Under the pieces are notes generated by a model. That model made no database searches and was not told where the DNA came from. It worked only from the letters and a program-made list of their open reading frames with translations. From a virus, in the IMG/VR virus record IMGVR_UViG_3300008952_002707, positions 7,183 through 71,182 of that record: a DNA stretch of 64,000 nt, one strand, 5' to 3'. Within the stretch, counting starts at the first letter, position 1, and the number at the start of each line of letters is the position of its first letter. The position numbers and the translations under genes were made by a program. This document shows positions 1 through 64,000 of the stretch, piece after piece.

Positions 1-29
1 ACCTATATATTAATAGCAAAGGGACCTCT

Positions 30-1349
30 ATGAGTCGTAAAAAAACTTATGTGCTGGACACCAGTGTATATTTAACAAACGCAGAATGCATTTATGCTTT
101 TAAAAATAATGATATCCACGTACCTCTTAAAGTATTTGAGGAAATAGACAAACACAAGAAGCGTCAAGATGCAGTTGGTGCGCAAGCAAGGAAGATCATC
201 CGTATATGGGATGAGTTAAGGGGCACTGGATCGCTGGATAAGGGCGCCCGGATACGAAAAGGATTAGGTATAGTTAAATCTATCAGTGCTGCGGGTATAA
301 CACCTGAGGATCTGCCTTGCGATCTTGACATAAAAATTCCTGATCATCTGATTATTGCTACTGCCCTTAAAGCTCAACGGGAGAGTGACCGGAAGGTAAT
401 TCTAGTATCCCGGGACATCAATATGCGCGTGATTGCGGATGCTGTTGGACTGACATCAGAAGACTTTCAGAACAATCAAGTCGTCGATACTAGTGAAAAT
501 ATATTCACAGGATATACCACGGTTTTAGTAGATGATCAGATAATTGATAGGTTCTATGAAAGACAGAGTGTGTATCTTGAGACGCCCGGGCTTTTCTCAA
601 ATCAATATGTTATGTTGGTTTCCAGCGCCAATGAGAAGAAGACTGCTTTAGGGAGATATGTTAATCAAGCAACTCCTTTGCGTCAATTAATAACAAGCAA
701 GCAAAAGGTTTGGGGAATCAAGCCTCGCAACAAAGAGCAGCAATTTCTTATGGACGCGCTGATGGACCCACGAATCCAGATTGTGACGGCCATCGGTAAG
801 GCAGGGAGCGGTAAGACGATCTGTGCGATCGCTGCAGGGCTCGAACAGACCATAGATGAGACTAGCCAAGAATACACCCGCGTAATCGTCTCACGACCCG
901 TACAGCCCCTAGGAAAGGACATTGGCTTCCTGCCGGGGACCATGGAGGAGAAGATGTCTCCCTGGTTGATGCCTATTCAAGATAATCTCCAATTTTTGAT
1001 GGGAAATGATAAAATAACCCTTGACATTTACATGCAAAAGGGTACAATAGAGATAGAAGCATTGACTTACATTCGTGGTCGCTCAATCTCAAATGCCTTT
1101 ATCATAATTGATGAAGCACAAAACTTGACAACTCACGAATTAAAGACTATAATAACAAGAGTGGGAGAAGGTACTAAAATCGTGTTGACCGGTGACGTAG
1201 AACAAATTGATAATGTTTATATCGATGCAACGTCGAACGGCTTGACACATGCCGTTGAGAAGTTTAAGCGCTTCGAACTGGCTTCTCATATCACCCTGAC
1301 TAAGGGTGAGAGATCAAAGGTTGCAACCTTCGCCGCAGAAAATTTGTGA
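30..1349 (+). CDS. phoH: PIN-domain PhoH-family ATPase (PhoH2/YlaK-like)
   Basis: N-terminal PIN motif YVLDTSV...D...SRDINMR; Walker A GKAGSGKT; RGRS, DEAQN and GDVEQID PhoH motifs. Confidence 0.93.
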   Translation: MSRKKTYVLDTSVYLTNAECIYAFKNNDIHVPLKVFEEIDKHKKRQDAVGAQARKIIRIWDELRGTGSLDKGARIRKGLGIVKSISAAGITPEDLPCDLDIKIPDHLIIATALKAQRESDRKVILVSRDINMRVIADAVGLTSEDFQNNQVVDTSENIFTGYTTVLVDDQIIDRFYERQSVYLETPGLFSNQYVMLVSSANEKKTALGRYVNQATPLRQLITSKQKVWGIKPRNKEQQFLMDALMDPRIQIVTAIGKAGSGKTICAIAAGLEQTIDETSQEYTRVIVSRPVQPLGKDIGFLPGTMEEKMSPWLMPIQDNLQFLMGNDKITLDIYMQKGTIEIEALTYIRGRSISNAFIIIDEAQNLTTHELKTIITRVGEGTKIVLTGDVEQIDNVYIDATSNGLTHAVEKFKRFELASHITLTKGERSKVATFAAENL

Positions 1350-1356
1350 GATTAAT

Positions 1357-1593
1357 ATGGAAAACGAAAACCCTGATTTAGAAAGACCAGTTGAAGGAAA
1401 CACCGGGCTGCAACAGCTCGTTGTTAATTACATTGGCAACCGCTTAGATGCGCCGGAGGAGGTTACTGTTGATATGGCAGTACAGGTCTTCGCTGCAGAA
1501 TTCCCGCAGTTTCTTATGGCAATTGCCGAAGAGAACTTCCTGCGAGGTTATCAACAAGCACTAGATGATGTAGAAGCAGCTGAAAAAAAATAA
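1357..1593 (+). CDS. Hypothetical protein (78 aa)
   Basis: In-frame ATG at 1357 just after the phoH stop; fills the gap; acidic and helical. Confidence 0.7.
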   Translation: MENENPDLERPVEGNTGLQQLVVNYIGNRLDAPEEVTVDMAVQVFAAEFPQFLMAIAEENFLRGYQQALDDVEAAEKK

Positions 1594-1599
1594 GGGCTG

Positions 1600-2223
1600 A
1601 TGGAATATTACATATACGACGTCCCGGTATTCGTGACGGCGCCCTTAGAAGAGGGCGTCGACTTACCCGTATTTTGCCAAGAAGTCGAGGATATTTTACC
1701 TCATCGACTTTTGCACAATATTGATGTTGTGTATATAGGGGCACTTAGCGCAGCACAGGGCAACCGAACTGCCGCGTATTCCAACGGCGCCATATATGTG
1801 TCTGTGTCCGAGCCTACTAACTTTGATATGTTAGAGAGCTTTGTTCATGAAGTGGCCCACTCTTTAGAGTCTAGGTATGGTATGTTTATTTATACTGATA
1901 ACCTCATCAACGAATTTAAAGGAAAGCGCGAAAGACTGTTTCATCTATTGAGTGCTGAGGGGTTTCATACAAATCCGGTTTTATACGGGTTTACTGAATA
2001 CAACGAAAAATTTGATAATTTCCTTGCCAATGAAGTTGGCTACCCTACTCTGTTGTCTTTGACAATGGGACTATTTGTATCGCCATATGGCGCTACCTCT
2101 GTGCAAGAGTATTTTGCAAACGGATTCGAGAAGTATTTTCTCGACAACCCACGAACGGTGAGAGATATTTCACCGATTCTGTATAGAAAGATTGAAGAAA
2201 TAATTAATGACGACGAAGCGTGA
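1600..2223 (+). CDS. Zincin-like metallopeptidase
   Basis: HEVAH (HExxH) with a distal YGATSVQEYFANGF third-ligand motif. Confidence 0.7.
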   Translation: MEYYIYDVPVFVTAPLEEGVDLPVFCQEVEDILPHRLLHNIDVVYIGALSAAQGNRTAAYSNGAIYVSVSEPTNFDMLESFVHEVAHSLESRYGMFIYTDNLINEFKGKRERLFHLLSAEGFHTNPVLYGFTEYNEKFDNFLANEVGYPTLLSLTMGLFVSPYGATSVQEYFANGFEKYFLDNPRTVRDISPILYRKIEEIINDDEA

Positions 2224-2989
2224 ACACATATCCTATTCTGAATTAAAGGATTGGGCTCAGTGCCCCCACTACCACAAGAAAGCCTGGATTGAAAAAATAG
2301 CCCCATTCGAAGGCAATGAATACACCGCCTTTGGTAGTGCCATCCACGATGTATGCGAGAAAAAGCTCCTCAAAGAGGATATCAACGAAGCAGAGGTGTT
2401 TCAGATTGGCTTTGCTAAGAGACTTCAAGACCTACTTGAAAAGAATATTGAGGTCAATCCTAGCAACGTTAAACAAATGAAAGTTGCTGGACCAGCAATC
2501 TTGACCGAAGTCGACGACGCCTTAAAATCATATTTCGGAGAGTATGAAGTTTTTTCTTCTGAGGAGATGCTTTATGTGCCGATCGAAGACTTCAATATCT
2601 TTTTTAAAGGCTTCGTAGATGCTGTTGTCAAAGTAGGAGACACCTATCACCTTTTCGATTGGAAGACTTGTTCCTGGGGCTGGGACTCACGAAAAAAGGC
2701 AGAAAAGCTAGTCACGTACCAGTTAACCTTATACAAACATTTCTTCTGTCAGAAGCATAAAATCGACCCAACCAAGGTTGAAACACACTTTGCTTTGTTA
2801 AAAAGAACGGCTAAAAAAGACCGGGTAGAGATATTTAGAGTAACGAGCGGCGTACAAAAAACTGAAAATGCCCTTAAACTTCTCTATCAAGCAATTTATA
2901 ATATCACTAAAAGATTTACCATAAAGAATAGGCTGAACTGTCATAAGCCCTATCCGTGTAAATTGCTTAATACTGAACACTGCCCATAA
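2207..2989 (+). CDS. PD-(D/E)XK exonuclease, Cas4/RecB-like, probably Fe-S binding
   Basis: ISYSE...CP, FGSAIH, GFVD...DWKT, YQLTLY; one N-terminal and three C-terminal Cys (CHKPYPC...HCP). Confidence 0.85.
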   Translation: MTTKREHISYSELKDWAQCPHYHKKAWIEKIAPFEGNEYTAFGSAIHDVCEKKLLKEDINEAEVFQIGFAKRLQDLLEKNIEVNPSNVKQMKVAGPAILTEVDDALKSYFGEYEVFSSEEMLYVPIEDFNIFFKGFVDAVVKVGDTYHLFDWKTCSWGWDSRKKAEKLVTYQLTLYKHFFCQKHKIDPTKVETHFALLKRTAKKDRVEIFRVTSGVQKTENALKLLYQAIYNITKRFTIKNRLNCHKPYPCKLLNTEHCP

Positions 2990-2998
2990 GGAATAAAT

Positions 2999-4249
2999 AT
3001 GTCTGATAAAATTAAGATCTTTACGATTAGTGACCACCCATTATCCCCTTCAGGAGTGGGGACTCAAACTAAATACATGATCGAAGGGATGCTGAAAACT
3101 GGAAAATACCAGTTTGTCTCCTTCGGAGGAGCTATCCAGCACCCCGACCACAATCCTCAACACACAGAAGAGTGGGGACAAGACTGGATCATCTGGCCCG
3201 TTGATGGCTACGGCGACGGCGACAAGGTTCGCGCCATGATACAAGCCCAAAAGCCAGATATTTTGTGGTTTATGACGGATCCCCGCTTTTATACGTGGCT
3301 GTGGGATATTGAAAACGAAATTCGAGCGCACATGCCAATGGTCTATTATCATGTTTGGGATAATTACCCTTATCCCAAGTTCAATAGACCGTTCTATCTG
3401 TCAAATGATCATGTAGCTTGCATCTCCAAGTTAACCCATGATATCGTTGAAACCGTAGCCCCCGAAGTGGACTCTTCGTATATACCTCACGCGGTAGATG
3501 GTAATATCTTCCGACCGCACCCACCCCAGGATGTAAAAACATTCCGCCAGCAGCGCGGCTTGGATGATAAATTTGTTTGTTTTTGGAACAATCGTAATGC
3601 TCGCCGGAAACAATCCGGCACTCTCATTTTTTGGTTTAAGGACTTTCTCGATAGGGTGGGGCACGACAAGGCAACGCTGATTATGCATACAGATATCAAG
3701 GACCAACATGGTCAGGACTTGGAAGCAATTATTCATGAATTGGGGCTTATCAATGGTGAGGTCCTATTCTCTCGGGAGAAAGTGGCACCTGAGGACTTAG
3801 CCATGGTCTATAACGGCGCAGATCTGACAATCAATATTTCAGATGCCGAAGGATTTGGTTTGTCGACATTAGAGTCTCTATCGTGCGGGACGCCAATTCT
3901 CGTCAATAAAACTGGGGGTCTACAAGACCAGATCACAGATGGCGAGACTGTCTTTGGGGTAGGGCTCGAACCTTCATCTAAAGCCATCATCGGCTCACAA
4001 CAGGTTCCATATATCTATGAGGATCGACTAAACCGAGAAGACTTCTTGGACGGTCTCACTGAATTATATGAGATGGGCGCCGAGAAGCGTGCAGAAATCG
4101 GGCTATTGGGTAGGGAATGGACTGAGAAGACCTTCAATTTCGATACCTATATCCAGACCTGGGATGACCTATTCATGAAAATTGTAGATGAAAAGGGCTC
4201 CTGGGACACCAGAAAGGGCTATTCGCCCTATGAAGTTAGGACTTTTTAA
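2999..4249 (+). CDS. Glycosyltransferase, GT4 family (GT-B)
   Basis: NNRNARRK and AEGFGLSTLESLSCGTP (EGFG...E) motifs. Confidence 0.9.
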   Translation: MSDKIKIFTISDHPLSPSGVGTQTKYMIEGMLKTGKYQFVSFGGAIQHPDHNPQHTEEWGQDWIIWPVDGYGDGDKVRAMIQAQKPDILWFMTDPRFYTWLWDIENEIRAHMPMVYYHVWDNYPYPKFNRPFYLSNDHVACISKLTHDIVETVAPEVDSSYIPHAVDGNIFRPHPPQDVKTFRQQRGLDDKFVCFWNNRNARRKQSGTLIFWFKDFLDRVGHDKATLIMHTDIKDQHGQDLEAIIHELGLINGEVLFSREKVAPEDLAMVYNGADLTINISDAEGFGLSTLESLSCGTPILVNKTGGLQDQITDGETVFGVGLEPSSKAIIGSQQVPYIYEDRLNREDFLDGLTELYEMGAEKRAEIGLLGREWTEKTFNFDTYIQTWDDLFMKIVDEKGSWDTRKGYSPYEVRTF

Positions 4250-5512
4250 ATGAAAAAGAAAATATTAATAAAGGCGCCTCTTTTATCGCGCTCCGGCTAC
4301 GGAGAGCAATCCCGTTTTGCACTCCGGTCTCTACGTACACGAGAAGATCTCTTCGATATATATGTTCTCAATCTTAATTGGGGTGGTACAGGACAAATTG
4401 CTGAAAACTCCGAAGAGTCACAGTACATTAAGCGCTCCATCGAGAAGTTAACCGCTTATGCCAACTCCGCCGGCGGTCAGCCTACTTTTGATATTTCCCT
4501 GCAAATTACGGTTCCTAATGAATTTGAAACGATCGCTCCGGTAAATATAGGATATACAGCAGGCATCGAAACTACTCGGGTCGCCGGAGAGTGGATCCAA
4601 AAATCCAATGCAGCTTGCGATAAGCTTATTGTTATTTCTAATCATTCTAAAAAGGTGTTTGAGCAAACAAAATATGATATACAAACTCCCGACGGTACAC
4701 AAATGAAAGACTGGGGACTTCAAGTACCCGTTGAAGTAGTAAATTATCCGGTCCGCGAACATGACGCCGAAGAACTTAATATCGATTTGGTGACAGACAC
4801 AAATTATCTTTGTGTGGCTCAATGGGGCGTACGTAAAAATATGGAAAACACCATCAACTGGTTTGTAGAAGAGTTTAAAGACAACCCCGATGTGGGTCTT
4901 ATAGTTAAAACAAATTCCGTCAAGGAGTCAATACTAGATCGAGAGCACACGACCGCAAGGCTAGCTGGACTTTTGGCTCAACACACAGATCGAAAGTGTA
5001 AAATCTATCTTCTTCATGGTGAAGTGTCCCCCGGACAGTTGACATGGCTGTACCAGCACCCTACCATGAAAGCGCTTATCAATATAGGGCACGGCGAGGG
5101 ATTCGGCTTGCCCATGTTTGAGGCTGCCTATAATGGATTGCCTTTAATTACCGTCCCCTGGAGTGGCCAATTAGATTTTATTTGTAAGCCGAATAAGAAT
5201 AAGAAGAACGTGCCAAAGATAATTAAAGTAGATTATGATTTGAAGCCGGTTCAAGCAGAAGCAGTATGGAAAGGTGTTATCGAAGCCGAATCTATGTGGT
5301 GTTACGCGCGCGAAGCTTCTTACAAGAAGGCACTACGGGAGTCTCTAACAAAAGAGAAGCACTATAAAAAGGAAGCTGGAATACTACAAAAGCATATCCT
5401 CAAGAACTTCACAGCTGAAAAAATGTATGAACAGTTCAGGACTGCAATTTATGATCCTTCTCCCGAAGAGCTAGAGTGGCTTGAACAGATGGAAGACATC
5501 CAGATATTGTAA
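4250..5512 (+). CDS. Glycosyltransferase, GT4 family (GT-B)
   Basis: SRSGYG, RKN and HGEGFGLPMFEAAYNGLP motifs. Confidence 0.88.
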   Translation: MKKKILIKAPLLSRSGYGEQSRFALRSLRTREDLFDIYVLNLNWGGTGQIAENSEESQYIKRSIEKLTAYANSAGGQPTFDISLQITVPNEFETIAPVNIGYTAGIETTRVAGEWIQKSNAACDKLIVISNHSKKVFEQTKYDIQTPDGTQMKDWGLQVPVEVVNYPVREHDAEELNIDLVTDTNYLCVAQWGVRKNMENTINWFVEEFKDNPDVGLIVKTNSVKESILDREHTTARLAGLLAQHTDRKCKIYLLHGEVSPGQLTWLYQHPTMKALINIGHGEGFGLPMFEAAYNGLPLITVPWSGQLDFICKPNKNKKNVPKIIKVDYDLKPVQAEAVWKGVIEAESMWCYAREASYKKALRESLTKEKHYKKEAGILQKHILKNFTAEKMYEQFRTAIYDPSPEELEWLEQMEDIQIL

Positions 5513-6345
5513 TGTCCGTATTGTTTATTGCTGATTTTTATAACGATCAGATAAACGGTGGCGGCGAAAATAATGACGCCGTCCTCATACAGGATTTAGA
5601 GTCCCGCGGTGTCGATATTGAGCGGTGTTATAGTAATCAAGTTACCAGAGAACAGATAGATTCTCATGATTCTATTCTAGTTTCAAATTTTATACTTTTA
5701 AGTGATCAGTCAAAGACGTATTTAGCAAACAATGCCAATTACATTATATACGAACACGACCATAAGTATGTCTCCACGCGCGATCCCTCAAAGTTTCCCA
5801 ATTTTAAAATACCACAGGACCGCCTCGTAAATATAGAGTTTTATCAACGAGCTAAAAAGGTCGTTGTGTTGAGTCAAATATGTAAAGATGTCCTAGAGGA
5901 TAATTTAGGGCTCACAAATGTCCATAGCATCGGATCAAGCTTATGGTCAGCAAAAAAGTTTAGCTTTTTAAAATCTGTCTCTAAAGAAAAACACCAAAAT
6001 GTAGCGATTGTTCAGTCGGGCAACCCTACGAAAGGCACACCCGCAGCCGTCCAATTTTGTAATGACCGCGATCTTGCGTTTGAGTTCATCGGTTCAAATG
6101 ATCAGTATGAGTTTTTAGAGAATCTCGCACAGTTTCGAGCGCTCGTCTTTATCCCCCAAGTCCTGGAAACTTTTTGTCGTTTAGTGGCAGAAGCTAAAAT
6201 GTTGGAATGCAATGTCTATACTAACCCAAAACTTATAGGCATGATGAGCGAACCTTTTGCTACACAGTCCGGAGATGAATTAATAGAGACCCTTGAGGGG
6301 CAAGTTGGGAATGCCTTAGAATATTTTTATAAGTTATTGAAATGA
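5512..6345 (+). CDS. Glycosyltransferase-like protein (short GT-B)
   Basis: GGGE at N-terminus; KG; PQVLETFCRLVAEAK resembles the ExF...E motif. Confidence 0.65.
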   Translation: MSVLFIADFYNDQINGGGENNDAVLIQDLESRGVDIERCYSNQVTREQIDSHDSILVSNFILLSDQSKTYLANNANYIIYEHDHKYVSTRDPSKFPNFKIPQDRLVNIEFYQRAKKVVVLSQICKDVLEDNLGLTNVHSIGSSLWSAKKFSFLKSVSKEKHQNVAIVQSGNPTKGTPAAVQFCNDRDLAFEFIGSNDQYEFLENLAQFRALVFIPQVLETFCRLVAEAKMLECNVYTNPKLIGMMSEPFATQSGDELIETLEGQVGNALEYFYKLLK

Positions 6346-7199
6346 CGATATTAATCACCGGAGCTGCAGGATTTATTGGAAGTTGTCTGGTGGATACATT
6401 CCCCGCAGATCAGCTTTTGCTGTGTGATCCCCGAGACGACAAAATGCTCAATCCAGATGCAGCAGTGGGTGCTATTGGTGATGGGGCAGTGACAGCCGTT
6501 TATCATATGGGCGCCATTTCATCAACTACGGTTACAGATTTGGTAAAAGTTACTCAAGAAAATATACTCTTTAGTAGCCGCCTTTTGGAAGCATGCCTAG
6601 AAAAAAATATCCCTTTTGTATATGCCTCCTCCGCCTCGGTATATGGCACCATAGTCGGACCCCATCGAGAGTGGCAGCCTATGAAACCAGTGAATTATTA
6701 TGCCATTACCAAAACAGCATTTGATATGATGGTTCGACAGAAGATTAAAGATATACCGACCGCTCGCATTGTGGGATTAAGGTACTTTAATGTCTACGGG
6801 CATCGAGAACACCATAAGGGAGATATGGCTAGCCCAGTTCATAAATTTATTCACCAAGCAATGGAGAGTAAGCAGATACAGATATTTGAGGGAAGTGATG
6901 GTTATCACCGCGACTTCGTGCATATCGAGGATGTAGTAAAAATGACGAAAGCCGCTGTAGATTTTGAATCGGATATCTATAATGTAGGAACTGGTATTCC
7001 ACGTTCTTTCCTAGATGTTGCCAATATCATAGCCAAGAAGCTAGATGCCCAGGTAGTGGAGATACCGTTCCCAGAACATCTAAAAGGAAAATACCAGCGT
7101 AACACACAAAGCGATAATGAGAAAATCACCCAGGCAGGCTACTCCACCATAAGAATTTCTTTGGAGGAGGGCATAGAAAAGGTACTAGCTAAACGATGA
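6342..7199 (+). CDS. hldD: ADP-L-glycero-D-manno-heptose 6-epimerase
   Basis: [61 protein letters not shown]. Confidence 0.9.
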
Positions 7200-7594
7200 A
7201 GACGGTATTTGTAAATGGATGCTTTGATATACTTCATCGAGGACATCTGGAGCTTTTTGCATACGCACGATCTCTGGGGGATCACCTTACGGTGGGCATC
7301 GATACGGACGAGAGAGTCCGAGAACTAAAAGGACCGCATCGACCGATTAATAGCGCGAACGATAGAGCCTATATATTATCACGGCTACAAGACATAGATC
7401 AAGTCAGACAATTTAATTCCAGAGAGGAACTAGAAAACTTAATAAAAGAACTCACTCCAGATATAATGGTAGTGGGTTCCGATTGGCAGGGGAAGGAAAT
7501 AGTTGGCGGACACTTCGCCAAAGAGATTAGATACTTTAAGAGGATAGATGGATATTCAACAACCAGAATCATTGAAGGTCATCGTAATAGGTGA
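7196..7594 (+). CDS. hldC: D-glycero-beta-D-manno-heptose 1-phosphate adenylyltransferase (RfaE domain II)
   Basis: [29 protein letters not shown]. Confidence 0.88.
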
Positions 7595-8336
7595 TGCTTG
7601 CATTGATAAATATCATTATGGACACTGTGAACGACTGAGTCCAGAGGCACCTGTGCCTGTTTTGCGACACAACCATACTGAAGAACACGATGGGATGTGT
7701 TTAAATGTGGTGCGTAATCTTATTTCTTTTGGCATTCGGCCAGATAAGAAACATAACACCGGCATTATTTCTAAAGAGCGCTTTGTAGATCTTAAAACAA
7801 AGCAACATCTTATCCGCTTCGACGTTGGCGAAACTGGGACCCACCGCCCCTTGAGTAAAGGCGCCACCCAGCGCCTTAATTTAGAAACCTATGATGCGGT
7901 GGTTATATCCGATTACAACAAGGGCTTTATAACTGAAGAAAATGCTGATGATATCGCGAAGAGATGCCTAGAACACAAGATTCCTCTTTTCGTGGATTCG
8001 AAAAAAAAGGATTTAAGCTGTTTTGAGGGCGCCATTCTCAAGATAAATGAGAAAGAGTTCCTTGAGACGGTTCGATACCCTATAAAGTATGAGCTAGTGG
8101 TAACACTTGGCGCCGCTGGCGCAAGGTGGAACGGGGTACAGTTTGGGACGAAGCCCTGTGAGGTGTTTGATGTCTCTGGCGCAGGTGATACTTTCTTGGC
8201 TGCTCTGGTGGCCGAATACCTTAAAACGAAATCGCTCGAAAAAGCTATAGATTTTGCCAACAAGTGCTCTAGAATTGTAGTGCAGCGATTTGGAACCTAT
8301 AGTATTACAGAGGAAGATGTGAGAAACTTAACATGA
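7548..8336 (+). CDS. hldA: D-glycero-beta-D-manno-heptose 7-phosphate kinase (RfaE domain I, PfkB family)
   Basis: VIGD...[26 protein letters not shown]; true start may be TTG at 7572. Confidence 0.88.
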
Positions 8337-8656
8337 TAACTTATGTGTTTGATATCGACGGCACCATTTGCCATAATGAAAACAGCGATTATGAGAATTC
8401 AGTCCCCATGCAAGAGAGAATAGACAAAGTTAATCAACTCTACGATGCAGGACACACCATCATTTTCCATACAGCGCGAGGGATGGGACGAAGTAAGAAT
8501 TCCCCTGCCTTCGCTTATGCTAGCTTTTTTGAACTGACACAAGACCAACTCCATGCTTGGGGAGTAAAATACCATCGCCTGTTTATGGGGAAACCTGCAG
8601 GCAATTTTTATATTGACGATAAGGGAATAAACGATAATGACTTCTTTACCAATTAA
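8333..8656 (+). CDS. Small capless HAD phosphatase (capsule-biosynthesis type; possible GmhB surrogate)
   Basis: FDIDGTIC, HTARG, MGKP...YIDDK. Confidence 0.8.
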   Translation: MITYVFDIDGTICHNENSDYENSVPMQERIDKVNQLYDAGHTIIFHTARGMGRSKNSPAFAYASFFELTQDQLHAWGVKYHRLFMGKPAGNFYIDDKGINDNDFFTN

Positions 8657-8993
8657 GTTTGTACCAAAAGGTTGGGGCTTTGAAAAGTGGATTGTTAACT
8701 GCGAAGAATATTGCGGGAAGCTACTGTTTCTCGCCAAAGGGAAGCGTTGTTCCTGGCATTACCATAAACTCAAAGATGAGGTTTTCTATGTTCAGTCCGG
8801 ACGCATTCTGGTAAAATATTCGGAAAGTGATGTTCTCGCTGCAGCACAAGAGCAGATTTTAGAAAGAGGGGACAATTTCCACGTGTATCGAGGATTGCGC
8901 CACCAAATGATCGCTCTAGAGGACACCGAGTTATTTGAGTTTTCAACTCAACACTTTGACTCGGATAGTCATAGGATTATTAAAGGAGACTAA
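8637..8993 (+). CDS. Cupin-domain protein (sugar isomerase-like)
   Basis: VPKGWGFE, CSWHYHKLKDEVFYV...RHQM cupin metal ligands. Confidence 0.8.
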   Translation: MTSLPIKFVPKGWGFEKWIVNCEEYCGKLLFLAKGKRCSWHYHKLKDEVFYVQSGRILVKYSESDVLAAAQEQILERGDNFHVYRGLRHQMIALEDTELFEFSTQHFDSDSHRIIKGD

Positions 8994-8995
8994 TT

Positions 8996-9703
8996 ATGCA
9001 AGATGTAAGCTCCCTAGAGATGAACTGGTTCGTTCAGCATTTAGAAGAAAAAACTCCATTTGGGTTCGCTCGCTTTAATGACGGAGAAATGATGGCAGTC
9101 GATAATGTCGGCTGCACCGTTGCTCGCGGCGACCAAGTGGTCGACGAGTCTCTTAGTAACGCACTCCACGAAGCCTTAATCTATAAACAGTCTCGCTACT
9201 ATGTGGGAATTCCGTGCTCGCTCTGCTATCCTCGCCTCGCTGCACTCGCAAGGGAGTTGGTTGGCGATTATGATTATTTAACAAGAGCAGTAGCAACCAC
9301 GAATAGAAATTGGAAGACATTTATTGATACGTTTCCTTCCCTGATGGAGGGGCGACGTATGATATGGGTAGGGGGGAATGATCAGAATCCAGAAGCCCTC
9401 AAGAACTTGGGTATCAACGTGGGAAAGACTGCACTGGTCCCGCGTGTTAATAGCTGGAGTTTCTATGAAAAGATTTTTAACATGTTACCAGAATACTTCG
9501 AGCCCGGCGATGTGGTGGGGATTTCGTTGGGACCGACAGCCAGGGTCCTGGTACGACAATGGTTTGAAAAATACCCTGATCTTACTTTTATTGATATGGG
9601 GAGTAATCTCGATCCATTTACAAGAGATGTGTGGCACAACTGTCACAAGGGCTGGGAAGAAACTGGGTTTAATTTAACACAAAGATGCAAGGAGTGCAAT
9701 TAA
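8996..9703 (+). CDS. GT-D fold (DUF1792-like) glycosyltransferase
   Basis: FARFNDGE, LGPTARVL and IDMGS match GT-D motifs (RFGDGE, LGPTA, IDIG). Confidence 0.72.
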   Translation: MQDVSSLEMNWFVQHLEEKTPFGFARFNDGEMMAVDNVGCTVARGDQVVDESLSNALHEALIYKQSRYYVGIPCSLCYPRLAALARELVGDYDYLTRAVATTNRNWKTFIDTFPSLMEGRRMIWVGGNDQNPEALKNLGINVGKTALVPRVNSWSFYEKIFNMLPEYFEPGDVVGISLGPTARVLVRQWFEKYPDLTFIDMGSNLDPFTRDVWHNCHKGWEETGFNLTQRCKECN

Positions 9704-10417
9704 GTGAGAATATACTTATTAACTTCGAACAAATACAATAAGCTATGTCCTATTAACATTCATTTTTTGAATAAGTATTGGCCCGGGCAAGACATCACTC
9801 TGGTGGGTTATGAAAAGGTTTTAGAATTAACCGACCTGCCAGATAATGTTACGGTATGTTCTGTGGGGATACAAGAAGACTTTGGGAAGATGTGGACGAA
9901 TGCTCTGATCCCCTTTTTTAGAGACGTAGAAGAAGAATATTTTACTATTATTCTTGATGATCAAGTTTTGGCGAAACCAGTAGACCAGCCTCAAATGGAT
10001 TTGCTAGAGACGTACTTTAAGTACTCCCAGGCAGAAAAAGCCCAGATCGGCGGAGGCATAGAATTTGCTAGCGGAAAACCCATTGGTAATAATTTAGTGG
10101 AAATAGGACAGGACGTGGCATACCGTACGTCGCTACATCCAGCAATTTGGAAGAAAAGCTATTTTCTTAAGTATCTAAAGCCACACATGACATCGTGGGA
10201 TTTTGAGCTAGTAAACGATGCTCGCCATGATAGGGCTCGAATTTTAAATTTTGATTATGATTACCCCAATGAGCCTCACCCCTATTGCAATGTGGAGTTA
10301 TACAATAAGGGAGAAATAACAATCAACAGCGCCGGCGAAACCATAACCGATCAACCCTCTACTCACTTTTTTAAAAAAGAGGATCTAAAATACATGTGGG
10401 ACGAAATTCATAAATAA
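9704..10417 (+). CDS. Putative glycosyltransferase (GT-A-like)
   Basis: GTG start abutting the previous stop; IILDD, SLHPAIWKK, SWDFE; island context. Confidence 0.5.
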   Translation: MRIYLLTSNKYNKLCPINIHFLNKYWPGQDITLVGYEKVLELTDLPDNVTVCSVGIQEDFGKMWTNALIPFFRDVEEEYFTIILDDQVLAKPVDQPQMDLLETYFKYSQAEKAQIGGGIEFASGKPIGNNLVEIGQDVAYRTSLHPAIWKKSYFLKYLKPHMTSWDFELVNDARHDRARILNFDYDYPNEPHPYCNVELYNKGEITINSAGETITDQPSTHFFKKEDLKYMWDEIHK

Positions 10418-10424
10418 GGAGAAG

Positions 10425-11348
10425 ATGATGAAAGCAATAGTACTAGGACATACGGGATTTGTTGGTAAAAATCTTGTAACCTTTTTAGAACAGAACAATA
10501 TTGAAACGGTGGGGCTCTCCCGCGATGAGTGTGATCTACGTGATTACGATGAGACGATTCAAGCACTTCAGGAGCATGCTGATGTAGACGTTATTTTTAA
10601 TTGTGCAGCGAACGTAGGAAGCGTCCACTATGTTACTTCTTATGCTGGAGACGTTATTCATGATAATACGTTAATGGCCCTTAATTTATATCGAAGTGTA
10701 TTGATGGCATGCCCTACAGCTGTCATAGTTAATCCGCTATCAAACTGTTGCTACGCCAACGGAACAGAAATCCAGGATGAAACTAAGTGGCTTGAAGGAG
10801 CAGTGCACCCCTCCGTCTTTTCCTTTGGGAACTTCAAGAGAGTTTTATATTATATCGCGGGCTGCTACAATATACAGTATGGCGTACGCAGCGTAAATCT
10901 CATGTTCCCCGGCATCTATGGACCAGGGGACAGCACAGACCCCAATAAGGTACACGCACTTAACGGAATGATTATACGCATGTTGGGTGCTATCGAAACA
11001 AACGATGAGAAGTTTGAGATTTGGGGAACCGGAAAGCCGGTCCGAGAATGGATATATATTGATGATGTGTGTAAAATTATGCATAAGTCAATTGATCTAG
11101 GCGACGTAATTGAGCCAATCAACGTTGCTCAAGGAAAAGGGTTTACGATTGCTGAAACCGGTGGGTGCATCGCAGCTGCCACAGGGTATTCGGGCGAATT
11201 GACATTCAATACCGATTATCAAGACGGTGCCCCCGTGAAGATTTTAGGGATGGGTAAATTTGCAACGATGTTTGAGGGGTATGAATTCTCTGATCATCAA
11301 GAAGGTATAAGCCATACGGTTGAATATTATAAAGGAGTATTGAAGTAA
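10425..11348 (+). CDS. GDP-L-fucose synthase-like epimerase/reductase
   Basis: GHTGFVG, CAANVG, SNCCY, YGPGD...VHAL, IWGTGKPVREWIYIDD, DGAP; YxxxK is altered to FxxxK. Confidence 0.8.
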   Translation: MMKAIVLGHTGFVGKNLVTFLEQNNIETVGLSRDECDLRDYDETIQALQEHADVDVIFNCAANVGSVHYVTSYAGDVIHDNTLMALNLYRSVLMACPTAVIVNPLSNCCYANGTEIQDETKWLEGAVHPSVFSFGNFKRVLYYIAGCYNIQYGVRSVNLMFPGIYGPGDSTDPNKVHALNGMIIRMLGAIETNDEKFEIWGTGKPVREWIYIDDVCKIMHKSIDLGDVIEPINVAQGKGFTIAETGGCIAAATGYSGELTFNTDYQDGAPVKILGMGKFATMFEGYEFSDHQEGISHTVEYYKGVLK

Positions 11349-12481
11349 TGGAACAGGATTATAAGATGGAAGAGCCCATCATCCGATGCTGGAGCGTGTT
11401 TATTCCAGACCATGCGGGTGAAGAGGTGACAAAGACCCTTAAGTCTACGTGGATTAACACCGGGAAGAAAGAGAAAGAATTCAGAGAGAAGATTTGTGCG
11501 CGCTTTAACGCTCCATATGCAGTTGCATGCATGACTGGCACAGCTGCCCTCAAAATAGCCCTTAAAGCACTGGGAGTAGGACCAGGCGATGAGGTGGTGA
11601 GCACCCCGTTTACCTTTATCGCTACAAACACAGCCATTCTAGAAGTAGGCGCCACTCCCGTCTTTGCAGATATTCAGTACGATACCCTAAATATTGACCC
11701 CCAGAGTGTTGCCGAGAAAATTACAGATAAAACCAAAGCTATTATGTGTGTTCATTATGCCGGCAACCCAGTCGATCTAGACGAATTACGAGAAGTTGCT
11801 GCAGCTCACAATCTCCCGATCATCGAGGATAGTGCCCACGCCCAAGGTGCGAAGTACAAGGGTAATCCGATCGGATCCACAGGAGACGTAGCAACGTTCT
11901 CCTTCCAGTGTGTGAAGATCGTCACCAGCGGCGACGGCGGCGTCATTACTACGACGCGCCCTGAGGTCTATGCCAAGCTCAAGAAGCAGTCATGGTATGG
12001 TATCGATCGCGATACAAAGAAGACCAGCATTCTTGACCCCCTCCCTGCCCCTCCTGACGGTCTAGGCTTTAAGTCTAACATGAATGACATCACGGCCACT
12101 TTAGCATGCGTAGCCATTGACAGCCTAGACGAAGCTCTCTCCATCCGTCGCGTTATTGGAGAACATTATCGTGAAGAACTCGGGGGGCTATCGAAAGTTA
12201 CCCTCGTCGATTACAAGGATCACTGGACTCCTAACTATCAGATATTTCCCATCCATGTAGAATCCCGCGCTGAGTTTGCGCAGTTCATGTGGGATCGAAA
12301 TATTCAAGTTAATGTCAACAACAGGCGCAACGATGTCTATGAGATGTTCGGCGGAATATGCGACCTCCCCAATCTTAAACGAGCTGATGAAGATGTTATC
12401 CTCATTCCGCTCCATGCTGACCTTACGACTCATGACGTAACTCGCGTTATCACTGCTATCAAGGAATATGATGCTCTATGA
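11348..12481 (+). CDS. DegT/DnrJ/EryC1/StrS PLP sugar aminotransferase
   Basis: GTAAL, GDEVV, FIAT, IIEDSAHA, FSFQCVKIVTSGDGG. Confidence 0.92.
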   Translation: MEQDYKMEEPIIRCWSVFIPDHAGEEVTKTLKSTWINTGKKEKEFREKICARFNAPYAVACMTGTAALKIALKALGVGPGDEVVSTPFTFIATNTAILEVGATPVFADIQYDTLNIDPQSVAEKITDKTKAIMCVHYAGNPVDLDELREVAAAHNLPIIEDSAHAQGAKYKGNPIGSTGDVATFSFQCVKIVTSGDGGVITTTRPEVYAKLKKQSWYGIDRDTKKTSILDPLPAPPDGLGFKSNMNDITATLACVAIDSLDEALSIRRVIGEHYREELGGLSKVTLVDYKDHWTPNYQIFPIHVESRAEFAQFMWDRNIQVNVNNRRNDVYEMFGGICDLPNLKRADEDVILIPLHADLTTHDVTRVITAIKEYDAL

Positions 12482-13194
12482 GAGCACTTATTGGACATAC
12501 AGGATTCGTAGGATCGAATATTCTAGAACAATCTAGTTTTGATAAGTGCTATAATTCCAAAAACATAGAGTCTATAGCAGGCGAAAAATTTGATACTGTG
12601 GTCTGTGCAGGCGTAAGCAGTATTAAGTGGAAAGCAAACAAGGATCCTAAAGAAGACTTTAAGCAAATTCAACGACTTATAGAGCACTTAGGAAAGGCTG
12701 AGTTTAAAAAATTAATCCTAATTTCTACGATTGCTGTTTATGATAATCCGGCAAATAGTTCCTATGGCAGCCATAGATTATATCTAGAAACCTATTTAAA
12801 GAACACTTACGAAGATACTTATATTACCCGATTGCCCTCCTTATTCGGAAAAGGATTAAAAAAGAATGTTATATATGATCTAATGAATAAGGATTATAGG
12901 TTCCTCCCTGGTCCGTGGAGTTTCTTTCAATATTATTGTCTAGACAATATATGGTCAGACATCATAAAACAGCTTGAACTAGGAATTAAGGTTTTAAACC
13001 TGAGTACCGAACCGACGCCTTTTGATAAGATTCTCAGCCTGTTTGAGATAGAGCCCGAGAAAATTGTCCGAGGGAAGACAGTACAAGAGAAGATGACGTC
13101 AGATTACGCTATACACTGGGGCAAAAAGGGAAGGTATCTATATACACAGTCGGAAGTCCTGACTGACTTAAGGAGATTTATAAACGATGAATGA
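12478..13194 (+). CDS. NAD-dependent epimerase/dehydratase-like SDR
   Basis: LIGHTGFVGS, ISTIAVY, YGSHR, RLPSLFG. Confidence 0.78.
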   Translation: MRALIGHTGFVGSNILEQSSFDKCYNSKNIESIAGEKFDTVVCAGVSSIKWKANKDPKEDFKQIQRLIEHLGKAEFKKLILISTIAVYDNPANSSYGSHRLYLETYLKNTYEDTYITRLPSLFGKGLKKNVIYDLMNKDYRFLPGPWSFFQYYCLDNIWSDIIKQLELGIKVLNLSTEPTPFDKILSLFEIEPEKIVRGKTVQEKMTSDYAIHWGKKGRYLYTQSEVLTDLRRFINDE

Positions 13195-13495
13195 ATATTA
13201 TCAATATTATCTAACACTTCACACGCACCCTAAGTGCAGGTTATTGCATTTTATTGGCCAATGGGCGACTTTAATATTTGCCGTCGCAGTTTTTACCGCA
13301 AACTTGTGGTACCTTATACCATTAATACCATTCATTGTCTATCCCTTTGCGTGGGCCGGCCATCTCTACTTTGAGAAAAACAAGCCTTTAGCCTGGGAAG
13401 GCACGAATGATTATGGATGGACAACGCTGAAGGCCAAAGTTTGTGATTGGATCATGTTTAAAGACATTTTATTAGGGAGATTAAAGATATGGTAA
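13187..13495 (+). CDS. DUF962/Mpo1-like membrane protein
   Basis: YLTLHTHPKCRLLHFIG, hydrophobic segments, FAWAGHLYFEKNKP. Confidence 0.8.
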   Translation: MNEYYQYYLTLHTHPKCRLLHFIGQWATLIFAVAVFTANLWYLIPLIPFIVYPFAWAGHLYFEKNKPLAWEGTNDYGWTTLKAKVCDWIMFKDILLGRLKIW

Positions 13496-14436
13496 AAAAG
13501 AAAATATTGGTTACTGGCGGCGCCGGCTACGTGGGGACTGCCCTACTGCCGCGTCTTCTAGAGGCTGGACATGAAGTTACAGTATTTGATAATTTAATGC
13601 AAGGTGGAAATCAGCTTTTATCATTTTTTCGCAACAAAAACTTTCACTTCGTGAACGGGGATGTCACCATTAAGGGCGACCTAGAGTCGGCAGTAAAAGA
13701 GAAGGATATCATTATTCATTTGGCTGCAATTGTTGGATTCCCAGCATGCAAAAACAATCCTGAGTTAGCCACTGCTGTTAACGTCGGGGGGACACAGAAT
13801 TTAATTGATGTTACCACACCGGACCAAGTTATCTTTTATGGTTCGACTGGGAGCAACTATGGTAAGGTGACAGATATTTGTACTGAAGAATCTCCCCTTA
13901 ACCCGTTAAGCCTATATGGCGAAACCAAGACACAAGCCGAACATATGCTGATGGCTCGTGGAAATGTTGTGGCATACAGATTCGCAACTGCCTTTGGAGT
14001 ATCGCCTCGCTTACGTTTAGATTTACTTATAAATGACTTTACAAACAAGTGCCTGCGGGATGGATATTTGGTAGTGTACGAAAAGAACTTTATGCGAACG
14101 TTTATTCATGTCTCAGATATGGCCGCAGCTTTTATGTTAGCGGTCAACAATGTTGACAAGATGGTAAACAATGTTTATAATATTGGCGACGACACGATGA
14201 ACTATAGCAAAGAAGAAATTTGCAATATGGTTTCGGAGAAGACAAATGGGTTCATCCATTTCGAGGAAATTGGCTCGGATGCAGATAAAAGGAACTATGT
14301 TGTCAGTTATGATAAGGTGAGAGCGCTTGGGTTCAGAACTCAGGTAAGCATTGAGGACGGCATCGATGAGATTATTAAAGCCTTAAACGTTATTGATTTT
14401 ATTAATCCATACGTTAATATTAAAAGGGGACTCTGA
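13489..14436 (+). CDS. NAD-dependent nucleotide-sugar epimerase/dehydratase
   Basis: VTGGAGYVG, HLAAIVG, YGETK, RFATAFGVSPRLRLDL. Confidence 0.9.
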   Translation: MVKKKILVTGGAGYVGTALLPRLLEAGHEVTVFDNLMQGGNQLLSFFRNKNFHFVNGDVTIKGDLESAVKEKDIIIHLAAIVGFPACKNNPELATAVNVGGTQNLIDVTTPDQVIFYGSTGSNYGKVTDICTEESPLNPLSLYGETKTQAEHMLMARGNVVAYRFATAFGVSPRLRLDLLINDFTNKCLRDGYLVVYEKNFMRTFIHVSDMAAAFMLAVNNVDKMVNNVYNIGDDTMNYSKEEICNMVSEKTNGFIHFEEIGSDADKRNYVVSYDKVRALGFRTQVSIEDGIDEIIKALNVIDFINPYVNIKRGL

Positions 14437-14438
14437 TC

Positions 14439-15041
14439 ATGGCAAAATATGATTTAAACATTTTACGCGCGAGCAACGAAAATCTTAAACACACTTGGAA
14501 GTCGCATCCCAACGTTCATGCCGCCGTAACCCCCGGGGGAGATAAAGAGTATATGAAGCTCTTCCGCGAACACTACGATGGATTCACTGGTTCGATCCTA
14601 GAGATCGGCGCCGGGACTGGCTTTTTAGCTAATGAGATATTAACCCATTATCCTAATATAGATTATACGATTTTAGACATTGAAAAAAACATTGAAGAAG
14701 TGGTTAAGAAGACTTTGATCGACCACCCGGAGGTGAAGTATATTACATCTGCTAACTATGAAAAGGTTTTTGATGAGCAATATGATATGCTATTAGAAAC
14801 TCATTGTCTTTCGGAAACTCCGCGATACTATTACACCAATCTTTTTAATAATTTATCTATAAAATCTTGTTTTGTCATCGACTACGGAGGCGATCCCACT
14901 GATCCTGGGTTTAATGATTCACTCCTGGCATGGTTCGAGCAATTTCCTTCTAAACAAGTGTTAAAGAATTATAACTTAGCCGGCGGTAAACTGAAAGGCA
15001 TCCCGGTTTATATAGGAAAGCCAGATGATAGCTCCGGCTGA
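14439..15041 (+). CDS. Class I SAM-dependent methyltransferase (putative sugar O-methyltransferase)
   Basis: ILEIGAGTG, YTILDI, HCLSE. Confidence 0.75.
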   Translation: MAKYDLNILRASNENLKHTWKSHPNVHAAVTPGGDKEYMKLFREHYDGFTGSILEIGAGTGFLANEILTHYPNIDYTILDIEKNIEEVVKKTLIDHPEVKYITSANYEKVFDEQYDMLLETHCLSETPRYYYTNLFNNLSIKSCFVIDYGGDPTDPGFNDSLLAWFEQFPSKQVLKNYNLAGGKLKGIPVYIGKPDDSSG

Positions 15042-15753
15042 TATTAAGAACCCATTTGGTGATTATAAAAACAGTCACCTAGGTCGCTCTGGCGTCCTCT
15101 TCGGCTCGGGACCCTCACTACTTCAGTTCGACACTACCAATCTTCCGGATAATGTTTTGCGCTTTGGAGTTAATGATCAGATTTTTCTAGATTTAGATTT
15201 AGATTATTGGTTTATGGGCGACTCCGTCCCTCAAGTCCCTGCTAAGTTTTGGGATCGGCTGCATCTATATAACAACTATACCCCTAAGCTTCAAAAGTTT
15301 ATCCGTTTCTGCGATTGGAAAGATGACAGAAAAATCATCGTACCTCCGTATGGACAGGTGGCTCGCAATGGGCAGCTTCCGCTGGGAATGAAAAACTCTA
15401 AGTATTATGTAGCAGGAAGCGGCGGAAACCCAGAGACATGTCTGTTCAAAAAGGACATTGCCGAGGGTCATCTGACAGCTGTAGCATCTATCTCTTTTGA
15501 AGTGCTGCAATTTATGTTATACTGTGGAATACAAAAGATCTACTTGGTAGGACATGATTGTGATTACACTAATGGAACTTTTGCAAAGATTATGATTGGC
15601 AAACAACAACAGGCTGATTATTATATTTTGAGATACTGGAGACATGTAAAAGAGTGGATCGGACAGAACTATCCTGATGTACAGATTTACAGTATTAATC
15701 CGGTGGCCCTTGATATATTTCCAGAAGCTCAGATAAAGGAGATAAAATGTTAG
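15025..15753 (+). CDS. Maf/DUF115 (MptE-like) fold protein, putative ulosonic-acid transferase
   Basis: LFGSGPSL, GVND, IYLVGHDCDY. Confidence 0.7.
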   Translation: MIAPADIKNPFGDYKNSHLGRSGVLFGSGPSLLQFDTTNLPDNVLRFGVNDQIFLDLDLDYWFMGDSVPQVPAKFWDRLHLYNNYTPKLQKFIRFCDWKDDRKIIVPPYGQVARNGQLPLGMKNSKYYVAGSGGNPETCLFKKDIAEGHLTAVASISFEVLQFMLYCGIQKIYLVGHDCDYTNGTFAKIMIGKQQQADYYILRYWRHVKEWIGQNYPDVQIYSINPVALDIFPEAQIKEIKC

Positions 15754-16361
15754 ATATAGAAAATAAAAATATTTTTATTGACTTTGATGGAGTAATATGC
15801 GATTCTAATGAGATAAAGAAGGGAAACATAGAAGCCGCGGCGGCGTTGTATGTGGACAAGAAAACAGCACGAACATTTAGAGAATATTTCATCGCCAATA
15901 ACGGACTCCCGCGCGACCTAAAAACCAAAGAATTTTTTAAAGAAGATATGCAAGTTCCAACAGAAAAGATTTTAGAGGAGTATACAAAATTAAATGTAAA
16001 TCTTTTAGATGCTCCACTAAACACAGGTCTCATACGGTTCTTAAAGAAAAATTCTAACGACACGGTGTATATTCTCTCTGGTGGAAGCCGCGAAGAAATA
16101 GAAGAATATTTAGAGAAACAGGGTATAAGGGATTATTTTTATGAGATACTCTCTGCACCCACAACTAAGATTGAACATTTGAAAAATATAGAAAGGCGCC
16201 CCCATGATTTTTTTATAGGAGACTCGCGTTACGATTGTTTAGCCGCGACCGCGAGTGGGGTCAACTTCATCTTCATGAAGGGGCTGACGCAGGAGGCGCC
16301 GCCATTCAAGTTTTTAAGTGCCGACGATCAGGTTGTAGAGAATTTCATAGATTTATTATAA
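15747..16361 (+). CDS. HAD-superfamily phosphatase
   Basis: FIDFDGVICDS, ILSGG, K, FIGDSRYD. Confidence 0.85.
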   Translation: MLDIENKNIFIDFDGVICDSNEIKKGNIEAAAALYVDKKTARTFREYFIANNGLPRDLKTKEFFKEDMQVPTEKILEEYTKLNVNLLDAPLNTGLIRFLKKNSNDTVYILSGGSREEIEEYLEKQGIRDYFYEILSAPTTKIEHLKNIERRPHDFFIGDSRYDCLAATASGVNFIFMKGLTQEAPPFKFLSADDQVVENFIDLL

Positions 16362-16362
16362 T
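16333..16362 (+). promoter_or_regulatory. Possible sigma70-type promoter for the GAPDH-like sub-cassette
   Basis: TTGTAG-N18-TATAAT, followed by AGGA upstream of ATG 16387. Confidence 0.35.
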
Positions 16363-16386
16363 AACTCATAAGGACGCTTATATCGC

Positions 16387-17448
16387 ATGACAAGGGAAAA
16401 AATAAAAGTAGGAATCAATGGGCTTGGGCGTATTGGGAGAGCTATATTACGAAATAATCATTATAAAGAATTCCTTGACGTTAAGGTTATAAATGACATT
16501 AATCCTGATGCGCATAATTTAGCTTATACTCTAAATTATGACACTCTATATCCTTCTCCATTCAAATTCAAAGTTGATGATACGATTCTTGTTAGTGGTA
16601 ATTATCGTATAGCCATCTATAGCTGTAGAAACATAGACGAAGTGCCATGGGAGGATCATGATCTTGATTATATCATCGATGCTTCCGGAGTGTATGAAAA
16701 TGTTGTTAGAGCGAGAAAAATCCTAAGTCGAAAGAAGATCAAAAGAGTTTTTGTAACCCACTCCCCGGACATCGTAGATTTTCAGTTAGTATTGGGAGCT
16801 AACGAGGAAGAGTTAAATCTCGATGAGCATTTTTTAATTTCTACTAGTATTTGTGATGCTACTGCTATTGCTCCCGTGTTGAAATTGATAAATGATAAGT
16901 ATAAGATAACAAGTGGCTATATAACAACGTTGCATCCTTGGTTAAGTTATCAAAATCTGCAAGATGGTCCCGCTAGCTCCTGGTCAGTTCCGGGAGAGAT
17001 TTATCATCATTATGCATTGGGCCGTACGGCCATTGGGAATATGATTCCGAAGCCCACAACAGCAGTTACCCAAACTTGCAATGTTCTCAAGCGCCATAAT
17101 ATAACCGAGGAAATGATCGGGTCATTTTCCTATCGAACTCCTACTGCCATAGTTGGTAGCGCAGATGTTACCTTAAACGTCGCGACATCGGTTACATGTG
17201 ACGCTTTAATAGCCTGTCTTACAGAATATGAAGAGAAACAGAAGTGGCAAATTATTAAGAATAATATCGAGCCCCTGGTGTCTTTGGATTTTAAGCAGAT
17301 AGATTATTCCGCGATTGTAGATAACAGATGGACTAGTGTCATCGGGGACAATCTTATAAAAGTAGTTTTGTGGTATGATAACGAGTATGGTTATGCTGGG
17401 AAAGTTGTTGAGCAGATTAAGTATGTCAATGACTTGCTCGATGGGTAA
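16387..17448 (+). CDS. Divergent GAPDH/erythrose-4-phosphate dehydrogenase-family protein
   Basis: VGINGLGRIGR, IND, IDASG, catalytic ICDAT (canonical SCTTN), TTLH, WYDNEYGY. Confidence 0.88.
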   Translation: MTREKIKVGINGLGRIGRAILRNNHYKEFLDVKVINDINPDAHNLAYTLNYDTLYPSPFKFKVDDTILVSGNYRIAIYSCRNIDEVPWEDHDLDYIIDASGVYENVVRARKILSRKKIKRVFVTHSPDIVDFQLVLGANEEELNLDEHFLISTSICDATAIAPVLKLINDKYKITSGYITTLHPWLSYQNLQDGPASSWSVPGEIYHHYALGRTAIGNMIPKPTTAVTQTCNVLKRHNITEEMIGSFSYRTPTAIVGSADVTLNVATSVTCDALIACLTEYEEKQKWQIIKNNIEPLVSLDFKQIDYSAIVDNRWTSVIGDNLIKVVLWYDNEYGYAGKVVEQIKYVNDLLDG

Positions 17449-17453
17449 AATAT

Positions 17454-18206
17454 ATGGAAAATAAATTAGTAGCTATGATCCCAGCTCGGTTAGGAAGTAA
17501 AAGGGTCACAGGAAAGAGTTTGCGGCTGCTTAATAAGAAGCCCCTCATTTCTTATTGTATAGATGCCCTCAAGGAGACTGCCCACTTCTCTGACATCTGT
17601 ATTAATTCAGACTCAGAACTGTATGAGCAGGTAGCTCTTCGCGAGTCAGTTAAATTTTATAAAAGAAGACCAGAACTAGCTACCAGTGAATCGTTGATAG
17701 ATGATTATATTTATGATTTTGTGTTGCATACAGATGCAGACTACCTGGCAATTGTAAATCCTACGTCTCCGTTTGTGACGTCCGATGAATATGATCGCGC
17801 ATGGGAGCAGTATAGAAATGGTGACTGCGATACCCTCTTATCATGCGAGAGAATTCAGACTCATTGTTTTTATCAAGGGATCCCGGTTAATTTCGACCGC
17901 GACGGGCAGCATCCAAGGTCGCAGGATTTGGAGCCTTTACTGGCATTGAATTTTGCTATAACAATAATTAATTGTGAGAAATATCGACAAAATTATGAGA
18001 AGCATCAATGGGGACTATATACTGGGACCTTGGGTTTTTTTGAAACAAGCGGCATAGGCTCCATAGATATCGATTACGAAGAGGATTTTCAACTGGCAGA
18101 GTTTATGTCTCAATTTATGGAAGCTCAATCTTCTAATGAGTTTTCGAAAGAGTACGATCCAATAATACAGCCGCTCATTGATTCCGGTAGGGACATTACT
18201 AGTTGA
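17454..18206 (+). CDS. CMP-ulosonate synthetase (NeuA/KdsB-like cytidylyltransferase)
   Basis: MIPARLGSKRVTGKSLR, RRPELA, PTSPF, IDIDYEEDF. Confidence 0.88.
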   Translation: MENKLVAMIPARLGSKRVTGKSLRLLNKKPLISYCIDALKETAHFSDICINSDSELYEQVALRESVKFYKRRPELATSESLIDDYIYDFVLHTDADYLAIVNPTSPFVTSDEYDRAWEQYRNGDCDTLLSCERIQTHCFYQGIPVNFDRDGQHPRSQDLEPLLALNFAITIINCEKYRQNYEKHQWGLYTGTLGFFETSGIGSIDIDYEEDFQLAEFMSQFMEAQSSNEFSKEYDPIIQPLIDSGRDITS

Positions 18207-18820
18207 AGCATGCTCTCCCAATAACTGAGAATATCCACTGTTTAGCTCTAAATTATAGGGGAGTGGGGGATAACTCACAAGATCCACTATATTTTGTTAA
18301 ATCGTTAAATGCAATGTGTTTTAGTAATAGTCATGTTGAATATCCTCAACTATCAAATCAGTTTTGGACAGAGCCCGAGCTGGCAGTTTTTATTAGTGAG
18401 GAATGCCACAATGTGGAAGCGTCCGCCGTTATGGAAGTCATTCTTGGAGTTACTCTGGGAGCGGACCTCACTTGTCAGAATGTCCATCACCGCGATCATC
18501 ACTTAGCGTTTTCAAAAAGCCGAAAAAACTTCTGCCCAGTGGTGGAAGAGTACCTTTCGCCTACGATTCTAGACCAATCCTCAGAATTCGTGCTCCGTAC
18601 TTTTATAAACGGAAAACTTACTCAAGAGGGAAACACGAAGGACATGAAATACAACTTATTGGAATCTATATCTTATATATCAAGAATAACTGAGCTTAAG
18701 CGGGGAGACCTTATCTTAACGGGAACGCCCGCCGGCGTAGAAAACAATATATTGCAACGTGGGGACAGAGTGCTGCACACACTTGATGATAAACTTGAAT
18801 TACGATTTGAGGTGGTCTAA
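18203..18820 (+). CDS. Fumarylacetoacetate hydrolase (FAH)-family protein
   Basis: TTG start; LALNY, YFVK, EPELAV, ADLT, SKS, GDLILTGTPAGV. Confidence 0.85.
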   Translation: MKHALPITENIHCLALNYRGVGDNSQDPLYFVKSLNAMCFSNSHVEYPQLSNQFWTEPELAVFISEECHNVEASAVMEVILGVTLGADLTCQNVHHRDHHLAFSKSRKNFCPVVEEYLSPTILDQSSEFVLRTFINGKLTQEGNTKDMKYNLLESISYISRITELKRGDLILTGTPAGVENNILQRGDRVLHTLDDKLELRFEVV

Positions 18821-18822
18821 AA

Positions 18823-19767
18823 GTGTCAAAGATAGTTATAACGGATTATTTTTCAGCCCCGGGATCCCCGGAAACACGTATTTTGGGCAATTTAGTGGGG
18901 GTAGAGGCTACAGAAGAAACCGAAGTCCTCATGGTCTGGCACGATATAATCGATGAAGACTATATTAAAGATATACCTCGCTTAAAAGGAGTACAGAGAT
19001 ACGGCGTCGGCTTCGACAATTTAGATATTGATTACCTTAAATCGCGGGGGATTGTATGTTGCAACAACCCTGATTATGGAGTAGACGAGGTATCCGATAC
19101 GGCATTGTCTATGATTTTAAATTTCACCCGTGGCACGACCAGTTACAACGAAAGGGCAAAATGCTTATATAACACATGGCAAGAGAACGTTATACCCACA
19201 GTTCGAAGACACTCAGAAATGACACTAGGAATAATCGGCGCAGGGCGAATAGGAGGATCACTAATTCAAAAAGCCAAAGCTTTAAAGTTCAACATTGTTT
19301 TCTATGATAAGTATCAGCCGAGTGGAATTGAAAAGTTGCACGGTGTGCAGCGGATGGAATCCTTGGAGGACTTGTTGGGCGCATCAGATATTGTGTCAGT
19401 ACATATACCCAGCAATGACGAAACGAGGGGGATGATAAATAAAGAATTTATAGAGCGTATGAAAGACGACTCGATATTGGTTAATACTGCACGAGGTGAT
19501 CTGATAGAAAGCTTGGATGTCTTATACGACGGATTAAAGTCTAAAAAAATATCTAAGATAGCCTTGGACGTCCTCCCGGAGGAACCCCCGATTACTAGCC
19601 CCCTGATAAATGATTGGCGATCGAGCTTAGGTTGGATTAGGGATCGTCTTATTATTAATCCACATACGGCTTACTACTCCGTAGAGGCTATCGAAGAGAT
19701 GAGAGTAAAAGCGGCAACTAATGCACTGCGTATATTGAAAGGGCAAACACCTTTAAACATTGTATGA
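18823..19767 (+). CDS. D-isomer-specific 2-hydroxyacid dehydrogenase (CtBP-like)
   Basis: RYGVGFDNLD, PDYGVDEVSD, GIIGAGRIG, VNTARG, DVLPEEP, NPHTAYYS. Confidence 0.9.
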   Translation: MSKIVITDYFSAPGSPETRILGNLVGVEATEETEVLMVWHDIIDEDYIKDIPRLKGVQRYGVGFDNLDIDYLKSRGIVCCNNPDYGVDEVSDTALSMILNFTRGTTSYNERAKCLYNTWQENVIPTVRRHSEMTLGIIGAGRIGGSLIQKAKALKFNIVFYDKYQPSGIEKLHGVQRMESLEDLLGASDIVSVHIPSNDETRGMINKEFIERMKDDSILVNTARGDLIESLDVLYDGLKSKKISKIALDVLPEEPPITSPLINDWRSSLGWIRDRLIINPHTAYYSVEAIEEMRVKAATNALRILKGQTPLNIV

Positions 19768-19780
19768 GATCCATTATAAT
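19752..19780 (+). promoter_or_regulatory. Possible sigma70-type promoter
   Basis: TTTAAA-N17-TATAAT ahead of AAGGGA and ATG 19805. Confidence 0.4.
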
Positions 19781-19804
19781 ATATAAAGCAAAAAGGGAAA
19801 AATA

Positions 19805-20440
19805 ATGAAACATAACCCATATCAAGTAATCACGACTTTCGAGGAATTAATAGCCGAGTATTGCGGTGCACCCTATGCGGTAGCCGTAGACAACGCCACA
19901 AATGGCTTATTTTTATGCATGAAATACCTAGGTCTAGAAGACCAAGAGATAACAATTCCGGCTATTACCTTCATGTCGGTACCCTGTGCTATTATTCATG
20001 CGGGAAATAAGGTAAATTTTGACAAGAATCATCCGTCTATTGTTGATGGAAAGCGCCTTCGAGGGCAGTATAAGCTGGAGCCCTTCCCTATCTGGGACAG
20101 CGCGCTGACCTTTAGCAAGAATATGTATATACCTGGGCAATTCCAGTGCCTTTCGTTTAGTGGTCCCCATAAGTTTTTAAAGCTTGGAAAGGGCGGGATG
20201 ATTTTGACCGACAGCAAAGAGGCTTATGATTGGCTGAAACGCGCTGCCTATTTCGGACGTCGTCCCGTAGACCATAAAGTTGAGGAATTTGACATGCTTG
20301 GGTGGAATTATTATATGCTTCCCGAGATCGCCGCAAGGGGAGCTGTTTTGATGCTGGGCATAAAAGATGAAAATGAAGATCTGGAAATTGAATACCAAGA
20401 TCTATCTAAATATAAAGTATATACGGAGGGAAACCGATGA
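19805..20440 (+). CDS. Short DegT/DnrJ-family PLP protein
   Basis: FEELIAEY, VDNATNGL, TFMSV, WDSA, LSFSGPHKFLKLGKGG, GWNY; lacks the C-terminal domain. Confidence 0.8.
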   Translation: MKHNPYQVITTFEELIAEYCGAPYAVAVDNATNGLFLCMKYLGLEDQEITIPAITFMSVPCAIIHAGNKVNFDKNHPSIVDGKRLRGQYKLEPFPIWDSALTFSKNMYIPGQFQCLSFSGPHKFLKLGKGGMILTDSKEAYDWLKRAAYFGRRPVDHKVEEFDMLGWNYYMLPEIAARGAVLMLGIKDENEDLEIEYQDLSKYKVYTEGNR

Positions 20441-21828
20441 AAAAGGTTATTTTAATACAGCCCTATTATGAAAATATCTGGGAACCTATTGGGTTAGGGT
20501 TTATTGCGGGGTATCTGAAAAAGTACCACGAAGGAGAATTGGATCTACGATGTTATCAGGGAAACTTTGACACAGATGAAACTATTGTGGAAGCATGTAT
20601 AGGAGCTGATGTAGTTGGATTCTCCTGTACCTCTCCGGCGTGGCCGCATGCGCTGCGTTTGGCAGGGGAGATTAAAGAGGTTAGCCCCTCCACTCGAACT
20701 GTGTTCGGAGGGTGGCACCCGTCCGCGCTTCCACAGGAATGCGCAGCACACCCGTTTGTTGATCAGGTGGTAATTGGAGAAGGAGAAGAGATCTTTCTAG
20801 ACGTTGTTAACGGAAACACCGATCCCATCGTTCGGGGCACAAAGCCATCGATGCTCGATCTCCCATGGCCGGACCGCGAGATTATCAAAAACTATAGAAC
20901 AGTGGATCTATGTGAAACCATGAACGGAAAGAGAACAGCTTCCTTTCAATGCAATCGGGTGTGTCCCGTAGCTTGTGCGTTTTGCGCGGAGAGAGTAATA
21001 ACCGGAACACGGAACCGCCGTGATAACCCAATTCGCTCCCGTCCGGTCCCAGAACTGTGTGATGAAATTGAGCATGTTATTAAAGAACTAAATCTAAATT
21101 ATTTTAAGTTCGTCGATGCAACGTTTGATATCACCGCAGATTTTGTTATTGAGTTTTGCAAAGAAAAGATTAAGAGAGGCATCACAACAGAGTGGGAATG
21201 TCTTATCCATGCTACTTTTGCTAGTGAAGAGATGTTTAGGTGGCTTAAACTGGCACAATGCCATCAGGTTAATATTGGCGTTGAGACCGGAAGCCCACGA
21301 ATCCTGAGAGATATCAAAAAAGGACTCACGATTAAAAGTGTAAAGAATGTGTTTGCTTGGGCCAAGAAACATGGCGTCGAACGAAGGGGCTTCTTCCTCT
21401 TTGGTATGCCAAACGAAACCCGGGCAGATCTATTACTCACTGAAGAACTAATAGATGAGATCGACCCAGATGTCGTCGGGTTCACCATATTGTGCCCCTA
21501 TCCGGGAACCGACCTTTATAAGCCGGAGCTACATCAAAATGTAGATTGGGAAAAGGCTGATGAATATTCTAACGACTTTTGGTGCACTGAGCACTTCACC
21601 AATATCGAGTTGAAAGCGCAACAAGCCTATTTTAAAACCAAATATGATTTATTGCTTTGCGAACGCCAAGAGGATTCCTCACAAGGCGGAGGCTTCGGCG
21701 ACATGCGAGAACTAGAAAAACAGTCGACGTCCACCCCGATTGGAACAAGTGTTAAAAATGTTAAAATGCCAGCACCTCAACCGACCGTAGTACAGCTTGA
21801 GCGCTCCAAGACAACGACCGAAACTTAA
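20437..21828 (+). CDS. Cobalamin-binding radical SAM protein (class B methyltransferase-like)
   Basis: PIGLGFIA, FGGWHPS, GEGE, CPVACAFC (CxxxCxxC), GVETGS, PYPGT. Confidence 0.9.
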   Translation: MKKVILIQPYYENIWEPIGLGFIAGYLKKYHEGELDLRCYQGNFDTDETIVEACIGADVVGFSCTSPAWPHALRLAGEIKEVSPSTRTVFGGWHPSALPQECAAHPFVDQVVIGEGEEIFLDVVNGNTDPIVRGTKPSMLDLPWPDREIIKNYRTVDLCETMNGKRTASFQCNRVCPVACAFCAERVITGTRNRRDNPIRSRPVPELCDEIEHVIKELNLNYFKFVDATFDITADFVIEFCKEKIKRGITTEWECLIHATFASEEMFRWLKLAQCHQVNIGVETGSPRILRDIKKGLTIKSVKNVFAWAKKHGVERRGFFLFGMPNETRADLLLTEELIDEIDPDVVGFTILCPYPGTDLYKPELHQNVDWEKADEYSNDFWCTEHFTNIELKAQQAYFKTKYDLLLCERQEDSSQGGGFGDMRELEKQSTSTPIGTSVKNVKMPAPQPTVVQLERSKTTTET

Positions 21829-21829
21829 T

Positions 21830-22789
21830 ATGATGAACTTGCTTGTAACAGGTGGCTGCGGCTTCATCGGATCCAATTTCATAAAAATGGTGCTCGATGA
21901 GTCTCATCGCGATTTGGTATCCAAGGTAGTTAATTTGGATGCTTTAACGTATGCTGGCGATCTAGAGAATACTAAAGATTTTCATGCTGACGACAAATAT
22001 GTGTTCGAAGAGGTAAACTTATGCAACCCCGCCGCGTTACTAAGGGTATTCGTGGAGCACGGTATAACTCATGTGGTACACCTTGCAGCAGAAAGTCATG
22101 TGGATAATTCTATTTTAGATCCTAGCGCCTTTGTAGACAGTAATATTTTAGGAACGTTTAATCTTTTAAAGATTGCGCGACAACTAAAAGTTGAGAGGTT
22201 CCATCACGTGTCAACTGATGAAGTGTACGGAGAGCTAGGAGAAACAGGCAAGTTTGATGAGAACACAGCATACGACCCTCGAAATCCATACTCTGCGTCC
22301 AAGGCAGCGTCAGATTTTCTAGTGATGTCTTATTTTCATACTTATAAACTGCCTGTCACAATCTCTAACTGCTCAAACAACTACGGACCTCATCAGCATG
22401 ATGAAAAATTTATTCCCACTGTGATTCGTTCTTTGACAAACAAAAAGAAGATCCCTTTATATGGCGCGGGACTGAATGTCCGTGACTGGATTTATGTAGG
22501 AGATCATTGTGAGGGCATCTGGAAGGTATTGGAAGATGGCGTTCTAGGGGAGACATACTGTATTGGGTCTAATTGCGAAAAACGTAATGTTGAGGTCATC
22601 GACACCATCTGTACATCGATGGGCGTTGTCCCGTCTGAATGGGTAGAACACGTTGAAGACCGCTTAAGTCATGATTATCGTTACGCTATCGACAATAAAA
22701 AAATTAAAGAAGATTTGAATTGGTCCCCTAGAGTCACCTTCGAAGAGGGTATACAGAAAACGATTGATTGGTATAATGAAAAGTATTAA
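21830..22789 (+). CDS. rmlB: dTDP-glucose 4,6-dehydratase
   Basis: VTGGCGFIGS, LDALTYAG, HLAAESHVD, VSTDEVYG, YSASK, NCSNNYGP, HDYRY; ATG at 21830. Confidence 0.95.
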   Translation: MMNLLVTGGCGFIGSNFIKMVLDESHRDLVSKVVNLDALTYAGDLENTKDFHADDKYVFEEVNLCNPAALLRVFVEHGITHVVHLAAESHVDNSILDPSAFVDSNILGTFNLLKIARQLKVERFHHVSTDEVYGELGETGKFDENTAYDPRNPYSASKAASDFLVMSYFHTYKLPVTISNCSNNYGPHQHDEKFIPTVIRSLTNKKKIPLYGAGLNVRDWIYVGDHCEGIWKVLEDGVLGETYCIGSNCEKRNVEVIDTICTSMGVVPSEWVEHVEDRLSHDYRYAIDNKKIKEDLNWSPRVTFEEGIQKTIDWYNEKY

Positions 22790-23498
22790 AGGAATTATTT
22801 TAGCCGGCGGACAAGGTACGCGACTCTACCCTCTCACTAAAGTTACTAACAAACACTTGCTTCCCATCGCAGGGGAGCCAATGATTTATTATCCCTTGCG
22901 AAAACTGACCGAAGCCGGCGTCAAAGATATTATGGTGGTCACAGGTGTTGATCACGCCACCGGGATTACGTCTCTACTGGGCTCTGGGAAAGATCACAAC
23001 TGTTCCCTCACCTATAAGGTTCAAGACGAACCTGACGGCATTGCCGGAGCCCTGAGGCTGTGTCGTAATTTCGTAGGAGATTCATCTTGCGTGGTCCTCC
23101 TGGGGGACAATATTTTTAAGGATAATTTAAAAGAAGAGGTGGCATCCTTCTTACAGGGCGACGAAGATTGCCGGCTCTTCTTTAAGCGAGTCGCAGATCC
23201 TCGCCGCTACGGTGTGGGGACCTTTGTAGAAGACAAACTAGTGGAGTTGAATGAAAAGCCTGAAAAGCCCGAGAGCAATTTGGCTTGTGTTGGTATCTAC
23301 TTTTATTCTAATAAAGTTTTTGACGCCATTGAACAAGTGGAGCGCTCCGATCGCGGAGAGTATGAGATAACCAGCGTTAATAATACCTTTATTGACAAGG
23401 ATAGTTGTAGCTGGGCAACCCTCGAAGATGTCTGGTCTGACGCAGGAACCATGGACTCCTATCATACCACTAATTGGTTAATGTATAAGGAGAAATAA
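22776..23498 (+). CDS. rmlA: Glucose-1-phosphate thymidylyltransferase
   Basis: GIILAGGQGTRLYPLT...NKHLLP, LGDN, EKP, RGEYEIT, DAGT. Confidence 0.93.
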   Translation: MKSIKGIILAGGQGTRLYPLTKVTNKHLLPIAGEPMIYYPLRKLTEAGVKDIMVVTGVDHATGITSLLGSGKDHNCSLTYKVQDEPDGIAGALRLCRNFVGDSSCVVLLGDNIFKDNLKEEVASFLQGDEDCRLFFKRVADPRRYGVGTFVEDKLVELNEKPEKPESNLACVGIYFYSNKVFDAIEQVERSDRGEYEITSVNNTFIDKDSCSWATLEDVWSDAGTMDSYHTTNWLMYKEK

Positions 23499-24206
23499 AT
23501 GAAGTTGCTGCTGACTACTAGAGCAGATAATACTAGCTGGGAGTGGGCCAAACTTGTCCACCCGCTATTCCAACAATATGCGCACCGAATCGGAGCAGAC
23601 TTTCTTGTACTTGACGAAGCCACCGACGCCAAAGATGCTACCGGAGGAATCGGCAACGGAGTGTATCAGTACCGAATCCTGAAGCACTATGATTTACACG
23701 AGCACTATGATCGGATTATAGCTTTGGATACTGACATGATCCTGATGCCATCACTACCCAATCTATTTGACGTTGTCCCCTATGACAGTGTAGGTTCGAT
23801 TTACGAAGACATAGGTACCCGCGCCCCACAACGCCACCAGTGCATGCTTGCCGCGCAGCAACAATTTGGAGAGATCGGATGGACGTCTGGATATATTAAT
23901 ACGGGGGTGTTTGTTACTTCTAAGTGCCATCGGGATATCTATCGTAAAATTAATGATCAATATTTCGTTGCATGGGGAACAGATGATATTCATATTGGGT
24001 ACCTCATAAATAAGTATGGGTATAAGGTTCACGAACTTTCCTATCAGTTTAATCACATGACGATGTATTCTGAAAGCTGGAACGACTCACCCAACCGCTT
24101 TGACTCACACATTATTCACTATGCGGGTAGAGGAGTGTTCGATGAGGGCGCAGCCCGCAATAAGATGCACCAAGCTCAATTGGATTACGAAAGAGTATAC
24201 GGATGA
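23499..24206 (+). CDS. GT-A glycosyltransferase (GT8-like)
   Basis: ALDTD (DxD), YINTGVFV, IIHYAG. Confidence 0.75.
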   Translation: MKLLLTTRADNTSWEWAKLVHPLFQQYAHRIGADFLVLDEATDAKDATGGIGNGVYQYRILKHYDLHEHYDRIIALDTDMILMPSLPNLFDVVPYDSVGSIYEDIGTRAPQRHQCMLAAQQQFGEIGWTSGYINTGVFVTSKCHRDIYRKINDQYFVAWGTDDIHIGYLINKYGYKVHELSYQFNHMTMYSESWNDSPNRFDSHIIHYAGRGVFDEGAARNKMHQAQLDYERVYG

Positions 24207-25015
24207 AAAAGCTGATCGCCGGTCCGTGGGTAGGTGAGTTCGGCTGGGAGCTATTTGCATGGCAGGCGTACGTGCGTGCCTTATCTCGCAATTTTGACCA
24301 CACTACTATAATCTCTCGTCCGGGCTCTGAAGCACTATACTCAGACTTCAGTGACCAATTTGTCGGACACATGCCCGACGGCGGACTCACAGATTCCTTT
24401 TTCATGCACAATCTAGATTTTGTACAGGAATTAAAAAAAGTGATAATGGGAAACCAGATTCGAATGGATAAAGAGACAACCCTCTTTGTCCCTAAACGGC
24501 TAGGATTCCCTCCCTACACTCATTATGAGCAGTACCTAATGATAGGGGACTATATGATTGCCCCAGAATACGTTGCATATGGGAAGAAAGCTCCGCGGAA
24601 GTATGATTATATTTTTCATGCTCGCGATCGCAAACTTAGAGAAGAAGACAATTGGTCTCTAGAAAACTGGAGCGAGTTAAAAAGATTACTAGGGGACAAA
24701 CGGATTGCATGTATCGGGACTAAAGCGGAATCTGCCTTAATCGAGGGCACCGACGATCTGCGTGATATCCCCTTAGGAGACCTCTTCGATACACTTCATA
24801 ACGCCGAGTGTGCATTTGGTCCCTCCTCCGGTCCGATGCATTTAGTCAGTTTATGCGCGCTCCCTCATGTTGTTTGGTCCATCCCAAATAATAAAATCCG
24901 GTACGAGCTAAACTGGAACCCTCTACAGACTCCTGTGCTATTTGATAGCAGTAGCGACTGGCACCCCACGGCAACAACCATTTACGAACAATTTATAGAC
25001 TGGAGCACTAGCTGA
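24203..25015 (+). CDS. GT9-like (heptosyltransferase-like) glycosyltransferase
   Basis: GEFGWEL, NW, DLR, FGPSSGPMHL resemble the GT9 DSGPMH motif. Confidence 0.65.
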   Translation: MKKLIAGPWVGEFGWELFAWQAYVRALSRNFDHTTIISRPGSEALYSDFSDQFVGHMPDGGLTDSFFMHNLDFVQELKKVIMGNQIRMDKETTLFVPKRLGFPPYTHYEQYLMIGDYMIAPEYVAYGKKAPRKYDYIFHARDRKLREEDNWSLENWSELKRLLGDKRIACIGTKAESALIEGTDDLRDIPLGDLFDTLHNAECAFGPSSGPMHLVSLCALPHVVWSIPNNKIRYELNWNPLQTPVLFDSSSDWHPTATTIYEQFIDWSTS

Positions 25016-25016
25016 A

Positions 25017-25880
25017 ATGACTAAAAAGATTTTAGTTACCGGCGGAGCTGGCTTTGTGGGCTCTAGGCTTATTCAAGAGCTGGTGAAGCTTGAAGGAGTT
25101 GAGGTTTATTCTCTGGATAATTATTTTACAGGAGTAAGAGAAAACCATGTTGCTGGCGCCACCTACATTGAGGGGGATTGCCGAAATATCGGGACTCATA
25201 TTGAGTTCTCGCCTGATATTATTTATCATTTTGGTGAATACTCCCGAGTTTCGACAAGCTTCGATGACTATGAGCTAGTGTGGGAATATAATGTAGTGGG
25301 AACGCGAAGTGTGATAGAGTTCTGTAAGCAAAATAAGTCCAAGTTAATATATTCGGCGTCCAGTACCAAGTTTGGAGACGATGGGAAAAACAAAGATTGC
25401 TCCCCGTATGCGTTCCATAAATCCCAAAACACAGAACTAATCAATAATTATGGTGAATGGTTCGGGTTGGATTATGTGATATGCTACTTTTATAATGTGT
25501 ATGGCGCCGGACAGATCAGTGTCGGAAAATATGCTACCGTCGTAGGGATATTTGAACGCCAGTATTTAGCTAAAGAGCCACAATCAATTGTCTTCCCGGG
25601 AACTCAAACTCGAAACTTTACTCATATTGAAGATGTGGTCTCAGCACTAGTACTATTGAAGGGACCTTCATCGGGTGATGGATACTGTATTGGAACCGAC
25701 AAGAGCCACATGATCGTGGAAGTTGCTAAAATGTTTAGTGAAGATGTAGTATACTTAGATAAACGCGTCGGAGAGCGTTATACTACCTCGATCGACTTGA
25801 CCAAAATGAATAAGTTGGGCTGGAAGGCCACAATAGAGTTAGAAAAATATATTGCAGATTTTAAGGAGAATAACAAATGA
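25017..25880 (+). CDS. NAD-dependent nucleotide-sugar epimerase/dehydratase
   Basis: VTGGAGFVG, LDNYFTG, YSASS, YAFHK, FYNVYG, RNFTHIED. Confidence 0.88.
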   Translation: MTKKILVTGGAGFVGSRLIQELVKLEGVEVYSLDNYFTGVRENHVAGATYIEGDCRNIGTHIEFSPDIIYHFGEYSRVSTSFDDYELVWEYNVVGTRSVIEFCKQNKSKLIYSASSTKFGDDGKNKDCSPYAFHKSQNTELINNYGEWFGLDYVICYFYNVYGAGQISVGKYATVVGIFERQYLAKEPQSIVFPGTQTRNFTHIEDVVSALVLLKGPSSGDGYCIGTDKSHMIVEVAKMFSEDVVYLDKRVGERYTTSIDLTKMNKLGWKATIELEKYIADFKENNK

Positions 25881-26104
25881 ATTTAAGCAATCAAGCAGTG
25901 GGAGCCCTGATGATGGCTCTACAAAAATCTTTAATGGAACAGAGCGATATCGTGCCGGTTCTATTAGAGATGGATTTTGTGCAAACAGAAGACGGGGAAC
26001 TACAGGTAACGAATCCGCCCGTTGTATCGCTACAGGGTGTTGAAAATACCTCGGAAGACACTTTAAGCAACGAAGATACGACGGTCTTAATCCCGGAAGA
26101 CTAA
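25877..26104 (+). CDS. Hypothetical protein
   Basis: AAGGAG Shine-Dalgarno upstream; ATGA-type overlap with the previous gene. Confidence 0.7.
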   Translation: MNLSNQAVGALMMALQKSLMEQSDIVPVLLEMDFVQTEDGELQVTNPPVVSLQGVENTSEDTLSNEDTTVLIPED

Positions 26105-26362
26105 GTGCCCAGATACCAATATAAGTGTTCAGCCTGTGAATTATTAACTACAATTAATCACTTATCGACTGAAACCAGGACGGAGTGCCCGCATTGTTTC
26201 ACAGAAAATACGCTTATTAAAATGCTTACAAGTTTTACGACTGCCCCAAAAAGCACAGTATCAACACCTCAAAAAACGGGAGATTTGACCGAGGATCAAA
26301 TTAAAGAATCTCGCGAGGACCTTGCGCGTCAAAAAGAAGAGCTAAGTAAGAAAAGAAAATGA
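26105..26362 (+). CDS. FmdB-family zinc-ribbon protein
   Basis: (M)PRYQYKCSAC...CPHC. Confidence 0.8.
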   Translation: MPRYQYKCSACELLTTINHLSTETRTECPHCFTENTLIKMLTSFTTAPKSTVSTPQKTGDLTEDQIKESREDLARQKEELSKKRK

Positions 26363-26673
26363 CATTTTATATATTAGTTGCATGCTCGGCAGTATTAAAT
26401 TTCCTATTGATTTGGTACCTGAGCCGCCTTTTGAGAAAATTTTATTTTATATCTGAAAATTTAGCGGATTTGTATCTGACTTTGCGGTCATTTCAAATAT
26501 TTACCACGAACATGTATAGTATGGATTCCTATCATGGTGAGCCAATGATTCAAGAACTGGTTTATAGAATCAAAGAAACCAATGTCGAGATGGAAGAATT
26601 TCGAGAGATTTTTGAATTTACCCTTGACGAAGAACTAGAGGAAGAACTTAATGCCACCGAAGAAGAAACGTAA
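26359..26673 (+). CDS. Membrane-anchored hypothetical protein
   Basis: N-terminal hydrophobic helix, acidic tail. Confidence 0.65.
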   Translation: MTFYILVACSAVLNFLLIWYLSRLLRKFYFISENLADLYLTLRSFQIFTTNMYSMDSYHGEPMIQELVYRIKETNVEMEEFREIFEFTLDEELEEELNATEEET

Positions 26674-27349
26674 AAAAAGTACTAAAAATCATTACTTTAC
26701 AAGTGTTCATGAAGACGCAATAATAAAATACGCCAGGTCAGAGGACCGCGAATTGAGGGCAAAACTGTACGAAGAGTACATTCAACCTGCTCTGGACCAA
26801 ATGGTTGATAAGATTATCTATACCTATCGATTTACAACGTTGCCAAATATTGATTATTTAAAAGCCGATTGTAAAGTTTGGCTTACTACCATTTTAAATA
26901 AGTATGATCCTTCTAAAGGTTCGAAGGCATTTTCATATTTCTCTGTGGTGACTAAAAATTGGTTTATCCATAAAGTCAAAAGGACCCAAAAGCGTAATCG
27001 CACAGAAGTCTTTATGGAAGACATTCTTAATGAACTAGACGAAGACTTAGTTTCACGCGAACCAACATATGTCCAGAAGAGGACCGAAATGGAGTTCTGG
27101 TCGTCTCTCAACACCGAGATAGACACGTGGGATGCGTTTATGCTCAAAGAAAACGAGAAAAAAGTCTTAATGGCTGTTCGTATTCTATTAGATTCTGCCG
27201 ACACTATAGAAATTTTTAATAAAAAAGCTATTTATTTATACCTGCGAGAGATCACAGGACTTAACACAAAACAGGTTGTTAACAATCTAAATAAGTTAAG
27301 AAAAAGATATAAGGTGTTTAAAGGCAAATGGCAAAGCGGCGAAATTTAA
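26651..27349 (+). CDS. Phage RNA polymerase sigma factor (gp55/sigma70 region 2-like, likely late)
   Basis: KYDPSKGSKAFSYFSVVTKNWFI region-2 motif; C-terminal HTH-like LREITGLNTKQV; lies ahead of the virion module. Confidence 0.75.
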   Translation: MPPKKKRKKSTKNHYFTSVHEDAIIKYARSEDRELRAKLYEEYIQPALDQMVDKIIYTYRFTTLPNIDYLKADCKVWLTTILNKYDPSKGSKAFSYFSVVTKNWFIHKVKRTQKRNRTEVFMEDILNELDEDLVSREPTYVQKRTEMEFWSSLNTEIDTWDAFMLKENEKKVLMAVRILLDSADTIEIFNKKAIYLYLREITGLNTKQVVNNLNKLRKRYKVFKGKWQSGEI

Positions 27350-27639
27350 GTTTAGATGAGTACGTCGAAGAGACGACCAAAAACATCCGCGAAGACCGCG
27401 CGATGGCAAAGACCCTCCTCATCGATGTGATGACGGACATGGCAGGCTCCTCCACGGATAGGAGAGAGATGGGTCCTATTGCTGCTAAGTTCGTAGAAAA
27501 CCTCCAAAGATCCAACGAACAGATGGTGAAACTCGCTTCAATCCTACAGAGACAAAAAGTAACAAACATTGGCTTGTCCGAAGATGACAAAGATCAACTC
27601 TTCGATTTGCTAAATGAGGATTTGACCGGTGACAAGTGA
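27328..27639 (+). CDS. Hypothetical helical protein
   Basis: Intact ORF overlapping both neighbours. Confidence 0.65.
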   Translation: MAKRRNLSLDEYVEETTKNIREDRAMAKTLLIDVMTDMAGSSTDRREMGPIAAKFVENLQRSNEQMVKLASILQRQKVTNIGLSEDDKDQLFDLLNEDLTGDK

Positions 27640-28921
27640 TCCAAATAAGCTTAAGTTCTCCGATCTAGGATTTGGGTTTTTAAATAATTGTAGCGACCAG
27701 GGAGCCGGCAATTCTGTAGACCGCCGGCGCTCGAATGGCACAGATTATCTTAAGGCAGCAATTCAGAAGACCTACCAACCGAGCGCCATGTCCGGCGTCG
27801 GCAATACAATGACTGGGATTGTAATGCATTGCTCTCAAAAAAAGCCAGGTGCAGCCAGAACCAAAGAAGATATCTTAAGTGCATATGCTCGTACTGGAAT
27901 GCAGCGCGCTTGGGACAAAGTAAAGAGCTGGACTAGCGACGGTTTAGTAAATGTGTATAAAGTATACATACCCGAGATTGAGTGTCGACCAGCTCCTCTT
28001 TCTTTTGAAGACCCGGTTGTCTTTACCTATTATGACGTTTACCAAGCCACCGGACTCGACGCCAAAGATCCCATACCCCTTGGGTCTGTAGTTCACGTTG
28101 AATTCGAGAACCTTGTTAATTTTAAAAATCCGACCATCGTTTGGTGTAGTGAAGAGCCGGTCGCCTTTGAGGGAGAAGGCGGCGCCAGCTCCCCAGGCGG
28201 CGGAGAAGGCGGGTCCGCACCAGCTCGAAACGGTGGAAAGACGGCGCCAGCACCACTGGGCGGTTGGGCAAAGGATGCCAACGACCCGGGCAACTGCCCA
28301 TGGTCGAACCACAAAAGACAAAGGACGGACACGTGGCAATCATCAGACCCGAGATACTCGAAGTGGAATGGTACAGTGATTTCGAATGGGTCCTTAGAAG
28401 ATACAGGCATGCTAGCCACCGATTCTGCTTCTGGCGTCCAAGCACTGCCCCCGGTTATGGAAGATTTTTTAAAACTCGCAGACGCGTACAAAGTGAAATT
28501 TGGTAAACAACTAAAAGGTTCTGGCTATCGGACGTATGCGAGCCAGGTCCGCGTCCGGATGCTTCGAGCTGGCCCGGGACATAATTGCGGTCAGGGATCT
28601 GAGCGCGCCGGCGCAACCGGACGCAAGATCGGAAAGGCTGCAACCCCTGGAACATCAAATCATGGCTGGGGAGCAGCAATTGATTTAGTCAGATCAGACT
28701 GGACAAAAGGCAGAGGGGATAGATCCCCAGAGTTTCGGTGGCTTAATAAGTTTGCGGCAGACTATAACTTTGTTTTTAATGTCACGAACGAACACTGGCA
28801 TATTACCTGGAAGAATATCAAATCTGTATTACCTGGGATGAACGCACCGGGCAGACCTTGGAACTCATCCGGTCTTGCTGATGCCAGTATTGACTTAACA
28901 ACACCTCATGTATATACATAA
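27629..28921 (+). CDS. Baseplate hub-associated peptidoglycan hydrolase with C-terminal M15B (VanY-like) peptidase
   Basis: SGYRTYASQ, PGTSNHGWGAAID, WLNKFA, EHWH; N-terminal OB-like VYIPE...GSVVHVEF; Gly-rich linker. Confidence 0.78.
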   Translation: MTSDPNKLKFSDLGFGFLNNCSDQGAGNSVDRRRSNGTDYLKAAIQKTYQPSAMSGVGNTMTGIVMHCSQKKPGAARTKEDILSAYARTGMQRAWDKVKSWTSDGLVNVYKVYIPEIECRPAPLSFEDPVVFTYYDVYQATGLDAKDPIPLGSVVHVEFENLVNFKNPTIVWCSEEPVAFEGEGGASSPGGGEGGSAPARNGGKTAPAPLGGWAKDANDPGNCPWSNHKRQRTDTWQSSDPRYSKWNGTVISNGSLEDTGMLATDSASGVQALPPVMEDFLKLADAYKVKFGKQLKGSGYRTYASQVRVRMLRAGPGHNCGQGSERAGATGRKIGKAATPGTSNHGWGAAIDLVRSDWTKGRGDRSPEFRWLNKFAADYNFVFNVTNEHWHITWKNIKSVLPGMNAPGRPWNSSGLADASIDLTTPHVYT

Positions 28922-28963
28922 GTCGTTACATTGGCGTATAAGTGAGAATGGAGAAAATAACAA

Positions 28964-29971
28964 ATGAAGATAAGCATTCAATCATTCCTTAAAAAAGCAA
29001 CAGATGCCATAGATCTAAACCTGATGTCTGACACAGAGAGGGAGAGTTTTGAGAAGAGGACGCCAGGTGAAAAGGCGCGCTATTTGGGGTTCGGACAGAA
29101 TAACCGACAAAATTTCGATACCCCTTCATATATCCCTCAGACCGGGGATGCCGTCTATCGCAACGGCAACTCGTCAATAGTTCTAGGACTGGATCGTCCG
29201 AGCAATATTTTTTCAGGCTTCGGCGGCAGGAAGAACACCCATTGTGCAGCCATTGATATAGTTGCTGGCAGAATGGGATACCGTGCCGCAAAGCGAACAG
29301 CCGACGGACAGAATATAAATTCAGACCCCAACTTTAAACTAGACGCGTCAAGAGTGTATATCTCTCAGAAATCAGATCCCGATGGGTACTTTGGGTTGGT
29401 TGAGGGAAGCGTGGGTAATACTAGTAAGTCATCACCGCGTAGTACAGTGGCTTTGAAGGCAGACACCCTGCGGTTTATAGCCAGAGAGAATATTAAGCTG
29501 GTCACACGTACCGACAGCCAAAATTCCCAAGGCGCGAACCTGGGAGACGCTTTTGTAGGGAACTATGGTATTGATTTAATAGCCCTGAACGACGATAAAG
29601 ATCTTCAACCGCTCGTAAAAGGCGACTCCTTGGTATCGTGCCTCCAACAAATTATTAAAAATGTTCATGATCTTAGTACCCTCCTTGATAACTATTTAGA
29701 GTATAACCGAATGTTCATGAAGGCAGTCATCAAACACACTCACCGCTCTCCGTTCTTTGGGTACTCCACGGCACCAGATTTTGAAGGGATCTTTCCAGAT
29801 GGTATTGAGTCCTTAATTGACACAGTCACGAATGTTCAGTTGCAATTAAACAGCCACATGCAAACCTTAAACAATGTGGACACTAATCACTTACGGACTC
29901 CGGGCGGCGCTGCCGCTGAAAAGGATGGCAAAAGCCAATATATATTGAGTAGATACAACAACACTAATTAA
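28964..29971 (+). CDS. Putative baseplate central spike (gp5/gpV C-terminal-like)
   Basis: GDAV...NSSIVLGLD, KADTLRFIARENIKL beta repeats, QPLVKGD, HTH (HxH) tip motif. Confidence 0.55.
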   Translation: MKISIQSFLKKATDAIDLNLMSDTERESFEKRTPGEKARYLGFGQNNRQNFDTPSYIPQTGDAVYRNGNSSIVLGLDRPSNIFSGFGGRKNTHCAAIDIVAGRMGYRAAKRTADGQNINSDPNFKLDASRVYISQKSDPDGYFGLVEGSVGNTSKSSPRSTVALKADTLRFIARENIKLVTRTDSQNSQGANLGDAFVGNYGIDLIALNDDKDLQPLVKGDSLVSCLQQIIKNVHDLSTLLDNYLEYNRMFMKAVIKHTHRSPFFGYSTAPDFEGIFPDGIESLIDTVTNVQLQLNSHMQTLNNVDTNHLRTPGGAAAEKDGKSQYILSRYNNTN

Positions 29972-29974
29972 ATT

Positions 29975-32900
29975 ATGCCTGCACAAGTAAATCTAAATAA
30001 AACTTTTTATGATGAACCTATTAAGATTCCCTTCGAAGAGGGGAATATCTCATGGCTGCGGCTGCGCCTGAATAAGGATATTACAACTCCGGAGCAAAAG
30101 ATAGAAAAAGCGGTAAATAAGTACATTACTTATTACTTTCCAGAGTTCTACCGCAATATGCGCGATCCTGACTTCGATGGCGATCAAACTGTCTACAATG
30201 ATCTGCGAGAAACGCTCAAGGGTGTCATCAGTATTGAGAACCCCGGCTACGCGTTGAGACCCCCCTCAAATACTAAACAATTTGTTCTGTTTAAATTAGA
30301 GGCTGAAATGTCCATGCGAGAATTCCGGGTAGCAATGTCTGCAGCACTACCCGATTTCGAAGATAATCTCTTGTTCTTTAATCAGGAGAACAATATCAGC
30401 CAGGACCTCAACGGGGTTACAGAGATAGCACTAAGTTCGCTTGGTACGACGGCCCATAGTATGGGCGCCCTCATGAATAAGTTTGAGGAACAAAAACAAA
30501 ACTATGGCGGCGCCGTTAACGTGTCGGGAGTAGATTTTGGGTTTCTTTCTACATCTATTACGAAGATCCTGGCTCTAATTGTAAAAGGACTAGCCAAAGA
30601 TCTAAAGGGAGTACAGCAGGGCGGACAACATCAGACTAGCTATACGGAGGGAGATGTTCTTACTTTATACTTCTCTAACAAAACAGATGCCCCGGACAAC
30701 CCTCCTCCTCCTGATCCCTTAAATGTGTTTACTAATACTACCACAAGGATAGCTATCACCGCTATGACATATGTGGCAGCCGATGCCACCCCGGGTGTTG
30801 AATTTGTTAAGGTGGGGTACTTCTCACTGATGAAGTATAAAAAAATATTCAGCGACCAGATGACTTTAAAAATCCTGCGAAGAGTGGATGATATCCTTGA
30901 ACAGGAAAGAAACGCCGCCGCAACAGGGCGCCCCATGGGAATGCTTAATTTTATATCAGATATGGCGCTGCAAACCCCTCGTGACGAAGCCGCCGGAGAG
31001 ATGTTCACGTTTCCCACTGAAAATGATCCCAATACCGACAGCGATGCTCTTATTCAAGAAGCGATTCGCCTCAAATACCTAGACCCCACCGATGATCAAG
31101 ACCTTCAGCAAGGAATAAAAGCCCTTACTGATGATGAACTAGCAGCATTACGGCATTCTGTTGAACAAAATCCTGAATTATTTGAGAAAGTGTATCAACA
31201 AGAGAAAAAACAAAAGCTTCAAACCGGAGTAGATGTAACCGACACCATCGGAAAGGCGTTGGAATTTGGACCGTTAGCCCTGTTCGAAGACGGATCTGCC
31301 GTCGACAAGATTATGCAGAAGTTTGGACTAAAGGCATTAGCCAGAGAAGCCATGATTTGTTTGACTTTCGGCTTAAACTTTGAAATACAACGCATCACTA
31401 ACGCAATCGGAGATGTTTTACAAGATGAGCTTAACGAGCCATACAGGTCGACAGAGGAAAACAATACACGATTTGCTTTTGACTTGGAGATGCCGCTACT
31501 TAAGATTTTTTCGATCAAGGGTGATCTCTGGAAAGTAGTACTCGACGCAATTCTTAGTTCGATTTCTGAAGCTCTTATAACTCTCATTCAACAGTTGACC
31601 CAGCTTTTAAAGGAAGCTTGTACCATTCGCAACCCACGCGCGGAAGATTTTGGTTCTGTTGACATCCCAAACTTGCTTGGTCCCACTATTGTCGGACCTA
31701 ACTCTAATTCTCCATTTGGCTTCGGCAATGATGAAAATAGCCCCTTCGGCAACCTTATTGATTTGACTGGCTGTTCCGGAGAGGAGATCCTTACCTATCT
31801 AAATGATGTTTCCGGGATACTGTCGTCAATAGATATTTGTTTGTTGATGCAGTCGGATTTGGCACTCCCCGAGGGTCTCCTTACACGTATAGCTGAATTT
31901 AACGAAACGTACCCTACTCCCTGCATATCTGCCAATCTATCTGACCTCTCCCAGGTAGCAGATTTCTGGAGTATACTTTCTACCATGGCAGACGTAAGTG
32001 AGCTTTGCAACGAGATTATTAATGATTTAATTTATCTAAACCAAAATAACATCTGTCTGACAGAAGACGACCTAGCCCAGCTGTCGCTTGAAGAACAAAA
32101 CAATATTGAAGAGTTGCTCGATCTTATCGAGAATGGCTTTGATGACGCTCCTCCCATCTATAATTTTGATTGCCCGGATGCCGAAAACTTTATTAATGAT
32201 CCTGTTATCACAAGACTTGTTCCAGAAACTCTTAGCGATCTTATTGAATTTGTGGAGATGCAGTTTATCTCGTCAACCGACGCTATAAAGAATGTTTTAT
32301 TGGAGGCCACGCTAGGAGGTCCAGGACCACTGAGCCCCTATGAGCAGGCAGCAGCCAGTTTCGGAGCGGGCTCTCCAACCCCTGAGGAATGGGCGCGCAA
32401 TCCCGACAGCGCCGCCCTCAATGCCATCAAAGACAGGTTTAATGACATTGCTGATGCTACAGGACCAATCCGAGATGCGATAGAAATGTGTTTACTTGAT
32501 ACCCCCGGTCTTTTAAATCCCGAGATTCGGGATGTCGGAAACGCTGTCAACGGGATCATAGATGTTTTAAGAGACCCTGAGGTTCAGGGTGCTTTCGAAG
32601 GCATCGCGACCAAGCTGCAGACTGCAGCGGCTCTCCCACCAAACACACCCATGATTACAACATATGAGTTTAATCAAGAATTCTTTAGGAGATTCTCAGA
32701 TTATATTGATATTACAAAAGCTAAGCGCGGAGTCTCGTCAAAGACTTTCCAGATTCCTAATCATCTATATTCTTATTATACAATGTTCAATAGCCCCGAC
32801 GCGGTGTTTAAAATACAGCTTAGTTTTCCCAAGTTTCACCAAGCAAGCTCTCAACAACGCATTGTACTCCGATATCCTCGTTACGAGAACACTAATCAGC

Positions 32901-35485
32901 CGACCCCTCTTTACTTTAGCTTAAGTGATCTTCTTGAGTCCGACGTCGAAGAACAATTAGAAGACGCCATGGCAGAAGAAACGACCAAAGCCTTAGCCGG
33001 CTCAAATTTACATTTAAATTTGGATGAGTTTGTTGATGCGGTCACTGATCCCGACTCCCAGCAGGGCACCGAGTGGCTCACGGACCCCTACCTAGCAGAG
33101 TCGCGCTTTTTTCCCTATGCTTATGGTCTTTTAACAGATCAGGTATTTGAATATTATGTAGAGAATGGGGTTTTTACTGCCGCCGCCCTCCAGCAACTAA
33201 ACTTTTTCCACGATAATTCAAATTGCCTACCGGGAACGTCAGCTGACCTACTTGATGTCGAGGGCATTTTCAACGAAGTTCAGCAAGAATATATGCAACA
33301 AGCTTGTACAGATGCGACAGTTCCTCCCCGCACACGCATGCGCAGTGTTATGAAATATGCTATGTATCTTCTTTTGGTTCAGGTTCACGTAGCAGAATTT
33401 GTGATCAAAAATATATTCCTTTTTTCTGCAGTACAGCTGAACGAAGTATTCGCTAACGAATTTATTGTTTCGTACATGCGAGATGAGATTCTCGGCTCTC
33501 TGACCCGTTACTTTGAGGGAATTGGAGAAATGGGTACGATTATAGAAATAAAGAACTCCTTGATCGACCTGTTTAATAAAAAGATGATACGACCTATTAC
33601 AGTCCACCAGGGCGGCATACTGGATAATGAGGGGAATGTTGTTTTTCCTCTGGGAACCCGCTTTCTTCGAGCCGAAGCCGAACCGCAGGTAGCCCTGTCA
33701 AAGGCGACCACAGCGACGTTCGAGGACATTATCGATTATCTAGCAATTATAAGGATCCAAGCTTCCATGGGAACGACTACCGATCCCGGACCGGTCTCAA
33801 ATGCTATAATAAAAGCCCTCCCCACACAGAATCAACTCACCCAGGATCAAATCTTTCTATCTTCGATGCCCGTACTACAAGGAATATCCCCAGCAGATAG
33901 TAAAGCTTCTATTGGTGCACTTAAAAGAGACGCCCATCTAGTATTGCCCGGAAAACAAGAAAGAGCCTCCAGCGAAGGAGCTCCCAGTGGCGACAGCGAT
34001 GTTGATTGCAACAATCCTATTCACGTACTGCACCCCGACTGCCGCGACGCCATCCCCTTCTCGGACGAAGATGACGAAGATGAGCCCGGTCCCGTACATC
34101 CCCGCCCTGTTCCTCAAGAAGCTCGGTGGCATTGGCAGAAGCGAGATGCTGCTTTGGAAAAAATAGAAGAGATCCTTAATGACCGGTCACGAATTTTGAT
34201 TACTAAAAATGTGATTGGAACCCGCGCTAAAAACAGCACCGATTTTCCTTTCCTTGAATTTTGGAACCGAACTAAAATACAATACTCATTTTGGATGTAT
34301 GTAGATAAGCTCGGCGGCGATGGTGGCGCTGCACTCTATCAAGGAACCAACACCTCGAAGCAAGACAAGAGAAATATTATTAAATTATTTGATGTGGAAG
34401 ATTTTGACTTTGGACCAGAAGTCGCAGCCCTGTGGGCTCAAGCCGAAGCAGCTCTCGATGAAAATGGCGTCGCGCATGGAGCCCTTAACACTTCAGAGAA
34501 AGGTGCGATTCGCAATCGAGTTGTAAAAAAGTATAAGGTGGAGAGTTTCTCTTCCGTGCTCAACCCCGTCCCTTTTGTGCCGTCGAGCTTAGCCCCGGAG
34601 GAGATGGCCCATATTATTGCCGATCCTAAATACCAGCAATATTTTTCGACAGTTTTTAATAAAGAAATCATTGGAATCGTCCCGATAATACAAAACTTTT
34701 ATTTAACTGATCATTACTTTCCTGCAATTGAGACCACCATGGCATCAACTAAGGATCGAGTTCTAGGTATGATGGAAACGATCTTGCGAGGAGACGATAG
34801 ATATGACGGAACACCGCGCCTCGGGCGCACTGCTGCCTCCAATCATGCCTTAAATAGCAGCGTTTCGATGAGCACGATTGATCCCGAGAGCATGGCTCGC
34901 GACTTTATTTTGAAGATGCTTATTAAAACTCCTATTGACATATTAAAGGGAATACTAGAGATTATAGATCCCCACGTTTCGACTACAAAAATGATTAAAA
35001 CGGGAACCGGAGCTGCCTTTAACGCAATTAGCGCAGTTCTAGCACAAAAGGACCTTCTCAGCGAAGATGATCCGGCGTACCAGGAGGCGCTAGCGTCGGA
35101 TCCGAATCTCCCTCCCGCACCATTTGCCCCCGGCGCCGACGCGGGCGACCTTTTCGTAGCCATTCTCTGTGTGGTAAACCATCTGCTACAAAACCCTCCC
35201 GGGTTCCCGATCATTGACCCTCAGCCGCTTAACCTATTTCCACGTATTAGTATAGATGGCGTTGACTTTTTAGGAACCGGCATGGGGATGTATATGATTC
35301 CACCGACACCTTTAGGGTTTCTTTATCTTCTGTTGCAACTAATTAATTGGGACGCACAGTCAGATGTAGATATTAACCTTGACATTAACTCTCCGTTTGG
35401 ATCGGGGGGAGTCAATGCCAGTGATAGCACAGAGCCGACTGACTGTGAGGAGGCTGAAATTGCTATTGAGGAGACAACGCCATGA
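29975..35485 (+). CDS. Large virion-associated protein (1836 aa)
   Basis: Long acidic, helical ORF between the spike and gp25 genes; no recognisable catalytic motif. Confidence 0.55.
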   Translation: MPAQVNLNKTFYDEPIKIPFEEGNISWLRLRLNKDITTPEQKIEKAVNKYITYYFPEFYRNMRDPDFDGDQTVYNDLRETLKGVISIENPGYALRPPSNTKQFVLFKLEAEMSMREFRVAMSAALPDFEDNLLFFNQENNISQDLNGVTEIALSSLGTTAHSMGALMNKFEEQKQNYGGAVNVSGVDFGFLSTSITKILALIVKGLAKDLKGVQQGGQHQTSYTEGDVLTLYFSNKTDAPDNPPPPDPLNVFTNTTTRIAITAMTYVAADATPGVEFVKVGYFSLMKYKKIFSDQMTLKILRRVDDILEQERNAAATGRPMGMLNFISDMALQTPRDEAAGEMFTFPTENDPNTDSDALIQEAIRLKYLDPTDDQDLQQGIKALTDDELAALRHSVEQNPELFEKVYQQEKKQKLQTGVDVTDTIGKALEFGPLALFEDGSAVDKIMQKFGLKALAREAMICLTFGLNFEIQRITNAIGDVLQDELNEPYRSTEENNTRFAFDLEMPLLKIFSIKGDLWKVVLDAILSSISEALITLIQQLTQLLKEACTIRNPRAEDFGSVDIPNLLGPTIVGPNSNSPFGFGNDENSPFGNLIDLTGCSGEEILTYLNDVSGILSSIDICLLMQSDLALPEGLLTRIAEFNETYPTPCISANLSDLSQVADFWSILSTMADVSELCNEIINDLIYLNQNNICLTEDDLAQLSLEEQNNIEELLDLIENGFDDAPPIYNFDCPDAENFINDPVITRLVPETLSDLIEFVEMQFISSTDAIKNVLLEATLGGPGPLSPYEQAAASFGAGSPTPEEWARNPDSAALNAIKDRFNDIADATGPIRDAIEMCLLDTPGLLNPEIRDVGNAVNGIIDVLRDPEVQGAFEGIATKLQTAAALPPNTPMITTYEFNQEFFRRFSDYIDITKAKRGVSSKTFQIPNHLYSYYTMFNSPDAVFKIQLSFPKFHQASSQQRIVLRYPRYENTNQPTPLYFSLSDLLESDVEEQLEDAMAEETTKALAGSNLHLNLDEFVDAVTDPDSQQGTEWLTDPYLAESRFFPYAYGLLTDQVFEYYVENGVFTAAALQQLNFFHDNSNCLPGTSADLLDVEGIFNEVQQEYMQQACTDATVPPRTRMRSVMKYAMYLLLVQVHVAEFVIKNIFLFSAVQLNEVFANEFIVSYMRDEILGSLTRYFEGIGEMGTIIEIKNSLIDLFNKKMIRPITVHQGGILDNEGNVVFPLGTRFLRAEAEPQVALSKATTATFEDIIDYLAIIRIQASMGTTTDPGPVSNAIIKALPTQNQLTQDQIFLSSMPVLQGISPADSKASIGALKRDAHLVLPGKQERASSEGAPSGDSDVDCNNPIHVLHPDCRDAIPFSDEDDEDEPGPVHPRPVPQEARWHWQKRDAALEKIEEILNDRSRILITKNVIGTRAKNSTDFPFLEFWNRTKIQYSFWMYVDKLGGDGGAALYQGTNTSKQDKRNIIKLFDVEDFDFGPEVAALWAQAEAALDENGVAHGALNTSEKGAIRNRVVKKYKVESFSSVLNPVPFVPSSLAPEEMAHIIADPKYQQYFSTVFNKEIIGIVPIIQNFYLTDHYFPAIETTMASTKDRVLGMMETILRGDDRYDGTPRLGRTAASNHALNSSVSMSTIDPESMARDFILKMLIKTPIDILKGILEIIDPHVSTTKMIKTGTGAAFNAISAVLAQKDLLSEDDPAYQEALASDPNLPPAPFAPGADAGDLFVAILCVVNHLLQNPPGFPIIDPQPLNLFPRISIDGVDFLGTGMGMYMIPPTPLGFLYLLLQLINWDAQSDVDINLDINSPFGSGGVNASDSTEPTDCEEAEIAIEETTP

Positions 35486-35877
35486 AAGGATCTGGATTAT
35501 CAGTAGCACTACCTCTCTCGGTTAGTGATGTTTTTGGTCCCTATGACCTTAACACAACATTTCAGGAGTTAGCCCAACAAAATTTAAAGATGTTGATACT
35601 CACTATTCCTGGTGAGAGGATCATGTACCCGGAGTTTGGTGTCGGGCTGCGAAAATATTTGTTCGAAAACAATGCACCGGACACGTACTCAGAAATTAAG
35701 GGCAACATAGCTCAACAAGTTTCCATCTACCTTCCCTATATTTCATTAGATAATATTATATTTCGAGTGCCAGAAAACAATCCCGACCTCTTCCCCAACA
35801 CCATGTCGGTTGCTATCTTTTTTACAATCACGCCGATTCAGGAGAAGACCCTGCTCGAAATTAACATAAACAACTAA
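35482..35877 (+). CDS. Baseplate wedge/sheath initiator, T4 gp25-like
   Basis: NLKMLILTIPGERIMYPEFGVGLRKYLFE. Confidence 0.9.
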   Translation: MKGSGLSVALPLSVSDVFGPYDLNTTFQELAQQNLKMLILTIPGERIMYPEFGVGLRKYLFENNAPDTYSEIKGNIAQQVSIYLPYISLDNIIFRVPENNPDLFPNTMSVAIFFTITPIQEKTLLEININN

Positions 35878-35893
35878 TTAACAGAGAACCATT

Positions 35894-37693
35894 ATGCCCA
35901 AAAAACTACAGCCCATTGATTATACTAGCCGAGACTTCGACTCAATTCGGAAAGATCTAGAAAACTACGCCAAAAGATACTATCCAGATACTTACAAGGA
36001 TTTTAATCGGGCATCTTTTGGTTCTCTCATGCTGGATACTGTCTCATACGTGGGCGATGTTCTCTCATTCTACCTGGATTATCAAGCCAACGAAAGCTTT
36101 TTAGAAACCGCGGTCGAATATGATAACGTAATCCGACTAGCCCGACAGATGGGCTTTAAGTTAAATCCGAGCCCGTCCTCGTTTGGCGTCCTAACCTTCT
36201 ACATCCAGATCCCCAGCTCCACTGATACTGCCGGACCTGATTTGTCATATGCCCCCACATTGGAAGCTGGTAGCGTCATGTCCTCAACCGGTGGTGGAAC
36301 TTATACGTTATTAGAAGATGTAGATTTTGCTCGTCCGACCAATCAAGTGGTGGTGGCAAATGTCGATAATACGACCGATAATGTTACGAATTATGTCATC
36401 CGGGCTCAAGGTCGAGCATGTTCTGGACAAGTAAGCTTTAGAGAGGTGGATGTTGGGAATTTTGAGAGATTCTTAACCGTTAACTTGGCCACTAAAAACG
36501 TAGCAGAGGTAATTTCGGTAACTGATCTTGAAGGTCACGAGTACTACGAAGTGGACAATCTGTCGCAGAACGTTATCTATAAGGCTGTTAAGAATCCTAA
36601 TACTTCGACCAACGGAACGGTGGCGAGCATCATGAAAGCCGTCCCGGTATCTCGCCGCTTTACGGTGGAGTACAAAGCAGACACAGCATTCCTTCAGTTT
36701 GGTTATGGTTCCGACTCTGAATTACTTTCTGACTCGGTAGTCGACCCGACTAACCTAGTATTAGACCTTCATGGTAGAACCTATGTAACTGATGTCGACT
36801 TTGATCCCACAAAGCTTATTAGTACTGATAAATTTGGAATCGCACCAGCTAATACTACGCTGCGCATAGGTTACCGCGTAAATAATATTAACGATGTAAA
36901 CTCTGGGGTCGGAACAATAATAAATGTAGATAGACCGTCCTTTAGATTCACATCACAGGGATCTCTGGCGCCCAGAACTCGTAGTACCGTTATGTCGTCT
37001 ATAGAAGTAACTAATGATGAAGCCTTCGTGGGGGATATTTCACTCCCCTCATCAGAAGAGATTAAACAGCGAGTCTTCGGCTTTTATGCCGCTCAAAATC
37101 GAGCCGTCACGGTACAGGACTATCAGGCGATATGTTATGGCATGCCAGCTAAGTTTGGTTCTATCAAAAGAGTCGCAGTCGCACGAGACTTTGACGAGCT
37201 TAAGCGCAACTTGAATATTTATGTGATCTCTTCAGATAGCAGCGATAAGCTTGTGACCCCGAACCAGACTCTTAAAAACAATTTAAAAACATGGCTTCTA
37301 CAGTATAAAATAATCAATGATACGGTCGATATCCTCGACGCATCTATTGTTAACTTTGGTATTGACTATCGTGTGGCTATTGATCTAAACACAAGCCGCT
37401 TTGATGTTATCAACAGGGCAAACGTTGCTCTGCGGAATTGGCTTCAAAACAATCAGTATGATATTGGGGAGAACATACAGCTGGTCGATTTCTATAAAGT
37501 TTTGCAGAAAGTTAAGGGAGTTATTGACGTCGTGGGACTTGAGATTAAGGGCAAAGTTGGCGCGACCTACTCTAATCTTGATTATAGCTTCACTAAGAAC
37601 CTATCAGCTGATGGTCGCCGAATTGCTGCCAAAGAAAATATTATTTTTGAACTTAAGTTCCCCAACGTCGATATCAAAGGATCTATTCAATAA
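35894..37693 (+). CDS. Baseplate wedge subunit, T4 gp6/P2 gpJ-like
   Basis: DYTSRDFDSI, LSFYLDYQANESFL.TA, LQFG, QNRAVTVQDY. Confidence 0.9.
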   Translation: MPKKLQPIDYTSRDFDSIRKDLENYAKRYYPDTYKDFNRASFGSLMLDTVSYVGDVLSFYLDYQANESFLETAVEYDNVIRLARQMGFKLNPSPSSFGVLTFYIQIPSSTDTAGPDLSYAPTLEAGSVMSSTGGGTYTLLEDVDFARPTNQVVVANVDNTTDNVTNYVIRAQGRACSGQVSFREVDVGNFERFLTVNLATKNVAEVISVTDLEGHEYYEVDNLSQNVIYKAVKNPNTSTNGTVASIMKAVPVSRRFTVEYKADTAFLQFGYGSDSELLSDSVVDPTNLVLDLHGRTYVTDVDFDPTKLISTDKFGIAPANTTLRIGYRVNNINDVNSGVGTIINVDRPSFRFTSQGSLAPRTRSTVMSSIEVTNDEAFVGDISLPSSEEIKQRVFGFYAAQNRAVTVQDYQAICYGMPAKFGSIKRVAVARDFDELKRNLNIYVISSDSSDKLVTPNQTLKNNLKTWLLQYKIINDTVDILDASIVNFGIDYRVAIDLNTSRFDVINRANVALRNWLQNNQYDIGENIQLVDFYKVLQKVKGVIDVVGLEIKGKVGATYSNLDYSFTKNLSADGRRIAAKENIIFELKFPNVDIKGSIQ

Positions 37694-39219
37694 TGGCTAT
37701 ATTAAGGTACACAGCTAGCGCTGATACTACAATCACAAATGCTTACGAAGCCAACCTGGTTACCCGGGGCTCCGGATCCAATATGGGCTATGCTGATGCT
37801 TTAGAGGTTTTTTCTATTTATGGACAAGAATCCGGGTCTAACGGACAATCTCAAGAACTGTCACGCATTTTAATTGAGTTCCCGGTAAGTGTAATTAGCG
37901 CGGACCGTACCGCGGGAACAATCCCAGCCTCTGGTAGCGTTGAGTTTTATCTTAAGATGTATAATGCGAGGACCCCGTTCACACTGCCTCAGGACTTTAA
38001 TTTAATAGTTGCACCTGTTTCTCAGTCCTGGAATGAAGGAACTGGCTTAGACATGGACGAATACCAAGACCTAGGACAGGCGAACTGGGGGAAACCCACT
38101 TTGGCTGGTGATTGGACCTCCCAAGGAGGAGATTATCTTACTGCCTCCAATTATAATGTCTCCTTCCCCAAAGGATATGAAAATCTAGAGGTGAATGTCT
38201 CAGAGATAATGGAGCGATGGATCGCAGCATCCAATGAGTTCAATAATTATGGATTTGGTATTCGCTTAACAGCTAGCCAAGAAGCTTACTTCTCTAGTTC
38301 CCTCGGTACCGATAGCGGAAGCGTTATTCAAAATACAGTTGGGGCTAAGCAGTCATACTACACTAAAAAATTCTTTTCTCGTTCCACTGAGTTCTTCTTC
38401 CAGCGCCCCGTGATTGAAGCGCGCTGGGATTCTCGGATTGAAGATGATCGCGAAAACTTTTATTATTCTAGTTCCTTGGCACCAGCTGCAGATAATCTTA
38501 ATAAGCTTCATTTATATAACTTGATTCGCGGACGGCTCGTGAATATCCCCGCAGTTGGAACCAACGACCTGCTCGTATCTTTCTATTCTAGCTCGGTTAA
38601 TGGTGTTCCTTCTGGCTCAAAACTTAAGCTCCCCGTCGGCGGCGGTGTTGTTACAGCCGATCATCTAAATGCCACAGCTAGCTACTCAAGTGCTGGTCTG
38701 TACACCGTTCAACTAGCTCTCACAGCTGCCTCCACCCGTCTTTTGGCCGTGCATGATGTATGGCACAGCGGCGGCGTTGAGTTCTTCACCGGCTCAATCT
38801 ATCCTGAGTTGATTCCAACTTATGATTCTGCGCCGACTTTTAATCGTATCACTTCATGTAAAAACTTAAAAAAGAAATACTCCCCGCAAGACACTGCGCG
38901 CTTTAGGTTTTTTGTTCGTGATAGGAATTGGAGCCCGAATGTTTATACCGTTGCGACTGCAAATAACCCTACGGATATTATTCCTAGCGCGTCATTTAAT
39001 ATTCGTCGCATAATTGATAACTATGATGCCGTTCCTTACGGCACGGGCTCAGAAAAGAGTACTTACTTATCTTACGACAAGGAGGGAAACTACTTTGATT
39101 TAAATATGAGTTTGCTGGAGGCAGACTACATGTATGAGATTAGATTATCCTATTATAACGACAGCATAGGATCTTGGCAGGAGCAACCTCAAGCGTTTAA
39201 ATTTAGAGTTGAAGAATAA
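37693..39219 (+). CDS. Virion structural protein with DNRLRE/CBM96-like N-terminal domain
   Basis: ADTTI...NMG...RILIEF...WNEG...W...GGD...NYGF...P pattern; baseplate context. Confidence 0.6.
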   Translation: MAILRYTASADTTITNAYEANLVTRGSGSNMGYADALEVFSIYGQESGSNGQSQELSRILIEFPVSVISADRTAGTIPASGSVEFYLKMYNARTPFTLPQDFNLIVAPVSQSWNEGTGLDMDEYQDLGQANWGKPTLAGDWTSQGGDYLTASNYNVSFPKGYENLEVNVSEIMERWIAASNEFNNYGFGIRLTASQEAYFSSSLGTDSGSVIQNTVGAKQSYYTKKFFSRSTEFFFQRPVIEARWDSRIEDDRENFYYSSSLAPAADNLNKLHLYNLIRGRLVNIPAVGTNDLLVSFYSSSVNGVPSGSKLKLPVGGGVVTADHLNATASYSSAGLYTVQLALTAASTRLLAVHDVWHSGGVEFFTGSIYPELIPTYDSAPTFNRITSCKNLKKKYSPQDTARFRFFVRDRNWSPNVYTVATANNPTDIIPSASFNIRRIIDNYDAVPYGTGSEKSTYLSYDKEGNYFDLNMSLLEADYMYEIRLSYYNDSIGSWQEQPQAFKFRVEE

Positions 39220-39226
39220 TTAGCAT

Positions 39227-42200
39227 ATGAGTATAAAGAAATATTTTGAAGTAGCAGAAAATATTCAGTCTCTCTCGAACAAATCTGCTCATGAGATAGC
39301 CTCGCAAGTCGAGTCCGCTGGCTACCACGAGCAAGATTTGATTCAAGAAGAGAGATTTATCTCTCGTGTTGATTTTTCAAAGCCGCAGAACTTTGCGCGC
39401 TGGGGATCGGCAGAAGAGTATTATAACGAAGCGCTCAAAAGAATCTATGAAGGTTACCCCTATGATGGGTCCCTCCGCGAAAGGAGCGAATGGCATAACG
39501 AGTCAATTGACATTGATCTGTATGTCTTTGAAAATAGATATCCTCGGACAACTGGATACGTTATCCTCTCAGCTGACGGCTGGGGAACGGGCAACCTTGT
39601 TGATGGTTATGGCGTTCCCGCAACCCCTGAATATATTTATGTAAAAGGCGGACCCAATCCCCATCAGGTAAAGGAAGCTCCCTATACTATTCAATTTACG
39701 GGCTCCAACTATTATGAGCCCTCCAAAAATCGAGGATCTAACCTTTCTTTAAACCTGGCCAGCAATGGAGCATCTCTAGAGTTCTGGCTTAAAAAGAGTG
39801 CTTTCCTGGAAGAGTCTCCCCGCGAGGTCATCTTTGACTTATGGAACGGGGAGAACTCGTCTTCTGCTGATTATGCACGCTTCCGGCTGGAGCTTACGGG
39901 AAACCTAACAGATGGATCAACACCGTTCCTGCTCACAGCAATGTCGGGAACTACAGGATTTTACCGACAGAACATCTCCAGCACCTCAATCACCAGTACT
40001 TCGGTGGGGAACGATACCTGGCAGCACTACGCAGTAACTCTTAAGTCTGCATCAGCCGGAGTAACCACAAGATTTTATGTCAACGGCGCCCTAGACAAAG
40101 AATCCACCCTAGGTTCTACCGGCATAAATGATGTCGACAGCACAGCGCTCAGAGCGTACGTAGGAGCGCTTGTAACCGCTGTATCAGGAACTACTACCCC
40201 TAGCTCCACAAAAGCTGCTGACGGCAAGCTCTCGGCGTCTCTCGATGAATTCCGGTACTGGAAGACACAGAGATCATCTGAAGAGATCGGTCGCTTTTGG
40301 TTTACCCAAGTAGGAGGGGGCGTTAATACTGACCCAGTACCCTTTACGACTACCGAAGAATCTTCTAATGTTAATTTAGGCGTCTACTTTAAATTTAATG
40401 AAGGTATTACTGGACGAGCCGCAACCGATAGCGTGGTTCTGGATTACTCTGGACGCTGGTCTAATGGCGCCTGGACCGGATATACTTCGAACTCACGAAA
40501 CACCGGCTCCGCGATAATATCCTCCAGCGCTGCTGTCCGAGAATTCGAAGATCCAATTATCTATTCTTTCCACCCTCGTGTAGAACTCCTAAGTACACAG
40601 CTCCAGTTATCTGGCTCGACTTATGATGTAAACAATAATGCCTCGCTGTTCAAAACTATTCCTTCTTGGATTTCTGAGGAAGACGAGGAAGGCTCCGGAG
40701 ATGTTAAAAAACTAACACAGATATTGTCTAGTTATTTTGATAGCTTACACTTAAAAATAGAGAGCCTAAATAAGCTTAAAGATATCCGTTATTTGAGCGG
40801 AAGCGCTGAGAAGCCGCTCCCGTTTGCTGAGAAACTTTTATCTAATTACGGATTGGTCGCTCCGGACTTATTCCTGGATGCTGACATCCTTGAGAAGCTA
40901 TTGGATCGCAGTGAAGACAAGGTTTATGAAAAGTCGCTTCACGATATCAAGAATATTATTTATCAAAACATCTATAACAACCTCAATTATATCTATAAGT
41001 CTAAGGGAACCGAAAAGTCATTCCGTAATTTAATTCGCTGCTTTGGTATTGACGACGAACTCGTCAAAATTAATATGTACGCGAATGATGTTACTTACGA
41101 GTTACAAAACAATCGCCGCAACGTTGTAGTGGCTGACAAATTTGTCAACTTCAATAACAGCGACAACACCAAAGCTACAGTTTACAATTATGCAGACCCT
41201 ACCAATTCCAACTCAGTTAGTTATATTGATGCTAATTCTAGTTTGACCGGGGGATTTGCAACCACGCTAGAGACAGAGGTGCTGTTTCCCCTTAAAATAT
41301 CAGAGGACTCACCGTCGTATGTGAACACTAATATAATTAGTTCTTCATTGTTTGGTGTCCACGGCACCACACTGTCCGCGACCAAAACAACTTGGCCTGG
41401 GGACGACACCGTTAACTTCCAAGTTTATGCTGTCCGCGACGAACTATATTCAGATAATGTAAAATTTGTTCTGACTAGCTCAACGGGGGGTTATATCCCG
41501 AAGTTGTCGAGTAGCCTCTATCAACAGGTCTACAACAATACGAGATGGAATCTTGCCGTACGGATAAAGCCAGAAACTTACCCGATGAAGGGATTGATTA
41601 ATAGTGCAAGCAGCAATTACGTAGTCGAACTCCATGGTATTCAAGCAGAAGCTGGCGTTATCCTAGAGGAATTTACAGTTTCTGCTAGTATTACAGCGCC
41701 TAGACCTTCTTTCGTGACTGGCAGCAAGAGAGTGTTTGTTGGAGCCCATCGTTCTAACTTCACGGGATCTACCGTCCTAGATATGACTGATGTTAAGGTG
41801 AACGCTTGCCGCTACTGGCTAGACTATGTTGATGATGAAGCATTGAGGGGTCATATTCTTGATACGGAAAATTATGGTGCATTACAGCCCCATCTATATG
41901 CGTTTGAATTTGATACGTCTGCTTCTTATGGAGATGTGACCAAATATGATACGCTGGTGTTCAACTGGGAGTTCCTAACAAACACGGGCTCTAGTGCCGG
42001 CGGAACCTTTATGGTCGACGATCTATCTTCCGGGTCTGCCGACTTTACTAGGTTCGGAAGTCTAGGAGGCATTCTTAATAAGCAGTACACCGCTAGTGGC
42101 TCCTTCTTCTTACCATCCTCGACAAAGTCCATCGATAAAGACTTTGTGATTTCTTCCAAGCTCAACCTTCCTGAGAATGTCAGAGCCGAAGACATGGTTA

Positions 42201-45200
42201 AAGTATTAAACGCACAGGAACAAGATGTCTTTACTACAGAAAGCCGCCCTGTAAACTATTACTTCGCTTTTGAAAAGAGCATGTATCAAGTGATCTCCGA
42301 AGAGATCCTCAATTCATTTGCTAATCTAAAAGATTTTCATAACTTAATCGGAGATGTTGTAGAGCAATACCGACCAGAATATAAACAACTTGCTTTTATG
42401 AGGCAAAAATTCTTTGAAAACGTTGCCAATCAAGAGTTGGATTTTGAGAAGTTTTATGAGTATTACAAGTGGTTCGATAGCTCTCTGTCTTTAATGTTAG
42501 GACAACTTGTACCAGCATCCGCAGATTTCTCGAATAATGTCCGTACTATGGTAGAAAATCATGTTCTGGAAAGACCAAAGTACCGGAATAAATTTCCAAT
42601 CCTTCAAAGGAAGGGAGGAAACGACATCACTGGCGCCGTCGAGGGCGGAGGCGATGGCACTGCAATGGGCTCACCGGATGATTTCCCTCAGGGATCTCTT
42701 CTGTTTGCCAACACCTCGTTAACCAAACGACAAATTGGATCATCACGAACTCCTCAGATTAACAGCTGGAAGCATTTCCATGCCCCCATACGAGAGACTT
42801 CTCTCGGTCCAACTAAATCATTATTGTTTGATGAGTCCGATGACACGAATGTCACAGCCGGAACTGCTGCACAGTGGCAGACTGATTTAGCTGATGCGTA
42901 TACCAACGGTGTTTCCGTATCCTTTTGGTTCAATATAAGCAGCTTCGCTTCCGGCACGGAACAGGTATTTAATCTCGGAATGATTAAGACGTCGTACCCC
43001 TACTATCAAGGCATACAAATGTTTCTTTACGACGTCGCGACAAAACCATCCGTGTATGTCCAGGTCCATACCGCTGGGTGGTCTGTTTCCAATAGCACCA
43101 ACGTACGCAGCAGTGGATTGAACCTCGGGACATGGTATAATGTTGTCCTTACGATCCCAGCTGCTGCCATTAATGGAACCGGTGGAGACACTCCAAATAT
43201 GTATATCAATGGGGGTGTCGACATGCCCTACAGTCACGCTGATTCTGTTGTCAATTGGACCACAATGGATTTGGGGGCACGCGGCGTGACGATAGGCGCC
43301 AAGCCCGCCGGCTCAGGACTCAGTAATAACTCATTTGACGGATATATGTGTGATGTGGCTGTCTGGAACAAAGAACTCACTAGTGCCGAAGTGACCGAGA
43401 TTTATGCCTCTGGAGAACGTACCAACTTAAGCCTCGCATCGTGTGTTGGTAATCTTCTGTCCTGGTGGAAGCTTGGCTCCGGCACCGGTGACACTTATAA
43501 TGGGGCGATGAGCAATGAGGTTGTAGGCGGACCTTCTGGAACCCCTAATGCTTTCGCCTCGTCAGCCGCTATAGCATCTGTTTCTCCTCCAGCTGTTTCT
43601 CCCTACGACCCAGCTGCACAACATATCTTGGATATGGCATGGCGCAACAAAAACATTTACTGGCAACGGTACCGATCCGGAAGCGCCGAGCCCAAGCCCA
43701 CTGTTGCATCCAACACGGTCCGCAAAGATTTGTTAACCGCGATCAAGAAGTCGTATGATCGAAGTGTTAACACACCTGTTAAATTTGGGGCAGAAGGATA
43801 TGTGACCTTCGGCGGTGTTGCCCGTCCGCCCAATAATAAGCCCAACTATACGTTTGCTCACTGCAGCCCCTATGGTCCGATGGTATCGGGATCTAATGTT
43901 CCAATTAACATTATGGTTGGATTTAATGAAGGTGTCGAAGAACTCATTGATTCGCCAGATGAATATTATCCCACCTTTAAGCAACGCCTAGGATTCGGAA
44001 TGAACCCCACCATCAATATTGATGAAGTTGATTCCACAACCGCGTTTGATGGTAACTTATATGCTCCATTTAGTATGTACAGCTCGTCGGTTGAGACAGG
44101 CTACAATGCTACAGTCGTAACAACCTATAAGTCTGGCACCATGCTTACCAACCTTCATAATGACTTTGTGGATTCACATGATACCCCGGCCCAGGGTCCG
44201 TTTACTGAGAAGTTTGTGGGTGGTCGGTTCTTCCGTCACACCGAACCAAATGCCGGGAGTGACACAAGGACGACCCGCGCCGAAGGCTTCCGGCTAGAAC
44301 TTGGAACTATTGCTCCCGGGAAAGCCGGTGCACTGGGTGTCGTCCCTCCCAACTATCCATTCAGCGACACACTTGAGAGTGAGTTAACTAATGATGCTGG
44401 GACTGTCCTCGGCTGGCTCAAAGATGTGCCCATTGCACAGCGCTTCCGAGATGAAACTGCCAAGCGACCCTTAAACATCAAGAACATCTTGATGACAACT
44501 GCCTCGGTGGGGACACGCTTGAGCGGAACGATTACTCATAATCCAATCGGCAACTACCAGAAGAACTATCAGGTTATTAGCACTGGTGGTCGCATGATCA
44601 ACGACCCATTCTTCCAAGATCAGTCTTTTGATTTTGCTTTGACTCCTCAGCTCCCCATATCACGATTGACATCTACTCGCGTAGTAAACACAAAAGCAAT
44701 ATCTATAGATGGGGGTGATTATTATACCTTCTCGGCACCGTCTGCTATGAACACCAACACGGCAGAAACGTGGTCCTTTTGGTTAAACTGCCAAGATATA
44801 ACCAACGGGGGCAATCTCCTCGTTGCTGGGGCGGCCGGAGCCGGCTCGTATATTAGCATCCTGACCGCCGCCGCCGGTAGCAAACTGAAGTTCGTAGCCG
44901 ACTTTAGTACCGACGATGGTGATTGGAGGACAGATTCCGCAGTAACCACTGGAGACGTATGGGTTCATATAGCAATAACTTATGACGGAAGTTCAACGAG
45001 CAACGACCCTGTGATCTATGTTAATGGGGAGAGAGTAGCTATTACTGAATTAACTACTCCTGTCGGCACCCGGGTGGCATGGTCTGGAAGCCCAACATTG
45101 GGCTATAACAAATCTTCCGGTTTCGAGGGCTATGTTTCTGATGCTGCATTTTACAACAATATATTGCTCCCAGTTCAAGTGAGTGCCATTTATGGTAACG

Positions 45201-48200
45201 GAACTTTAGATTTGATCAATTCCGGGCCCTCCCCCGAAAATCTTATTATGTGGTGGCGCTGCGGAGATGGGGCAACAGACACCGCCGCCACCATTGTGGA
45301 TCAAAAGGGTAACGCAAATCTTACAGCCGGCGGCAGTCCAACTCTGGTGGATATAACGCCTGCTGACTGTTTCCGCGCGACCGCCCCTCTCGGCCCGCTG
45401 AACTCTGTGGCTCGAAACGCGTTCGCCCTCCCCGACCGAGCCGGCTCAAACTCGAATCAAACTATCATCGTCAATCACTTCAGCGCTCCTGGAGAATATA
45501 AGACACTTTCCCGCGGCTATCTTGATCCTGCGCACGAAGAATTGTCAGCATACAATGCCTCTCCCTATCGAAACCGCGGAGTTATTGATTATGGTCTATC
45601 TGGTTCTGCCTCCGCAGACCCCAGTATCGCGGGCTCCATCCGCGTCGTCGACCAACTTGGCAAGAACCGCGGACTCAATCAGTTATCAACATTGCATTCG
45701 GACCCTTATGGTATTGACTCAGCATATGGTGTAGTGACGAAACCATCAGCTGGCACCCCGGGAACCACACGTATCGACGGCGGAGGTGGATATTCCATCA
45801 CCCCCTCATGGACAAAGACAAACAGAAATCGTCGCCGGCGGATGGAGAACACCGCACTACAGACGGCCATGGCAGAAGGCAACGTAACTGGGTCAGTCTA
45901 TGATAACCTCTATGTCCAGCATGCTATCCCGCAGTCAGAAGCACAGTACGCTTGGGTTACAGCTTCCATGGCATATGGCACCTCGATCTTCGGATTAGAT
46001 ACTCCCACATGCACCAGCGCTTCCACCATGTCACAATTGTTGACTGCCTCAATTGGTTATGTTGGCGGCGACTTTGTGGGTTTGCGCGGCAAGATCATTG
46101 ACAACGTAAACCTAACAACCCATACTTTAGGATTTGAGAGCCCTGCGATTACTCCGTTCAACTATGTGAGTTCCGCGACACCTAATGTCGGGGGATCGGG
46201 AAGCTACGTCGCTCTAGGCCAGAGCGGCGACTTCGAGGACTGGAACGATCTTATAGGCGGGGGACATCCTTCCACCATCAACCCAATAACCATATCTATG
46301 TGGATATATCCCCGCGGAGACAACCCCGACGGGTCGGGACGCCTGTTCCAATTCGGCGACGGGAGCCAACGGCGCCTTTCCTGGGACAACACGTCGACTA
46401 GTCAGATTTCATGGCGCTTCCTTTACGGCGGCGGCAGCACCTTCGTCATCCGAACACCACCTGGGAGTGTTCCTCTTAAAGTTTGGACTCACGTTGTTGC
46501 AACCTTTGGAGGAGGAACCGCGGGAGACCTTAAAGTATACCTAAACGGGCTTCTCTCATCCGGGGATTCATATTACGCCAAAGCAGTGGATGCTCCCACT
46601 GCCGGGTCTCCTCCAATCCTCTTTAATCGAATAACGGGCATCATCGCCGGCGGCGCGTCCTACCAAGCCTACGATCGTGGCTTTTATGGGAATTTTGCCA
46701 ATACTGCAATTTGGAACCGAGAACTTAATGCCGAAGAGGTTGAAGCCCTTTACAACAATGGCGGACGAATTGAGCTTACCAACGTAGCATCAATGCGCAA
46801 AAACCTGCTTGCCTGGTATCGGTTCAACAGCGACTATGGAGATAGCACCGCCACCGCTGATACCTCCACCACCGCCACTATGCGGAATCAGGCAGTATGG
46901 GACGTATACGGATCAAATCCTAAAATTCCAGTAGCAGCTACCTTGGCTACAAGCTATGGCACTACCGTGCTCACTTCCTCCGTGATCTTAACGGATAACA
47001 AATTGACATCTGGATCCTCAGGGGATATGGGACTATCTTCAAGTGCTTATTCAAACGCATATATCAACTCTAATGTGTGGTGGGAAGCACCTACATTTGT
47101 AAATGAGCATGATTACCTTAACGCTCTTATATTAAACCGCGGTGGACCATATGGCAACCCCACTTGGAAACAGATCCGCGGCATGGATCGCCCCGTCGTT
47201 AGGAAAATGAGAGAGAACAATCTTATCGGTGTCGCCATTGATCCTGTTCCTTTCACCAACTCAGTTGGTACCGCTCAGCACCCCACCAGACCAAACACGT
47301 TTGTAGATTACTATGAGTCTCCGGTCGAGAATAGTAAAAATCCTATCTACTTTTATTTTGAAGACAACACCACTAACTCCGACAGCGCCAATAATCTTAT
47401 TGTGACGACACCATACGGCAACGAATTAGAGCACTTCTCTCATGCGGGACTCAATACGCGGCTCGGGCTTAAAGTGGACCTCACCCAGCTAGATGCATAT
47501 CGCTCTGTTAAGAATTTTACGATGGACAGTGCTCTCAGTGTCCTCATAAAATATAGTGAGAGAATTTATCCTTCTACAAAGAATGCTTATCGCAAGAACA
47601 TCCGCGGCAGGACTGAATACAATATTGATAATATTTGGAACAATAACAGAGAATATCGCAGCATTCCGCTGGGCTCACTGAGCGGTGCCTTTGTTTACTC
47701 TGGCTCTCTAGGCGGGGCGTACTCCAATATAGGCGTTCCAACAGCTAGTATTTGGCCACTTGACGCTCACCTTGACTTTGCCACCACTGGCTCCGCTCTC
47801 GGCACCGACGGCGCGGGACAGCTCCTGAACCTGTACTCTAGGTATAGTTGTTCTGTGGTCTCTGATGGCACGAAGCGAACAAACATTAATGCTGCCCCGA
47901 CTTATGCTTACAGGACCCAGTACGGCTGGGCTGCTAGTGCTACAGGGTCCGGCGGACAGGATCCCCTATACATGGGCGACGCCCCCTGGACTGCTGCCGA
48001 GACTTTCGGCAAGCCCCCCTATGAGACCTACCAGTCGTATGCGGATAGAATCCGATCGATAGGAAAGGACTATTCAATTCTACCTGAATTCAGGATAAGT
48101 CCACTGATGAGTACCTATGTTGATACTCACGAGAGTAACTTCCTCGCGGATCTGAATAATATTTTCGAATTAACAGGTGCGGCAGTTAGCAGTAGTGTAG

Positions 48201-50971
48201 AGGATAAATTCTATACCACCTATACTAACTCCGATTTCTTAAAGTATTTTAAAATTGTTGATGACGATCTCTATGAAAAGAGATCTGGTGCCCTCAAGAT
48301 TATTAGAGATAAGGTAACTTTAAGTTGCGATGCCCTAATAAAATTCTTGCCCTATAAGGGGTTTTATCCTGCTGAACGGACAGCAGAACTGGCAACGATC
48401 TTCTCTCAGTCTTATGGTCCGAACATCATCCCGGCAATGACAGATTATGAGGCAAATCAGAATCAAGTTTTCCGGATTGTTACGGAGCCCCTTTTCTCTC
48501 CTGGAATTTTGCATAATACGGTGAAATCCGGATTGGCAGTATCTAATTTTGTTCTTACATATGGGGGCACCGGCAGCAACCATACGAGCAACGGACCCCC
48601 CATGGCTCTTACTATCCCGACGGCCACCACGGGAGGCGTTTGGACAACGGCGGGGCAGCGCACCGCTGATCACCAATGTACAGTGGGAATCCCGACCCGA
48701 GATATGCTGTACGCGCCGCAACCGAATGCCGAAACCCCAGCAGGGCAGTATTGTATGCAAACTGTTCCGTTTGAAGCATTATATGACCCCGAGAGCTTCT
48801 TTAACGTGGATACAATAGCAAACCTTAGTGGATCAACACCCCGGACGTCCAACCCCGGGGTCAACTCCTTCCCCAACGGAGTAATTTATGATACGGCGGC
48901 AACAGGAAGTCTGGCTTATTTGAACCCGGGTACAAAGAAACAGGTCGGCGTGGATCTATCAACCTTCCAAGGCTCGCCGACCTATAAATTAGCAATAGAT
49001 AACTTTTTAAGTGAAGTTTCTAGCCTTTTCGTGGATCAGTTCGCCCACTTTAAGTCCGACCGCGAAGAGAATTTTAAGTCCGTTAGCTCCGACAATGTTT
49101 ATATGATGACGTTGGAACTTTATCGAACAAAGCTTCCCGGCAATGAGACGACCATGGCTCAGCCCGATCATAAGAATTTCACGATGTATAATAATCCGCT
49201 TGGTTTTGGTCAAGTCGCTCTAAATGATAGTCTTAGTGCATATGGTGGCTCTTCCGCGCATGTTACTCCTCCTTATTACGGTGCACCAGCTACAGTTACA
49301 TTTAAATATACACCTGGCTCAGGAGTAACGGTACCCACAATAGATGAAATTTTTGCCAACACTACGGTGACCTATTATAGGCAATCCCTCTATTCCACCT
49401 TGAGCATTAACACAGACACTTATTACTCTAGGATGCAAGTTAGCAGCTCTTGGAATCTTTTCGAGAGACTGACAGAAGTCCCTCCCGGTACTGTCACCCA
49501 GAAGAGCCGGTGGCTTTTGCAATCCAAAATGGAGACACCGGTGCTTAATTTTGCTCATACCGCCATGGTCCCGGCGCAATCAGCCTCCTCTGCCCCCTTT
49601 GGCGACGTCGTTAACGCAGCGACTCACAACTACGGCGGAGCTTCCCCTGGCATTCGTGGTATGTGGCACCAATATGGGTCCATCCCCACTGGATCCGCCG
49701 AAGGGGTGTTCGCGATTATTAACCCATATCCCACGCTAGGTAGCGCGGTGGAGGCTCCAACCGGAGGTACCCCTACCGGCTCATTGGCGAACATTTTGGG
49801 ATTCCAAGCCGGAGTTCCGCTGCGTATTGGGTCCACAACGAAAGAGGCAAAATTTGAAGAAGCTGTTGTCGCAGTTCCATACCGTGTCAACTCCAACGTC
49901 AGAGAATTTATTAAATTCCCCAGAATCACACCTTCTTTGGTCACACTAAGAGCCGCCATGGATAAGTATGTGTTTCCTCCTAAGTTTGATTTTACTCGAT
50001 TTGATACGGTTGAAACAATAATGATGTACGTTTTTGAGTTCTCAGCAGACCTCACGCAGACGGACATAGCTAATATGTGGCAGAACCTGCCTCCCTCTAT
50101 AGCAACAGAATTTAAAACTCAAAATGCTGTCGTAGAAGAGAAAGAGTTGATCGATTCAATTATAAGTAAAGATAAAGATATTGAGTGGATGGTATTTAAG
50201 GTTAAGAAGCGCGCCAGATCTGATTTTGAACTCGTACGTCGCTCCCAAGTGACAAATGATCTTACGTCGCTCCAACCTCGAATAACAACTCCCTATTCTT
50301 ATAACTGGCCCTACGACTATTTCTCCCTGGTGGAACTGGCAAAAATTACAGAGGGAGTTGATTATATATCAGCTGATCTTAAGGCAGGAGCGAACATTTC
50401 CGAACTTGAATCTCTGGACGTAGACCGTACGGTAATATCAGCCGACTTCGGCGCAGCATCGTACGGCGCCGCCTACACGGGCGGAGGTGGCTCCGGTGGA
50501 CCCCAAGGGGCGGCTTCCAGCGACGTCGCCCAACAAAGTGCGCCGCGGAACAACTATGGTCCTGGGTCTTCGGGCAAACCACCACCACAGAGCACCTACC
50601 CCGGCTCAAGCACAATTCCTTCGAGCAAAGGCGCAGCACAGAGCGTCTTCAACGTAGCTTCTTCGGGTAAAGGCGCCGCACAGAGCACTTACCCCGGCTC
50701 AAGCACAATTCCTTCGAGCAAAGGCGCCGCACAGAGCACTTACCCCGCTTCGAACCCCTACGCACCAGCTTCTTCAAAACCGAGCATCCCCCAACAGAGC
50801 CAGCACGCGGCAGGACCGGCTACCTATTTGCCGGCTTCTTCAAAAGGGTCATCTGGGGTTTCATCTCAGGGCGCTAGCTATGGTGGGGCTACGAACTATG
50901 GCTCCAGCTATGAAGGCGGCGGCAGTCAGGCTCCGCCTCCAACGCAATATCCACCACCAGGTAGCTTCTAA
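39227..50971 (+). CDS. Giant baseplate wedge/receptor-binding protein (gp7/P2 gpI-like core with several LamG domains), 3914 aa
   Basis: IYKSKGTEKSFRNLIRCFGI (gpI-like KGT); at least 4 LamG units (WQHYAVT, WYNVVLT, WVHIAITYDG, WTHVVATF; WNxEL..E..Y..G); low-complexity C-terminal tail. Confidence 0.8.
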   Translation: MSIKKYFEVAENIQSLSNKSAHEIASQVESAGYHEQDLIQEERFISRVDFSKPQNFARWGSAEEYYNEALKRIYEGYPYDGSLRERSEWHNESIDIDLYVFENRYPRTTGYVILSADGWGTGNLVDGYGVPATPEYIYVKGGPNPHQVKEAPYTIQFTGSNYYEPSKNRGSNLSLNLASNGASLEFWLKKSAFLEESPREVIFDLWNGENSSSADYARFRLELTGNLTDGSTPFLLTAMSGTTGFYRQNISSTSITSTSVGNDTWQHYAVTLKSASAGVTTRFYVNGALDKESTLGSTGINDVDSTALRAYVGALVTAVSGTTTPSSTKAADGKLSASLDEFRYWKTQRSSEEIGRFWFTQVGGGVNTDPVPFTTTEESSNVNLGVYFKFNEGITGRAATDSVVLDYSGRWSNGAWTGYTSNSRNTGSAIISSSAAVREFEDPIIYSFHPRVELLSTQLQLSGSTYDVNNNASLFKTIPSWISEEDEEGSGDVKKLTQILSSYFDSLHLKIESLNKLKDIRYLSGSAEKPLPFAEKLLSNYGLVAPDLFLDADILEKLLDRSEDKVYEKSLHDIKNIIYQNIYNNLNYIYKSKGTEKSFRNLIRCFGIDDELVKINMYANDVTYELQNNRRNVVVADKFVNFNNSDNTKATVYNYADPTNSNSVSYIDANSSLTGGFATTLETEVLFPLKISEDSPSYVNTNIISSSLFGVHGTTLSATKTTWPGDDTVNFQVYAVRDELYSDNVKFVLTSSTGGYIPKLSSSLYQQVYNNTRWNLAVRIKPETYPMKGLINSASSNYVVELHGIQAEAGVILEEFTVSASITAPRPSFVTGSKRVFVGAHRSNFTGSTVLDMTDVKVNACRYWLDYVDDEALRGHILDTENYGALQPHLYAFEFDTSASYGDVTKYDTLVFNWEFLTNTGSSAGGTFMVDDLSSGSADFTRFGSLGGILNKQYTASGSFFLPSSTKSIDKDFVISSKLNLPENVRAEDMVKVLNAQEQDVFTTESRPVNYYFAFEKSMYQVISEEILNSFANLKDFHNLIGDVVEQYRPEYKQLAFMRQKFFENVANQELDFEKFYEYYKWFDSSLSLMLGQLVPASADFSNNVRTMVENHVLERPKYRNKFPILQRKGGNDITGAVEGGGDGTAMGSPDDFPQGSLLFANTSLTKRQIGSSRTPQINSWKHFHAPIRETSLGPTKSLLFDESDDTNVTAGTAAQWQTDLADAYTNGVSVSFWFNISSFASGTEQVFNLGMIKTSYPYYQGIQMFLYDVATKPSVYVQVHTAGWSVSNSTNVRSSGLNLGTWYNVVLTIPAAAINGTGGDTPNMYINGGVDMPYSHADSVVNWTTMDLGARGVTIGAKPAGSGLSNNSFDGYMCDVAVWNKELTSAEVTEIYASGERTNLSLASCVGNLLSWWKLGSGTGDTYNGAMSNEVVGGPSGTPNAFASSAAIASVSPPAVSPYDPAAQHILDMAWRNKNIYWQRYRSGSAEPKPTVASNTVRKDLLTAIKKSYDRSVNTPVKFGAEGYVTFGGVARPPNNKPNYTFAHCSPYGPMVSGSNVPINIMVGFNEGVEELIDSPDEYYPTFKQRLGFGMNPTINIDEVDSTTAFDGNLYAPFSMYSSSVETGYNATVVTTYKSGTMLTNLHNDFVDSHDTPAQGPFTEKFVGGRFFRHTEPNAGSDTRTTRAEGFRLELGTIAPGKAGALGVVPPNYPFSDTLESELTNDAGTVLGWLKDVPIAQRFRDETAKRPLNIKNILMTTASVGTRLSGTITHNPIGNYQKNYQVISTGGRMINDPFFQDQSFDFALTPQLPISRLTSTRVVNTKAISIDGGDYYTFSAPSAMNTNTAETWSFWLNCQDITNGGNLLVAGAAGAGSYISILTAAAGSKLKFVADFSTDDGDWRTDSAVTTGDVWVHIAITYDGSSTSNDPVIYVNGERVAITELTTPVGTRVAWSGSPTLGYNKSSGFEGYVSDAAFYNNILLPVQVSAIYGNGTLDLINSGPSPENLIMWWRCGDGATDTAATIVDQKGNANLTAGGSPTLVDITPADCFRATAPLGPLNSVARNAFALPDRAGSNSNQTIIVNHFSAPGEYKTLSRGYLDPAHEELSAYNASPYRNRGVIDYGLSGSASADPSIAGSIRVVDQLGKNRGLNQLSTLHSDPYGIDSAYGVVTKPSAGTPGTTRIDGGGGYSITPSWTKTNRNRRRRMENTALQTAMAEGNVTGSVYDNLYVQHAIPQSEAQYAWVTASMAYGTSIFGLDTPTCTSASTMSQLLTASIGYVGGDFVGLRGKIIDNVNLTTHTLGFESPAITPFNYVSSATPNVGGSGSYVALGQSGDFEDWNDLIGGGHPSTINPITISMWIYPRGDNPDGSGRLFQFGDGSQRRLSWDNTSTSQISWRFLYGGGSTFVIRTPPGSVPLKVWTHVVATFGGGTAGDLKVYLNGLLSSGDSYYAKAVDAPTAGSPPILFNRITGIIAGGASYQAYDRGFYGNFANTAIWNRELNAEEVEALYNNGGRIELTNVASMRKNLLAWYRFNSDYGDSTATADTSTTATMRNQAVWDVYGSNPKIPVAATLATSYGTTVLTSSVILTDNKLTSGSSGDMGLSSSAYSNAYINSNVWWEAPTFVNEHDYLNALILNRGGPYGNPTWKQIRGMDRPVVRKMRENNLIGVAIDPVPFTNSVGTAQHPTRPNTFVDYYESPVENSKNPIYFYFEDNTTNSDSANNLIVTTPYGNELEHFSHAGLNTRLGLKVDLTQLDAYRSVKNFTMDSALSVLIKYSERIYPSTKNAYRKNIRGRTEYNIDNIWNNNREYRSIPLGSLSGAFVYSGSLGGAYSNIGVPTASIWPLDAHLDFATTGSALGTDGAGQLLNLYSRYSCSVVSDGTKRTNINAAPTYAYRTQYGWAASATGSGGQDPLYMGDAPWTAAETFGKPPYETYQSYADRIRSIGKDYSILPEFRISPLMSTYVDTHESNFLADLNNIFELTGAAVSSSVEDKFYTTYTNSDFLKYFKIVDDDLYEKRSGALKIIRDKVTLSCDALIKFLPYKGFYPAERTAELATIFSQSYGPNIIPAMTDYEANQNQVFRIVTEPLFSPGILHNTVKSGLAVSNFVLTYGGTGSNHTSNGPPMALTIPTATTGGVWTTAGQRTADHQCTVGIPTRDMLYAPQPNAETPAGQYCMQTVPFEALYDPESFFNVDTIANLSGSTPRTSNPGVNSFPNGVIYDTAATGSLAYLNPGTKKQVGVDLSTFQGSPTYKLAIDNFLSEVSSLFVDQFAHFKSDREENFKSVSSDNVYMMTLELYRTKLPGNETTMAQPDHKNFTMYNNPLGFGQVALNDSLSAYGGSSAHVTPPYYGAPATVTFKYTPGSGVTVPTIDEIFANTTVTYYRQSLYSTLSINTDTYYSRMQVSSSWNLFERLTEVPPGTVTQKSRWLLQSKMETPVLNFAHTAMVPAQSASSAPFGDVVNAATHNYGGASPGIRGMWHQYGSIPTGSAEGVFAIINPYPTLGSAVEAPTGGTPTGSLANILGFQAGVPLRIGSTTKEAKFEEAVVAVPYRVNSNVREFIKFPRITPSLVTLRAAMDKYVFPPKFDFTRFDTVETIMMYVFEFSADLTQTDIANMWQNLPPSIATEFKTQNAVVEEKELIDSIISKDKDIEWMVFKVKKRARSDFELVRRSQVTNDLTSLQPRITTPYSYNWPYDYFSLVELAKITEGVDYISADLKAGANISELESLDVDRTVISADFGAASYGAAYTGGGGSGGPQGAASSDVAQQSAPRNNYGPGSSGKPPPQSTYPGSSTIPSSKGAAQSVFNVASSGKGAAQSTYPGSSTIPSSKGAAQSTYPASNPYAPASSKPSIPQQSQHAAGPATYLPASSKGSSGVSSQGASYGGATNYGSSYEGGGSQAPPPTQYPPPGSF
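50586..50737 (+). repeat. 59-nt direct repeat (50586-50644 and 50679-50737, 2 mismatches, 93-nt period) encoding QSTYPGSSTIPSSKGAAQS
   Basis: Read directly; a third partial copy (QSTYPAS) follows. Confidence 0.9.
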
Positions 50972-51879
50972 TGGAATTTTTTAATAAAAAAGAAGAAGTG
51001 TTAGACTTTAAACTAACTGAGTATGGCAAAAATTTGCTAGCGCAGGGAAAGCTTAATCCTGCTTACTATGCTTTTTTTGATGATGACGTCATGTATGATG
51101 TCAGTGGTTCCGGATTTACGGAGAACCAAAATGACATTCGCGGACGGATACAAAGCGATACCCCCAAATTAAAAATAATGACTACGCGCACATCCGCCGA
51201 GACTCGGGTGACTGAATTCTTAAACAACCTTCAGACTGCAATTGGTAATTCTAACTCAGACCCTGCAGAAAATGTAGCTGTTTTCAAAGCTCAGCAGCCT
51301 TATGCCGAAAAGGGTAAGATGGCAGCGTATCCCCTCGGGCGTTCTTCCTTAGACTCGAATTATAATCCTGCATGGCAAGTGGAAGTCCTGTCAACACCTG
51401 AGATTAGTTCGTCTCAAAGATATCTCAACGACGATGACTATATCGACAATATACCTCAACTTGATATAAACATAGACTATGAAATACTTTTTAAGCAGGG
51501 GGCATATACCTCAGATGCGATTAGTAACTACTTTGAAAATAGTAATATTTTTTTGGCACTGAGAGAAAACTACCTTGTGCTAGAAATCTTAGAAGAAAAT
51601 ACTGATTTTGAAAAAGAAAATTTTGAAATTGAAGTCTCTCTTTCGCAATCCACAACAGGGTATACCCCTAAAGCATATATGCAAGAAAATCCCACCGTGT
51701 TTGTGCCGCCCTCGCAAAATAACGTGGAATACTATATAAACGTTCTGGTTGACGACGAAATTCCACAAAATGTATTACAGGAACTAAATATACCAGAGAA
51801 GGCTGTGTTTACAAATGCGTCAAGACTAAACCTCAACCGCGATTTGTACATGACCGAAGATTCGGAGCCATGTGACTGA
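50971..51879 (+). CDS. Virion structural protein (N-terminus related to 57811-58752)
   Basis: LTEYGKNLLAQGKL...YAFFDDDVMY. Confidence 0.6.
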   Translation: MEFFNKKEEVLDFKLTEYGKNLLAQGKLNPAYYAFFDDDVMYDVSGSGFTENQNDIRGRIQSDTPKLKIMTTRTSAETRVTEFLNNLQTAIGNSNSDPAENVAVFKAQQPYAEKGKMAAYPLGRSSLDSNYNPAWQVEVLSTPEISSSQRYLNDDDYIDNIPQLDINIDYEILFKQGAYTSDAISNYFENSNIFLALRENYLVLEILEENTDFEKENFEIEVSLSQSTTGYTPKAYMQENPTVFVPPSQNNVEYYINVLVDDEIPQNVLQELNIPEKAVFTNASRLNLNRDLYMTEDSEPCD

Positions 51880-54800
51880 TGACAGTTTCTAGTGGTCCTT
51901 TCCATGGACCAATACCCTTTCTAAATATCCAAGATGTCACTGTTGATGGCATGGACTCCCGCGTCGTGACGGTATTGCTGTCCAGCGAATTAGTATCTTT
52001 TACTAGTCAAATTGTGAAATTTGGGAATTTCGTATGGTTCACCGATGATCCCATTAAAGCTGCCGAGATGTGCCATGATCACCAAAAATTGAAACAGTTG
52101 ATACGAACATCGGGACCTAAGAATAAATTTATGTTTAATTCTCCTCAGTCGGAGTTCATTCGGGGCGACACTGTCGATCTTCAATTAGGACAGTATGTTA
52201 ACTCTCGCGATATCGTACGCACCTTCGGGGGTAAAGATGGCGGCTTGTCCCTTGCTTTAGCGAACTCTCCATCTTTGTACATCGTTGCCACGGCCTTTCG
52301 CCAACATAATAACTTGATAACGATCGGTAACGTAGTGCGGGAGACAATTTTAGAACAGAACAAGACCCCGTTAACTGCCGAACTATACAGTCTCCTAGAA
52401 ACAGTTCCCAGTTATGGACTTTCGGGATCTGTTTGGCCTGGTGCCGTCCACGAAAATGAGGCTTCTATTCTAGGTGGAGAACATATTCATCCGCATGTTA
52501 ATTCGTCGGATTGGACCACCCATCAAAATGATAGTGATGTTGGGGATAACAAACACAGGTCTTCTGGGCGCTATGTGCCCCATTCTCACCCAGCTGCAAC
52601 GGGGATTGGACCTTCCTCACCGGTGGGAGATACGACTTCCGTGGTGCTAATGGCTGGGAACAAGCATGTGCAACGCGCGCACCCGAAGCTTAGTTCGCAA
52701 ACCATTCTCAACACTAAGGTCATTGACAATAGGGTGCTCACGCTCGGATCAAATGTATCACCAACTTTTTATATTGAGGAAACAGATAACCCCTATCTCT
52801 CCCCGGTTCAGTTGTCTAGAAATAGCCAATCTATCATCAATGGAATGTTTTCGTTTAACATATCTAAATTTATAGAGGATAATACTAAACTAAAGGGAGT
52901 GATAAAAAATACAGAAAGCCTTTTAACAACAGTGAGACTGGAAGATATTGTTATATACCAGAAGCCTTCGGGTCCTGCACCCAAGGGAAACCAGCTTACG
53001 CCAGTAGGGAAAGTTAGCTGCGGCATAGGACAGGCGAGCAGATTTAAAAAGGTTGCTAGTTGGGGCGATGGATTGGAAGTATTGAATACAGATAACAATG
53101 GAAACAGGATTCTAGACATAACTTTTATGGATCCCACCTCGGCCGGGATGTCGTCTGGACATGTCGAATACAGGGTAGAGATTTTGTTATCGGATAGATC
53201 TAAAGAAGTAATCGAAAGGCTTGTTTCTATAATGCAAGCAAATATTAAAGAATGTGAGGACCTTTTAGTAACCCTCCTCTTTCGCCCACCTGGATCTCAA
53301 AATACCGGACCCGGACCCTATGGATCTTTAATAGAAAAGTATCTTACCACACTCGAATTTTTATTTGGTAGCGATGTCTTTAGCCCCTGGACTCGAACTT
53401 ATTGGAGTGAAAATTTGCTCGCCATGGCTTATTCATATAATGATGACGGACAAGCCCACAGGGAATATCGAAGCCGTCATTCTAAAATTATAGAAATGGT
53501 AAATACCTTTATTACCAAATTAAACAATCTTATTAAAAGTGCGCCCATGTCAACCGTACAAGCTACTAATTTTCATTCGAAGATCTATAATTCTAAAAAA
53601 GATAATACTTTGCGTCTGGTAAAGATCTTTGATGACAAATTACAAATTCAAGGATCGAACAATGTGGGTCTTGGATACATAGATAATAATGTAGCCTCTG
53701 AGACAGTTACTCCTAACATGCCTTTTGAAACATTTAGTGGTCGCACAATAGACGAAATTCAAAAATTTAATATAAGCAATCCGGAAGCAATGAACATTAA
53801 TACTTACGGGTACCTGTCCCCGTCATATGTGGGACTAGGCAACAATAGTGTTTCGACTACAAGCATGCAAGTAGACACAAGTCAAATGCTTCCGCTGATA
53901 AACTCCAGCCAATCCCCCAACCCGGGCTTCGACCCCGAACCCACCAAGCCCAATCCTATCAGTAAGCTAGAAATTCTTGCGTCTTCCGGAGTGAGCATAA
54001 CTGCCCTCAAGGTAGGACTGAGAAAACTAGTTAATGTGCCAGAGGTCGTAGAAGGAAACGAGGTTTCTTCCCATAATATATTCGGAGGGGACTCCACGTT
54101 CTTGCACGCCTCGACAGGTGTTAGTTCATTTTCTGGAAGTACCGAGCCCGAGACACTGGTTAGTAGTCAACAACAACACATAAACGCGTCCGCACCTCTA
54201 GTCCAAAATTTAGTAGATGAGACCGTCACTGGGTTCCAGCCTCAGACCCAACTTAATAATGCATCGATGCTTCAGGGCTCACTAATGCTTAATAGTGTTA
54301 CTCAGAACCCGGGAATCATCGCTGCTTCATCCCCGGTATCAGCTTTTGCTAGTTTTGGTCTCACGGCACAAGTACAATATTTAGCTCCTTACAACGAGTC
54401 GACAGGAGTGAATCAACAGAATTGGACAATCCTTGATCAAAACGCCTTTAATCAAGCCCAACAGTCAAATTCTTCAATGATCTGCCGTCTTACTCCGGTA
54501 GCAAACACTGTTGCCATGAATCAAAATATACAGATGGATCCGATGGCTTCCTTGTTTGTTCTGGGGAACGATAGGGCTATAGAAAGAGACGTTAGTACCA
54601 TAAAGGATATTATTGATGATTTGGCGGCATCCGACATGACACAGCAGAAGATCGACCAAATCGAAGCGTTGGGGAGAGACACAATCTATGCAAAAGTGAT
54701 CCCAGAGGTTGCTTATAGGTGGCACTCGGTCGTTCCAGGACAAGGTCTCGCCGGAGGACAAGCGACCGCTCAAGGTCTTCTGGCTCAACCCGGTCAATCC

Positions 54801-55049
54801 AGCGGGGCTACTTATGGGTCACAGCAGAACTATGGGACCCCAGTACCGGGCACCACCACGCCACCACAGGGCATATCTAACTACGGACCCCCAGCTGCCG
54901 GCTCAACTCCCGGAAGCAACGTTGCTCAGAACATCCAGGTATCGTCCGGACCCCCCACTCAGGTACCAAACGCTCCACAGCAACAATTCCAGTCTAATAG
55001 CCAAATGCTTAGGGTTGATCGACTCCTCACTCAGGGACACATGTTTTAA
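51879..55049 (+). CDS. Large virion-associated protein with His-rich loop and Q/P/G/T-rich tail
   Basis: 1056-aa ORF inside the tail module. Confidence 0.55.
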   Translation: MTVSSGPFHGPIPFLNIQDVTVDGMDSRVVTVLLSSELVSFTSQIVKFGNFVWFTDDPIKAAEMCHDHQKLKQLIRTSGPKNKFMFNSPQSEFIRGDTVDLQLGQYVNSRDIVRTFGGKDGGLSLALANSPSLYIVATAFRQHNNLITIGNVVRETILEQNKTPLTAELYSLLETVPSYGLSGSVWPGAVHENEASILGGEHIHPHVNSSDWTTHQNDSDVGDNKHRSSGRYVPHSHPAATGIGPSSPVGDTTSVVLMAGNKHVQRAHPKLSSQTILNTKVIDNRVLTLGSNVSPTFYIEETDNPYLSPVQLSRNSQSIINGMFSFNISKFIEDNTKLKGVIKNTESLLTTVRLEDIVIYQKPSGPAPKGNQLTPVGKVSCGIGQASRFKKVASWGDGLEVLNTDNNGNRILDITFMDPTSAGMSSGHVEYRVEILLSDRSKEVIERLVSIMQANIKECEDLLVTLLFRPPGSQNTGPGPYGSLIEKYLTTLEFLFGSDVFSPWTRTYWSENLLAMAYSYNDDGQAHREYRSRHSKIIEMVNTFITKLNNLIKSAPMSTVQATNFHSKIYNSKKDNTLRLVKIFDDKLQIQGSNNVGLGYIDNNVASETVTPNMPFETFSGRTIDEIQKFNISNPEAMNINTYGYLSPSYVGLGNNSVSTTSMQVDTSQMLPLINSSQSPNPGFDPEPTKPNPISKLEILASSGVSITALKVGLRKLVNVPEVVEGNEVSSHNIFGGDSTFLHASTGVSSFSGSTEPETLVSSQQQHINASAPLVQNLVDETVTGFQPQTQLNNASMLQGSLMLNSVTQNPGIIAASSPVSAFASFGLTAQVQYLAPYNESTGVNQQNWTILDQNAFNQAQQSNSSMICRLTPVANTVAMNQNIQMDPMASLFVLGNDRAIERDVSTIKDIIDDLAASDMTQQKIDQIEALGRDTIYAKVIPEVAYRWHSVVPGQGLAGGQATAQGLLAQPGQSSGATYGSQQNYGTPVPGTTTPPQGISNYGPPAAGSTPGSNVAQNIQVSSGPPTQVPNAPQQQFQSNSQMLRVDRLLTQGHMF

Positions 55050-55052
55050 GAT

Positions 55053-57773
55053 ATGGCTATGCAAGTAAGATCTTTTAGAGACACCCTTCGAATGGTCGAC
55101 GCTGATTTGATAGGAATAAAGCGCCGTACGAACAATACTAGTAACTATCACCCTATGGTACGTCATGATTGGGGGACTGAAGACAAGATCCGGGGCTCCT
55201 TAGGGCGATACTATACTGTTTATGAAAGCAGCCGGGGTACCGCGCTTGTAAGTTACGCAGGAGCACTCCGCGGACTACGTGAGGGAGCCAACCCCGCCAG
55301 CGGTTGGGAGGACCATGCCGGCTCGAACAATTATGAGCCGCGCCTAGGCGGTAACCATCGTCTAAGGGGACAGCTAAATGGACCCAATGATGGTACCAAT
55401 ATAATTTTTGATTATGAAGTTATAAGATATGCCGGCACCGATCGGCGCTGGCATGTCCGCGGACATGCCGGCACCGACTTCGCCCCGATCCTGAGACTAT
55501 CTTCCTCGGTGGCTGCCTGGAACGCATATCAATCTCGGAATGCGGCATCCACGGACTTTATCGGAGGCTATAACGGCATGGGTCGGTACGTAAAAGACGG
55601 TTTTAACGTAGGAAGGACGACATATGCGCCACTTGTTGATAATTCTATTTATTATGACCATACTTGTTACCTCTATAACCTATCAGCTGATAAACAGACG
55701 CGACTAGCGAGCGGAGTAAACCTTCGGGTAGAGCCCATTTATAATTATTATCCTGCGACGACTCCTCCGTATGAGATAGTAATTGGCAGCAGTCCCCAGG
55801 TTCAAGAGTACTACCTTCCCAATGTGTACTACCTCCAGAGTGAGTTACACAACACATCAAGCGCACTTTTAGCACAGTATCATCTTCCAGCGTTGACTCT
55901 TAATGAAAGGGTACCCTGGTTTGTTATTTCCAATCAGCAGACGGTCACGGAAGCTAATATTGGGAGATATTATGATATGTATGCCGAAGGGCTTCAAGAT
56001 GTATTAGAGGATACATCCGAACTACAGCTTCTGGACACAAATTTAGAGAAGAACAATAAAAACTTTGTTGTTCTATACTCCGATCTTGGAGCACTAAAGG
56101 AAGATCGGATAGATACAACTACGATTCCATTTTATAATAAGCTTATTTTGGGGTATGATATAGATCTAAGAGCTGGCAAGGAGGAACACATTTCTATCTT
56201 GCAACAACTTTATAACGATTCTGACACGAAAGATTTTATTAATTTGCTCCAAATGGCAACCGTACTTAAACTCACGACAGCGGCAGCAGAAACTATTCAG
56301 GCTCCATTTACAACAACACGCCGGACGGTTCTGAGCGCCGAAGATGCTAGCCAATGGAACTACGAAACCTCTACACAAGATTATAATGTTTTATACGATT
56401 TGGAAGACCTATTGAACAACATGATTACCAACAATGACGCTGTGACCTTGGCCGACATGATCAATAACTTCTCGACCTTTAATCCGAATGTACAGTATAA
56501 CGGGCTTGACTTGGACTCGCTTCCCTTTCGACTTATTAGAGACTATCAGCTTTCAGAGGACCAGCTAGATTCTAATGCGGTGCATGCTGAAAATGCCGAA
56601 AATGATATGTTTAGTGTGGAGGGTTCTCCTTCCGCAGTCTCCCGCGTACTGAAAACTTTTGAAGAGGTATTAGAGACTACTCCGTGCCATTCAGAAACTC
56701 TTATGTATATAATAAAAAAGAAAACGGCTCCGGACGCCGCACCGATACAAACTTTTTACGTCGCAGCGAATTTTAGAAGTAGTACCCCAACGATGTATTA
56801 TGACACTCAAGTAAAATATAATGTTCCTTATTATTACGAGATCGACCGAGTTGTGCTTCTTTTTGGAAATGAATATCGGTACGTGGATTCCACTGCGCAC
56901 GTGGCAGGTGCCACAGCGACGGGCACCGCAGACCTCTTCTTCTACAATTCGCCCAGTATTAAGGCAGTCGTGGTGCCATATGTAAGCGGTGACATTGAGT
57001 CTATCATTCTGGACAAGCCTCCGGTCCCCCCCGAAATTTCTTTTTATCCTCTCAAGGGAATAAACAATAAGGTTCAAATTCTATTAAACTCCAGTACGGG
57101 ACAGCTAGAGTCCAAACCGGTGACTATTTTACCCACTGACAGCCAATTCTTTTTGGATGAATATAAATCTCAAACCGGAGAACAAGACATTACATTTAAT
57201 CAAATGGTCGAGGGAGAGAAAAAAATCGAGTTCCGCTCCGATGACCCCGTCGATGCCTATCAGTTATTTAAAATTGATAATCTCCCTGCGTCTTATGCGT
57301 CTTTCTCTAATGGTCTTATTTATATTGATCCCGCACGAGGCGTAGGCGGATACCTTAGTGACACGATTGAGCCAAATAAAAAATACTACTATTGTGCGCG
57401 CGCCGTGGATATTCATAACAATATCTCCAATCCGAGCCACATTTACGAAATCGAAATGGTGGACAATAATGGGCAGATTTTTCTGAAACAGAAGGTATTT
57501 ACTTATGAATCAGCGGTACACCAATATAGCAAATCTGGAAGAAGGCTAATTTATATTGAGCCAAGTTTGCAACAAAAGGTTTTTACCCGCCCGGACGAGG
57601 CTGGAAACCCTGGAGTTAATAATTTGCCGACCTTTAATATTTTGGGCGCCCAGGACGTCGATACGGTCTGGCAAAAATCTTTCAGAGTGAGAGTTACAAG
57701 CAAAAAGACAGGACGAAAAGTAGACCTAAATCTTACATTTAAGAATTCAGGGATACTAAATCCAAGCGAATAA
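55053..57773 (+). CDS. Virion structural protein with C-terminal FN3/Ig-like domains
   Basis: YYDTQVKYNVPYYY, DKPPVPPE, KKYYYCARAVDIHNNISNPS. Confidence 0.6.
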   Translation: MAMQVRSFRDTLRMVDADLIGIKRRTNNTSNYHPMVRHDWGTEDKIRGSLGRYYTVYESSRGTALVSYAGALRGLREGANPASGWEDHAGSNNYEPRLGGNHRLRGQLNGPNDGTNIIFDYEVIRYAGTDRRWHVRGHAGTDFAPILRLSSSVAAWNAYQSRNAASTDFIGGYNGMGRYVKDGFNVGRTTYAPLVDNSIYYDHTCYLYNLSADKQTRLASGVNLRVEPIYNYYPATTPPYEIVIGSSPQVQEYYLPNVYYLQSELHNTSSALLAQYHLPALTLNERVPWFVISNQQTVTEANIGRYYDMYAEGLQDVLEDTSELQLLDTNLEKNNKNFVVLYSDLGALKEDRIDTTTIPFYNKLILGYDIDLRAGKEEHISILQQLYNDSDTKDFINLLQMATVLKLTTAAAETIQAPFTTTRRTVLSAEDASQWNYETSTQDYNVLYDLEDLLNNMITNNDAVTLADMINNFSTFNPNVQYNGLDLDSLPFRLIRDYQLSEDQLDSNAVHAENAENDMFSVEGSPSAVSRVLKTFEEVLETTPCHSETLMYIIKKKTAPDAAPIQTFYVAANFRSSTPTMYYDTQVKYNVPYYYEIDRVVLLFGNEYRYVDSTAHVAGATATGTADLFFYNSPSIKAVVVPYVSGDIESIILDKPPVPPEISFYPLKGINNKVQILLNSSTGQLESKPVTILPTDSQFFLDEYKSQTGEQDITFNQMVEGEKKIEFRSDDPVDAYQLFKIDNLPASYASFSNGLIYIDPARGVGGYLSDTIEPNKKYYYCARAVDIHNNISNPSHIYEIEMVDNNGQIFLKQKVFTYESAVHQYSKSGRRLIYIEPSLQQKVFTRPDEAGNPGVNNLPTFNILGAQDVDTVWQKSFRVRVTSKKTGRKVDLNLTFKNSGILNPSE
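55429..55477. repeat. Direct-inverted-direct repeat containing a perfect 20-bp palindrome (GGCATGTCCGCGGACATGCC, 55450-55469)
   Basis: ATGCCGGCACCGA at 55429 and 55465, with a degenerate inverted copy at 55442-55454. Confidence 0.85.
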
Positions 57774-57784
57774 AGTTATTTAAT

Positions 57785-57794
57785 ACTATTTATA
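57785..57794 (+). promoter_or_regulatory. Candidate phage late promoter element ACTATTTATA
   Basis: AT-rich intergenic gap before GAGG and ATG 57811; similar element at 62580 and 27227. Confidence 0.45.
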
Positions 57795-57810
57795 TGAAGA
57801 GGACAACAAC

Positions 57811-58752
57811 ATGGGATTCTTAGACAACTCAGGCGACATTATTTTGGACGCTGTTTTAACCGACTTAGGCAGAAAAAGGCTAGCCGAGGGAAATGGTAGA
57901 TTTCGAATAGATAAGTTCGCCTTTGGCGATGACGAAATCAACTATGGATTATACGATAAGAATAATACAAGCGGATCCGCGTATTATGACATCAGCATCC
58001 TTCAGACTCCGGTGCTGGAGGCTTTCACTAACAACATGTCGAGCATGAAGTCGCGACTTATTTCTTATACAGAAAATGATCTACTTTATCTTCCCGTCAT
58101 TAACGTGAGAAATTCAGGCGACGCCGCAGTCTATAGCGGAACTCCTGCCACGCGCATGGTTTTGGTCGACGAGACTACTGTTAACGCATTGACTGATGGA
58201 GGTAATACTCTGGACGCTGGATTGTTAAATGGTAACCAGCCAAATCTTGGTACAAACATAATTTCCGCGGACCAGGGACTCGACACTAGCGAATTGTCCC
58301 CAAACTCAACAATTGATCCCATGTTACTGGAAACCCAGTATTTCGTGCAGATAGACAATCGTCTGGGGAATATAGTTTCCTACTTAGGGTCCTCCACATC
58401 AGATGCATATACTCCAACGTCTGTAGACGATGATAACATTGCTACATACATTTTTACTGACGGTGATGGGTCAGGCGCCGTGACGCCGGTCGAGAATGAC
58501 GCTGCGTCATCAATTGTCGGACCCCGCGGAACACGAATCTCATTTAAGGTCGCCTCCGGTCTAGATTTAAAAACAGGGACGTTCCTCTTTACTCAGCTCG
58601 GTTCTCAGGGCATCACCGCAATAACCAGCGGCACCGGCGATCCCCTGGCAGCGGCAGACTATAAATTTATTGATTCGACGATTAGGATCTCGGGGATCAC
58701 GACTGGGTACACCCTAGACATTCCTATTCGCTTTGTCAAGAAGATTACTTAG
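57811..58752 (+). CDS. Virion structural (baseplate/tail-fibre attachment) protein
   Basis: MGFLDNSGDIILDAVLTDLGRKRLAEG...FAFGDDEINY resembles a tail-fibre-base LTxxG...GD motif. Confidence 0.6.
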   Translation: MGFLDNSGDIILDAVLTDLGRKRLAEGNGRFRIDKFAFGDDEINYGLYDKNNTSGSAYYDISILQTPVLEAFTNNMSSMKSRLISYTENDLLYLPVINVRNSGDAAVYSGTPATRMVLVDETTVNALTDGGNTLDAGLLNGNQPNLGTNIISADQGLDTSELSPNSTIDPMLLETQYFVQIDNRLGNIVSYLGSSTSDAYTPTSVDDDNIATYIFTDGDGSGAVTPVENDAASSIVGPRGTRISFKVASGLDLKTGTFLFTQLGSQGITAITSGTGDPLAAADYKFIDSTIRISGITTGYTLDIPIRFVKKIT

Positions 58753-58765
58753 AAGGATATAAGAA

Positions 58766-59911
58766 ATGGCCACATCGTTTAAAACATTCGACCCCGGAAA
58801 AGATTCCGTTATAACAAGAAACCTGCTTCATGAGGCAATCCCGATCACGGGAACCATCGTGTCCGGCACATACGCCGAAGGAAATATTAAAAACTATTCC
58901 CACGGAATGTTCCAGTCGGTATATGACTATCCTTATCTGAGTTCGTCTGCTAACCACATTATTGACTTGAGCGTTGGATATGCAGCAGCTTCTTCTTATT
59001 CACGATCCTACGGCACTACAAGCCAACAGAAAAAGAAAATTAATCTTTACAATGAAATGGCACAGGTACTAGCCGGCTTCGATGAAAACGGAGCCCTGCG
59101 TCGCTTTGATGAGGATGGTGATCTTACAGGCGGAGACAAAATCAATAACGCTTTCTTTATTAACCTTACAAGGCTTCTTTCTAAGGATGAAATTAAGAAG
59201 GGAAGCTTTTCCCTCACACTTGGGGTGGGTACCCCGGGCTCTGCGGGATACCTAGTTACCTCCGGATCCGACGGGAAAGGAGGAGTCTTCGGCGGCGACC
59301 TTACAATTACTGATAAGAGTGGCTCGAATGGATATAAAGTAAATTCTCCAGCCGGAGAGTATGGAATTCTCTATGCTACTGGTTCTGGAAATACATGGAA
59401 CCAGTCTGCCGGCGGCTATAATGCCCGATGGGATCGTGGCTATGCTAAAGTGGGCTTACTTTACTATCAAGCCGGCATCGCCGTAATAACGTCGTCTGTG
59501 TTTGGTAGTCTCCTTTCCTCTTCGGTGAGTATGAGCCGCACTGAGGGTGTTGGGACACATGCTAGTGCCAGCGTTGTGGGAACAATGATCACGAGTTCCA
59601 TCTCGGGTAACTGCGATAACTTCCGTCATCGCTTTAAGAATCTTTCGTTCAACAACACGACCGAGCTTAATTCAACGGTTTATTTCTGCCGCGCGAACAA
59701 CACTGATTTTAATTACTCGGCTAACCCGACGTACTTAAGTGCCAGCAAGATGGTTGTAAAGAACAACTCGCAAGATGTTCCAGTGTCTTACATGACAACT
59801 GTTGGGCTCTATTCTGCAGACAATGAATTGTTAGCAGTCGCAAAGCTTTCGGAACCGCTCAAGAAAGATCCAACTACGGAGTTCACTGTTAGAGTTCGAC
59901 TGGACTACTAA
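58766..59911 (+). CDS. Virion structural protein (paralog of 59932-61164)
   Basis: EIKKGSF, GLLYYQAG, FNYSANPT, YMTTVGLY...NELLAVAKLSEPLKK...VRLDY. Confidence 0.65.
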   Translation: MATSFKTFDPGKDSVITRNLLHEAIPITGTIVSGTYAEGNIKNYSHGMFQSVYDYPYLSSSANHIIDLSVGYAAASSYSRSYGTTSQQKKKINLYNEMAQVLAGFDENGALRRFDEDGDLTGGDKINNAFFINLTRLLSKDEIKKGSFSLTLGVGTPGSAGYLVTSGSDGKGGVFGGDLTITDKSGSNGYKVNSPAGEYGILYATGSGNTWNQSAGGYNARWDRGYAKVGLLYYQAGIAVITSSVFGSLLSSSVSMSRTEGVGTHASASVVGTMITSSISGNCDNFRHRFKNLSFNNTTELNSTVYFCRANNTDFNYSANPTYLSASKMVVKNNSQDVPVSYMTTVGLYSADNELLAVAKLSEPLKKDPTTEFTVRVRLDY

Positions 59912-59931
59912 AGTGTTAAAACGGTCATGTT

Positions 59932-61164
59932 ATGCCTTACTACAAGTTTAACAGGAACGATGTCTACAATAACACTCTTGTAACCTACCCTAGTGTTAAA
60001 TTTGTAGTTTATAGCGGATCTGCATTCTATAATAATACTCCTAATATATCAGGAGCCTTCGCAGACCCAATCCGGCTCACCGACGCTGGGCACCTGTCAC
60101 TTTATGAACTGAATGTCGATCGCGTTAGTGCATCGACTAATCGATGGATTGGACCGCGCAGCCCGTCCGAAGATCAAGAGGTTGTTAATAATGGTTTAAT
60201 TTACTCTTATGTTGTTAAAAATGGATCTAGAATTGATTATCGAACATCTACAGAAGCGTCGTTCAACAATTCGAATTATGGAGACATAATAACAAGCGCG
60301 TATCCGTATACCTCCAGCATCTCTAAGCAACTTTATAAGACCTCAACTGTACGAAGTGGGAGTTCTTACGTGTCTTACTTGATGGCCCTGAAAAACACCA
60401 TAAACTATTATCGATATATCAGCCCACAGTTCCAATATTCTTCGTCGGTTCGAGATTTTAACCTGGTTGAAGTGGGGTTGGTTAACATTCCTACTATTTT
60501 TTATGGCTCCGGAATCAAGAAGGGCACCGTAGACTTAAAGTACTATATCACCGGTACAATGATTGCGCGCGCACAAGATAAGAATAGAGACGGCGTCTTA
60601 TACTCCACCTATGGTGTGGGCTCAGGATCTGCAATTGGACTGGCTCTCTATAGTGAGGGCTTCCTGATATTGACAGCCTCTGACAGCCTCTCAGCAACAA
60701 CTATGGATTTTTATACTGGTTCGGCAGTTCTGGCAGGAGACCCGGGCGCCCCTCCTAAATGGACTTACTTTGCACAGTCAATATCGGGGACGGTGACTGC
60801 CCCAAGTTCTTCGTTTGAGATGAAGATGAGCGGGACGTCACAGGTGAGCACCGTGACAATGTTTGCTACCGCTCCCAAAGGACATATAAACCAGTCGAAT
60901 AATCCTACCTGGGTTCGGTACTCCGCAGGCAATTTTGCCGGAACGGGATCTAAGGCTTATCGGGAAAACTCTCAGCGCTTGATCAAAAATGTAGTTAGCT
61001 CTGCATATGCTGATCCAACCGGATCTTTTGAAAAGACTACGTACATTTCCAAGGTCGGTATTTACGACAAGGAGAAGAATTTGATCGGTATTGCAAAACT
61101 TGCCACTCCTGTAAAAAAGACCGCTGCACGCGACATGACATTTAAAATTAAGCTAGATATTTGA
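59932..61164 (+). CDS. Virion structural protein (paralog of 58766-59911)
   Basis: GIKKGTV, GLALYSEG, NQSNNPT, YISKVGIY...NLIGIAKLATPVKK...IKLDI. Confidence 0.65.
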   Translation: MPYYKFNRNDVYNNTLVTYPSVKFVVYSGSAFYNNTPNISGAFADPIRLTDAGHLSLYELNVDRVSASTNRWIGPRSPSEDQEVVNNGLIYSYVVKNGSRIDYRTSTEASFNNSNYGDIITSAYPYTSSISKQLYKTSTVRSGSSYVSYLMALKNTINYYRYISPQFQYSSSVRDFNLVEVGLVNIPTIFYGSGIKKGTVDLKYYITGTMIARAQDKNRDGVLYSTYGVGSGSAIGLALYSEGFLILTASDSLSATTMDFYTGSAVLAGDPGAPPKWTYFAQSISGTVTAPSSSFEMKMSGTSQVSTVTMFATAPKGHINQSNNPTWVRYSAGNFAGTGSKAYRENSQRLIKNVVSSAYADPTGSFEKTTYISKVGIYDKEKNLIGIAKLATPVKKTAARDMTFKIKLDI

Positions 61165-61170
61165 TATTAT
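61142..61170 (+). promoter_or_regulatory. Possible extended -10 sigma70 promoter for the ruvC/primase genes
   Basis: TTAAAA-N17-TATTAT with TGn extension; ATG follows 6 nt later, so the mRNA would be leaderless. Confidence 0.3.
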
Positions 61171-61176
61171 AACAAC

Positions 61177-61710
61177 ATGATATTAGGACTAGACATCTCA
61201 ACCAGCATAACTGGCTATACAGTATTAGATTATGAAGGCAAGATCCTTGCCTGCGACCATATCGATTTACGAAAAGAAAAAGACTTCTTCAAGAAAATAC
61301 AAATTGTAAATTCTCAGCTGGAAGCAATAAACGACGAGTACGAGATTGAGCAGGTATATGTTGAGCAGTCCCTTCAATCCTTTCGCTCCGGATTCTCCTC
61401 TGCCCAGACCTTATCGCTTTTGTCAAAAATAAATGGCATTGTTTCGTGGTTATGTTATAATATGTTTTACGGCGAACCCAAGTATCTCGCCGCCACATCC
61501 GCTCGCAAGCTCTGCGGTATCAGGATACCTAAGGGACAGAAAGCAAAAAAGGTTTCTTTGCAGTTTGTTATTGACAACGTACCCGGTTTTGAGATACAAT
61601 ATACTAGACATGGAAATCCCAAGGCTGGTTATGCTGACCGGTCCGATAGCTATGTGATTGCAAAGGCAGGCTGGATACGTGAAAGAGAAGAAGCTAAAGA
61701 TACTAACTAA
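61177..61710 (+). CDS. RuvC-like Holliday junction resolvase
   Basis: ILGLDISTSITG, YVEQ, DRSDSYVIA. Confidence 0.85.
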   Translation: MILGLDISTSITGYTVLDYEGKILACDHIDLRKEKDFFKKIQIVNSQLEAINDEYEIEQVYVEQSLQSFRSGFSSAQTLSLLSKINGIVSWLCYNMFYGEPKYLAATSARKLCGIRIPKGQKAKKVSLQFVIDNVPGFEIQYTRHGNPKAGYADRSDSYVIAKAGWIREREEAKDTN

Positions 61711-62614
61711 TGTGTTGGGGCCCGGCTATCGGACCAACAATGAGTATCTTTTTAAATGCCCCTACTGCGAACATCACAAGCGCAAGTTCTCTGTAAATTT
61801 AGATAAAGGTTACTATAAATGCTGGGTGTGTGACACCCGGGGCAAGAATATCTATCGTGTCGTTCGCCGTTTTGGCACGAACCACGACAAGTCGCAGTGG
61901 CGCGACTTCACTTCCGAGATTGATTTTGATCAATTGGAAGATCTGTTCGCCGAGAAAATAGAAGAAAAACAAATACTTGAGATGCCCGAAGGGTTTGTCT
62001 CTCTGGCAAACAGGGGCATGCCCCCCACCGGATTCGCCGCAATGAACTACCTACGACAGCGTGGTATCACCAAGCAAGATATTGTTTGGTGGAAGATGGG
62101 CTACTGCAGCAAGGGAGAATATGAAGGTAGGATCATAATTCCATCGTTTGATGACGAAGGGGATCTAAGTTATTTTGTATCCCGATCTTATGATAGATCC
62201 TATTATCCTAAGTATAAGAACCCTCCGGCAAGCCGTAATATTATATTCAACGATTTGTTTGTGGATTGGAGTTCGGATATTATCCTGGTCGAAGGGATTT
62301 TTGATGCGATTAATGCAGGTCGTAACGCGGTCCCTATTCTCGGTTCTACGCTAAATGAAAACTCCGTCTTGCTTCGCAAGATCGTTAAAGAGGACGCTGG
62401 AGTGTATGTTGCACTCGACCCGGACGCAACGAAGAAAGAGCTTGAGATTATAAAGACTTTGTTGGATTTTGACATTGAAGTCTGGAAGGTAAACATCGGT
62501 GATAACGAAGACGTTGGCTCGATGAAAAAGGAACAATTCCAGAAATGCTTGGAAAATGCGACGCTTATCACCCCGGACAACTATTTATTGTTGACGCTTG
62601 CCATGTCCGTCTAG
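61679..62614 (+). CDS. DNA primase (zinc finger plus TOPRIM, T4 gp61/DnaG-like)
   Basis: CPYC...CWVC, YLRQRGI, RIIIP, KYKNP, VEGIFDA, ALDPD; likely GTG start at 61679. Confidence 0.9.
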   Translation: MKEKKLKILTNVLGPGYRTNNEYLFKCPYCEHHKRKFSVNLDKGYYKCWVCDTRGKNIYRVVRRFGTNHDKSQWRDFTSEIDFDQLEDLFAEKIEEKQILEMPEGFVSLANRGMPPTGFAAMNYLRQRGITKQDIVWWKMGYCSKGEYEGRIIIPSFDDEGDLSYFVSRSYDRSYYPKYKNPPASRNIIFNDLFVDWSSDIILVEGIFDAINAGRNAVPILGSTLNENSVLLRKIVKEDAGVYVALDPDATKKELEIIKTLLDFDIEVWKVNIGDNEDVGSMKKEQFQKCLENATLITPDNYLLLTLAMSV

Positions 62615-62621
62615 GAGCCCA

Positions 62622-63095
62622 ATGAAAATCTCAACCGCCCGATTAAAGCAAATCATCAAGGAGGAACTCTTTTATCGAGAGTTTCATCGCGAAGGTCACG
62701 AACTACAAGAAGCAGAAAAAGCCAAGGATGAGAGGATCTCACGAAAGATCGCATACCTTGTGGATAAAGAAGGGAAGCCCCGTGATCAGGCTGTCGCAAT
62801 CGCTCATTCCATGGAAGAGCGCGGAGATCTAGAGGAAAACGATGAAAGCCTAGGCGCCTTTTTAGATGGACTCAAGGGGGAAAAGGCGCGCCGAGCGCAC
62901 ATGAAGACCATCCCCCCTGAGGATCGCACTACTGCCGGCACACAAAACTTAGATCACCTTGACCCAGAAGGCGACCCGGAGGAGAAATTTTTTGGGCACA
63001 AGGTGGATCCCGATGACGTAGGGCTCCAAACAATGAATTTTACGCCCGATCAGATGAAGAGACTTCGAGAACTTATGAGCAGGAAAAACAAATGA
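62622..63095 (+). CDS. Leader-bearing small protein (MKISTARLKQIIKEEL), putative head-internal protein
   Basis: AGGAG SD then ATG 62622; contains a GKPRDQAVAIAHS motif. Confidence 0.7.
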   Translation: MKISTARLKQIIKEELFYREFHREGHELQEAEKAKDERISRKIAYLVDKEGKPRDQAVAIAHSMEERGDLEENDESLGAFLDGLKGEKARRAHMKTIPPEDRTTAGTQNLDHLDPEGDPEEKFFGHKVDPDDVGLQTMNFTPDQMKRLRELMSRKNK

Positions 63096-63445
63096 AAATC
63101 ACCAAACAAAGACTAAAAGAGATCATCAAGGAAGAATTATCCGAGGCGACCGAAGCAAGTATTCGTGCAGATCTAGACCGACCAGCGGGGGTGCCCAGAT
63201 CTCCAGAAGAAATGAACACTTTTGAGATGAGCGTTGATGAGCTAGCGACCCTGGCCAAAAAAGGTCTCAGACAAGTGGACGCCGGACTTTTAGATATCGG
63301 CAGCGCCCAAGCCCGCCTCGTTGAACAGCACGATGCCGGCGAGTTTGTTCATCTTAAGACCCAGGTCAACGAACTTTATAGGCTCCTGGACTTACTCGGA
63401 GAAAGCTTCACAATCGCTCTAGGAAGATATGAGGAAAGACGATGA
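63092..63445 (+). CDS. Leader-bearing small protein (MKITKQRLKEIIKEEL)
   Basis: ATGA overlap; AGGA upstream. Confidence 0.75.
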   Translation: MKITKQRLKEIIKEELSEATEASIRADLDRPAGVPRSPEEMNTFEMSVDELATLAKKGLRQVDAGLLDIGSAQARLVEQHDAGEFVHLKTQVNELYRLLDLLGESFTIALGRYEERR

Positions 63446-63466
63446 AAATCACCAAACAAAGACTAA
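63092..63466 (+). repeat. Identical 25-nt gene starts ATGAAAATCACCAAACAAAGACTAA at 63092-63116 and 63442-63466
   Basis: Read directly. Confidence 0.92.
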
Positions 63467-63738
63467 GAGAAATTATAAGAGAAGAGCTTCGAGAGGGCTC
63501 TCGCGAAGATATGATGATGCCTGCCATTTCGCAGGCTGACTTCGATGATGCCATGGCAACCGACGACGAAAAGTTCACAGGTGGTACACACGAAGAGCGG
63601 CTGCTTACGCTTATTAAAGCAAGAGAACTTCTTGCGGCAATGAGTAAAGAAGAACTGGAAGAACTCAGTCTTAGCCTAGACGGCGAGACTGTTGCTGCAC
63701 TTCGCCACCTTCTCGCCAACCCGATGTATCGCGATTAA
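63442..63738 (+). CDS. Leader-bearing small protein (MKITKQRLREIIREEL)
   Basis: ATGA overlap; GAGG upstream. Confidence 0.75.
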   Translation: MKITKQRLREIIREELREGSREDMMMPAISQADFDDAMATDDEKFTGGTHEERLLTLIKARELLAAMSKEELEELSLSLDGETVAALRHLLANPMYRD

Positions 63739-63752
63739 TATAAAAATAACAC

Positions 63753-63780
63753 TTGACACCACCTACACATCCTGTATACT
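63753..63780 (+). promoter_or_regulatory. Sigma70-type promoter
   Basis: TTGACA-N16-TATACT with an AT-rich upstream element and AGGGGA SD downstream. Confidence 0.75.
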
Positions 63781-63806
63781 AGTATCATAGCTTAGGGGAT
63801 AACTAC

Positions 63807-64000
63807 GTGTATAAGATCGCGCATATTGCGGACACGCATATAAAAAATTTAAAGTTTCATTACGAGTATAAGATTGTTTTTGAGCAATTATACGAAACAC
63901 TACGAAAAGAAAACGTAGACTACATCGTACACTGCGGCGACATCGCCCACACCAAGACACAGATTTCACCAGAGTTCGTTGAGCTTTGCTCCGACTTCTT
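63807..64000 (+). CDS. Mre11/SbcD (T4 gp47-like) recombination nuclease, 5' partial; not in the ORF track
   Basis: GTG start gives MYKIAHIADTHIKNLKFHYEY...IVHCGDIAH (DxH and GD metallophosphoesterase motifs); open to the window end. Confidence 0.88.
   Translation, partial: MYKIAHIADTHIKNLKFHYEYKIVFEQLYETLRKENVDYIVHCGDIAHTKTQISPEFVELCSDF

Follow-up and report, generated by a model that had tools for sequence, protein, structure and literature searches.

A widespread but uncharacterised gene cassette in a marine T4-like phage may yield a CMP-activated acidic keto-sugar

Described relatives of the cassette

The CMP-nonulosonic acid and CMP-Kdo pathways combine a synthase (NeuB, PseI, LegI or KdsA), a phosphatase such as KdsC, and a CMP-transferase (NeuA, PseF, LegF or KdsB). 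Like them, the five-enzyme cassette described here lies in surface-glycan loci, includes a phosphatase step, has a neighbour with a sialyltransferase fold and encodes a CTP_transf_3 enzyme in which the P-loop, PRxQD and DxD motifs are conserved. Unlike these pathways, it lacks a PEP-condensing synthase, its transferase scores under every equivalog cut-off, its phosphatase is HAD-IA-like whereas that of the CMP-Kdo pathway is KdsC-like, and its two dehydrogenases and FAH/HpcH enzyme have no counterpart there.

The dehydrogenases recall pyridoxal phosphate synthesis, where Epd (GapB) and PdxB are likewise a non-canonical GAPDH-family aldehyde-phosphate dehydrogenase followed by a D-2-hydroxyacid dehydrogenase, giving a 2-oxo acid phosphate. 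Yet the cassette enzymes score well below the corresponding cut-offs (158.6 bits against 539 for Epd, 84 against 434 for PdxB), and the partners of their genes are a CMP-transferase and glycan genes instead of SerC, PdxA or PdxJ. The first-pass annotation had drawn this analogy; the pairing of the two enzyme families stands, but the nearest solved relatives of the second enzyme are CtBP, then D-LDH, then PGDH, so that neither PdxB nor PGDH is as close to it as CtBP and D-LDH. The remaining enzyme sits in a slot filled by members of two families known from homoprotocatechuate/glucarate-type pathways, HpcE/HpaG (FAH fold) and the HpcH/HpaI/GarL aldolases. The context of the cassette is biosynthetic (a glycan locus with a CMP-transferase), not catabolic, and none of the other genes of those pathways is present with it.

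Finally, the gene adjoining the cassette in the phage resembles Maf flagellin glycosyltransferases and the GT42 enzymes Cst-I and Cst-II, because the predicted fold of its 242-aa product corresponds almost end to end to those of Cst-II and the Maf central domain. It lacks the Maf flanking domains (the Maf chain 5mu5 has 632 residues) and, unlike Maf, it is phage-encoded and has a Pfam MptE-like score under the cut-off; a domain search of the window, by which we mean the whole 64,000-nucleotide stretch analysed, revealed no flagellin gene. We found no account of the cassette in the literature searched.

A six-ORF block in a phage glycan island

The virus record (71,182 bases, IMGVR_UViG_3300008952_002707) is a fragment of a marine T4-like phage, 45% complete according to CheckV. 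The window is phage DNA and not a bacterial glycan locus: it encodes PhoH, two baseplate proteins (gp25 and a wedge protein) and a late sigma factor-like protein. Within a 23-kb glycan island of this fragment, six ORFs at 15025-19767 were confirmed as real (Table 1). They lie on the same strand and are closely spaced (-17 to +25 nt): the first overlaps the preceding methyltransferase ORF by 17 nt, and the following junctions are -7, +25, +5, -4 and +2 nt. Profile matches bear out the domains initially assigned to them (Maf, HAD, GAPDH-like, CMP-synthetase, FAH and 2-hydroxyacid dehydrogenase), with Maf limited to its core domain; all but the Maf-like ORF constitute the cassette.

Table 1. Features of the block and its surroundings (window positions)
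Positions	Strand	Feature	Evidence
14153..14181	+	Sigma-70-type consensus TTGACA-17 nt-TATAAT, possible early promoter	12-of-12 match
14439..15041	+	SAM-dependent methyltransferase	MTS, Methyltransf_12/25, E about 1e-6; 17-nt overlap with next ORF
15025..15753	+	Stand-alone Maf-core/Cst-II (GT42)-fold protein, 242 aa	Predicted structure comparison
15747..16361	+	HAD-IA-type phosphatase, DFDGV motif	HAD_2, E 8.6e-10
16387..17448	+	GAPDH-family dehydrogenase	Gp_dh_N, E 3e-21; Gp_dh_C, E 3.9e-22
17454..18206	+	NeuA/PseF/KdsB-superfamily CMP-transferase, distinct subfamily	CTP_transf_3, E 2e-20, 73.9 bits
18203..18820	+	Small FAH-family enzyme, in variable slot	FAA_hydrolase, E 7.9e-37
18823..19767	+	D-isomer-specific 2-hydroxyacid dehydrogenase	2-Hacid_dh_C, E 3.9e-42
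19805..20440	+	Short DegT-like protein, 211 aa, extended block (probable)	Weak match to L019 gene
20437..21828	+	B12-binding radical SAM enzyme, extended block	Orthologues adjoining cassette elsewhere
23499..24206	+	GT8-like glycosyltransferase, extended block	Glyco_transf_8, E 8.9e-4

The block is AT-rich, as had been judged by eye, but only mildly so (GC content of 40.3% against 44.3% in the window, at the 5.7th percentile of same-length windows). A TATAAT of its own had also been proposed, and a promoter-like site is indeed present: the only perfect match to the consensus within 2500-21000 lies about 850 nt 5' of 15025, inside the preceding epimerase ORF, and weaker 10-of-12 matches occur at 15596-15624 and 19752-19780. 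Judging from its sequence, the perfect match is a possible promoter for the methyltransferase, the Maf-like gene and the cassette.

The GAPDH-like enzyme keeps the catalytic Cys149 and His176, which are invariant, together with Arg231, in 21 orthologues. Its inorganic-phosphate site is rebuilt (S148 to I, T150 to D, T179 to L, R195 to L), the same residues being replaced in all 21, and its S-loop has an 11-residue insertion; as read from these residues, the acyl-phosphate-forming site is no longer that of GAPDH. The GAPDH-I score is 205 bits for a cut-off of 367. The CMP-transferase keeps the motifs of CMP-sialate synthetases, since its P-loop (PARLGSKR), its sugar-site motif (PRSQD) and DIDxxxD align to those of the murine CMP-NeuAc synthetase 1qwj, while its equivalog scores are low (74 bits for PseF, with a cut-off of 205.7, and at most 37 bits for KdsB). 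The FAH enzyme is nearest to HpcE/HpaG (105.7 bits), and the translation of the 2-hydroxyacid dehydrogenase contains, by eye, GxGxxG and the Arg, Glu and His residues.

The 242-aa protein was first described as a Maf-like transferase. It has only a weak match to MptE-like/DUF115 (E 3.6e-3, 17.5 bits against a cut-off of 34.6), but its AF2 model (pLDDT 92.8) has the sialyltransferase/Maf-core fold, with a VIA-align Z of 12.3 to Maf 5mu5 (196 aligned residues, rmsd 3.9) and Foldseek best matches to Cst-II. The values for Cst-II (11.4), Cst-I (11.0) and the non-transferase MptE HPPK (11.0) tie with that for Maf within about one unit, which counts against the transferase reading. This protein, reduced to the Maf core domain, is a candidate transferase for the CMP-activated product. 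In Bacteroidota loci, a protein adjoining the cassette matches Alpha-2,8-polysialyltransferase (24.8 bits, cut-off 23.3) and GT52.

Several neighbours recur with the cassette elsewhere. Orthologues of the 242-aa protein (38-40% identity), the radical SAM enzyme (57.7-58.8%) and the GT8-like glycosyltransferase (41%) adjoin it in loci L018, L019 and L037. The DegT-like ORF is probably part of the extended block, given a weak match (23% over 168 aa, E 0.003) to a 357-aa DegT-like gene at the equivalent position in L019. Methyltransferases are also found within or beside the cassette at L030 and L035, and that of the phage probably decorates the cassette product or a neighbouring sugar.

Recurrence and variation of the cassette

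What the phage carries is one copy of a biosynthetic cassette that is widespread and also present in many unrelated bacteria. The first-pass annotation asked for a synteny search and held that failure of the genes to co-occur elsewhere would count against it; they do co-occur, in 23 bacterial genome loci (syntenic, proteins 31-62% identical), in further viral contigs (three in one count, five in another) and, as relatives of the cassette, in at least 437 metagenome stretches. Going by their record titles, the genome loci include Cytophagales, Cryomorphaceae, Calditrichaeota, Prochlorococcus, Cyanobium, Thioalkalivibrio, Terriglobia, Ignavibacteriaceae and Chitinophaga. Genes for Wzy, GT4, GT2 and sulfotransferases mark them as polysaccharide loci. 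The viral contigs comprise one phage represented twice (L001 and L002), another T4-like phage (L003) and the more distant L038-L040. Neither set is a random sample: the genomes were found via window-type CMP-transferases, and the metagenome loci are the best-scoring 80 stretches.

The position of the FAH gene is variable. Among 69 loci spanning the cassette, 25 have FAH alone, 25 an HpcH/HpaI aldolase alone, 17 neither and only two both, so that the two families are nearly mutually exclusive; the loci with the aldolase (Pfam HpcH_HpaI, E 1e-11 to 1e-33 in sister cassettes) include all three more distant viral cassettes. The CMP-transferase co-varies with the slot, being 45-62% identical to that of the window in the FAH class and at most 31% identical, or undetected, in the HpcH class, whereas the GAPDH-like enzyme is 51-63% identical in both classes of metagenome loci. 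A HAD-like gene was detected near the cassette in 13/14 FAH-class, 14/22 HpcH-class and 7/9 empty-slot metagenome loci; for the genome loci, the count is 10 of 21. A core of GAPDH-like enzyme, 2-hydroxyacid dehydrogenase, HAD and CMP-transferase recurs without any slot enzyme.

Candidate routes to the product

Our tentative reading is that the cassette builds and CMP-activates an acidic keto-sugar without the usual sialic-acid-type synthase. We infer each step, with its substrates, from the enzyme families: a phosphorylated aldehyde from central metabolism would be oxidised to the acid, the 2-hydroxyl would be oxidised to a 2-oxo group, the phosphate would be removed, and CMP would be coupled to the resulting ulosonic-type acid, an oxidative course from aldose phosphate through aldonate phosphate and 2-keto acid to CMP-sugar. 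FAH would have a Mg-dependent enolising role: before CMP is attached, it would modify the acid, by tautomerisation, 3-epimerisation, dehydration or decarboxylation for instance. This NeuB-independent route, proposed in the first-pass annotation, is supported in outline by gene content, by co-occurrence and by the 17 of 69 loci in which the core lacks a C-C-forming enzyme, as predicted for a self-sufficient oxidative pathway. GAPDH-family enzymes are known to act on triose and tetrose phosphates, and the 2-oxo acids derived from these cannot cyclise into the ring used by KdsB/NeuA-type enzymes, which argues against it.

The replacement of FAH by HpcH in half of the filled slots makes an aldol route a serious, if rather unlikely, alternative, in which C-C bond formation may be central instead of accessory. 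Here the two dehydrogenases and the HAD would convert glyceraldehyde-3-phosphate into a three-carbon 2-oxo acid or aldehyde, such as hydroxypyruvate or tartronate semialdehyde, and the slot enzyme would join it to a partner in a counterpart of the NeuB step of sialic acid synthesis, giving a six-carbon 2-keto(-3-deoxy) acid or diacid for CMP activation. The case is clearest for the HpcH aldolase, whose family includes 2-dehydro-3-deoxyglucarate aldolase (pyruvate plus tartronate semialdehyde); FAH would be the analogous pyruvate-enolate-stabilising enzyme, and both families bind 2-oxo-acid enolates on Mg. The near-exclusive slot exchange, the transferase that changes with it beside a constant GAPDH-like enzyme, a HAD of the small-acid-phosphate HAD-IA type and not KdsC type, and the presence in L027, 2.4 kb upstream of the cassette, of a fusion between NeuB and a xylose-isomerase-like TIM barrel all fit this route. 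Yet we know of no FAH-family aldolase, a dedicated GAPDH-like enzyme is hard to explain if it makes the already abundant 3-phosphoglycerate, and 12 of the 17 loci with neither slot enzyme also lack a NeuB-like gene in the fetched stretch. A synthase encoded elsewhere is less likely still: the substrate activated by the transferase would be a Kdo derivative or nonulosonic acid whose synthase belongs to the host or to the unsequenced part of the phage, and the other enzymes would modify the ulosonate or else produce or change a side group, such as an N-acyl of the glyceroyl type. N-glyceroyl nonulosonic acids exist, their genetic basis being described as unknown (PMC5378307). The first-pass annotation saw no NeuB or KdsA in the window, and profile searches found no NeuB (PF03102) or KdsA-type DAHP_synth_1 (PF00793) in the whole record, nor an HpcH aldolase, and no phage record has NeuB; but with the record 45% complete, either synthase could act in trans, supplied by the rest of the phage genome or by the host. 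In 11 of 20 genomes, the contig with the cassette also has a strong NeuB, 5-23 kb away and within the same glycan region, and all 20 genomes tested have a KdsA-type gene, making a Kdo-derived substrate possible. Against this, every one of the 11 genomes with a strong NeuB within 25 kb has another CTP_transf_3 gene no more than about 7 kb from that NeuB, so that the transferase of the cassette is the extra one, and only 12 of 103 fetched loci have a NeuB-like gene. True NeuB is absent from 6 of 23 cassette genomes (G003, G004, G006, G008, G020, G115), and the most phage-like loci (L018, L019, L037) are in genomes without it; weak matches in three of the six fall on DAHP-synthase genes and were rejected. 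In G004, the only CMP-transferases are a KdsB-type gene beside a KdsA-type gene, that of the cassette, and a marginal 22.7-bit fragment match. Profile searches of the window, one of them covering 13187-25880, also found no NeuC, PseB, PseC, PseG or PseH equivalogs.

The product might not be a sugar, although we consider this improbable: a CMP- or CDP-linked small acid of the glycerate or erythronate type could end as a phosphodiester-linked or ester substituent instead of a glycosyl residue. GAPDH-family and PGDH-like enzymes normally use such C3/C4 acids, which cannot cyclise, and directly upstream of the cassette in eight Bacteroidota loci is a TagF-like protein that weakly matches Glyphos_transf (E 7e-6 to 8e-4). 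However, all characterised CTP_transf_3 members make, to our knowledge, CMP-ulosonates, the sialate-synthetase sugar site is retained, and neighbouring transferases have sialyltransferase-type folds or matches. That these are ordinary auxiliary metabolic genes (GAPDH, SerA/PdxB, phosphatase and FAH) boosting host central metabolism independently of the glycan genes is very improbable and already disfavoured; family-level names speak for it, but the scores are far under equivalog cut-offs, the phosphate site of the GAPDH-like enzyme is rebuilt, and synteny with the CMP-transferase inside glycan loci is fixed across many phyla.

The adjoining Maf-core/Cst-II-fold protein would transfer the CMP-activated acid to an acceptor, either a glycan or a protein. 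Expression of the block by the phage, perhaps at an early stage and from a host-type promoter, would serve to decorate its own virion or the surface of the host.

A conserved cassette in a T4-like phage and in bacterial glycan loci

The window covers bases 7183-71182 of a 71,182-base IMG/VR record that CheckV rates as 45% complete, and its + strand carries almost all of its long ORFs. It starts with a PIN-PhoH fusion and a PD-(D/E)XK nuclease, and further in it encodes a gp25 baseplate protein, a baseplate wedge protein, a DnaG-like primase and a late-sigma-like protein (phrog_234). The wedge protein is 30% identical to its counterparts in Flavobacterium phage vB_FspM_immuto and Microcystis phage Mel-JY01. 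The cassette therefore belongs to a T4-like phage rather than to a bacterial chromosome. It sits in a glycan island of about 3.0-25.9 kb. The island includes GT4, GT-D and GT8-like transferases, heptose-activation-like genes, RmlA/RmlB, DegT aminotransferases, several SDR epimerases and a B12-radical-SAM enzyme.

The six ORFs that the first-pass annotation had assigned to the block (15025-19767) were recovered at these coordinates and in the same families, with junctions of -17 to +25 nt between them. Its impression that the block is AT-rich was correct, but the bias is mild (GC 40.3% against 44.3% in the window, the 5.7th percentile of same-length windows). The block had been noted to have its own TATAAT; a perfect TTGACA-17-TATAAT precedes the methyltransferase gene, which overlaps with the first ORF. 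Such a consensus sigma-70 site suggests that host polymerase may transcribe these genes early. More than 20 glycan genes surround the block and a structural module adjoins it, in which two giant proteins (1836 and 3914 aa) are probably fibre or host-recognition proteins. A glycan made with the help of the phage block could decorate the virion or remodel the surface of the infected cell.

Other island genes have features of their own (see the table). Three of them are less similar than their neighbours to the copies in L001 and L002, two loci of the same phage, suggesting local mosaicism inside one phage species. The DegT-like protein downstream of the block is weakly similar overall (23%, E 0.003) to the 357-aa DegT-like protein in locus L019, and one Lys lines up with the putative catalytic Lys region of the latter. 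The neighbouring B12-binding radical SAM enzyme may be a sugar C-methyltransferase. An ORF near the end of the island was considered as a hidden aldolase and rejected: in Atlas its companions are viral clusters, of which one is partly GT9-like, and no sign of an aldolase emerged.

Features of the window and of related loci (L-numbers), with coordinates
Feature	Location	Observation
PIN-PhoH fusion	window 3-1349	PhoH E 7.8e-55, PIN_4 E 2e-26
Heptose-activation-like genes of the phage island	window 7196-8656; L014:6663-7175	Cytidylyltransferase-like protein, PfkB kinase, small HAD; further HldE-like piece upstream
830-aa protein	L014:244-2736	Weak cytidyltransferase PHROG matches
Three island genes	window 9704-10417, 10425-11348, 12478-13194	81-89% identical to L001/L002 copies; neighbours 93-100%
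Mpo1-like (DUF962) protein, 102 aa	window 13187-13495	Among sugar genes, E 3.1e-19
TTGACA-17-TATAAT	window 14153-14181	
Methyltransferase gene	window 14439-15041	
242-aa ORF	window 15025-15753	
HAD	window 15747-16361	
GAPDH-like	window 16387-17448	
CMP-transferase	window 17454-18206	
FAH	window 18203-18820	
D-2-hydroxyacid dehydrogenase	window 18823-19767	
DegT-like protein, 211 aa	window 19805-20440	95.7% conserved in L001 and L002
B12-binding radical SAM enzyme	window 20437-21828	57.7-58.8% identical to cassette neighbours in Calditrichaeota- and Deferribacteres-labelled MAGs
ORF considered as aldolase	window 24203-25015	
Giant ORF, 1836 aa	window 29975-35485	No family; structural module, beside baseplate genes
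Giant ORF, 3914 aa	window 39227-50971	Four Laminin_G_3 domains, E 3.8e-50; structural module, beside baseplate genes
Aldolase set	L022:3117-7780; L029:12556-17959	HpcH/HpaI aldolase, inositol-monophosphatase-family protein, strongly scoring CTP_transf_3; in L029 also GFO/IDH/MocA oxidoreductase and 2-hydroxyacid dehydrogenase
NeuB fusion, 761 aa	L027:4254-6539	NeuB domain (E 6.8e-76) fused to xylose-isomerase-like TIM barrel (AP_endonuc_2); 2.4 kb upstream of cassette
CTP_transf_3 -> 2-hydroxyacid dehydrogenase pair	L028:18896-20570; L031:1105-2570; L033:3786-5392; L034:2653-4265	Second, distinct pair beside NeuB; in L034 also adjoins NeuC

Scanning genomes with a CMP-transferase alignment gave 23 loci. 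The gene set had been expected to recur elsewhere if it formed a pathway, and it does: HAD, GAPDH-like, CMP-transferase, FAH and 2-hydroxyacid dehydrogenase genes are syntenic in genome loci at 31-62% identity. These loci are labelled as Cytophagales, Cryomorphaceae, other Bacteroidota, Calditrichaeota, a Deferribacteres-labelled MAG, Prochlorococcus, Cyanobium, Thioalkalivibrio, Terriglobia/Solibacteraceae, Ignavibacteriaceae/Melioribacteraceae and Chitinophaga; going by the title of its record, L025 comes from a cultured carrier, Cyanobium sp. ATX 6A2. Bacterial cassettes are embedded in polysaccharide loci with Wzy, GT4, GT2, sulfotransferase and ATP-grasp genes; in Bacteroidota, a protein matching the polysialyltransferase and GT52 families lies 3' of the cassette and a weakly TagF-like protein 5' of it. 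Besides the cassette, the phage shares with loci L018, L019 and L037 the Maf-like gene (38-40%), the B12-radical-SAM gene (57.7-58.8%) and a GT8-like gene (41%). Metagenomes hold at least 437 relatives, the best 80 of which were kept for analysis. A GAPDH-like orthologue (E <= 1e-70) occurs in only 4 of 401 sampled Bacteroidota genomes, and at n=4 a two-by-two comparison of cassette and NeuB is underpowered. One Bacteroidia contig (L036 and L021) has a second, partial pair of CMP-transferase and 2-hydroxyacid dehydrogenase genes ~16 kb from the full cassette; the GAPDH-like gene of L021 is split into two ORFs of 269 and 92 aa.

Among viruses, L001 and L002 are ~98% identical to the window, and another T4-like phage, L003, carries a GAPDH-like gene 50% identical to ours, followed by a CTP_transf_3 gene. 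Viral loci L038-L040 are more distant (39-45% for the GAPDH-like protein). A DNA-level search of the block against GenBank phages gave no match, and cultured phages and plasmids, when searched by tblastn with the GAPDH-like protein and the CMP-transferase, yielded just ordinary GAPDH/Epd or NeuA-like genes, at no more than 33.5% identity. The cassette is real, widespread and phage-mobilised, and a full-text literature search brought up no account of it. As the phage copy shows, viruses move the cassette, and they probably use it during infection.

Alternation at the FAH position

Our main new result is that the FAH gene alternates with that of an HpcH/HpaI aldolase, which occupies its position in L038, L039 and L040. 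We counted this slot in loci spanning both the GAPDH-like and the 2-hydroxyacid dehydrogenase genes, excluding four copies from the same phage (L001, L002, L041, L042). Among the 69 loci (45 metagenomic, 21 genomic and 3 viral), and with tblastn detection at E <= 1e-6 and query coverage of at least 45%, 25 have FAH only, 25 HpcH only, two both (L028, L029) and 17 neither; in this sample the genome loci were found through the window-type transferase, and the metagenome loci are from the best 80 of at least 437.

The state of the slot is associated with the type of CMP-transferase. Where tblastn found this gene near the GAPDH-like gene in the FAH class, its product is 45-62% identical to that of the window, with one exception at 25%. 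In the HpcH class it is at most 31% identical or below the tblastn threshold, though Pfam still gives CTP_transf_3. The GAPDH-like protein is 51-63% identical in both classes alike (metagenome loci). Since the CMP-transferase co-varies with the slot while the GAPDH-like protein stays constant, FAH with one transferase clade and HpcH with another behave as exchangeable modules on a constant core.

The same glycan regions of L022 and L029 also hold a recurring set of aldolase, inositol-monophosphatase-family and CTP_transf_3 genes, which may represent a further aldolase-based ulosonate route.

Enzymes of the block

The GAPDH-like protein has Gp_dh_N and Gp_dh_C domains and aligns end to end with solved GAPDHs; it scores below the equivalog cut-offs of GAPDH-I (205.2 vs 367.2 bits) and Epd (158.6 vs 539). 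Cys149 and His176, which we take from the GAPDH literature to be catalytic, and Arg231, presumably the ligand of the substrate phosphate, are invariant across 21 orthologues. The residues that we assume to form the phosphate site (S148, T150, T179, R195, T208/G209) are I, D, L, L and P/T in all 21, and the S-loop has a fixed 11-residue insertion (GPASSWSvPGxIYHHYALGR). If these roles hold, the inorganic-phosphate site is gone and an acyl phosphate is an unlikely product.

The CMP-transferase passes the Pfam gathering score of CTP_transf_3 (73.9 bits vs 22.6) and reaches no equivalog (PseF 74.1 bits vs 205.7; KdsB models 20-37 vs 155-281). Its best solved relatives are NeuA-type enzymes: PARLGSKR, PRSQD and DIDxxxD, presumably the CTP P-loop, the sugar site (PRxQD) and the DxD metal motif, align to murine CMP-NeuAc synthetase 1qwj and are invariant in 14 orthologues. 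The 2-hydroxyacid dehydrogenase contains 2-Hacid_dh and 2-Hacid_dh_C domains (144.1 and 77.7 bits). Its supposed likeness to PdxB did not survive scoring (PdxB 84.2 bits vs 434; PGDH 188.6 vs 454), as the best PDB sequences are CtBP (145.7 bits) and D-LDH (137.8), with PGDH third (116.1). The FAH protein reaches 127.4 bits for FAA_hydrolase (cut-off 23.9), with HpcE/HpaG as the closest solved enzymes. All NCBIfam matches of the HAD protein are below cut-off (HAD-IA, HAD-IB, HAD-IIA, phosphoglycolate phosphatase, beta-PGM), and no KdsC-type model is among them. The phage enzymes might be taken for ordinary AMGs, a reading disfavoured by the sub-equivalog scores, the rebuilt Pi site and the fixed synteny with the CMP-transferase in glycan loci.

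The 242-aa ORF had been called a Maf-like transferase. Its structure model is confident (pLDDT 92.8) and resembles the central domain of Maf 5mu5 (Z 12.3, 196 residues aligned, rmsd 3.9), with Cst-II (Z 11.4), Cst-I (Z 11.0) and the MptE kinase (HPPK; Z 11.0) within ~1 Z. The sialyltransferase-like central-domain fold thus stands, but a full Maf does not (242 aa against ~600; Pfam MptE-like 17.5 bits vs 34.6), and the model describes a Maf-core-sized protein.

Possible routes to a CMP-activated acid

We know of no route to CMP-activated acidic sugars that does not begin with a NeuB- or KdsA-type PEP condensation. As the first-pass annotation had observed, neither synthase is in the window: the record holding the window (45% complete) has neither PF03102 nor a KdsA-type PF00793, nor does it have an HpcH aldolase. 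Viral records G421, G422 and G423 (3-30% complete) have no PF03102 match. Such a match was present in 18 of the 20 cassette genomes searched, but in G003, G004 and G020 the only matches are weak (39-49 bits) and fall on genes scoring 266-271 bits as DAHP synthase, so that true NeuB is found in 15 of 20. Three more Bacteroidota carriers either lack NeuB (G115) or have it on another contig (G039, G217), and overall true NeuB is missing in 6 of 23 cassette assemblies, of unstated completeness. The transferases of G004 are a KdsB-type enzyme beside a KdsA-type gene, that of the cassette, and one marginal 22.7-bit fragment match.

Of 103 fetched cassette loci, 12 include a NeuB-like gene. Eleven of the 20 genomes have a strong NeuB on the contig of the cassette, at a distance of 5-23 kb, and each time another CTP_transf_3 gene is present within ~7 kb of this NeuB (in L034 together with a NeuC-like epimerase). 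The nearby NeuB thus seems to belong to a complete nonulosonic acid pathway of its own. In L027, from a cyanobacterial MAG, we considered whether NeuB is served solely by the transferase of the cassette, and rejected this because a further CTP_transf_3 gene, cut by the locus edge, lies 4.4 kb upstream of that NeuB. The L027 NeuB is itself a fusion protein, and the match in Cyanobium genome G009, within an 863-aa open frame, may be a similar TIM-barrel fusion. Four loci have a second CTP_transf_3/2-hydroxyacid dehydrogenase pair beside NeuB (see the table).

Two dehydrogenases (for an aldehyde and for a 2-hydroxyacid), a phosphatase and a CMP-transferase form the constant set, beside sialyltransferase-fold transferases. 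In the oxidative route of the first-pass annotation, a phosphorylated aldehyde would be oxidised to an acid and this to a 2-oxo acid, which would be dephosphorylated and coupled to CMP, and the Maf-core protein would transfer the activated acid. We give this core route somewhat less than an even chance. The conserved cassette and the 17 core-only loci favour it, and these loci make it the most economical model, with one job per core enzyme and no C-C bond to make. Yet, enzymes of the GAPDH family are known to act on C3 and C4 substrates, and the derived 2-oxo acids cannot cyclise as the substrates of KdsB and NeuA do, which counts against it, as do the aldolase in the slot and the KdsA-type genes in all 20 cassette genomes.

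The slot and its co-varying CMP-transferase are better accounted for if HpcH joins hydroxypyruvate or pyruvate with an aldehyde and FAH is an analogous enolate-stabilising enzyme; such aldol chemistry leaves the core-only loci unexplained, and we regard it as unlikely, if worth serious thought. The ubiquity of KdsA-type genes leaves room, on genomic grounds, for a Kdo-derived substrate, and the CMP-transferase might simply activate a synthase-made acid or a Kdo derivative. The assemblies without true NeuB, and the dedicated transferase of every nearby NeuB, make such dependence improbable. That the product is a non-sugar CMP- or CDP-linked acid seems less probable still.

Short 2-ulosonic acids do occur in capsules, to judge from the 4-deoxy-2-hexulosonic acid of the E. 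coli K3 capsule, for which PMC10433991 lists a reference. In its passages covered, the Tannerella paper (PMC5378307) gives the genetics of N-glyceroyl nonulosonic acids as unknown, and the SugarBase preprint presents an MS method suited to unknown CMP-keto-acids; these passages contain no assignment for the cassette.

Our broadest proposal, held tentatively and with more doubt than the oxidative core itself, is a third, NeuB/KdsA-independent route to CMP-activated ulosonic-type acids, built from recruited glycolysis-like and serine-pathway-like dehydrogenases. Two-gene modules (FAH or HpcH, each with its CMP-transferase clade) would set different acids, and T4-like phages with a minimal Maf-core transferase would put an undescribed acidic sugar on the infected cell or the virion. 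CMP-activated sialic, pseudaminic and legionaminic acids and Kdo shape how phages, predators and immune systems recognise bacterial surfaces. If a CMP-acid is reached by other enzymes, this would mean a new class of surface sugar and new enzymology, with a GAPDH whose acyl-acceptor site has been rebuilt and an FAH or HpcH enzyme working in biosynthesis. It would also account for an unannotated gene set in the glycan islands of Prochlorococcus, Cyanobium and marine Bacteroidota.
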